Assembly: GCA_003344405.1 (NCBI GenBank)
Contig: NOWV01000183.1
Coordinates: forward strand, 62,001 to 126,000
From: Trichoplax sp. H2
Taxonomy: Eukaryota
Reading direction: 5' to 3'
DNA length: 64,000 nt
In this document: piece by piece, positions 1-64,000 of the stretch
How positions within the stretch are numbered: position 1 is the first letter of the stretch
Layout: each line of letters starts with the position of its first letter
The notes under the pieces: generated by a model
What the model was told of the DNA's origin: nothing
Databases searched by the model: none
The model's input: only the letters and a program-made list of their open reading frames with translations
Made by a program: the position numbers and the translations under genes

Positions 1-3000
1 AAAGCTTAAGGTAAATATAGTTTTATTTTGAGTTTAGCAAAAGCCCAAGATAATGATTTGGTACCCTGTCATTGCGATGTCATATTTTACACGTAATTGA
101 TTTCATGATCTTCTATAGAGCAGTAGCAAATTTAACATTTATTGTACATTCTATTGATTATAAGTTCTTATTTAGAACCAATTCTTCTGACTTTTGAAAT
201 TTCATTAAGGTAGGAACTTCTGAAGATAATGTAGTGCAATGAAACTGTATCTTAATGCTATATTCAATCTAATTCTCGTTTCAAACATTTCTATAAATGA
301 TTCATTCTTGCACTGTATATTCAATAGCATGATTGTCGTTGCTCCGCTTGCTTAAAATTGATATTTTAATGTACTGTATTGACCAATGTATCGATGCCCA
401 CCAAGAATTATATTTTTAGATATTATATGCTACTTAATTGTATTACATCCTTCAAAACAGATATTATTTTAATTATACGCGTATGATTAGTAATATCTGC
501 TAATAATTCAATAATAAACAAATCTTTACATAATATATCTCTGTTAATATAAAGTCGACTTATCTAGTACCAACTATTTCTTAAACGATTACAGTGTATA
601 TTAACAGCCCCTCCCATTAAGTGATAGGCCACACATGATTTGATTAATTTTGGATAGCGCAATGCAATGAGAAAACTATAATGATTGAAGGAGAACTAGA
701 AGCATGCTTTACATATTTTAAAATAGATAAATACCGTAGAATAACTTCTCAAATCTAGAAATGTCTAATATTAGGTTAATATAATCATGCTGTATTGATA
801 TAGACCGATAGAAACTATAATATTCCTGCAATTTAATTGAAAGAGATATTAAGTCTGCTATCTTAAAAGGGATTATCAAAAATGATAAAATTCTGCTAAT
901 CTCCTCCAACTTTGGTAGAAGATTAAATGTAAGCATTCCCAAAAACCTTCGCAGTCAATCTGATAGCATTTATAGGATAAGTCAACCACGGTTGAGACTC
1001 TGCCAAGTGTGGTCTTTCATTAGATTACTAAGATCACCTTTATGTAGTTTAGAAACTAGAATGCTTAATTCTTCTAACAAGCAGTGCATAAATTAACAAA
1101 TTAATGTACACCATTATATTAGTGTGATTTATCTTGTACTGCAGGTAAGCATTATACATTCAATGGTAATACAAAAGAATAAGAAAATAAGAAATTCCAA
1201 TTTCATCCTTTGATGAAATTTAATGTCTCATTGGATGCTAGGATTGATAGAGCATGAGATGGTCATTTCTTCATTAAGGTTCGTCAATATTATGAACTAG
1301 ATAGCTCTAAAATGCAGGCTACTGTTTGTTAAAGGCAATATTTCATATGCTAAAAATTTATTCTCGTTGTTTCCCAGTGATTACGTTGTAGCCGCAATAT
1401 GATTAACATGAGATAACTTACTATAGAATTTATTGATGGTAATTTTATCAATAATGTTGTATTTCGTATATTTTTTGTGCAGTAAAATTCAAGGCCAGGG
1501 CAAAATCAATAAATAATTATCGCTTTTTATTACAATTTATTGAGAATCCAAAGGCTAATGGAGGATAGTAACTAACATTACAGAAAAAGGCCTCTTTATA
1601 TATAGCCGATAAAAACATCTTCGATCACCCTTATAACTGGCTAAAACTTCCTAATTAGCGCAGAAATGACACCTACTGATACTAATCTATCATATATTAC
1701 CATCTACTTTTCCATATGGGGCATAGATGATAGCTAAATACATTTTTATCTCTTATTTCAGTCGATAACGTGATTATGACTATCAAGACAGATACATCTT
1801 TACTAATATAGGATCTCTTCAACTAACATCAACAGCTATTTTAGTTGATCTTGCTAACTTCACATATAAGCAATTGCATAATCCTTTCCACTCGTATAAG
1901 TAATGATAGATACTTGATATTTCTATAGCTGTATCATAAATTGTTAGATTTTACAATGAAAGTTAGGCTTCAGAGTTTAGTCCATTAAATTGTAGTTATT
2001 GTAGTCTCGTAATAATCTCCTATCGTCTACATTTGAGTCATATTGTAGTTAAAAAATTGTTGAAAAGGACAAGACTGACAGGGACTTGTAGTTTCCTAAT
2101 CATTTCACATTGTAAGTATTAGTTGATAAAGAGAATGTTTTAAAATTTTTGCGATCCTAAATAGTGCATGCATATTGATAGGTAAGATCAACTAAGCAGC
2201 TTGCGATATTCATAATAAACAACATATGATCAGATATTTCGTTTTTAAATTAACATCTACCATACTGTAAATATTATTTATTACAGTAATCTGACAGCAG
2301 GAATTCAAAATCGCCTAGCTATTGTATAAGCAAACGATTTGACACTGGAAGAAATTAAACCGATGTAAAATCTGCGTAAATGAGGTATGGATCCTAGTAC
2401 GCTAATCGTACCGTTTAGACGTAAATTATAGAAGTTCATTCCAAATAGCTATAGCTAATATTACAGAATAATAACATAATTAAAAAAGTTAGACGTATTT
2501 AAGAAAATTATTCTAGAAAAATCTCGTTGATAACTAAATTTATAAATTTATCTTTACAGATTTTAATTGCTAGTCACACTACAATTGACCAATAGATTGA
2601 TGTAATCGTTTAAGATTTATGATGTAACCGTATGGCTACTACATAGTAATCTTATATAGTAGGCAATAAAGATGTAACCATTACAACAGGGAATTATTAT
2701 GATTTGTTGCCACTAATAGTTAATTTTATTATTATCGCGACATATATAATTTGAAATTTTGAATAAATAGCGAAATAAGATTGAATAACCATTTTTATAA
2801 TGTATGCTAATTTTAACATAGAAATACCGATTTATTTGAATCAATACATGATTAGTGATGATAAGGACGCAAAATGCTAATAAATATTGATGTTTCATAG
2901 AATTTCATTATAATTATTTTAGAGTTACTTCTTAAAAGTATTGGGTAACAATTTTAAGGCTTAAGCTTGTCAATAGTTACATAATAATTTTGCCTGTCTT

Positions 3001-6000
3001 TAGCAAAACAGATACTATTTTTTTGACTATGTTATTGATCGAATTTTAAACAACAAAATGATAAAGTAAATTAATTAAGGAAACGCAGGGAAATCATATA
3101 AATTATTAATGAAAATAAAAACTGTTTTAGAGCTATTACTGTGACTACGCTTACAAACAAAGATTTTAATTACTTTAGGGATGATATTATGATCTTTTAC
3201 TATATGAATTTTGTTGATATTCCAAATTACGATCGCTAAGGTTACTCTTACTTTTTAAATTATTAATATCTGCAGATATTCCATTTCCTCTACGTCACTT
3301 GGATATTTTATCCCTATAATTTTTAAAGCATAAATGATCATTTCAATTAAAATTATATCAAGGTATGATTTACTTCGTAATATAACCATATACCATACAT
3401 ACATCAGGATGCGTTTCGCATATTTTGACTACTTCAATAATTATAATACCATTTCGTGACTACTCTAGCTGGATATTTAGTTATGCCAGCAAACTCTTTC
3501 AATTGATCTCTTTACCATAATTAAAATTTTAAGAAATTTGTGACGAAATAGCCATAATTGAGTTCATTTTTTAAGAAACGATTTATTGTAGCTATATTTC
3601 AATGAAAATGTATTTAATCAATATCAATGCAAATTAAATCTACGTATGAAATGCGATCGATAAATATTTCATCAAATTTTGAATTAAAGTAGTCATAATT
3701 CATATTTATGGATTAATAGACTAAAGTCAAAGTATTAAGTTCCACTTTTGTCGTATTCCCATATTCACGTATATCGACTTTTGTTTTCATTTTATGCCTG
3801 CAAAGTTTGCCTGCTACATCTAACAATGTTATCGTAAATCGCATGTATTTTTTACGTAACTATTTCTTAGAGTCAGCTACTGTATCTTGGATAACTAATT
3901 ACGGTTAAATATATAATACATATCATTACAGCCATGGGAAAGCCCATAGATTTACTTATTAAAAATCTCCTAAAATCATTATATTAAATAAGGCAAATAA
4001 TTCTACAGCACGAAATGATAGATGCAAGGTTTCGGACTGTGATTATAATCTCATGATCTATGCAATCGGCCTACAGCTATGGAAGGCTATAAGATACTAT
4101 TTGAACTTTAACTTCAACAAGAAAATTGTTCTTCGTCCTCTTAAGATTCATTATCTAGTAATATTCTGAAAGTAAATGATTAGACTGAAATATGTAACTC
4201 CGTAAATATGTACATACTCAAGGTAAATAAGCTTGACTTTGTTACCGAAAAGCAGCTGCCTAAACTATTGATGATTATCATCATGATAAAGATTAAAGTG
4301 TTACTTCCACTCTTAGAAACACTAAGTCTCATAAAGTTAAATAGATAATCGTTGATTATCTTCTAAACGAATAAAACTGCTTTTAAAATCTCAAACGCCA
4401 GTTACAATCGGCCATTCACAGCTCGTAAATTAAAGATATATTTAAAACTAGTGTTTTAATTATAATCGGACTGTCATGAGATATCTGCTCGAGCAAAATA
4501 TTCTTGAAAATTACAAAAGTATTTTACTGTAGACATTGAAATGATTTGTATGCTAGCACATTCTAATGGCATAAGATGAATTTTCGGGTTCATGAATTCA
4601 AAATGTAAATTCTTTATCTGTTTTTTACTACGTCTGTGTTGGATAAGGAATTGTACCGTAGTAGCTATTTAATTATAATGGTAATCGTAATTTTTTATAT
4701 GATTTAATTTTTATGAAAAAATTTTGTATTCAATAACATAATAAAATCGATACTTTAGGGAGGAAATTTTCGACAGGACAGACAACAAGATTTAATAATA
4801 ATTTAACATTTACATGATCTGTATTAGTTAGAAAGTATGATTGATCTCGCAAATAAGTTCGATTTCACATTGAGATTTAAATCCTTGTTATCAATTAATT
4901 GCAATATACTGCATAGCTTAAGAAATATATCAGTATCTGGGACGAAATCGAACTGTAGGTTTGTCTTTAAATTTCAATTACATACCGCACAAAATTGCCA
5001 TGATGAAAGAATTATGTATTCATCGTCATCCTTTAGTAAAACGATTATTACAATGCGCTACCGCCTATACTTACTTTCATGGTGATATTTTCTTTTGCCG
5101 ACTATTCAAGTATGTCGATGAAGATTCTATTTATGTATAATATGAAGACAAGATGACCAATTTCGTCGCTATGGCATAGTTGCTATTTTTCGCTCTTTTA
5201 CTGTTTTTGGCAGCTGGAAATTTTACGCGGGTTGAAGTGTGATGAGCAACACCTTACGAAACAATTAATGAATAGCGTGGTAAATTTAGAGTATTTTATT
5301 TTTTCCGTTCTTGTTTTATTAGTTCAATTTGGAATTTAATCGTTGACCTATATTTTGATAGAATATAGGAAATTTTTAGTCATTTAGCAGTTTCTAATAG
5401 AGTAAAAGGTGACCTATTATACGATTAATTCATTGGTAAATCGCTGTTACAAATTCTCAGTATTCCTTTTCCAAGAAAATAAAATTTTGTCTACGTTCAA
5501 TTGTTTATTAGTGATATGCAGACCATATTTGACGGTAAAAATTCTATAATTAGCCTTAGCCAAGTTAACAAAGCATTGTCATGACCTCCGATTGAAAAAG
5601 AAGATATTAGGTAATTAATCTTTAACGTTCATTGATCTTGGTTGATTAACGTGAGTTATCTATTTACGTTATATCATAGAATTGAACTTAGATATATATG
5701 TATAAGATATAAGAATTCTCACTTTGCGCAGATAATCAAAGGAAATTTGCTATCATCATTAAAAATGAGTTATCAGAAGGGCACTCGGAAATGTAGAAGA
5801 ACAAAGACTGGGATCTTTAATAGACTTCGAAAGTAAATAAAGAAATTATGATCAAATAAGATGGTAAGGACTTGCCATGCTAAAATTGGACTAAAAATTG
5901 TAAATCCGGCGATCTAGCTTTAAATTAATTTCGGCCTTTAACTTTAATTACGCAAGCACCTAAACCTATTTAGATATTCCAAAATTGGAAATTGGAAATT

Positions 6001-7808
6001 GGATTGTAAAATCTCTACGCATGGCAGATTTGTTCGAACTCTCAGCTAGTTTAAACTAGACTATCCTTCATTAAATTTCTTGAATGGCTGACGAACGATA
6101 GGCGATTGAGTATTTTTTCGATAATATTTTAACGAAATAATAAATAGTCATGACTTTGAACCTTTTATTATTGAGAGATGAAAATTAAGCACTTAACACT
6201 AATTTGAATGATTCTTTGGGCCGTTAAAAGAATCTCATCGATAGATCAATTTTAATAAGTGGAGAGTTTATACATGTTGATCAATTAAACCTGCGTTTTC
6301 AAAGAGGAAGAACTATCCGGCATTTATTCCATTCTACTACAATAGATGAATATCGACCAGTTATATTAAATTAGGAACATTGTTAGATGTTGATGGCGTC
6401 ATAGCAGGAGAGCAGCGTAACTATGCAATCAATAAGTCTTAAACATGAATTAACAGACACTGATATACTGTAATTATGTGATTACTATCGTCGGGGAATA
6501 AAGTAACCCTAATAAATAGGTCCAAGATTGTGACTACAACTAAATTTACATTTATAAGCCAATCAATTTTCTTCTACAAAACTCGTTTTATCTTATTTTT
6601 ATTCTGCAAGTTATTCACATAATTTATAATTGAATTAAATTAAAATGCTATCATGTACCTTTTCTCTTAATATCAAAATTAGAAGATATTTGTCCTAAAA
6701 TTTTAGGATAACTTGATTATGATCATATTGATAACATTTACTTAGGGATTATTAATTAGTTAAAAAAAAACCTTAAAATCGATAGAACTTCCGAAATGAT
6801 GGTATTATTCGATAAAGGAAAAAGATTATCTGATCGTTTCTATTCGGTAACTATGGGAACTTACACAATTTATCCTTTCCTTCTATTTTGAATCAATGAA
6901 ACACCAAATAGAGAAAATAATGTTAGAACTAACAAACTAAACAGTAGAGGCCGATTATGGTAAGCATTTTGGATAATGATTAGTAAGAATTTCAGAAATT
7001 TCAATGACCCTAACCGGGGGAATTTGCAGGCGTTTTGATTCGATGGGTATACAAGCAATAATTTACTGACGAGAATAGAGTCAATATATTTCAGGTAAAT
7101 GTCACGCAAGGAATCGAAAATAACTTTCATGATCTACCCATTCTTTACATTACACAAACCTATTCAATTACCACATGGTATTCCTAATCCCATTTACTTT
7201 TTATCACTTTATTCGCGTCAAATTTTTTTCCTTGGCCTTATTTTTTGAAGCAGTTCACGTCATATTCATAACATAAATAGCATAAAAGAAATTCAATTTC
7301 CATCCATGTTTTATTCAGCCATTTATGCCTCCTGAGATATACGTATAAAAGAACTATTAAATAGTATTGAAATATGTATTGAATTTTAGAAATGTACTGT
7401 AATGTTATTATTCTTAAATTAGATTGTGAATGAAAATTATTAATTCCTTGCCAATAATGCTGAATGGTTACCTTTAGCTAAATGAATGCCGTTATGATAA
7501 CAAATCATTTATGCAATTTTATTGTCCTTAGGTAAACACCCTTATCGTCTCGACATTCTTCTATTTAAATTCAGATGTTTCATCCTATTCAGTACAGTCA
7601 GTGTCGAATACTGCATCCAAATTATTTCATCGAACATAAACTAATGACTGTCTTTAACGAGGATAAAATCGATTTTTCCTTGCAAGAAGTTGAGAAATTT
7701 TGACCATTTATTTCCTACTCCAAGTCTATTCTAAAGTAAATAGCACAACTTTAGAATTATCAATACAAAATTTCTATGATATCAGGATAGAATCACTCTT
7801 ACAACAAA

Positions 7809-10800
7809 ATGATGTCAGCAAGAAATCCACCTTTAGTTGTACTACATATTCCACATAGGAGTAAAGTTATACCTAGTCTATCACCATTTTGTTTAAAATT
7901 AGAAACTTTCCTACGTATGGCGAATGTCCCATATCAAATAAGCTATGGGATGAAACGATCTAAAAAGGGAAAATTACCCTGGATAGAAGTTAATGGTGAA
8001 CAGATCGACGATTCCAATTTTTGTGTCAAACATTTAGAAAATCTATTTACCGTCCATCTTGATTCACATTTAAATAGTCAAGAATTAGCAATATCGTATG
8101 CTTTTTGGAAAATGCTGGAAGAAAACACGTATTGGTAAGTTGTAATTAAGCTTACTTACTAATTAATTTTGATATATAACGCGAATACCCAAAGTGGAAT
8201 AATAATCTTTAAATTAATACGTTTTAAGTCGATTATCTTTATCGTTACCCCTTTCCTCTATGATGGTGCTATAATTTTGCTTTCTATTCTCGAAAAATAA
8301 GGCAAAAATACTACAATTGGCTTTAATATATTATAGATGAAAACTAAGAATTGACTTCAGAATCAGATACAACGTGAATATAATAATTATGGCGCTAAGT
8401 ACTTTAATTTGGACAAGTATTGATCAATACAAAAATTTTTGTATTATCCAATTAGTTTATTTTGCTATTGTGGGCAGTTTTACTAGATTTTAATCTTTGG
8501 TGATAAAGTCTTAATAATTTTGTGGACATACAAGAGAATGTTAGTATTCCTTTGGAATGCCTTTCATTGACTTCTTACTTTTTCGATAAAATTTAGAAAT
8601 TATGGATTGTACACCAATAGTCATAAGATCTACCGTATACCCATTCAGCTTTCGTTTTCGAGTATATAGTCATCTAGATAGCAAAAAATTTACGGCATTA
8701 AAAGACGCCAAACGTCTTCCTGATGAAGATTACTGTCAATATGTCAAAATTTTATTCATATGGTAATTAAAAAGGGCACACGGAATTACTAATAACTTGA
8801 ATAATAACATTCAATTTTTGACCTGAACTTCAACACGCCGTAATCCAAGATATTAACTTAGATAGACAATTGCCTAGCGAAATATGTAGGAAAAACTTTT
8901 AGGTCCTTATCAGAGTATTTCTAATTATAGATTCTATAGATGTGTGGAAAGTTAAGTCATAGTTCTCATTTCACTACAATTGATTCACCAACATTTGTTC
9001 ATCAGACTTATTGTCTGGCCAAAGGTGGCAAACTTTAGCCATTTCTAGCTATAAATTCCACACACTTATTAAAACTCAACCAATAGCCCCAGCTCTTTGC
9101 TTTAATACATTAGGCAAGATATATTCAACAGCCTTTTTACCTTACTAAAATAGGCGCAAGTATTAGCCTATGAACACTCCAGTGTCTTATTTTCGAGTAC
9201 TCGTATCGCAAGGTCAATTTTCTATGAGGAAACTAACCAATTGAGAAAAAGCTATTGTCTGCAAGCGTTATATGGCTATATAGTACACAAGCTTGTATGG
9301 CTTTTATGATTTCGAAGTAGCTATAACTTTATTATGATTCTATTAAACATTGCAAAACATCAATAAGCTTGGAGATATACATGATTTTGAAAATTAAAAT
9401 ACTGGCAACCTTTTCAAGCAGATATTATTACATCATAAGTGCTTTTACTTCTGATTATGAAATTCTCATAGAATACGTACGCGTGAAATAGATATTAGAA
9501 GTATCTTCTATGATCATGATCATTTATTAAAGCGGTAATAGTCGTAAAATAGTGCAGAACCTTAGAAGAATATCTATTGCATTGAATGACAATATAGACG
9601 AAATAGGCATTAGCTCTAAAAGACCAGCTAGCTAAATTATTAGCACGAATAATACCGACGTTGTGAGACGGCTTTTTGCAACCAGCAACAGCGTTTGCAA
9701 TTACGCTAAAGAGAAAGTATTTTTACTCAGAAATCATTAAAATGTCAGTATTTTTCGATAAAATGTGCTAAAGTTTACTGTTTTCCAATACATTAACAGT
9801 ACCTTCACTTAGTGCATGACTTTGATCATTCTAAGATTCACAATTATACATCATTGAAGGTGGTGTGCTCATCATACTGCTTCGACAACCGGCTGATTTA
9901 TGTAGGGGCTTTCTAATAAATTTTTAAGAATCCTCTCTGACAATGTTTAATTTCTGAAAAGTCAGTTTTCGCCAATGGTACTGCTAGCTACGGTACTCAA
10001 TGAAGGCCTTACAGATGCATTCATTTTTCGAAAATGCCATTAAAGCCTCTAGGTATATTTAATTCACTTCATGTGGTTATTCATATTTTCAATTATTTAT
10101 AACCTGTATTGAACTTTGCATAGTTATCATTATACGTAAAAATCATGAAATCCATGTTCATTATAATAATGGAATTAGGAAATACTTTGTTACAATAATA
10201 AATTTACTTACATTAAATAATACCGAATGCGGGGCTCATAGCTTGCTTCTAATTTATCTAACCATCGTTACTTTTCGGTAGCAAAGTAATAACCAACAAA
10301 AACTTTAATTAATATAAGATATTTAAAAGGAATGATTAGTAAGTCATCTACGTCTATTTTGAATTGATTTAACAGATTTACCGTTAGACTAGAAATAAAT
10401 GTAGGATATTTTAGCAACATCATTTTTTAATTTGCCTACGTAATTGCAATACTAACAAACTTTGGTGTTTTGATTTCTACTATTATAAAAGATTTACTCC
10501 TTATTGAGATGGAAGCTTTTAATAGCAGATTAAAGAAGTACAGACGTTACTTCTCGTCGTACGTCTGCATATTTTTAGATTCATTAGTGACTATATTACC
10601 ATGGTTTAATGATTATGCCAAGCAACGATATATTACTTTACCTCTCATTCAGCGATGTTGACAATTATTATTTCACATTGATGTCGTGATTGTCAAATTT
10701 TCTTGTCAGCAATATTGAAACTATAAGTATAGCTTCGAGATTGGCATCAAAGTGATAACAAAGACAGGCCATCTCATAGTCAGAATGAATTCCTCAAGAA

Positions 10801-12189
10801 ATAGTCAGGAATTTTTGCGTACCATGTCACGCGAAAATTTTTCAATTGTTGCCCCATTTCCTGCGTCATGTTCAAAAAGGTTTTCTATTTCCGTCGTTCT
10901 GCTTACACCACGTCATAGTGAATAGGAGAGTTACCTACATAGCCAAAACTTTTATCCCATTTCAATCAAACCATTCTTTCCCTATTTTCGTTGTTCTTAC
11001 CGATCGATTTGGATACTGCCTTGACAAATGGTTGATGGACGCTAAACAGTTCATTGTAATGTAGACTATTGCAAAGGTTGTTCTATAAGCAACTTTGGTA
11101 TTCTATGGCATATCGCTGGGCGTCATAATTTTCTTACTGTAGTAGATTACCTAGTATATTCAAAGAATTGAATGATAATTTACTCGATAAAGAGTTATAT
11201 TCTAATGACATTAATACTTAGGATAACCTCTTTCTCATTTCATACCGTTAGGGTTATATTATATGATCGATGGGTTAGTAATTATACAACGTTTAAAAGT
11301 GAATTTCTTCAAGATAGCTATCCAAGTATTTTGCGTAGCCTCGCTCCAGCTGTCTTACAAAAGAACTATAAAAAGCAATTATTTGCTCAGGGTATGGGTC
11401 GACATCATCCTGAAGAAGTATACACCATTGGTCGTAAAGATTTAATGGCTCTATCGGAATTTTTAGATGATAAAACATTTATGATGGGTGATAAGCCTTG
11501 TACGGTAAGTAAAAACGACGATGATTTGATAATAACTCAGTCATTCTTTAATTGAAGACTAAAGATTGGACATGAATATTGCTAGTTTAGATATTATGAT
11601 AATTCTATTAAATTGTTATGTTGTTGCAATATTTTATTGCTTTGTGTAGCCTTTTTATTTAGTACTACAACTTTACATTTGTCACAAACCAGCTGCGCGA
11701 CCAAGATAACGTAAAAAAATCTCAAAATTACTATAGTCTCCGGAATTCAGTATCCCTTAACTATCTCACAAGGATTTAGAAACCTTTGCTTCTACGTTAA
11801 ACAAATATAGAATTCTTTTTTTATTTAATTATCTGCTGAGCTTAAATACCCTTATAAGTAGATACAGTCAGTCGATTTTAGTTCGAAAACAAGAATTCCT
11901 TGTCATTAGCATTCTTATTAGATCAAATATATAACTTATGCCTATCATGAATGTAATGCACCTGCGGTGATATTGATTTAATATGTACCAATAATCGTTT
12001 TTAATTTTACTGTTGTAGCTGGACGCAGTTGCCTTTGCCGTGATTGCAGTCATTTTATACTCTTTACCAAACTCAGAACTTCAAGCGTATTTAGCTAGCC
12101 GAGATAATCTAGTTCTCTACTGCAAAAGAATGAAAGAAAAGTACTGGTCTGACTGGGATGAAGAAATAATTGGACAAATTAAATCATGA
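7809..12189 (+). CDS. FAXC: Failed axon connections homolog (FAX/metaxin-like GST-fold protein), 3 exons: 7809-8134, 11252-11504, 12019-12189
   Basis: Exon 1 has the FAX/metaxin N-terminal motif SLSPFCLKLETFLRM...KGKLPWIEVNGEQIDDS. Exon 2 has QGMGRH...KDLMALSEFLDDKTFMMGDKPCT. Exon 3 reads LDAVAFA...YCKRMKEKYWSDWDE*. GT-AG junctions are in compatible phase (TG|G = Trp; phase 0). Confidence 0.9.
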
Positions 12190-15100
12190 TTAATTGATGG
12201 GGTATCAATTTTAAGCTGGTAGCTAAAATATCGATTTAAATTAATAATAAAAGTAGTGGTAAAGATTGTGTCGAAATTATCATTTCTTTTAACTCAACAT
12301 TCCAGATTTTCGGTACTAAAGCAAATAAAGGTTTTATCCATTCAACTAGCTCATAATTTAGATATCCATTGAGAGCAGTTAATTCCTTCATGTAGCAATA
12401 GAGCTGAAAACGAATGCATAGGATACCATGTGTAAAACGATTATAGCAAAGACGAGAGATTTCAAAATAGTATAGGTACTAATGAACCCTAGATAATTGC
12501 TATGATTCCAATTCTGTTGGCTACACTTTTTCGACACTTATCCATTTACATACCTAATTGATAGAAACATTTTGCTATAAATGAATACTGTATTCGTATG
12601 TAAAAGACGATACCATTTCTTTGCTTAAATAATGGTGAATAAAGCAAAATTTCATCTAGTTATCTCATAAAATAATACAATGTTGATGCTATATAGTGGT
12701 CTAAAATAGTATCCATTAAGTCAAGGGGGTTATTAAGCAGTTATTTGCAAAGAACTAGGTGTAACATCTATGGGGATAATTGAAAATCAGTTAGAAAGCT
12801 ATTGGATACATATTCCTCCGAATCGCTCCAATTTGATCACATAAATTTAAGGATTCCTGAATTGTTTCTGTATAACTATGTAGTATAATAGTATCCCATT
12901 TCTATGCAGATGCTAATACAGTAAGATTCTATAGATACTTGATATAATGTAATAAAACGGTGTGGAATGGCGGCATTTTTTTTAACAGCATGATTCATCC
13001 TGCTGTCATATTCAGGTCTACAGTAAATGTAAATGTCAAGCATAGCAAATGTAGAATTGAGAATCGAAATCAGATAAAGTTTAATTCTACCAACGTTGTT
13101 AAAGTTAGCATTAGCAAAAGGTCAGTATTACCACATTTCTGTTTGATATACGATACAAGCATGCTGTATTATCACTAAACTTATATTATACATCCAGATT
13201 ATTTGAGATACTCATTTTATCAAGTTTTGATTTGTATTTACTGTTGTTGTACTCTTAGTAATAATTAGTTGAACAATATAAATTGAACTAGCCGAATAAG
13301 ATGGTGTTAAAATTCTTGATCCAATTAGCACACTCATTATAGGATAGTTGGAGCAGTTAATGTACTTATTGTACTTCATAAAATACTGTACGAATATAAG
13401 CTTCTAGGATTCTATGCTGCTCAAAAATCAGTTAGTATATAGCATTGGAAGAAGATTTATGTCAGAATAAACTGATTGTCGTATAATATCGAGGCAACTA
13501 ATAAAGATGCATTATAAGTAAACCACAGTCTAAGCTTATTTCTCGTTCACGACATATATATGAGGCATCGATGTGATCTTCGTATAAATGCTTGCCAGCC
13601 TTGTTTTTGTACAGCTAGATTAACTGAAATCTTTAGTAAAGCCCGAAAGTATTATATTCGTATATCAATAGCAACATGGTATACACTGTTGATATCTTGA
13701 ATTACGTAGAAATTTATTTATAATGTGTCACAACTACGCTTATGACACAGAGACCAAACTAAAGTACTATCTCTCAGCTATCTTACATTTAACGTGACTC
13801 TATGTAGTTCTAAAATTGTAAATGAGCTAAGCTCAGAATGAGTACGATCCTTTTAAGTGAACTTTTTATTTTAATAGCGTGGCTTACTAATAGATCAAAT
13901 ACAATAACTCCCTTTAATTAATAAAGGGTGGACTTATACACTTTCTTAAGCCAATAGGTGCCATCTTTAAATTAATCACTAACAAAATTAATAGCTTACT
14001 ATACACCGATTTGTACGTGGACGAATGCTGCACGAATAGTGCAACATTCGTCATCTTAAGTATAACATTATAATTCCTATATTGAATAAATTAAACTCAT
14101 ACATTTGTTAATGGAAATCCATTAACCATCCAACTTAGCACAGTTGTAATCACGATTAACAGCATATACTGTATTTTCGAGTATCATAAATAATTATTGA
14201 CGAAAAAACTAGATAACAACGTACAAAAAGACTATTCAACTATTTTTCAAGAAATCCCTGTTTAGTTAATATAGCAAATACGTAGTATGGCAGGAATCCT
14301 ATTTAGTTTACGATAAATATTGCCATCACGAATTTTACGATAATGGCGACAGTTGCAAATCGATCTAATATCATCAATGGAGTAAATTGTACCTACAGAA
14401 TTGTGTTTTAGCTCTCAGTATATTGAATTGACATCATGGAATGATTGATTCACCCACTATATAGTAACAGCAAAGATATTGACGCTTTTACTGCACTTTC
14501 AATTCGCGTACTAAAGGACGTGGCAAGTCTAGACTATCAGTTGAATCATGATCATGCCCTATGTCAAAGATCTTTGGATCAAGTCCCTCCAGTTTCGATA
14601 TTCTACAATGCCTTAGAAAAATAGGTGAATATGACAGCTCAAATATTAGCAAAATGAAAGTGCGATGTGATACGCCATCCTAGATTCATCTTGTAAAGTA
14701 TTACGATAAAAATTCAGTCAATTTATTAACAAGTAGTGATATCAGACATAAGTAAATAGATTAAGCGCTCTTATCACTAGATACATAACTTATACGAACC
14801 ATGGAAGGCGATAACCATTAGATAGCAATAAAGCGTAATATATTTACAATATGAAGGGAAATAAGTGATTCTAGTATCGTCATGAAATTATGTCCATAAT
14901 TTCATAATCAACACCAGCAATAACTTTACGCCTCAAAGAAAGTCTTTGATAGGAGTTGTCGTCTTGTAACTGAATAACGATGCCAATTGGATGATATATT
15001 ATCATCGTCCTAACTAAAATAATAAATTCTCCGTTCTTGGCTACATGCTACATGCACGTATCATTTCTTCAGCATCATATTTTGTAGTTTCAAATTTCTA

Positions 15101-15457
15101 TCGGCGTATTCATTCAAGTTACAGCAATGACACAGCGCATTATATATCATTCAGATGCTAAGTGAAATTTTCTTGCAATGCTTTACCTATAACTCAATAC
15201 ATCATAACTAAGAGTACACGTATAAAATTGATACATCATTATAACAGTATAAACTGCATCTTGATATTCTGTATAGATACAACGGTTAGGAAAATATTGA
15301 TCAACGTATTTGTTATATCAAATGCAACATTGATTACACATTATAAAATGGTACTCAGTTAGTGCTCATTTAGCCGTCTTAAAAAGTTGAAGTAGATTTA
15401 GTACTTTACAGTAGTCGATACTAAGCTTAACAATTTATAATACTGTACAATGCACTA

Positions 15458-16400
15458 TTACAAGGTATCCTCAGAGCCAACATCACCATGCGGTTGTAAT
15501 CCACGCTCCAACATGGCTTGATTTCTAAGTTTGGTTTCTTCATCTCTGCGCTGTAGTTGTTCTCTTTGAGCATCCAATATGTCTTCGATGGAGACTTTTT
15601 GTAACTGCGTTAAGTCTTTTTTGTCATCCTAGGTAAGATTACAGACAAATGAATTCGTTGTTGGATGTCAAAGCTACAGTAGATTAGTACTTGCACATGT
15701 TGAAATGACACATGACATAGTTAAGACACTCCTTGCACTATAAATCTACAATGCAATCTAAATCAAAACAGGCTTTGGCTAGTGGTGAGCGATGCCAAGG
15801 AAGGTCGCTGTTATCAATGCTGTAAGTCAGCAAAGGTTTGGTTTGGTACTAATTTATATAGTAACTTGGTCGAAACAAGCTTATTTGTTTCACTATTATT
15901 AGCAATAAATCTGTAGAGCTCACCATTTCGCCTAAAATGGCGACATTATCGCCTCGTATAACAAATAAGCCTCGAGGGATATCACCATACTGTTTACCAA
16001 CATGAATCCTTTCTATGGTATCTTGAAGGACTAAATTAGCTAATAAATAGAAATTGAAAGCATCATCAACTCCTAATCATTCTATCAATCAACAACGTCT
16101 TATTACTTCAAAACTCATCTCTAGGTACAGCTACTTTTTCTTACCAAATTGGTCAACACTTCTTAAAAAACCGATCAGAGTTCGACCATCTTTCAAGACT
16201 ATCATTAACTTTTCTATCAATGAATCCAATTTAGCTTGCAGTTAATTATTAAAACATTAACATAGCACTCTACTACAGCAGTCATCCATGCTAAGTACTC
16301 TGATTGCTCCTCATCGGAGGTCGAACAATAAAGTCAACTTACTATCAATATCCGACATCAAATTAGCAGTATATGCCAAAACACTGTCTAAATCAGCCAT
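15458..16400 (-). CDS. LSM1: Sm-like protein LSm1 (cytoplasmic Lsm1-7 mRNA decapping complex), 4 exons: 16400-16343, 16213-16145, 16039-15924, 15628-15458
   Basis: Manual translation gives [85 protein letters not shown]...[16 protein letters not shown]...*. It contains Sm1/Sm2 motifs and the LSm1-type C-terminal helix. Introns are canonical. Not in the ORF track. Confidence 0.95.
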
Positions 16401-16850
16401 GTTTGTTACGCGATAGCAATAGCAGTAGCTACAGTGATACCTTGACAATTTTCGAAGCGCAACACCTAAGCAAAAGCAATTACTAGAACCTTAGTATCCA
16501 CGTCGCATCGACCAAATCTCTCAATTCCACAGGGCAGTTTGGGCTAGTTTTGACCAGATTTCCACTTTTGAGCTGATGTTCGTGGCGGAGTGGAAGATAG
16601 ACGACGATAGCAAGGTTTGGCTGATGTGCATGAATGGATCATTTCTTGACAGTGCCAGTACGAGACTACCAGTATGTTTTACGTTATTGTATAGCCATAC
16701 TAATTCGACACCCTTGTTGTGCATCCTGGCAATGTCTGTCCGTGTACAGAGTTTACCTTACCTCGATAGGGGATCGCTGTGGTTTTTCTGGTCATTCTAC
16801 TATACTGTAGCACTGAAACCGTCGACTGTACTGTACAAAACCAAATGGTG

Positions 16851-17447
16851 GGCATCCTGGCAGCCATGATCGACTTTCATCATTCGTCGTCAGTCTACTG
16901 TATGATTACAGAGGTATGGTACAGTTAAAATGACCAGCAAACACAGGGACTAGACATTCTTAGACTGACGCATAGACTGATCGACCATGACTCGAAAGTC
17001 TCCTTTAGTAGTTACTGCAACGTATGAGAGCTATTTCAACGTCATTTCAAGATAATTTACAGTGTTGTGATACGATTACATCTCTAATAATTATAATCAG
17101 CCTAATCGATGACCGGTAATTGGCAGGAGAATGGCAGCAATCCATCAAGAAGGCATCCTGGCAGCCTTGATCGACTTTCATCATTCGTCGTTAGTCTACT
17201 GTATGATTACAGAGGTATGGTACAGTTAAAATGACCAGCAAACATAGGACTGGACATTCTTAGACTGACGCATGGACTGAATGACCATGACTCGAAAGTC
17301 TCTTTTAGTAGTTACTGCAACGTATGAGAGCTATTTCAACGTCATTTCAAGATAGTTTACAGTATTATGATACGATTACATCTCTAATAATTATAATCAG
17401 TCTAATCAATGACCGGTAATTGGCAGGAGAATGGAAGCAATCCATCA
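16851..17447. repeat. Tandem direct duplication, 2 x 301 bp, in the LSM1/FBXO41 divergent intergenic region
   Basis: ggcatcctggcagcc...gcaatccatca starts at 16851 and again at 17152; the copies are colinear with scattered substitutions. Confidence 0.95.
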
Positions 17448-19017
17448 TCTAGAAGGCTCTTGGAGAAAGACGGCTGACTTACGCTGCCGTAGTAACGATA
17501 ACAGAAGTATATTTAGACTCGTGTCATGGCTCATGTTTTGTAGGGTACACTACCAAAAGGCATCCAGGTCGTATGAAAACCTACAGTATGTGGACTGATG
17601 CACAGTGTACAGTGTACAGTACAACGTCGATCAAGTACTGTAGCCAGATCCTGTTTCCACGGTTTCCGTTCGAGCATCGAGCCTGGCGTCTGCGTTGGAT
17701 GCGCTCATGGACTCCGCTGGACTATTCTACCAGTAATAAATAGAGAATTGAATTTAAAACGCTGCTAGTAATTGATCATGTCAATAAAGAGACAAAAGTA
17801 GAAAGCCTACACCGAATCTACAGTAACACCCGACGCTTTATACCAAGGATACCTGCTTTCACGTATACTGAAAGGGATCGATGCAAGCAATAGACAGTTG
17901 GAACATGTTTTAAAGCCTTGCCACTGCTTTCAACGTTATCCATACCATGCACACGAGTAGGTATCTTGCATAATTTGTGTGTACGAATTGTTTTCGTTGC
18001 TTGCTCAATGAATAGTCAGAATAGTTATTCTCCATCTGCAATCACTGTTTCTAATCTTTAGCCTTCAGTGTGACCAAGCTGTAGAGAAGCGTGTATACTG
18101 TACAATCTTTGCTTGAATATGGTTCGACATGAATAAATTCTGCTAGAGCGTACAGAATAAACATTCCACAAAGTCGCTCGCCTACATCAAGAGCTCAAGG
18201 CAACTAGCAACCTCAAAATCCACATCGAATAATTATATCGTATAGCTATTTCCTTCCAAAGAATATTACGGTACGTCAAAGTAGATATAAATTGTATAGT
18301 GTACAAGGTTAAGCATAGAATCTGCCAATCGACACCGTTGATCTATGATTGACATGACTTCGACAGAGCGCTTGATTAAGAGTGAGTCCTTTTTCCGTAG
18401 TCACAACGTAATAAAGCTTAAGCAATGCAACATTTCATAACTTAGTAATTGAATTGAACGTTAGCTTTGCTGGAGGAAATTAACGAACAATATTTGTGCT
18501 TTATTTTGCAGCAATGGCAACTGTATTCCTTACATTTTAATTGCATGCTCCATCGTCACGTTTCAATGAGATCATCGCGTCAAATGCCTACAGGATCGAT
18601 TTATCATAAATGGCCAATAGCTAACATCATCAGTTTGTCATGAACTAGATTATAATAATTCTTGGATAATAATTGCTTATAAGCAGCCCTGGAAATATTA
18701 TAAAATTCGGAATGTTTGACTAAATTAAGAATTGCAGCGATCGCAATAACATTCATCTTTGAAAGTTTGTAAAGTTTCAAAAATAACTAGTCTTCTTGCC
18801 TTCTAAATCCTCGAAAGAGCATTACTCACTGGGATTTCACTATCCTTGATACAAAAAAACAATTACCTTTTATAATTATTTCCGCAAAATTAATTTCCTA
18901 TCTATCAGTGTCAAACCTGCTGGCTTTAATTTAAACTCACCTTTATCTCAGTTTTTAAGTTACGATCCACCTATTTTTACATGAATCGTTTATAAGGGCT
19001 AACAACATTCATTTAAA

Positions 19018-22000
19018 ATGTTTAATTGTCCTAAATGTGCTAATGGCCCTCAATTTGACTCTTTGCTGGGGTTAAAATATCATTTAGAAAGTTATCATCC
19101 ACATGGCTATCCTTCTTCTCCCCAATATGGTCAAGTTATACCGTCTTCACAGTATACACCCCCGAATAATCATTCTCTACAGCAGACTTCACCTTCAAAT
19201 CTATTATCATTATTTCCAAACTCACCAACATATTACAGTAATGATACAATAAATGGAAATAAGTTTGCTACAAAAGATAGCCTTCAGCAACATCATGACA
19301 CTGCAATGTATACTTCACCTTATCGTAGACATCAAGGTGATGATATAGCAAATGCTTCTAATCTAACTCCAACGTCGTTGCCTACAAGCAAGCAAATGCA
19401 CTCCTTGCAAGGATTTTATCCTCTCCATTTCGCCAGCAGCCCATTTTTAGCATCCAAAATCTCAACTAATCATGCCTCTTCGCGATCCGATTTTAGTTAT
19501 CGTCAATTCACTCCTTTAGATGATCATCAATACAAGCTCTCCAATGTCCTCGATAAGAGCATGCAATCTAAACAAGAACTGTTACAGCTACAAAAAGTAT
19601 TAGACCAACGTAATTATCAACTAGTAGAGATGAAAGCTGAACTAAAATTAGCAAAGTTAGAAAAGAATCGACTAGAAAGTGAAAGAAGTTACATGAAGGC
19701 AGAAATTGATGCAAATGAAGCAGTTATTAACAAATTAGAGCACAAGTTAAGCCGGCGAGAAAGGTTTGAATTGTTATAAAAATATAGGCTGACTCACTTT
19801 CTGTAATGTTCTGTGGTCGTTTCATGCATTTTTTTATTTTATAAATTAGAATGATTAGATCATATTCTAATAGTATCTATAAAATTTTTCGGTTATAATC
19901 TTCAAGTGATGCTCATAAGAGGTTTTGCAAACTAACAGAATGTAAAGCCAACCGATATAAATCAATCAATTATTATGATCTGTTTATGAACCAATAAAGT
20001 AGCAGTGAAAAACGAAAGCAAGCATATTTACATTTATCGTAGCATCCTACAAAAATGTAGATAGTGCTGCATGTATAACTGTAGAAATACTATATTATCA
20101 TTTTATAGCTGTTGTTATATATGAAATGGACAGCTAAATAACGTCTAGATTTTATCTGCTTGCTTATTAGGGAATTTCAAGAATTGGAGAGGAAGACTAC
20201 CTTTCGCAACGATGTGGCTCAAGGAAGAATTGTACCTGAATCAACATACCGATATTCAGCTTCTCCGTCTGTCGGTGGACCAATGCAGCAAACTTTTCAA
20301 AGACAGAGTCGTCGTAGCAGTATTAGAAGTTACAAGCATGATGATATTCAAGTATCCAGCAATAGTGGGGGCAATAATGAAGTTGCTACGCGAAAGATAT
20401 CCCATGATCAAGGTTATGCTCCATTGGATGAGTTAGTTCATGCCGCCATGACTAGTAGGAGGCAGTCCAGCGCAAGTAAACAGTATCAAAGTGATGGTGA
20501 TAGCTCAAGGAGAAAAACACCTACATCAGATGAGCAAGCACACCCAAATCAGCTCACTATGTCTCTTCCAAGTAGTAATTATGAAATAAATCAGCTAAAT
20601 GATGATCAATCGACAGGCAGTTTAATAATGAGCGAAGTTATGCTTAGAAGAAATATGTCAGCTGGTAGTAAATCAGAATTTGATGGCTATATCGCAAGTC
20701 CGCACGGAACTCTTTCCTTACCCATAGAAGACATTGACGATTTACCTTGCGAACTGGATCCTCAAGCTGAAGTCAATTTGGCGAGCCGCACAGGTTCAAC
20801 TAGTGAACATGTTAGTTTAAGACTATCAAGACATAACAGCAATACTGGGAAGTCTCCAAGAGGTAGAATAATTCATAAGATGCGGTAGTCTATTTTTTCC
20901 TCCTCCTCTTTCTTAACTATATAATTATCGTTATTACCCAGTCCTTAACCGGTAGTTCATACTTGAGCTTACGTGTATATCATTTTACTCTTAACAGCTC
21001 TGTTTCAATTATTACTTGTTAAGTGGTATTTGAATTACTCCGTGTATCTATGATCATGACAATCTTATGTAGCAATCGTCTGTACTAGCTGTCGGACTAT
21101 AACTTATGTTGTATATATATTTTTAGATTCGTATTTAGCAAGGAACATTCATAGGACGCCCAGTAAAGCCTCTAGTATATATCGACATGAATCCAATAGA
21201 TCAAATCGATCACAACGGGTATCATTTAGCAAGACATTTTCCACTAGTCCCAGTTTACAACGGCAAATTTTCCATGGTGACACCATCGGTAAATTACTTG
21301 GCCGATTTGGCCAAGATCAAGTTACATCCTCATTTGTAGCTATATTTTCCTATCTTGGGATTAAGGATAAATTAAAGGTTTCAGAAGTTTGCCGCTTTTG
21401 GTGGACAGTTAGTCGTCATCCCTCTTTATGGTCAAATATTCACTTAAGAAAAACTCGCGTTTCTTTTGAGGTAATTCTACTAACTTTGCAGTTCTTATTA
21501 AAAAATCAAACCGTATTTGTTAATATTAACTACAATTATAATTGGCAAGGTTTAATGAATGAAACCAAACTTACATGCTACAATCTCGTTTCTAATAATA
21601 CTTAATTGTAATTTTGATGACTGGCTAATTCTTAGGCATTTGTAGCGATGAGTAATTGGGCAACACAGTTGGAAACTCTAACAGTCGAAGGTTAGACGTG
21701 ATTATAGATAGTAGTTTTGCGCTGCTGATAGTGCTGGGATTCTTAAATGCTTGATATACAGTCATATTTCAGTACCCCAAATCTATCTAATTCTATAGCT
21801 TTTGCTAAACTGTTAAAGATACCATGTTTCGATGATATACATGTAGTTTACACCCTTTACTCAAGAATCTTACGGTGTAGCCGGCAGAAATAAATATGCT
21901 TTAATTTCCGAACTATACTTATTGCTAGATATTAAGCCTAGACGTCGATTAGTTGATGAAGAAGAAAATGATTACAAAAAAGCTATGACGTACGTATGAT

Positions 22001-24084
22001 TGCAAATATTATGATCGCCTAATTGATCGTCCGTAGTAAAGTCTACTTCGATTGTCATGTAATACTTGAAATTCTTCTCAACACTAATGATTATTTTAAT
22101 CGCCTTTTGGTTTGTATTATTGGCTATAAAACTAATCAATAGTCTAATTTTTAGAGGGTCTCTTGAGAAAGGGCTGAGTAAGTTATTAAAAGCTTCACGA
22201 GGAAATATAATATCCATCAAAATTATTAATTGTGGTCATTTAGTGACTTCAAAGTAAGTTTCTTTAAGTTTAATATAATTATAAAATACATACCTTTACT
22301 AAGTAGATAGTATGTCATCTTGTTAATACTTTAGGCCATTAAAAGTCATTGCCTTAATCAGCTCCATTTACTAAATTTTTATTTCTTATTTCTTTCCTGG
22401 AATGTTTAAGCATGTTTAAATTAATGGCGAATTACTGCAAAAAAATAAAATACTTAGCCTATATTTACTGTATGGATGTTCCTGGAAGGGATCTACTATG
22501 GACATTTGGCAGTACTTGCAAAGATATTATCGATTTAGCTATACTACCCCATCCATCAAGGTAAGCAAACGCGCATATTGTATTCCAAATGCTGAAAAAT
22601 AAGTTACGATAATGTGTAGTTGAGACTTTGTAACGACATTTTGGTATCATCTGATAACCTAATTTATCACGTCCGTAGTGCAAATGCTGAACAATTCAAT
22701 AATTCATGCCTTCATGTTATTGGTAAAAGTTGGCTTCAATTATCTTCGCTCAAGATCGGCAGTCCAACAATATCAGACAGAGGATTGATAGCAATTGGTA
22801 TTTATAAAATTTTTGTAGTCACATACGTAATGCGTTCCCAATCATACTTGTAGTATATTCATCGTAGTAATTTGCCCTGGATAGCAAATCATCTATTTTA
22901 CCGTAGTCACATGAGGTTCACACCTAATGTGAATATTGAAAATTTTTTGTGAAATATTTACATGTACATATAAATTTTGTAAATTCAACTTAGCTTTATT
23001 TTATCCATTGCAATTTAGCCGTCGAATGTAAGAAATTAAAGCATTTACGGTTAGATCGCTCAATGGAACTGTCATCAGAAGTTGCTGAACAAATGTGCAA
23101 TTTTGGATTAAAGAGTATTGAGCAAATTGAATTTACCAATACACCAATTTCTCATGAAGCTATTCGTCATTTTGCAGGTTCGTGAATATATTACATTCTT
23201 ACTAGTTAAACCATCCCCATAAATTTTAAGCTGTGAGAATTGATCAATACCCAAGCTTATGTGGTCCATTATATAACTCAAAATTTTGAATTAATTACCT
23301 TATATTCTAGTTCTTACAAATATCTCTGTCTAAATTAAACGTACCGTATGTTTCCAGTGATTACATAATTATATACTATTTCTAATAGTGTACATCTACA
23401 TAAGATCAGCATGTTAGTAAATAACTCTTAGGTGAAGTTAAAGAATTCAATTATGTAAATTACTTTAAATGTGAATCGTAATGAGAATTAATATAAGAGC
23501 CATAAAATTAATCATACTTTAGCGTATAACCTGGATCAATGACTCTTCTCAAGGCACATTCATGAACTTATTCACTAATCGCTCAAGCTAATAATGCCTG
23601 GCAGCATTTAATAACTTAATAATAGTTAATCCATAAAGCAAGAATTAGTTAATAAGTGTATTAACCGTCAAATATCGCTATTCGTGGTGACGTGTTTTTT
23701 TAACCTTGCATTAGAAAAATGTGGTAAGATTAAAGCGATCTTGATCCAATTATCTATCGAAGACTTCTTCGAAGACATCCACGAAAGTGTCTTTATCGAA
23801 GAATATAATAACATTATCGATAATCTTTTGGTAAGCAGAATATTTCTAGCTCACATAGCATCAACGTACACATTAACTTAAATTAATCAACAGTAGCTAA
23901 TTAATACCATTGACTTATCACTAATCATGATTCAACAATCCTTTATAGTACTAATTTATCACATTGTAATAGCTAACGATATACTTTGATACCTTTTGCC
24001 TAGGTCATGAAACGAGAATTTATTGACAGTAAACAAATTATTATTAAGGCGGAAAAAGTGCCATTACTTACTCCTTATCAGTAA
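19018..24084 (+). CDS. FBXO41: F-box only protein 41 ortholog (N-terminal C2H2 zinc finger, coiled coil, F-box, LRR-like C-terminus), 11 exons: 19018-19763, 20171-20862, 21127-21470, 21636-21690, 21929-21989, 22155-22253, 22411-22560, 22679-22797, 23019-23177, 23715-23830, 24004-24084
   Basis: Zinc finger CPKC...FDSLLGLKYHLESYH; F-box IFSYLGIKDKLKVSEVCRFWWTVSRHPSLW. C-terminal segments GSLEKGLSKLLKASRGN, FNNSCLHVIGKSW, TPISHEAIRHF and IQLSIEDFF parallel the recalled vertebrate FBXO41 sequence. All junctions are GT-AG and in frame. Confidence 0.88.
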
Positions 24085-25229
24085 CAAATCTAAGAATGAT
24101 TGAAAGGACTGTACAAATGACATTTAATTAACAAGGATCCAATTCTAAGGATAACCCGTTTCATCTTGCAGCAATTGAGAGAATAAGAAAAATCGTCCTT
24201 ATTTTGTCATGTGATATTAACGTTACGTTGTATAGCAGTAGTTTCTTTTCGTTGATCTCTAAACTGGATTGAAATGATGCGCTCGAGTTGTAAACTCAAA
24301 ATGTCCTTTAATATATTCTGTATCTAAACTCTGGTAATGTAATATTCTGAATTCCTTGTCTTTTGAAGAAACAACTATAGCCACAACTAGATTTGTTGTC
24401 TCTTTATATGCATAAAATTTTATTACAGCGAGCGAAAAAATTGCAAAATTTCAATGCAAGCTATTACCTACTTTTATTAATGATAGGTTTATAATTTAAA
24501 TATTTTAGATAGTTCGGAAAGCACTGTATATTGTTGCAAATTAGATTAGATTGTCACTAAAAGCCTTCGAAAGCGAAAAATTTGCTTTAAATCGAACTAT
24601 ATCCTTTAAAAATTCTTTCCAAATGCCGATTTGCTTAATTTAAAGATCTGTATAAATCTAATAATACCTTTACACCCAATAAATAAATAGTGCTAAAGAA
24701 CGAATAATCTTCGTCCTTCTTCCTTTGTAACGTTTTCTTGTTGCAGCATTTAAGCCTATTATACTTCTCCTGTGCATGTCGTGTATTTTTTTCTATTCTG
24801 TACAATTGCAATTTAACATTATATTCAAACGATAATATAGACTTAATTAAATTGCATTACAATCGTAAAATGCCATGGCGCTGTTCATTGTTCGTTGCAA
24901 ATAAATTCTTGCATTACAAACCTTGATTCATGATATGCCTAAAAATGCTATCCTTTCTAATGCTACAAAAGATAGATTACCTAGATACTATAAAATAACT
25001 GGTTATCTCCAAATACTCTGATATTATAAAATTCTGAATCAATTTCGTTAATTTGTCTCTCGCTCTAGTAAGTTATAAATAGATATCGCAAATAATTGCC
25101 ATATCAAAGCTAACAAGCTTTCAAAGTATGTAAATTGCAAAATATTTAATATGCAATATAAATAACTGACAATGTGGAACTATCATTCAATTCCCATTCA
25201 TCAAAGCCAGGTGAGGCTTCAATTATAAA

Positions 25230-36409
<11,180 letters not shown>

Positions 36410-37651
36410 AATAATGTATCTATCCGTGTCAATGTTATACTACTCTTCTGCTTAGGCTTTGAATGTCTAATTGAATGGTACTAATGTGTTGAAAAAAGCA
36501 ACAACATCGTTGATCGATTGTGTTTTAAAGGCTGAACATTTTACCGATCCCTTGGATCGATGGTCAATTTGCGTTGGTGAATAGAAGATGATTGTAATTT
36601 TATGATGACAAGGATACTATAATCAGTCTGGTGAGGACAAGGAAGCGTACAACTTGTTCCACCAAAGTACACGTCTAGGATCCAACGCGTTTATCTTCTA
36701 TCACTACAATATGAAGAGAAAAAAAAAGCCAATAAAGCAAAAGTAGTCAATGGACCACCTCGCTATAGCTGACACCAGATGATGACTATGATGTACTGAT
36801 CGATTTCAAGCATTCTTAATCATAAAGTGTCCATTTAGCGTGGAATTGTATGGATACTAGGTTCAAAGTAGCATTGGCAAAGTAGTACAGTAAAAGATCA
36901 CCTTGACAGTATGGCCCAGCATATTATCCAATAGGTCAATGATGACACGATTTCAACCTTTCAACCATGGACGTTACAACTGGCTGACTGGAGACTTCCC
37001 TTGGTGGCTAGGTTGTAACGTTTCTACGTCTATTGCAGGCTGATTTTGAATTAAAATAGGAAAGTAGGGCTAGATGAAAGAGATCAATGTCTTCTGCAAG
37101 AACTACCACAGTATTACTTACTTATTATGATGATTTTAATATTAATTATTATTGTTATGATGATGATGAATTGTTGAAAGCCCCCTGGCTAGCCAAGCAG
37201 CAACTGACGGGGCCTGTTCACTGTCTACAGTACTATACTGTACACTGTACAGTACAGTTCGATTCCAACATATGTACTGTACACTGTAGAGTACATACTG
37301 TATCTCTACTGCACTACCACTTTCAGTAACTCTACTGCAATGGACAGCAGTAATGTTCACTCATACGGTCTACACTACTCCAATCTGTCTTACTCCAGTC
37401 TACAGAATGACCACAGAGATAGAAGAAAACCTGGATGAGAAAGAAGGATGAAAATGATCAAAAGGGGGGGGCACTTTTCCAAGCGTATGGTATTGATGAA
37501 TTCTTCTTCTGGCGACCAGTATTGCAATTAGTACTGTACTCTCAGGGTATAGTAGGCCACACATTTCTACAGTACAGTATTCCAAGTCAATGACTTCGCG
37601 GGTACCGTCTAGTATACAGTACAGTACAGTGGATGGTCATATGAACTATAC

Positions 37652-38172
37652 GATAATTCGACGCACGTAAAAGAAAGAAACAACGCTGGCTGGCTGACCT
37701 ACAGTACAGTAGTACTGTAGAAGTTGCGGAAAAAAAATCACTATGACACTGTACAGTACCATGGACTACTCATACTACAGTACTGTTCATATCCAGTAAA
37801 AGACAAGAAATGCTTGCCATTTCTTCTCGGCACTGCCGGTCTGGAACTATTTTTGTACAGTATACAGTTTGACATATTTACATTTTGGACAGTAATACAG
37901 TACTGTTCCTATCCAGTAAAAGAGAAGAAATGCTTGCCATTTCTGTACTGTACTGCCGGTCTGGAACTATTTTTGTATACAGTATGCCATATTTACAATT
38001 TGTACAGTACAGTACAGTATAGAAGATAACTCGACGCACGTAAAAGAAAGAAAGAACGCTGGCTGGCCTGGTAGAAGTTGCAGAAAAAAATCACTATGAC
38101 ACTGTCCTGTACCATGGACTACTCATACTACAGTACTGTTTATATCCAGTAAAAGACAAGAAATGCTTGCTA
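37652..38172. repeat. Nested direct repeats: a ~373-bp-period block (37658 and 38031) containing a 120-bp-period sub-repeat (~37776 and ~37896)
   Basis: tcgacgcacgtaaaagaaagaaa...gctggctgg occurs twice; atccagtaaaaga(c/g)aagaaatgcttgc occurs three times. Confidence 0.9.
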
Positions 38173-38653
38173 TTTCCGCACTGTACTGTATCCCTATCAT
38201 TTTTCTGGTCTTGCGACAGTAGACACTCGACACTGGACAGTATTGAAGAAGACCAACACCGTTTTTACCTCCATGCTAATCATTCATGGACGGACAGACC
38301 CTTTTCGGACTGGTCTCGTCAAAACACTGTTTCAAACACTTTATTAGAACACCACTTTAGTATGCAAACAGTCCATTTTCAAGAAACTGCATTTTTTCTT
38401 CAATTCAGTAATATTAGGTTAAATCGAATTATTCGTCAGTATGTAGTAAGTTCTGCTTGCAATCAGCTATATAAGATCATAGATGCCATTTAAATGAATA
38501 CCAGTGATTTCGAAAACAGCCACAGAAGATCCATACTAATAGTCAGTAGACTCAGTACCGTATGCAGTTTTCTGAGTACCGTAAAATATTGATTGGTAGT
38601 TTCCCCAATTATTATTTGGTGTCAAAGTTGTGTTCAGTCGACCAGAGTGCAAA

Positions 38654-39615
38654 GAAAGTAGAATCCAAGTTTATTGGAAGTTTAGCAGCTTGATTTCTAC
38701 ACATTTCATTTCATTACACAATATACTGTACCCAAGTCACCGTCCTCACAATCAATGTGAGCTTGTCCATGAAGAAATGGCATTGTTACTAGAAAATAGA
38801 CTCATATACTGTACTGTATATAAATACATATTTGTTAACGACACCTTAACATACAGACTGTACTGTAGGTGCAGTATACTGTACAGTATGATGGATATAT
38901 TGACATACTGTACAGCATACGTACTGTATAATGTGCAGTAGCAATGATGAAAAAGGCTATAATGATCTTTGAAGATCATTTGCAGCAGCTACTTTAACAA
39001 ATAAGACTTTTATCGTACAATCTAACTCCTTCCATGCATAATGTTATGTACAGTACAGTACAGTAAGACTCAAGGCGTAGTCTTAACGAATGCTCAAATC
39101 GCTCCTTACGTCTACGAGTATTTATTAACTATTTAACTGTAACCCAAGTTACCTAACAAAAGCAAAAGTACAGTATGGCGCTCATCACGTACATCGAATC
39201 AACATAAAACATACCNNNNNNNNNNNNNNNNNNNNGAAAGTAGAATCCAAGTTTATTGGAAGTTTAGCACCTTGATTTCTACACATTTCATTTCATTACA
39301 CAATATACTGTACCCAAGTCACCGTCCTCACAATCAATGTGAGCTTGTGCATGAAGAAATGGCATTGTTACTAGAAAATAGACTCATATACTGTACTGTA
39401 CAGATAAATACATATTTGTTAACGACACCTTGACATACTGTAGGTGCAGTATACTGTACTTGTACAGTATGATGGATATATTGACATACTGTATAATGTG
39501 CAGTAGCAATGATGAAAAAGGCTATAATGATCTTCAAAGATCATTTGCAGCAGCTACTTTAACAAATAAGACTTTTATCGTTCAATCGAACTCCTTCCAT
39601 GCATAGTGTTATGTA
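38654..39615. repeat. Duplicated ~390-bp block (38654-39048 and 39236-39615) on either side of an N-gap
   Basis: gaaagtagaatccaagtttattgg...ctccttccatgcata(a/g)tgttatgta is present twice, with indels concentrated in TACAG/TACTG runs. Confidence 0.9.
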
Positions 39616-40168
39616 TGATAGACTGGTAATGTCTAGGAATTAGGGCAGTGTCACACACCACTAGTGACAAAGTAGTCTACACACGCCAATCCTTGCGTAG
39701 AACGCCACTTACTAACTTAAAGAGGNNNNNNNNNNNNNNNNNNNNNNNNNNNNNNNNNNNNNNNNNNNNNNNNNNAATTGTTAATTGGCGCTATAATATT
39801 ATTAGCGCATAATAATATCAATTATCACATATTTGTTCGATAGTAATTAATAGGATTACAAAGTTATAGAAAAGACTAAGTTATGCATAAGAATAATTAA
39901 CAGGTGGAAAAGGTGTAGATCTGATACAAGTATATAAGAGGTTGTAATTTACCTCGCTAGAGAGAGGAAAAATACGGAGACCTAATAAAGTTAGTTTAGT
40001 AAATTTATCTAGACGCTTCTAGTCCGCCTTTACTGTTGACTGAGGTCCTTCGCTGAAGTGGAGCGAGTAGTGACGCCTGGTGGCAGGTTTACGGTAGGAC
40101 AGAGGAGAGTAGGATAAGNNNNNNNNNNNNNNNNNNNNNNNNNNNNNNNNNNNNNNNNNNNNNNNNNN
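39216..40168. other. Assembly gaps (N runs at 39216-39235, 39726-39775, 40119-40168)
   Basis: N characters in the sequence. Confidence 1.
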
Positions 40169-40201
40169 GATGATGTAGACGAGATAGTCAGAGATTTACT
40201 A

Positions 40202-40631
40202 TCATTTATTACTGAAGGAATCTTGGCACCCAAGATTATAGTCTTTACAATTAAATATCAATTGAAAAACTAGTTGACTATCTAACCGACTAACGAACTA
40301 AAAAGGAATAATAATTAGGACGAGCTTACGCATCGTAACAGGCAGATAAATTGCATAGCTGCCTAACTGATAAGATAACCGTATAATACTGATATCGTAA
40401 CTGTATTGATACGTTCACCAGTAATTTACTAATACGTGTGTAATTATTGCAATATACTGTGTATGTACTGTATATCACTTGTGGGAAAGGCAACCCAGAA
40501 TAAAGAAGTGGACTCCACGCATCAGGATATTTTGAAGTGTCTAACCGAGTATTACATGATTGACCTAGGGTCGCGATAGAGAACATAACGCATAGAATAA
40601 ATTTGCAGGACTTGAACATCATTTCGGGCAT
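40202..40631 (-). CDS. Candidate small secreted protein (putative exon 40631-40479 and an exon starting at 40297; 3' structure uncertain near the gap)
   Basis: MMFKSCKFILCVMFSIATLG is signal-peptide-like and is followed by QSCNTRLDTSKYPDAWSPLLYSGLPFPQ. The donor is weak (gtgata); the acceptor is strong (ctaattattattcctttttag) and leads into FVSRLDSQLVFQLIFNCKDYNLGCQDSF. No family recognised. Confidence 0.3.
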
Positions 40632-41552
40632 TGACCTATTTGGCCTTTGTCCATCACTTAATTAAATTACTAGTGGAACCCACGCTGGCTATACAGTACT
40701 TCGCGTCCTGTATCTACTTATATTTTTTTACAGGTAGTCGCTGCTTTTTACCATATCATAGACAGGGACTACTAAAGTAGCTTCGCCAAAATAATATTCA
40801 ACATGTACGCTATCATCTGCTTTAATGCTATATTGATCTCCATATGTTTGACTAACAAAAGCGTTGTTCGCTCCGCAAGAATTTTTCAGTCCAGTGTAGC
40901 TACGAGTGACTCATGAATTTCATTCATTTGGGTATGATTTAAAAAATCGAGATTTTACTCTAAACTACTGTACGCTGTACAGTATACTGTATCATTCCAT
41001 TCGAAGTAGCCTGTAAACTATGCAAACTGTCGTGCGGACGAACGTACAGACCAAAGCCGAGCTCTGGCACATATCGTAGTACCGTTGCCTACAAAGTGAA
41101 GTACTGTACTGTACTCGAGCCATTTGGCAGCGTTGCGCTCGGAATTTTGACAGTCTCAAAAGTCACTAAAAAATTGCGTCATACCATCGACGAAGACGTA
41201 CAGTACAGTAAAGACTCAAGGCGTAGTCTTAACGAATGCTCAAATCGCTCCTTACGTCTACGAGTATTTATTAACTATTAAACTGTAACCCAAGTTACCT
41301 AACAAAAGCAAAAGTACAGTATGGCGTTCATCACGTACATCGAATCAACATAAAACATACCGAATTCATGTAATCGTGCTTGCCCAGCCCCTAATCTATT
41401 GTTAACAACTCTAGATTGACGTCAAATATCCCCTGATGCGGAGGTTGACCAACATCTCTCATTATATACCTCTGAGTGATGAAGTGGCGTCGACTTTTTA
41501 TACAATTTCAGTTTGTTAAATCAGAAATTAGTTCTGTCACTATGAGAACTGC

Positions 41553-41760
41553 ATTGGACCGATATTGCCTATAAAATCAGTAAGAGAGATGAAATTGGAC
41601 TGATATTGCCTATTAAATCAATAAGAGAGATGAGATAGGATTGACATCGCCTATAAAATCAATAAGAGAGATGAAATTGGATTGATATTGCCTATAAAAT
41701 CAATAAGAGAGATGAAATTGGATTGATATTGCCTATAAAATCAATAAGAGATGAAATTGG
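41553..41760. repeat. Minisatellite, 5 x 41 bp (attggattgatattgcctataaaatcaataagagagatgaa)
   Basis: Units start at 41553, 41594, 41635, 41676 and 41717; no spacers. Confidence 0.95.
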
Positions 41761-42562
41761 CATTAAAAGTAGAAAAAATTTTTGGCATAGCTATGCAAAT
41801 GATCTGTGCGCTATTTTAAGGCGAGTACGTGAGCATCCTCTTGTGAAATTATGCATCATCCTTAAAATCAGAATTCCATAGTTTGCCATGTGCCAAATCG
41901 AAAAAAAATAACTCTTGAGAGCGATGTACTATACCACTCATTTTTGACATTCACTATAATATACTGTTGTGAACTATGAAGCCCTGAAGGGTACATTGAG
42001 AGCAATGGATTGGACTGTGCTTTATTGATCAAGCAATATTTTCAACATGTTATTTTCATTCATTCTTGATTTCATTAACTCACTATCAATTGCTTCTATA
42101 TTTAATTAATTATAATTACTAAGATACATCGCAACAGATTTCTACATCTCTAATAGCACCTTATAAAGAGTACAGTATGGGAATGCACTATCTTTCCATG
42201 TCATTGCGTTGGATTAATTATGAATACAATGATAGTAATTCTTAGCACCATATTTATTTTATTGGATGAAACAATGCACTGGGATAAATATGGAATGGCT
42301 AGCCGTAAACATCAACAATAACGTATCTTTCGCTTTTAGCACTTCATGTTTACGGTGTACGTGACTCTTATCACGTTCAAACATAACTTGATTTGATTGA
42401 TCATCAGGTATATAAATATCCACCAACGAATGCTATTTCGCTTTCCATTACAAAATTCAACGTGTATACCGGCCTAGGAAATTGAATATTGGCAATTTCG
42501 CTTGATATTAGTATTTCGATCAAGAATTGATATACAATTCCTTCAATACTCTACAATAAGAA

Positions 42563-44956
42563 ATGGCAACGGGAGCTGTTCGTGTTATTCACCATTTAAA
42601 AAAGCATTATCAGGTAAGCTCCATGTCTGACATGACGATCATTTAGAATATAGTAGACGAGTGACTAAAACGTTGCATTACAATTCGAGTTTTGACTGCT
42701 ATTATTCCCTAATTGAATCAGTCCTATTACTACTGCTTACACTCCATTGAGATAGTGGATTAGTTGCATTTCACGGACCCGTTCAGGATAATGTATACTG
42801 TTTAGGATATGTATATATAAATGTATACGTGTATACTCGGTATACTTTTGCATGATAGAATTTTCATGGCTAATGAATACCTTCAATTTTATGATAGCTG
42901 TCATACTTTCCGATTCAAGGTTTAGATTTTGTATAGAATAATGAAGTAGTCAAACCGAAAACATTGTGAAAATTTATAGCTTATTTCAACATACAAACAA
43001 TACTATACAGTACTCGAATATACCGCAACTATGCGCGTATCCTATTTTGCTAATATGCTTCAACTACTGTAGACTGACGAACGCAAGAATTATGTACAGT
43101 ACTGTAGATCAAATAAGTGCTTATCGCCAGTTATTGGAAAATCCACTTGAACAGTCTGAAGAAAGCAATTATTATATCCTCGAAAAGAGTATTTGAAATG
43201 ATTTATAGTTCATTTGTAAGTAAATTTTTCTCGTATATTAACTTGGCTAAAGAGCAATTTTAAAGTCAAAATTATGTTACTACCGTTTTCTAAATAAAAC
43301 GCGCAAAATAACGCAACCATAATGATCTAGCCGTACTTTATCGATCCGAAAAGGCGAATTGATAGTTAGCGTAACACTTCTAACGTACGAATCCGATGAT
43401 AAAAATGTTAAAACTCACACGACATTTTAAATTAAAATTTACCCATGCTATTCTATTACAATTATTGATGTAATTTAATAAAATTCTAATATAAGATTAA
43501 ATGAGTATATAGTACTGTATGAGCGGCAGGGCTGGATGCCCTTCTAATTACTGTAAAGTTGATAGCATAACGTTGAATGTCTCCGACAAAGGACATTATA
43601 CTGTACAGCTGCTGTATAGTCCTATCTTTGCTTCTCAATATCCTTTATCTGTTAATAACATAATACTATCGGAAAAAAGAGACTACCATATTTTAATAAG
43701 AAATACAGTACTGTACAATGTACATGCGCTGATTGATTGCAGTACTCATGATTTGTTACTATAATCTCTACGTCTGGAGAAAGAAATTTTCGTAGAACAT
43801 GGGTAATATTTTAATTGAAAGTAAATGATACATACGAGAATAGCTTTAATAATAGCAGTTAGCTCATGATAAAGGATGATAATGTATTCACAATTTAAAG
43901 ATAGCATCGAAGGGCAATTACTGTACGTGATCACAATCAGGCATTACCCCACGCCTTGCATAGAATTTGCATATAAAATGAATCATTATTTGCTATTGCA
44001 GTATCTTTGCTACTGTAGAAAATTCCCGACTGTCACAGTGGACTCAGCTACATAAAATTTCTTCCAATATCTTGCTTATTAGCAATTTAGATACATAATT
44101 TCTAAATGGGAAGGCTTAAGAATGGAAAACAAAATTGCAAGAATTAATGTATTTTATTGTCCTTGTTACAAACCCGCTATTAAAGAAATTCTCGAAAACA
44201 ATAAGAGATTTTGAGTAGTCACTATTAATTATACGATACCATGAATATCATAGTATATGCCACACGTGCCGACTGGTTTTAGGTTAGGGTTTGGTGCTGA
44301 ATCTCAAATTAATATCATTTCATACTGCCCCCTATAATAAACCTTTGGGGATGGATCAAATCGACGTATAGTATTTGTTGGATCAGGCCTAAAATAAAGA
44401 TGGCTACTAAATAAAACCAGTAGATTGAGAATGATTAACGTGTAGCGGCTGAAATTGAACTTTTGCTAATTTCGTTTTATTATTTACTTACATTTCTGTA
44501 TGCATTTGTTCGTAACGCCAGGTACTTCCACTTGTTGGCTGTGTAAATTTTGCTCTTGGTATTGCATGCTATTCCATGTATTGGGGCTTCAAAAAGCCAG
44601 ACGTTGGGTATGTCGGATTGCATTATTGTAACTCAAACTAGCCCAATTACATATAATCAATAAAATATGTTGGAATGTACCAGTTATTCATATTCTGTCT
44701 ATAATTTATAATATTTTTTCATTACTATAGTGTCCGACGTTGGAAATATGACGTACCATGGGATGCAGTTGGCGACCATGAACAATCTAAGGTACTATTA
44801 GCTACGACATCACTGATTTTTACTTTCTATGATTGGAGATAAATATCTGCCACTACTAATATTGACGCTATTCAACGACAGATCTTTAGCCCCAATGTTG
44901 ATTACAACAGCCTTCCACGCCGTGTAAAAATCGAGGACGTTATCAATTTACCTTAA
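42563..44956 (+). CDS. NDUFA4: NDUFA4/COXFA4/C15orf48 (MLRQ/B12D) family cytochrome c oxidase-associated microprotein, 90 aa, 4 exons: 42563-42613, 44522-44607, 44731-44791, 44882-44956
   Basis: MATGAVRVIHHLKKHYQ|VLPLVGCVNFALGIACYSMYWGFKKPDVG|VRRWKYDVPWDAVGDHEQSK|IFSPNVDYNSLPRRVKIEDVINLP*. It has KKH..LPL, a single TM segment, PDV, PW, Q.K and NVDY motifs of the family. Junctions are canonical and in phase. The exact paralog assignment is uncertain. Confidence 0.8.
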
Positions 44957-47165
44957 GCTGCTACTACTTTGTAAATACGAGATTCTGAAATATGTCTGAC
45001 AGACAAGCAATGACACTGTTGTGTTTAAATTATCTATCACCCTCACTTTTAATATTTAATGTTATTTGAAAGTGTAAGTCTATAATAATTGAATTAAGAT
45101 TATATCTGCTTGTCTAACGATATGTTTCCGTAAGTTGTTTAGTTTTAATGGCTTAATCATACGTTTCTCAGATTCCATAACAATTTATTGTCAATAGTAA
45201 ATCAGAGTTTTTGTGACTATGGTATGTGTGTTAAATATTGAAAATATTTGCAATTTTCTACGTAACTCTGTTAATAAAGTAACAAAATCTTGACCATTTA
45301 ACTTGGACAAAGATTGCGTTGTACATTTGAAGATAGTACGTCTTGCTTTACGATTTTCAAAAATAATGGATTTCTTTATATTCTAGTTCATCATTAGATC
45401 TATTTGTGTGAATCGTAATTCAGGATATAGTGTAATATGTTAGGAATCACGGAGGAAATTATTAATCGACTATTAGCTGTAGCGCGGCCTGTGAGGACAC
45501 TATGTAACTCAGTTTTGATTAATATAAACATCTCACTGGTCAGAATTGCAAAATAATGTAAGTCGATGCGCATCCTATTGTTTATAAAGAGCAGCTAAGA
45601 GATGTGTTTAATGCCTATAGCAAATATATTAGTAACGGATTCAGAATGGATAGATTGTTATATATCACGAATAAAAACTAATTGTAAAGATTTCGGTTGA
45701 ATTTCTTGCTTGCGAAAAAGTGAATGCAGACTTGAATATACTGTATATTACGTAATGTAGACTGTATGCAATCTCCTAATATTGTCATAAGTAATTGCCT
45801 CTCTTCACTCAATGCTCATTAAAAACACTTTCAGTAGCTGGCGTGTCAGAAATGATGATCACTACCGTTCAGAATTAGATTGCAACAGGGCTAGCGACAG
45901 TCTGGGTCTACAATACTGTATATCCACGGAAATAAATAATTTAAAGCAGCGATTTTGACGCTTATATCAAATTTTACAGAAAGTGTAACTACTGTATACA
46001 TTCAAGTGTTATCGAATACTACACCTTACCATATTATATCAATTAACCCAGCACGCTATGCCTTACAAATTATAACATTACCTTGCATTTTTACTCAACA
46101 CAGTCAGTGGAAATTGATCAATGGAAGGTATAAAAGCAAACTAAAATTACTTGGTGGATATCGTGGGATTAAGCTTTATACAGCAAATCTTAAAGTGGGT
46201 CATAGTATTTTTACTCCTAAATGATATTCATTTTCGGATCAGACATTGAGAAACAGGTGTAGTGATATATCGAACTGAATCAATTAAGATAATAGTCTAT
46301 TGAATAATTTAATTAAGTGCTTCGAGTCTTAAATCCGTGCCTACTTGCAATTTTATATGAAATCTAACTTAAAATATTCGGAAGCAAAAAATTTTAGCAC
46401 GACTCTAGATTCTATTTAAAAAGATCTGCTTTTATTATATCATTCCAAAGGAGAATAATAACCGTAAATAAAGATCAAACTCGTTCATTGCTATTATAGT
46501 ACAGTACAAAACGAACCATTTGTTCGTTAATAAAAACCAGCAATATACGATTATATGCTACATAATTTCAGAATGTGGCTATCTGTCGATATGCTGACTA
46601 TTTATTTCAGCATTTAAATTATAATACAATAATAGCAAATATGCCTATTTTCTGCATCTTTAGTAAAGCGATTGTATTAAAGATACGAGTATGCCGCTAC
46701 ATAAAATGACAACTTGTAATTGCAGTACTTTATAAAAGTAATACTTGAATTCTTGAGAAATAGTTGAATGAATTATAAATTTTAGTTGATTACGCTAATA
46801 ATCATAATAAACGATATGGTAGCAATTAAAACGATATGTATAAAATTTGATTAACGTATTTTATGTCAATATTTCAAAAACGCTATATTTTCAATATATT
46901 ATTTACATACAGAATAGATAATCATGTGTGCCTTGAACACGCATTAATTTAATACGACGGAATAAGTACTTCAAATGATCAGCTATTGATGCTGTATATC
47001 TGTAAATATAGTCTATCTATTTCGTCTTAACATACAGTCAAAGAAAGACAGTCAACTCTCATTCGTCAAGCAATGTAGATTACGACTAATAATTTTAATA
47101 TATGGCTCTGATAGTCATAAATAGTTTAGAGGAATCAAAGAAAGCTAATATTATTGCTATCGCAA

Positions 47166-49037
47166 TTATCTCGCATTCATCAATGATTTTGTTTTATTTT
47201 TTAGCTGACGATAGCGCAATGATTCATGATTTCCATTAGTATTTTTAGGTTGAGCCAAGCGACTAAATATAGATCTCGGGCCATTACGTTTTTTAAGTTC
47301 TTCTTTTACTCTAGCCTTTTCTTCTTCTTGATTCTTACGGATTCTTTCCATTTCTTCATCACTATCGGGATGAACAACGACAATACAAGTTGCTTTTGAA
47401 ACAACTTTATTTTTGCGTCTTCGCTCTCGAGCTATATTTTCGATCAACCTTTCACGTTGATAAGCTAATGCTTCTTTTTGTTTAGCTAATCTCTTGGTAT
47501 GTTTAGTTACGAAAGCTCTACCACTTGAAATTGAATCAGTAGTTTCCGCAGCAGTTGCATCAATTTGTTCTAACGCTTTATCAAGCATCAATAAATTTAA
47601 TGATGAAATCTGGTCAGTACTTTCTTGACGATTTCGTTGAGGGTTAGGTCCAAACATGTAAGGTTTCATTGAAAATTGCTTCTTTTCCATCCAGTCGTGA
47701 AATGCCAGGCTACCATAAAATTTTCGTTCCTTCTCTTCATCTTGTTCAGCTTTCATTTGACCTTGCCTTTCTAATGATATAATTTTATTAGTAAATTGAT
47801 TTTCTTTTATAGTTTCTTTTTTATCAATTTTCCATTGCGCTTGATTCAGAATGCGCATGCATTCACGATGACTCCATAAGCGTGCTAAAAATGCTGGCGT
47901 ATGTCCTCGCTCATCAGGTTGTGTAACTATGGCATTCACTGCAATCAGTTCTTTTAAACAATCAACACTGCCACAAATTGCTGCCATATGTGCTGGAGTT
48001 AAGCCGTCGCGATTAGTTCTAAAGACAGTAGCCAATAGAGATCAGACTTAATTCATGTGCACACGTACAGTACTATGATATCAACAGAATAGATGGAGAC
48101 ATTGAGAAATGCGAAGGCAAAGATGTTGCTTAAATAAAAAGCTATCACCATATTGAGACTAAATTAATCGTTATAGTATACATTTACGTTCAACTAGCAC
48201 GATTGAAATTAAAAATAATCAAAATTGTTTAGTTGTTATACCGCATATACATCAAATGTACGTATAATAGATAAGAAAACAAGAAACGATATAACTTACT
48301 TAGAAGGATCAGCGCCTGCACGTAAAAGGTATTGAACACATTCCAAACTACGATTTGAGTTATCATTATTAATCGCAAGATGCAATGGTGTCCATCCAGC
48401 AACATTAGAGGTATTTGGATCTATCTTTTGCTTTTCAACAAGAAGCATGAGACAATCAAGACGACCATGCAACGCTGCTAAATGAATTGCGGACAATCCC
48501 TAATAGCGATTTAACAGGAAATTAGCTATAAAATTTAAGCAATAACCTCAGGAATAGTGTAAAAAGTAACAGTAACCGCAACCTATATGATATTACTTTG
48601 TCGGTCGTTGAAGACTACGGTGGAATTTATCAGATCGGATTAATTATCAATTATTACACAGCGTTATTTATAACATGCAGTACGCCATTTCCCGAAACCG
48701 AAGTTACAATCATTTTTATCCACATACTATACTCTACATCTATAGCGGATGCAGTTAGTGATACAATTAGATTTCATTGTAAGCTAAGAAAATACAGGTT
48801 ACATAGATTATTAGCATTGATAAGTCAATAAGTTTATAGTTCACGGTAGTTTAGTTATTCTATCTTGACATGGAATACCTCTTTATCAGTTTGATGAACT
48901 GGTCTTCGTTGGCGTATACTCTGATGCAACCACGCCATATCACCTACTGTGCAGGCCATTAATGTATCTTGATCCTGTACTGTGTTGGTCTTTTTAATTC
49001 TCATTCGTGGCTTTGCTAAATTCGAATTTTCATCCAT
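47166..49037 (-). CDS. ANKRD53: Ankyrin repeat domain-containing protein 53-like, 3 exons: 49037-48879, 48499-48300, 48018-47166
   Basis: ACTVGDMAWL...TDKE|GLSAIHLAALHGRLDCL...GWTPLHLAI...GLTPAHMAA...GHTPAFLARLWSHRECMRILNQAQWKIDKK. The ankyrin repeats plus the W.H..C.R.L....WK.DKK tail match recalled ANKRD53. Confidence 0.8.
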
Positions 49038-49485
49038 GCCTAGTATTCTTATAATCCGGGAAGTTGTAAATCACTTAATACGATTATAAAAGGATATTTT
49101 TCTAGAATTTGTATGGAGGCAGGTAAAAGGAAATAATGGATAAGATTTTATCTGATATTGCAGATCAGAATAAAATATACTACATTATGGAAAAATATCT
49201 GCCAGTCATAAAAATAAGGCATACGAGGCTTTGAAAGCTTGACTTCAATGTACCGTTGACAAAATGCTGGAATAATGTTGGTGAAACTATTGGATATTGG
49301 CAATGTATAACGTATTGGTAGCTGTATAAAACTGCGGGCTACTGATCTGTAAACAGTACGTTCAGCAGAGACTGAGAGTCTCCGGAAATGAGTAAAATTG
49401 AATATACAAGTTACTAACTTATGTGAGGAACTCTATCGCACCAAATTGCTAACCAATTTCCCAGTCAATATTTTATGCCGGTTTT

Positions 49486-49498
49486 GTTGCTAAGTTAC
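49486..49498. promoter_or_regulatory. Candidate RFX X-box GTTGCTAAGTTAC about 450 bp upstream of the ANKRD53 ATG
   Basis: The reverse complement GTAACTTAGCAAC fits the GTNRC-N-RGYAAC X-box pattern. Confidence 0.35.
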
Positions 49499-50460
49499 GC
49501 ACGCCATACTACAGTATATCTTACACTATTTTATCCCAACTTCTACAGTGTACTGTACAGCCTGAACTGTACGATAACGGTACAGTACTGTACTGTATGT
49601 CTGTAGTGTCTGTCTGTACGGTATCTTCTTATTTACTTACTGTCACACAGGACTGTATAGTGTCTGTCTGTCTTTCCACGCCTGCTTCCAGAGTTACAGT
49701 ACTGGTAACAGTACTGTTAATTGACAGTCCTGACTTATTACTTCTTCGGACAGACGGACATCTTCCACCAAATGATACTGTCAATGTCGAAGAACGATTA
49801 CTTAGTAGGAATCTTCCGTGTCTGTTTTCTAATAAATCACTGCTACTAATTTAAATAACATGGACGATCTTATATAGCTATTTCAAAGCAGAACTTGAGG
49901 AGTACACTAAGTACTGCCATGATACTGCACATTGTACTGTGCAGTCTGTAGCCCCCAATGCACTACTCTAAGTACTGTCATAACGGAGTGTATGGACAAT
50001 ATTTTAAGGCGATGAGGAGAAATTCTGTCCGTCCGAGAGGGATCAGCCCAGGTCTGATACTGTACAAAAGCGTGCAGCAGGACTACTGTAACAGTACTAG
50101 GAGTCCATAGTAAAACCAAGCAAGCAGCGAATTTGGAGGCCAATAGCTGACAGACAGTATAGTGTATCGTTTCAGGTATACGATTCACCTGAGATGACCA
50201 GCGTCGCGGTATAGTACTGTACTACTGGAGTAGAATGGTCGAGCTCGTTTTTATCCCCTAGGCAACCATGCCAGACGAGATGTGCACTGGGCAAAAAGAA
50301 TTGACTCAGCAAATTCGAATGGAATATATTCATTAATTGGATCTTATTATTGATGTTATGGATGGCCTATGGTTAGCATGAATTAATAGCAGATTCTTTC
50401 TAATTTCAATAATTGATTATCCGGCAATACTATAGAAGAGCACTCGCAATCTTGCCCGTC

Positions 50461-53400
50461 ATGAATCGCAATGGAAAGGAATTGGGCTTCAGCCTCAAAG
50501 AAATCTGCCTCAAGGTCATTGCAGATCATATTGATGAATGGTTTTGCTCGTCGATATCGGAGTTAACATTAAAAAATTCAATGTATGTTCTTGGTCCATT
50601 CGAATGCCTCGGTAAGTTATTAAGGAGCCTACGAATTGAATTGCAGCAATCCTATTCTTAAGGGCTGGATTGCAGATGGAGCAACAACACATTTCTGTGT
50701 CGCTATTCTACACGCCTTCGCTTCGAAGCACTACATGCAGGCATGCAGTAATCCTATTCTTAAGGGCTGGATTGTAGATTGAGCAAGAACACATTTCTGT
50801 GTCGCTATTCTACCATCTTCGCTTTGAAGCACTACATACAGTAGTCCTATTCTTAAGGGCTGGATTGTAGATTGAGCAAGAATACATTTCTGTGTCGCTA
50901 TTCTGCACATCTTCGCTTTGAAGCACTACATACAGTAGTCCTATTCTTAAGGGCTGGATTGCAAATTGAGCAAGAACACATTTCTGTGTCGCTATTCTAC
51001 ACGTCTTCGCTTCGAAGCACTACATGCAGTAATCCTATTCTTAAGGGCTGGATTGTAGATTGAGCAACAATACATTTCTGTGTCGCTATTCTACCATCTT
51101 CGCTTTGCGCTTTGAAGCACTACATACAGTAATCCTATTCTTAAGGGCTGGATTGCAATTGAGCAAGAACACATTTCTGTGTCGTTATTCTACACATCTT
51201 CGCTTTGAAGCACTACATACAGTAGTCCTATTCTTAAGGGCTGGATTGCAAATTGAGCAAGAACACATTTCTGTGTCGCTATTCTACACGTCTTCGCTTC
51301 GAAGCACTACATGCAGTAATCATATTCTTAAGGGCTGGATTGCAAATTGAGCAACAACACATTTCTGTGTCGCTATTCTACATGTCTTAGCTTCGAAGCA
51401 GTACATGCTCACAGAGCAGATTAACTAATACCACAATGGTGGATTGATCAACTATGATATGATATAATGCAAGCAAAGGTATTCAGGCTTTCTGATATCA
51501 GTGCAGACTACCAGCATAGGAATATCCGTGCTATCGAACCGTGTAGCTGCACACTCATTGTGTAGAATATAAGCCCATGATCAATTCGAGAGCGATCGAA
51601 CTGTATCAATTTTAAAGGGACACAGCTAACTGGAGATAACCATCAATTCTACACCAGTAACATATCCCATATCTTTGACATACATCATCAGCATCATTGT
51701 AATGTTGCTACCGCCAACAGCAAAGTTTAAGAATTTGAAACTGCAACCGGTGGTTCTAACACAGTTCAACTCCAGTCCGGCTTTGAGCCGAATTGCTGTG
51801 ATAGCTAATTATATGATCGGTTAGTTCTGTACAGTGTACAGTATTAAGTTAATGCTAACAGTTTGTAATAAGCCATCGAGGATCTTGAAAAGCCTGAACT
51901 TACGTCAGTATTATTACGGTATCAGTAAGTATACGCGTACAGTAATTGCGAATCGAACTAGATCATAGTTGTAGATAACATTAATCATTAGTCTCCAAAA
52001 TACCTTGGTCGCAACATACCCAACGAGCTACAGCCACTCTATCCCCCTGGACTGGACATACTTACTTTTTGTATAGTTGATGTGAACTAAAATAATAAAT
52101 TTTAGCGATAAGATCCTTGTAGGCCTTCTAAATTAAATATCAGCGTCAAACAGGTAATATTGTTTGATGACCCGTTATTATACGCGTAGATTGTTATGCT
52201 GCCAGAAAATATCATAATGTTCCATGTTTTGTCCTGTCGATGTGATGGAAACAATTTACCTTTGTCATATCTACTTTATAGATTCCGAATCAACTCAGCA
52301 ATTAATCAACTTATTAAGTATGAAGAAGAAACTTAAAGTAATGCACCTGCACCTACTGTTGCATTCACGATTGGAAGCAATCGATTTTACCGTGCCGTGC
52401 GCTTTCATGAATGATATCTTTATTAAAAAGCTCGAATATCGATGTCCGGTAAGCAATATAACAACTATGAAACTTCATATTAACGATACATGGGTGTCAC
52501 TTTCGTTCGGTCTTGCAGTATGTAGCTACCTTAATTGTCAGAAATGTCTCCATGACAAGGGTCTTACTGACATGCCAACCAAGTAGCTGTTATAATTGTT
52601 GAATATTACGTTAGACAAACTGTGTCACAGACTTCAATAGCTGGAACTTACGCTTGACTGAATTAAGTAACTTCGATGGCCAAATATCTATTAGCTAAGA
52701 GTGAAGTATATCTTCATCAGCAGCCTTGTAATAATTGCAGCTAATTACAGTGATTGTCTGTTTTAAAGAATGATAGTAATATGAAGTTAAGCACCATGTG
52801 ATGTACAATGATTAATTGTGCTTAATGAAACAGTATACTAGTGCCATTGGAATTAAGATCCATTCGTTGCAGGCTTTAAATCGATTAAAATTATCTAATA
52901 AGACCTACCGTAATAATGAAAAAAATGATGAGGTGCTCTAGCTGCAACTAATACCACATTCAATTAATGTAGCTTGTAAGTGAAAACGCCTATCTTTGCT
53001 TCAATCTTAATATATCTACTTAGAAAAGTAGCATAAGAAAAGTATAACACTGAGAGAGCAATTGATGGTACTTAGACCAATCAAACTATCGAAAAATAGA
53101 TTTGGAATCAATTAGAATTAGTAAGCAAGCGGAGTATATCACTCTGATGTAACTACTCGATAAATGTTTAAGTGAACCATCTCAACTTACTACTTTTTAT
53201 ATATTTCACAGAGCGATTAGTGGTATCATGCATTCAGAATTATATTTTTATGCTACTCTAAAGTAATTCTAATTAATTAATCAATTACAACTAATCACAC
53301 AAATTGAAATAGATTATGCCTTACTTTTCCTTTCTAAAGTAACCTAGCAATCTCATTTTAAGTAATCTACAATCAGTACATTTGACGCTCATAGTATTCT

Positions 53401-55014
53401 ATTAACTAATTAATGCATTTAGATCGGTTAAGTTAGGTTAGCTATCTACGATTTATAGAGCTCAACAAAAATTAAGATCAACTAACAATGATAAATCATA
53501 ACCCGCATAAAGAAATCGGGAACATAATTATGTAATACTCATGTACACGATAATTTTTAAAAAGCAAAATTAGTCATGGTCACATTCGTACTACAATACT
53601 AGATCTGTCTACTCTATTACTACCATACATCAATTGCTTCATACAAACAATAATTAATTATTTTAAACTAAAATTTATAAAGGAAAATTCTAAAACTATC
53701 TAAATTACAATCTTATAAACTTTCATTGATAGAAATTAATCAGAATATCTTTAAAGAACTGTTCCAAAGTAACGGCAAAGGCAATCAAGTGCTTGGCTGA
53801 AGCTTTCAATGCATTACAGTATCTCGATCTTAGCAATTGCTACATGGCTTGTAAAGATGATGTGTTAAGCTGCATTGGAAATAACTGTGCACAATTACGG
53901 CAATTAATTTTAGATGGTTGTAGCATGATCACCGATACTGGAATAAAAAATTTTTGCCAGTGTTATGCCAAAGCTAATCGAGATCGTAAATTATTAAGGA
54001 AATTGAGCCTAGTTAATACACAGGTACGATTCGATAACTACTCGTATTAATTAATTATTAAGATCTTTTAATATCTAAGTTAACCCGTTCTAAGTGCTAG
54101 TATTGTCCTTATATCAGATTACGGATGCAGGTTTAAGGGAAGTATTACAGACCTTTCGGCTGCTTTCCACACTTTCCGTCAGTGGATGTAGAGACATAGT
54201 AGATCCATTTTGTTCTTTCATTCCTCAAAAAAAACTATTTAGTCTTTCTATTCTTGACCTATCAAATACGGGCATTAACGATATATCTGTTGACCATATA
54301 ACGACTCTATGTCCTGGCTTACATGATATTAACATTAGTAATTGTGATAACGTAACAGACGTTACTATTACTACTATTAATAGTATTAGTGGAGTAAGAA
54401 GTTTTTCTATTGCCGGTTGTCATTTAATTACGTTTACTATTGGAATTATCCCTTTACTATATAATCATGGATATCAACTGGAAACGCTCAATCTTTCCGG
54501 TATGGATAATATCGACTTGGCCGCTATCTGGCATCTTTGTCCTCGATTAAAAGTATTAATAATGGAAAGCTGCAAAGATATTTGTCAAACACCTACATAT
54601 GGAATAGATACCAATCAGAGTCGCCATCTTCATTTACAGAAACTAAATCTGAAAGACAGTACATTTTATCAAGGGGAAGCAGACATTGACGAAAGTCGTT
54701 CAGATTGTTTAAAATTTATAAAGAAATTTTGTGGTAATACATTGAAGTATTTATATTGGAGTAGGATGGAAGGAATTACTGATTCATTAATTTGTGATTT
54801 TCTAAATGAAGATTGCTTCAAGTCTTTAACTTATTTAGAATTACGTTACTGTCATAATATTACAAGTGATAGCCTAGAACAAATTTTACAGTGTTGTCCA
54901 TCTTTGCAACAGTTAGATATTCGCTTCTGTCAGCAAATATCCACCGCCAATAATGAAGAGCTGAAATCATACGCAGATGAGATAAATCATAATGTTACAA
55001 TCCTTTGGGAATAA
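50461..55014 (+). CDS. Cysteine-containing LRR (FBXL/AMN1-like) protein with an N-terminal BC-box-like motif, 4 exons: 50461-50611, 52282-52448, 53733-54023, 54118-55014
   Basis: N-terminal SLKEICLKVIADHI is BC-box-like. LDSESTQQLINLLSMKKKL...LLHSRLEAIDF is AMN1-like. Many LxxLxLxxCxxITD repeats follow. Junctions are in phase. No F-box seen. Confidence 0.8.
50643..51408. repeat. Intronic minisatellite, 8 x ~94 bp
   Basis: The anchor c(c/a)tattcttaagggctggattg occurs at 50651, 50753, 50846, 50940, 51034, 51134, 51227 and 51321. Confidence 0.97.
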
Positions 55015-55832
55015 ACTGTGGCAGCCTTGGAATTGTGATTCTTTTTACGTTATTGATCGAGCTTGTAAAATTTCCTTTGGAGACATTTCTACAACTTATG
55101 CTGTATACGAGTATGTACAAAGTCTTATCGGTAATGCTATTTCTTTTTGCTATCCAAGTATACCGTGCCCTTTACTGTATGAATCGGATATGATGAATGT
55201 ACTAGATTATGGTCTGTTCGATTGTTTTATTACAACCATCGTGCTTTGCATTGGTACAATTATCATGCAACCGTCATGGTATGAGGACATATATGAAGCT
55301 ACAGCGCTACGGGTGTTTGTATTGTATTAAATATTGGAAGATTTATGATTCTAATCCAAGTTTGAAATTCCGCTTTAATTTGTAGAGATTAATTAGTTAC
55401 ATTGCCAATTTAGCAAATTAAACCGAATACAATACTAAATTAAAACGATTCCATTTTTTGTGCAATGTGTACTGACAAGAAGCAGCATGAAATGTTTGCA
55501 TAATTGATATCGTTTTATAAAATTTTCTATACGTGTAATGAATGAATAACCTAATTGCAATAAAATGCGACATTGAAATTATTATTGACAGTGAAAAATA
55601 AATGCACATTAATGAAACTACAAAACGAAGCTTAAAAAGTGATACTGTAACAGACTTATAAAATTTAATGTCACAGCTGCCCAAGGAATTAAAAGTACAG
55701 TTTGATATGAAACAAATTTGACAATGTAGCTGGCGATAAATTTACAGGAAACAGAAAAAGTTATGTCCATACTCTTGCCTAAGTATGACAATGTCACAGA
55801 TATCGATACTAGTTCTATTATTGGAAGTATTC

Positions 55833-58800
55833 TTATTTTATTTTCTTTGTTGCTGTGCCAATATGGCAGTTGTTTACCTATTAGTAAATATTACCGATCA
55901 TAAAATTTGTTTAATATTAAAACTTGCAGAAATTCACATACATAAGATTGAAGGTGTAACTCTTTTCCAGTTCAGCAAAACTAACAACTTTAACAGTAGC
56001 TAACGATAATACTAACCGTTGTAGCAAATCTTAAAGAATTTAAACTTTCTTGAAATGATACTTCATATGGTGAAATATTAACAAACATCAATCTATTGGA
56101 GAGAAGTGAACATAATTAATAGATGTTTACAAGATTGCCAGGGCATATCAATGATTAATTTTATTTTACTTTACTAACGTTTTGCTATTCCCGCCCAGTG
56201 AATTTTGAAGTAAGTAAGTAAGTTTTGAATTCCTGTACGGGATATGTGAGTCCTGAAGGATTAAAATTAATTTAAATTAAGGACATGGCGAAGATACCAT
56301 CGAAATTTTAATGCTCTAACCATTATAATTAACTATGATCAAATCACTAAAGATACTTTATGACAAATAGCAATATAGACCTTATTAGCTAGAGCTAGAA
56401 TAACTATCCCCAAATTACTCAAACTCTTGTTGATACTCTTAGCCTCAGTCAATCTTTCGCCGGTCGATTTGGAAACAAACACTCTCTCTGAGCCAGCGAG
56501 ATCGATAAGATTTAAAGTTCCTATTGCGAATGCAATGCAATTCGAAATTAACAATATCGCAAGTAACCCTTGCATTTTCCCTGAATTAAGAAATTCTACC
56601 TTCACAGTTTTCATTAGTGATTGTATTTTCGCCAATTAATTTTAACCTAAACACACTGTGACTTCGCGAAGATCTTTCATTACATTCAGTCGCAGCAACT
56701 GCTCGGTTCTGCGTTGCTTTTGCCAACAGCTTATGAACCTGAATATAAGATTAGTTAACACGCTATAAGCTCTACCCATAATTAATCAAAAGTTTTTTTC
56801 ATACGTTATTGAATGCTACTGCATATTATCAAGTCGACAAAACTAACCTCGTCTTCGGTTGTAACATTGACAATTGTTAAATTCGTAACTTTGACATCTT
56901 TTTTATCGGGCGTAAGTCTGATTTCGTGCTTGACATTATTGTTACTCCCCAATAAATCGCGAATAGTCTCGTTGTAAATCTCCAGAAACGAAGCTTCCAT
57001 ATGATACTGTATCAGATAATTATAGCGTTAATATCTACAAGAGTATAATAAAATAGGCTGTCTAATAAAGGAACTGCAATTCTCGCTATTTATAGTACAC
57101 ATTATATGAAAGATTCTAAATTACTTTCCATCCTTTTTCTTTTAAGTCTTTAGCAGAATTAAATATTTGAGCCACAGCCCTGGGAATAATACCAACGTTG
57201 GTGTAGTTAACATTATCAGAAACTGGAGGGCCTTCCATGGTGTAGGTCTTACCACTTCCAGTTTGACCGTAAGCAAAGATACATACGTTATAGCCGTCTA
57301 GAGCACTTTGAACTAACTGCGAAACTTCATTAAATACGTTTTCTTGGCTAGAATCAGGATGAAACACCTTGTCAAACTTAAATTCGTACTTATTTGAATT
57401 TCCCTTGGTGCTAGGTGTATCCTAAAATCGATAAATTTTTTTAAATTTTTGAATCAGCAAAGATAACACTAAGCGATATGCAGCTATCCAAAATACGCAT
57501 GCCGTATATTAATGTACTTACTGAAGGATGACTACTCTGTAATAACTTAATGTTTGCATCTGAACCTTCCGCAAAAATGATGTGTGAAGGATACATTTTC
57601 GCTCCTTCGCTATTTGTTAGTGGTCTCACACGACAAAATACACGAATATTGCCTTTTAATTCCTGAACGCAATTATGCAGTTTGCGCCTTTCAGCTTCTC
57701 CACTTCGAAGTTCGGCATCCTTTTCTTGTATTGTAGCTAAGTAATTTCTAATGTCTTGTTCTAATTTCTCTATGACTTGATTTAATCGTTGGCACTCGCC
57801 GATTTTAGCTTCTAATTGAATCCGAACACCATTTAAGTCGTTAGTTATGGACATGGCTTCGACATGTGCTTTTCGAATCTGAACGTCTTTATCCTCTAAA
57901 GTGCTCAAGTAATTTAGAATTTCTTCTTCTTTTTTACTTATGGCTTGATTTAATCGTCTACATTCCGCACTTTTTGTTTCTAATTGAGAACGAGCAGTGC
58001 TCAATTCTGTCATTATTGATGCAGTTTCTGCGGTCATTTTTGTGATCGTTTGCTGAAATGTACTAGCCTCATTACGAGCAACTGATAGTTGATTGCCAAG
58101 GCTTTCACGATCTCGTTGTAAGTTTTCCTTTGATAATTTAAGTAACTCAATCTCATATTCATATTTTTTCATTGAATTATTTATTTCATCTTGCAACCCT
58201 TGAACTTCTTGCTGAAATTTAACTTCTTTGTCTTTCATTTGCTGTTCAATACTAGTGGCAGCGCTTAACTACAAAAGTATAAATTCCAACAGTTAGCCAA
58301 TACGTAAAATATTTAGAAATCCGCATAAGGTATCAGATGATGAAATAACTGGCATCTATTTAGCAAACTTAGAATTGAAACTAGCATATGATTCTTCAAA
58401 ATCTAACCATCAACGTAGGAAAGTATAACATCTATTACATATTTAGAGCACCAGTAACATGATATTTTACCTAACCTGATCATTCAAAGCTATATTTTCA
58501 TCTAGAAGCTGTTGAATTTTGTTGTCTTTGTCTTCGATAGCTTTGCAACATGTACTGTGCATAGCAGGTAAAAGACCAAAAGCTTTATCGTAAACTTCCA
58601 TTCTAGATTTTAAATTCCATTTTGGATACTTGCTGATCTCATCTTGCATAGCATTTAGTTGCAAGCCAAGTGCTAAATCAATTTAGTACAAGAAATATCA
58701 AGTAAGAAGCATGGAAACTTAGAAACTGTTTTAATTAATTAAATAAACAGCAAAATGTTTAATCATTGCTATTTTTAATTACTCAGGAACTAATACATTA

Positions 58801-60519
58801 TATTTAGGCTTAATACAATGCCTGAAGTACAGGAATAATTTACATTCATTTTTTCAATATTTGATTTCGGCTTAAGTTGTTGAACTACATCGAACTACTT
58901 TAAATTTATAATTAGAATTAGAAAGCAGTAGCACAAAAGCAACAAAACTGGTAAACAAACTGATCAATTTTCTAGAAGTCATAATGCGAATTAAAACACT
59001 GCTGATATTTTACACGCTGACGTTACGCCGGTACGTATTGCAAGTCTTTATATTTACGCGATTTTTATAATCATACCATTCCAATCAGTCAAATTTGGTT
59101 GAAAGTCTTTTATGCTATTCAAATTCTTAACACCGTAGCTATGTTTGCTGTCCGATAAAGTGCTACGAACGCTCTTTTTGCGTGTGCTTAATTTCGATGA
59201 TTCTCCAATTCTAGATGTATTGAGCTTCTTGGGAGGCTGAGTTGAATGAGAAAACTTTTGCCTTTGCGCTTTCTCAGTTACCACTTTACGTACATTTCTA
59301 GAATCCTCAAGGTTAGCTTTCTTCTTGATTGAGGCATTTTTTGTATTAAATGCGGTATTAGAAGTTCGCAATTTTCCTGCTGACACCTTGCCACTATCAA
59401 TTCTGCTGCTGTTTTGATTGGAAATTTTGTGTGGTGACACTTTGCAGATTAGACTTTTAGACTTAATACCTGGCTTCGGTAACTTAGATTTGACAAAGTT
59501 TCGTATCGGCTCAATATTCTCTATTGTGTTATCCAATTTGGATTTCTTCAATATAGGCTCAGCAGAATCCTAAAATGATTAGGAGCAAGCAATAATAATT
59601 AATAGATGATAAACTATATATTTAAGATTCCATCTTATAACCTCAATTTCGTTTAAGTCCTCTTCTAAGGGTAAAATCTTTGCAGACCGTTTAACCGCTG
59701 ATGGTGGCCTTAATTTGGTAACACTCGGAGGACCTTGTATACCATCATTTATTACATTGATATCCCTCACAGCTAATGGAGTCAATGGCTGGTAGAATGC
59801 AGGAAAGTACGAGAAATTTAGTATAACGTGTAATTAATTGATACCTCCGTTTCTATATGTACCAAAGCATGCCTGGTATGTATGTATATATATATATATA
59901 TATGTATATACTATATCATACAGTACAATAAATACAATAGCTAAAGCGTTCAGTTAACATAATGCAACTTTTGTCCCCTGTTAACTTGCGTACTATATCA
60001 CAAATCAGTTAGGCAAATAAAACCTTACACCAGTCGTTATGGCATGAAAGTTAGATAAAATTATGCCAAGTAAAATAGAAAATATATAATTGTAGTAGCA
60101 ACTACTGTACTGGTATATCGGTATTTTCCCTTGCTTCAAAACTCCACCACTACATCACCAATACAATTTCATCATCAAGTCATCTCTGTAAGTTAGTCTA
60201 CATCCAGTCGAATCTCACTGAATGAATTAAAGTCGAGTTCTACATCTGTATGCTTCGATTAATTACTGCATACTACCTTGGAAATTACTGCAAATATTGG
60301 CATGCAATTACACTGCTCAAACAGTACGATAACTGCTTGACTATATTACTACATTGAATTTATACATGTTTATCATATCCTCATGATAGAACGTAAGAAC
60401 AACAATCATCATCAGTGTATTCATTTATTGATGATCAAGTACATCCGACTTGCTCTATTAATTCGTATTTAAGTTTAGTAACTAGAGAATAATCAATACC
60501 AATATCATACCTTTGCCAT
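55833..60519 (-). CDS. KIFC1: Kinesin-14 (KIFC1/Ncd/Kar3-type C-terminal, minus-end-directed motor), about 12 coding exons
   Basis: Neck [15 protein letters not shown]-loop [61 protein letters not shown]; terminal [15 protein letters not shown] basic N-terminal tail and a coiled-coil stalk precede the motor. The putative first coding exon ATGGCAAAG|gtatga (60519-60511) is less certain. Confidence 0.92.
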
Positions 60520-61529
60520 TTTTGAGAATACGATCAATACTGCTTAGCTTAACCAGTTAATACTTGCGCCTAAAGTGATCAATTTTCAAGACGTAGATTA
60601 ATTCAATTCAGTATATCGATCTCGATTTTAATAGCAGTCTAAACGGTAAGATATTCATCGTTCCATTTTATTTATTGTACAGTAAGTTCCAGTTCCTGAT
60701 TGAGTGTGCCTATCGTTGATTTTTTTTTAATTATCTTTAAACATGATTGGATTGCAATACCCAAACAACAAAAAATGAATGAGATTTCTACGCTACACAG
60801 CAGTTGGTAGCTATGCAACAAGTTCAAAGTATCGAAGTATCTGTGCTGCTTTAGTTTTCACAAAACTATGTTACTACATCAATGCTATCATCATAATAAT
60901 AGCAATTAATTGATAATTAGGGTATTCGCGTGCCTCAAAATAAACAAGATGAAGTTCAATAAAAAGTACAGGTCCTGTTGCAATCTAGCTACTCGTTTTT
61001 TTGCAAGAAGGAGCTCATTTGTCATTAAGCATTGCTTCAACGTGAATGTTGAGATTGCCTACATACCTTCTTTCCCTTGGGTGAAACGTTACCTTCAGGG
61101 TTGATCATCAAGATTGGATTGCTTTCTAATTTTGAAACGATGAATGCGAAATGAATACTGTTGTCATCGTATGGAATATATAATAATAATATACGATGGT
61201 AGCGAGCTGTTGTAGCTAAGCAAATGTGCAACCGACGTTGCAAATGATGTCATTGCATTCACCTAGGCGATCGCTATAACTTAATACCGACTACTGCGAA
61301 TGATCCATACAGTCGATAGCGTACAGTATGCAATCCTCTTTCATCAAGAACTATTTGATTTTTAACGGTAATTTTTTTTTGAAAACAGACTATCGTGGAC
61401 GTCCAGTCGGACGGATGCGTCCGTTGATTAGCATATGGTTGGAGACTGGTAGCTCAAACATGATAATCAATTCAATTCGTGACTGAGTCGTCCATCCGTC
61501 CACGCCATAACAGATTCTGCTCAGTACAA

Positions 61530-62890
61530 AAGTGGTCTCTTTTTGGGCCAGCGTACAGTGTACAGTGCACTTCGCTACAGTACAGTACTGTGCAGTGTTA
61601 CGGTGGCCCAGTACCAGTACGTGCAAATTGCAAAGATTTTGTGGTAGACGCATAGCGAGTCACTCATAGAGCGACTCGCTATACTAGAGTATGAAGTGCG
61701 CGCAAAGACTTTGTGCTGCACACACATGATTTCAAACATGCGCAAAGGCTTTCAAGTACACGCACACGATTTCTAGTACGAACAAAAGACTTTGTGGTGC
61801 ACACACACATGATTTGTACTGTACTGTACATGTAGTCCGCAGACTCTTTACAAAGTACTGTACAGTACATTGTACAGTAGAGATACGGTGGTAATTACTG
61901 TACTGTACTGTACTGTACGGTGTACACGTGTACAGCACTCGCAAGGACAATATTGAAAGTGTGACGCCATCGAGAAAACTACGATGCTAAAGCGCGGCTG
62001 ACGCCACGTGTACGATATGGCGCCAGTGAAAATGGTATTAACCTGATGCTGTACCCTGGGCTACTACAAAAAGACCTTGAGTTTACCTGCTACACTATAC
62101 TGTACACTGTACGAGTAGTTTTGTTTGTTTTACTTCTGTTTGTACAGTGTGAACCAGTTCGAATCAGAGTACAGTACTGTACTGTACTGTATATATGATG
62201 GCAGCAGTTTTGACGTACTGTACACTGTACTGTACTGTACACTACACTGGGTACTGTACATTACTTTACTGTACTGTACTGTACTGTACAGTGTACATTG
62301 GACATGGCCATTTTTTTGGCATCAATTTGTACAACATTGATCGCAAATGTATGGCTTTAATATGTACAGATCGCTCTTGACTTGGAGATTCTATATCCGT
62401 AATGAGTGGGTAACTTTCGACGATAGAGACTTATGTGTACAGCAAAGTTGATAACGATTGGTCTTTTTGAGCGTTTTGCTTCTACTTGCTACTATTCAAA
62501 CATACAGTGTACAGTATAGTACTGTCCAGTATTGAAGAAAACAGATCACCTTCAGTACGGTGACCGAGAAGGACCACTCATCTACTACTGTACAGAGGGT
62601 GTCCAAAAATTATCCCCGCGCACAAATTTAAAATTAGTATTGCCAAATCGAGCAGTAATTTGCCCAAAAAATGTACCGAAATGTAGAGTAATAAATAACC
62701 TATCATAATCTGAAAAATTTAAAGCTGTAGGTTTTGTACTTTTACAGATATTAAGCTTTAAAATAAAAAAGTTTAAATAAACTATGTTACCCATTCTACA
62801 GTACTTTCTAAACAAGATTTGACTACTGTACTGTACTTAGACTAGATGCGAGTAAACCTACAGTACTGTACTGTACTGTACTGTAGGCTG
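61530..62890. repeat. Dense mixed TACAG/TACTG pentamer arrays upstream of KIFC1 (similar patches at 16790-17645, 37215-39500, 40960-41325, 49500-50230)
   Basis: Examples: tactgtactgtactgtactgtacgg (61896-61920) and tacagtactgtactgtactgtactgta (62859-62885). Confidence 0.9.
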
Positions 62891-64000
62891 TCGACTCTCG
62901 CGCAGTTGCCTGACCGAGGCCAACAAAACTACACCTGTCCACGGTAAAAGTCGTAAAACCAGCATACAGTAGAAGATCTTTGCATCATATCGCCTTAAAA
63001 GGCTGCATTGATCTGATTCTAGATTATAATTGGTGTCGACACTGCATGAAAATGGACATTAATAGTACAGAAAATCCCTCTAAAGTATAGCATGCGTACA
63101 GTGTACTCATCTTTTCAAATCATGAGCCATGACATTCTTATACCAGCTTGTTTGTTATTACTTGGCTTCAAAATTGAACTTGCTTAACAATACCCAACGA
63201 CTGTATACAGTCCTATAGTACACAGTTGTTGCCATGTCTGCATCGCTGAGACGCAAATAACAGCGTAACAGAGCAAGTTAACACTGAGTAAAGTACAACC
63301 GTAGTGTCAAGACATATATATATATAGAACATCGAAAGCGTACACATCTTTTCATTCGATATGGAGCACAAACCATTTCGCTATTGCAAAGATAGAAATT
63401 TCCTTTATTGTTCTGCTACATGTACGTTTACTTGCATTACGATAACTCCGTCTACGAACAGCCTTGCATTAAAATTTCTAAACAATTGCCGTTATCATTT
63501 TCAGAAAGGGCTAATTAGATACTGCTAGTATCGTACTAGAGAATATGATCAAAACTCAGCCAGTTAGAAGTAAATAGTCATGAAGGTAAAAACTTGACAG
63601 TAAATTACATAGTATAACAAATGAAATTGAACATTTGTAAATAAAAATTTTAATAGATCACTAGCTAAGTCTCTCACAAAGCCACTCTACTATAGCACCG
63701 TAGAAACAAATTCAGCTTCTTACACATAGTTTTTCTTCTATCATGGCTAACAAAAGAAAGGCGAATGAGGTTGCAAACAAAATTACAGTACACATAATTT
63801 AGCAATGATACAATCTGTGAAGTGGGCATAGATAGCATCATTATGGCTTGTGTTGTATTACGATTCTATAGTCACATAGCCAGATTTTCATTACAGCATT
63901 CCAATACCAATGCATTTAATAACATCTTTTAACGCAAAAATTTTTGAATGTAAATCGGTTACTGTACAGCAAATGATAATACAACTGATTGTACGAAACT

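Follow-up and report, generated by a model that had tools for sequence, protein, structure and literature searches.

The pentanucleotide units that crowd positions 37215–39500 of the window, the window being the whole 64-kb stretch of DNA analyzed here, are best explained as an accumulation of transposon excision footprints. Under this explanation, to which a probability of roughly 0.65 is assigned, individual units begin as footprints of a CAG-ended Tc1/mariner-type element, clusters build up through local re-insertion, and some arrays are extended by slippage. Comparison of duplicated sequences revealed that three fixed bases and a duplicated TA are added at a TA, in either orientation and independently of the flanks, and that this change can recur at the newly created TA. 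Both the repeat and the chemistry of such footprints are already known; no paper linking them was found in the open-access literature.

The assembly containing the window comprises 94.9 Mb and is eukaryotic (placozoan). The flagged stretch, 37215–39500, contained 43 TACWGTA words (23 with CAG and 20 with CTG), whereas 500 dinucleotide shuffles yielded 1.4 on average and never more than 6; this bore out the dense TACAG/TACTG arrays claimed there. In the whole window, 162 such words were counted against 24.8 expected from an order-2 Markov model. The flagged stretch is not plain unique DNA: parts of it are locally duplicated, and fragments of two interspersed repeats lie within it (Table 1). The unit cluster, at 37026–39693, lies upstream of the putative first exon of a minus-strand coiled-coil gene, the frame of which (35852–36439) gave no Pfam match. 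Moreover, the family A piece at 38245–38545 ends at a TA-rich spot where other copies of the family most often gain units.

Table 1. Coordinates, strands and descriptions of the features in the window
Position	Strand	Feature
35852–36439	-	Open frame, putative first coding exon of a long coiled-coil gene, as suggested by the chain of open reading frames
37226–37303	.	Dense, roughly self-complementary field of TA-CAG-TA/TA-CTG-TA; some units decayed, others of the 7-bp type (TA-CACTG-TA)
37532–37629	.	Single units and same-orientation doublets (37568–37579, 37615–37629)
37647–38210	+	Nested local duplications (48 nt x2, 105 nt x2, 85 nt x3), the source of internal comparisons
37700–37719	+	Stack of CAG, CAG, G and CTG between TAs; paralogue has plain TA (38072–38073) and a different left flank
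37856–37862	+	Exact footprint-type unit; plain TA in the paralogue at 37976–37977
38003–38019	+	CAG x3 triplet, same orientation, slippage-compatible
38245–38545	+	Old MITE of ~360 bp (family A), left part; its long TIR includes GGACGGACAGAC
38582–38722	+	Family B, a longer interspersed repeat: 3' end, terminating in CATTT repeats
39236–39304		Family B, second piece
38654–39050	+	Block duplicated at 39236–39615, ~95% identical; unit-containing indels of +9 (38852) and +16 (38906)
38807–38818	+	Doublet CTG, CTG
39049–39065	+	Same-orientation triplet starting a 151-nt segment repeated at 41211–41361; doublet before the repeat copy
39389–39493	+	Units within the second copy of the duplicated block
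54094–55011		Frame 100% identical to a Trichoplax sp. H2 F-box/LRR protein

The orientations of the units had been described as freely mixed. This failed in the flagged stretch, where 9 of the 10 chained pairs were same-oriented (AA 7, TT 2, TA 1), but stood in a wider unbiased sample of 469,780 bases from 13 contigs taken regardless of content, in which 176 of 321 pairs were same-oriented. Across the window, the figure was 27 of 34. The flagged stretch itself thus leans toward slippage. Public sequencing runs were also consulted, and contigs of 4 of the 18 were compared with positions 35001–55000 (20 kb). Three unit-related allelic indels occurred among the 12 of 80 indels listed, a set too small to yield an indel spectrum, and all three were slippage-like. 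At the doublet at 38807–38818, the contig of one run (X7) has one extra TACTG, which is compatible with slippage, the contig possibly being derived from the paralogue.

In the case of the internal comparisons on which the original prediction drew, all three were found at their positions and one of the three was clean. Between 37856–37862 and 37976–37977, the difference is exactly CAGTA gained at a TA, within a 120-bp duplicate that is ~90% identical; the unit is not isolated, a TACAG lying 2 bp away. The second comparison, 37700–37719 with 38072–38073, was correct in its coordinates but not as a simple gain, since the left flanks differ (ctggctgacc and ctggcctgg) and 18 bases are extra, which parse as CAGTA+CAGTA+GTA+CTGTA. 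The third, 38852–38867 with 39436–39442, was likewise correctly placed, but the difference is +9, no multiple of 5, and the duplicate containing 38852 also differs by +16 at 38906.

Copies of family A provided a clearer view of how the units arise. The consensus of this family is 361 bp long and contains 32 TAs and zero units; therefore, gains in the copies can be polarized. The 45 copies contained 187 insertions, of which 119 could be anchored well; 19 of these 119 were 5 bp long, with 3, 5, and 7 insertions of 3, 4, and 6 bp, respectively; 5-bp deletions made up 2 of 59. Six of the 19 five-base insertions were exact changes of TA to TA-CWG-TA. In addition, two 10-bp insertions each hold two units, in one of them at two neighboring TAs, and at one TA a CAG was gained in one copy and a CTG in another. 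Several of the gains at the busiest site may descend from one ancestor.

Paralogous DNA was then compared all-against-all in 110 sequences (799 kb), with alignments shorter than 100 bp or consisting of more than 25% array dropped and one redundant locus removed before the final counts. Among the 36 differences of TA versus TA-NNN-TA, 28 carried CAG or CTG, while CWG accounts for 644 of the 1,755 TA-NNN-TA sites in the aligned paralogous DNA. Deletion between two TAs therefore does not explain the differences, and it was rejected as their source. It had been predicted that indels would not be solely slippage copies of an adjacent unit, and the surroundings of the 28 CWG gains agreed with this: 13 had no unit within 10 bp, 8 had a unit nearby, 6 adjoined a unit of opposite orientation, and 1 adjoined a complete same-orientation unit. 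Tandem duplication of a partial unit could also account for approximately 6 of the 28, and of the 30 footprint-type indels, 23 did not have the form of a tandem duplication. As the 13 gains without a unit within 10 bp lie in unrelated flanks, neither slippage nor fold-back provides a template for them.

Stepwise addition was seen near 609.7–610.2 kb of another contig, C2, where the copies of a tandem repeat carry TA, TA, TACAGTA, and TACAGTACTGTA at one position, that is, one and two units added. The prediction of self-feeding array growth, in which each footprint offers a new TA, thus gained one clean series and agrees with the clustering of the units, but slippage also contributes, chiefly in the flagged stretch. 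Some gains separate copies that are merely 1–3% diverged, and the process is therefore recent. Other gains comprise 10–22 bases, added at once or in rapid succession.

These insertions might also be templated by the arrays themselves. In such a process, TA breaks in open chromatin would be patched by a polymerase priming on a nearby array via the terminal TA, one or more units would be copied and the ends rejoined, and the arrays would propagate with no transposon involved. A polymerase theta-like enzyme is the repair polymerase envisaged. This process needs no element, and none was found in the DNA and candidate genes covered; it also explains the random orientation, the multi-unit gains of 10–22 bases, and the clustering, for which the mean is 2.7 units per kb and the variance 35 in the 470-kb sample. 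However, such priming should work in any phase and favor longer matches, whereas 28 of the 30 five-base indels of any unit rotation are anchored at TA, although TA makes up about one-third of the usable dinucleotides. Moreover, TA is the only sequence shared in 10 of the 13 isolated cases, the inserts are nearly always whole units, and single units are enriched far from the clusters too, with 397 observed and 147 expected in non-coding DNA outside clusters. Templated insertion is accordingly judged improbable.

The TA-bounded unit is a rotation of ACAGT, the (ACAGT)n microsatellite of Trichoplax adhaerens, and thus the flagged arrays are a local view of an already published feature. In that species, ACAGT constitutes 78% of 7,233 pentanucleotide repeats, counted as perfect tandem runs >12 bp (Wang, Zhang, Meyer, Bao 2010, Biol Direct 5:18, PMC2871265). 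The unit and the genus are the same here, and ACAGT was again the top pentamer class, with 1,153 tandem positions and 131 for the next class. Unlike those perfect tandem runs, single TA-bounded units dominate here. TACAGTA occurred 88,555 times and TACTGTA 88,616 times in the whole genome (177,171 seven-mers), without strand bias, and the reversed-word control gave 11,129 and 11,242; this genome-wide count, of a kind that the original prediction had called for, speaks for the footprint explanation. The excess over the reversed control is ~155,000 units, a number that is hard to reconcile with few elements unless those few hopped very often. As for the origin, TA boundaries, mixed orientation, and single units, the passages of Wang et al. 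on the repeat (PMC2871265) do not discuss them. In the open-access literature, no paper was found that joins the ACAGT repeat with Tc1 footprints or presents footprint stacking as an origin of microsatellites; subscription papers lay outside this coverage. In transposon-derived tandem repeats (review PMC9659126), a transposon is likewise the origin of a simple repeat, but the cases described there concern repeats inside elements or tails, and the word "footprint" is absent from that review.

The position of the repeat before genes suggests another account, in which a host protein binds ACAGT, chance sites are kept as a promoter or chromatin motif, and slippage and local inversion build the arrays. 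According to Wang et al. (PMC2871265), the first 1 kb upstream of genes contains 54% of the ACAGT repeats and the first 5 kb contains 85%, and a role as a transcription-factor binding site is proposed, the passage offering no origin. The clusters in the window likewise appear to precede genes, as judged by eye against the open reading frames, and the scarcity of units in coding frames agrees with such a position. A Hi-C model also singled out repeating ACAGT in T. adhaerens (PMC12817080, as far as the accessible text goes), and unit gains at one spot of family A are much more frequent than at the other TAs of the family. Selection, however, filters mutations, and the fixed 5-bp gain with a TA duplication stays unexplained. 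As the sole account, a selected motif is given little chance; it can hold together with a footprint origin, selection then being a later co-option.

Mutator MITEs have been described at placozoan promoter loop anchors (Kim et al. 2025, Nature 642:1097, PMC12221973), and, within what that report describes, our findings are alike in that promoter-associated transposon remnants are involved and array-rich promoters carry them. Family A is probably this Mutator MITE; the piece at 38245–38545 lies among arrays and has an ACGG-containing TIR. Family A was also considered as the source of the units and rejected; unlike a CAG-ended source, it starts with CATGG, and none of the 4 copies that retain both ends showed a TA duplication. 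Family A serves as a substrate for unit gain and does not generate the units.

In the 470-kb sample, 1,280 TACWGTA words were found against 236 expected. CWG was the leading TA-NNN-TA word (5.4x), followed by a word at 2.3x. Single units made up 773 of the 959 chains. Chained neighbors were AA in 95, TT in 81, AT in 77, and TA in 68 cases, so that the same-orientation share was 0.55 (bootstrap over 54 bins, 0.50–0.59), and isolated doublets were same-oriented in 21 cases and opposite in 21. Strong autocorrelation or strand bias of orientation would have spoken against the original prediction; neither appeared in the 321 pairs or in the equal genome-wide strand counts, and the head-to-tail, one-orientation arrangement of a slippage microsatellite was likewise absent, with 55% of the pairs same-oriented. 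The units also depended on context, as clusters contained 136 TACWGTA per 1,000 TA, cluster-free long frames 1.1, and the remaining DNA outside clusters 8.4. A first coding test was confounded because the arrays contain no stop codons, and it was redone without cluster-overlapping frames; this coding-frame proxy yielded 4 TACWGTA in 43 kb against 7.4 expected.

These data bear on ordinary slippage of an (ACAGT)n microsatellite, with mixed orientation produced by point mutation or hairpin template switching. The repeat has been published as a microsatellite (PMC2871265, in its repeat survey), and the same-orientation triplets, the predominance of same-oriented pairs in the flagged stretch, the slippage-like allelic indels among those listed, the paralogue gains readable as tandem duplications, and the locally homogenized GAGTA runs within MITE family C all agree with it. 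Centre-substituted TACCGTA, however, occurred 166 times compared with 1,280 TACWGTA, and such rare substitutions therefore cannot flip 45% of the units. The ends of perfect runs fell at the W position in 135 and at TA in 107 of 372 cases, which counts, though not decisively, against the footprint explanation. Plain slippage does not explain the genome-wide units, and as the sole mechanism it is contradicted by the isolated gains, by the near-random orientation of neighbors, and by the preponderance of single units; it is thus given hardly any chance on its own and remains a secondary amplifier.

The footprint explanation was further evaluated against known excision products. TACAGTA and TACTGTA are the canonical footprints of Sleeping Beauty, a Tc1-family element of the DD34E type, so the proposal that the units are Tc1/mariner-type scars agrees with published sequence, at least as given in the available part of that source (bioRxiv 10.1101/659086). 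The likeness extends beyond the sequence, TA + CAG/CTG + TA, since in both cases TA is duplicated around three terminal bases and both forms are present. The units further originate at plain TA independently of the flanks, and both forms occur independently of neighbors and strand, more weakly so within the flagged stretch. A similar scar together with local hopping is described for the ZB transposon in the portion of PMC7913693 available. In contrast to Sleeping Beauty, no matching element was found here, and short non-canonical forms, which make up more than half of its footprints in human cells (bioRxiv 10.1101/659086, as excerpted), were not enriched: TACATA reached 0.74x, TACTA 0.89x, TACGTA 0.96x, and TACATGTA 0.98x of expected counts that are somewhat inflated by the arrays. 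Short footprints were also rare among the paralogue indels. Furthermore, the Sleeping Beauty footprints in the literature consulted are single experimental scars and not the main repeat of a genome.

A further difference is an enriched 7-bp form, TA-CAGTG-TA/TA-CACTG-TA, which is absent from the Sleeping Beauty footprints listed in the accessible part of that source. Written as TACAGTGTA/TACACTGTA, it was the only strongly enriched TA-N5-TA word, with 121 occurrences against 11.4 expected, compared with 17 against 11.4 for its dinucleotide-slippage twin TACTGTGTA/TACACAGTA. The 7-bp unit occurred in 39 bins and the twin in 17. The 7-bp unit may be a longer remnant of CAGTG-starting ends of the same element. 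Alternatively, it may have originated by local duplication, because the unit lying before it was CTG in 22 of the 39 bins and CAG in 8, a preference not predicted by independent events, and because a 12-base allelic indel at 49551 contains it. A CGAG/CTCG core for the footprint of Minos and 5-base remnants for Tc1 found no confirmation in the literature searched.

The original prediction also implied a CAG-ended, TA-targeting transposon family in this genome, and this part was not supported: none was found, with family searches scoring the best candidates only and ~1% of the genome read directly. Among the best candidates scored, there were 2 DDE_3 matches, 4 matches to the Tc3-type HTH (one in the same gene), and 3 pogo-type matches; no convincing TIR pair surrounded the DDE_3, Tc3-type HTH, and pogo-type genes, the three pogo-type genes having no TIRs. 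The Tc1 and pogo-type genes recovered were single-copy. A profile search with PF01359 gave no match, and its control likewise gave none. An intact DD34E/DD34D transposase had been sought, and this was answered in part by a single-copy Tc1 gene relic, which retains the DD34E triad but has one in-frame stop and no detectable TIR pair. When the sequence retrieved up to that stage was scanned for TA-anchored TIRs, the only CAG matches were produced by arrays, apart from one foldback. The Tc1-like start pattern gave 18 matches compared with 11 for the control, all at different single sites, and no partner end was found for the 4 of the 18 that were fetched.

Two other candidates were discarded. The sequence CAGTGCCCGG, with 7 copies in the sample, was considered as a joined Tc1 end pair, and all 7 genome matches lay in one tandem repeat. 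A TA-flanked MITE from the TIR scan first seemed CAA-ended, and with more copies its ends proved to read TA followed by CAC; it is therefore not the source of CAG/CTG scars. Relatives of the relic were sought in metagenomic data, and 80 were recovered at 26–52% identity over the best segment. TA-bounded inverted repeats were present in 32 of the 80, and their ends, as read, were CAG in 14 (5 of them CAGTG), CAC in 7, and unclear in 11. CAG-type ends are thus common in this family, which does not establish them for the relic itself. A review of pogo elements held no placozoan passage. The units work like a Tc1 footprint, and their membership is not established because no cognate element was recovered.

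As a mechanism for footprint accumulation, we propose that a TA-targeting element with CAG...CTG ends would insert and then be excised by cut and paste. The three added bases would be what remains of the element's terminal overhang once the excision site has been repaired. In open promoter chromatin, the element may then have re-inserted close to the site it had left; as every scar supplies a further TA, clusters would have formed, and ordinary slippage would later have lengthened the arrays in places. The elements responsible may have formed a small or short-lived population, which by now has died out, has become rare, or is absent from the assembly. Clonal reproduction would retain each scar. 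A wider proposal is put forward tentatively: the repeat might be the record of a few highly mobile, locally hopping CAG-ended elements that left almost no copies, the process still running between duplicates 1–3% apart; fainter TA-bounded words with CCG, CGAG, and CGCG cores might stem from the excision of other families, and the scars might since have become part of a promoter or chromatin-folding signal.

Were no transposon involved, an insertion process specific to TA and fixed at 5 bp would be even more unusual. If the footprint explanation is true, it would account for a 15-year-old oddity, namely, a pentamer that is the dominant microsatellite and is gathered at promoters. The change of TA to TA-CWG-TA would also be a countable class of mutation for mapping past insertion sites, and footprint stacking would be an added route to microsatellite birth. 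In the survey of Wang et al. (PMC2871265, in the passages on transposable elements), such elements make up 0.13% of the genome and no TIR-bearing mariner/Tc1 is reported. With the footprint explanation, Trichoplax would no longer be "untouched by transposons", as few surviving elements would not mean little transposition.

The cleanest stepwise series of units (TACAGTA or TACTGTA) was found in a tandem repeat of the Trichoplax sp. H2 assembly (L109–L110, contig C2, approximately 609,700–610,250), in which one TA position carried 0, 0, 1, and 2 units across the copies. Units were also associated with two small elements. The family C MITE contained CAGTA/GAGTA arrays and was present as tandem copies, with the junction between copies being TA, TACAGTA, or TACTGTA depending on the locus. 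The 82-bp element, which showed 95–100% identity at many loci, exhibited a 3' hairpin without terminal inverted repeats, and target duplications of 5–8 bp were observed in several copies. Its insertions were often located within units or adjoining them.

In the case of transposase-related genes, the Tc1 gene contained a DD34E triad, one in-frame stop, and an intron-like insertion. Element ends were looked for at the Tc1-like or pogo-like genes L002, L035, L036, and L170–L172, and none were detectable; only the DNA-binding part was retained in L035 and L036. These are possibly domesticated genes.

Features of the window and of other loci (L numbers)
Feature	Location	Strand	Remark
Family C, small MITE	L106:4400–5090; also L145, L152–L161		TA flanks, CAC...GTG ends
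Young 82-bp element	L106:4781–4862; also L148–L151, L163–L169
Tc1 gene	L001/L033, H2 contig C323, ~46,700–47,700		single-copy
GST N-terminal domain protein, exon	window 7791–8138	+
Ankyrin protein, exon	window 47166–48041	-
F-box/LRR protein, exons	window 52218–55014	+
Kinesin-like protein, exons	window 57116–59569	-	putative, from a motif
Family B (>1.2 kb repeat), 3' end	window 38582–38722 and 39236–39304
Further young repeat, pieces	window 39649–39725 and 40169–40309
Tandem repeat, 41 bp x5	window 41553–41760
Tandem repeat, 94 bp x7	window 50650–51406
Tandem repeat, 300 bp x2	window 16851–17447

Within the window, gene starts were preceded by unit clusters at 16.6–17.8, 49.3–50.3, and 61.4–63.1 kb; the kinesin-like gene is presumed to be such from its motif. 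Family B was present in many copies with 83–90% identity, and its 3' end was closed by CATTT repeats, resembling a retroelement tail. The further young repeat was 98% identical to L028:968–1255 and interrupted by assembly gaps, and the contig depth in public runs was very high over its pieces in the window. A near-perfect foldback of approximately 1.4 kb was observed at L039:3420–4817.

Other TA-bounded words were enriched more weakly than TACWGTA. Outside clusters, in the non-coding DNA of the window and the 470-kb sample, the counts were 125 vs 52 for TACCGTA/TACGGTA and 55 vs 17 for TACGAGTA/TACTCGTA, while TACGCGTA was enriched approximately six times. Promoter CpG motifs, instead of transposon scars, are an alternative explanation for these words. 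The ends of Tc2-like elements would be CCG and those of Minos-like elements CGAG, although the papers searched gave no confirmation, and, read as transposon scars, the weaker words may resemble those of Tc2-like and Minos-like ends.
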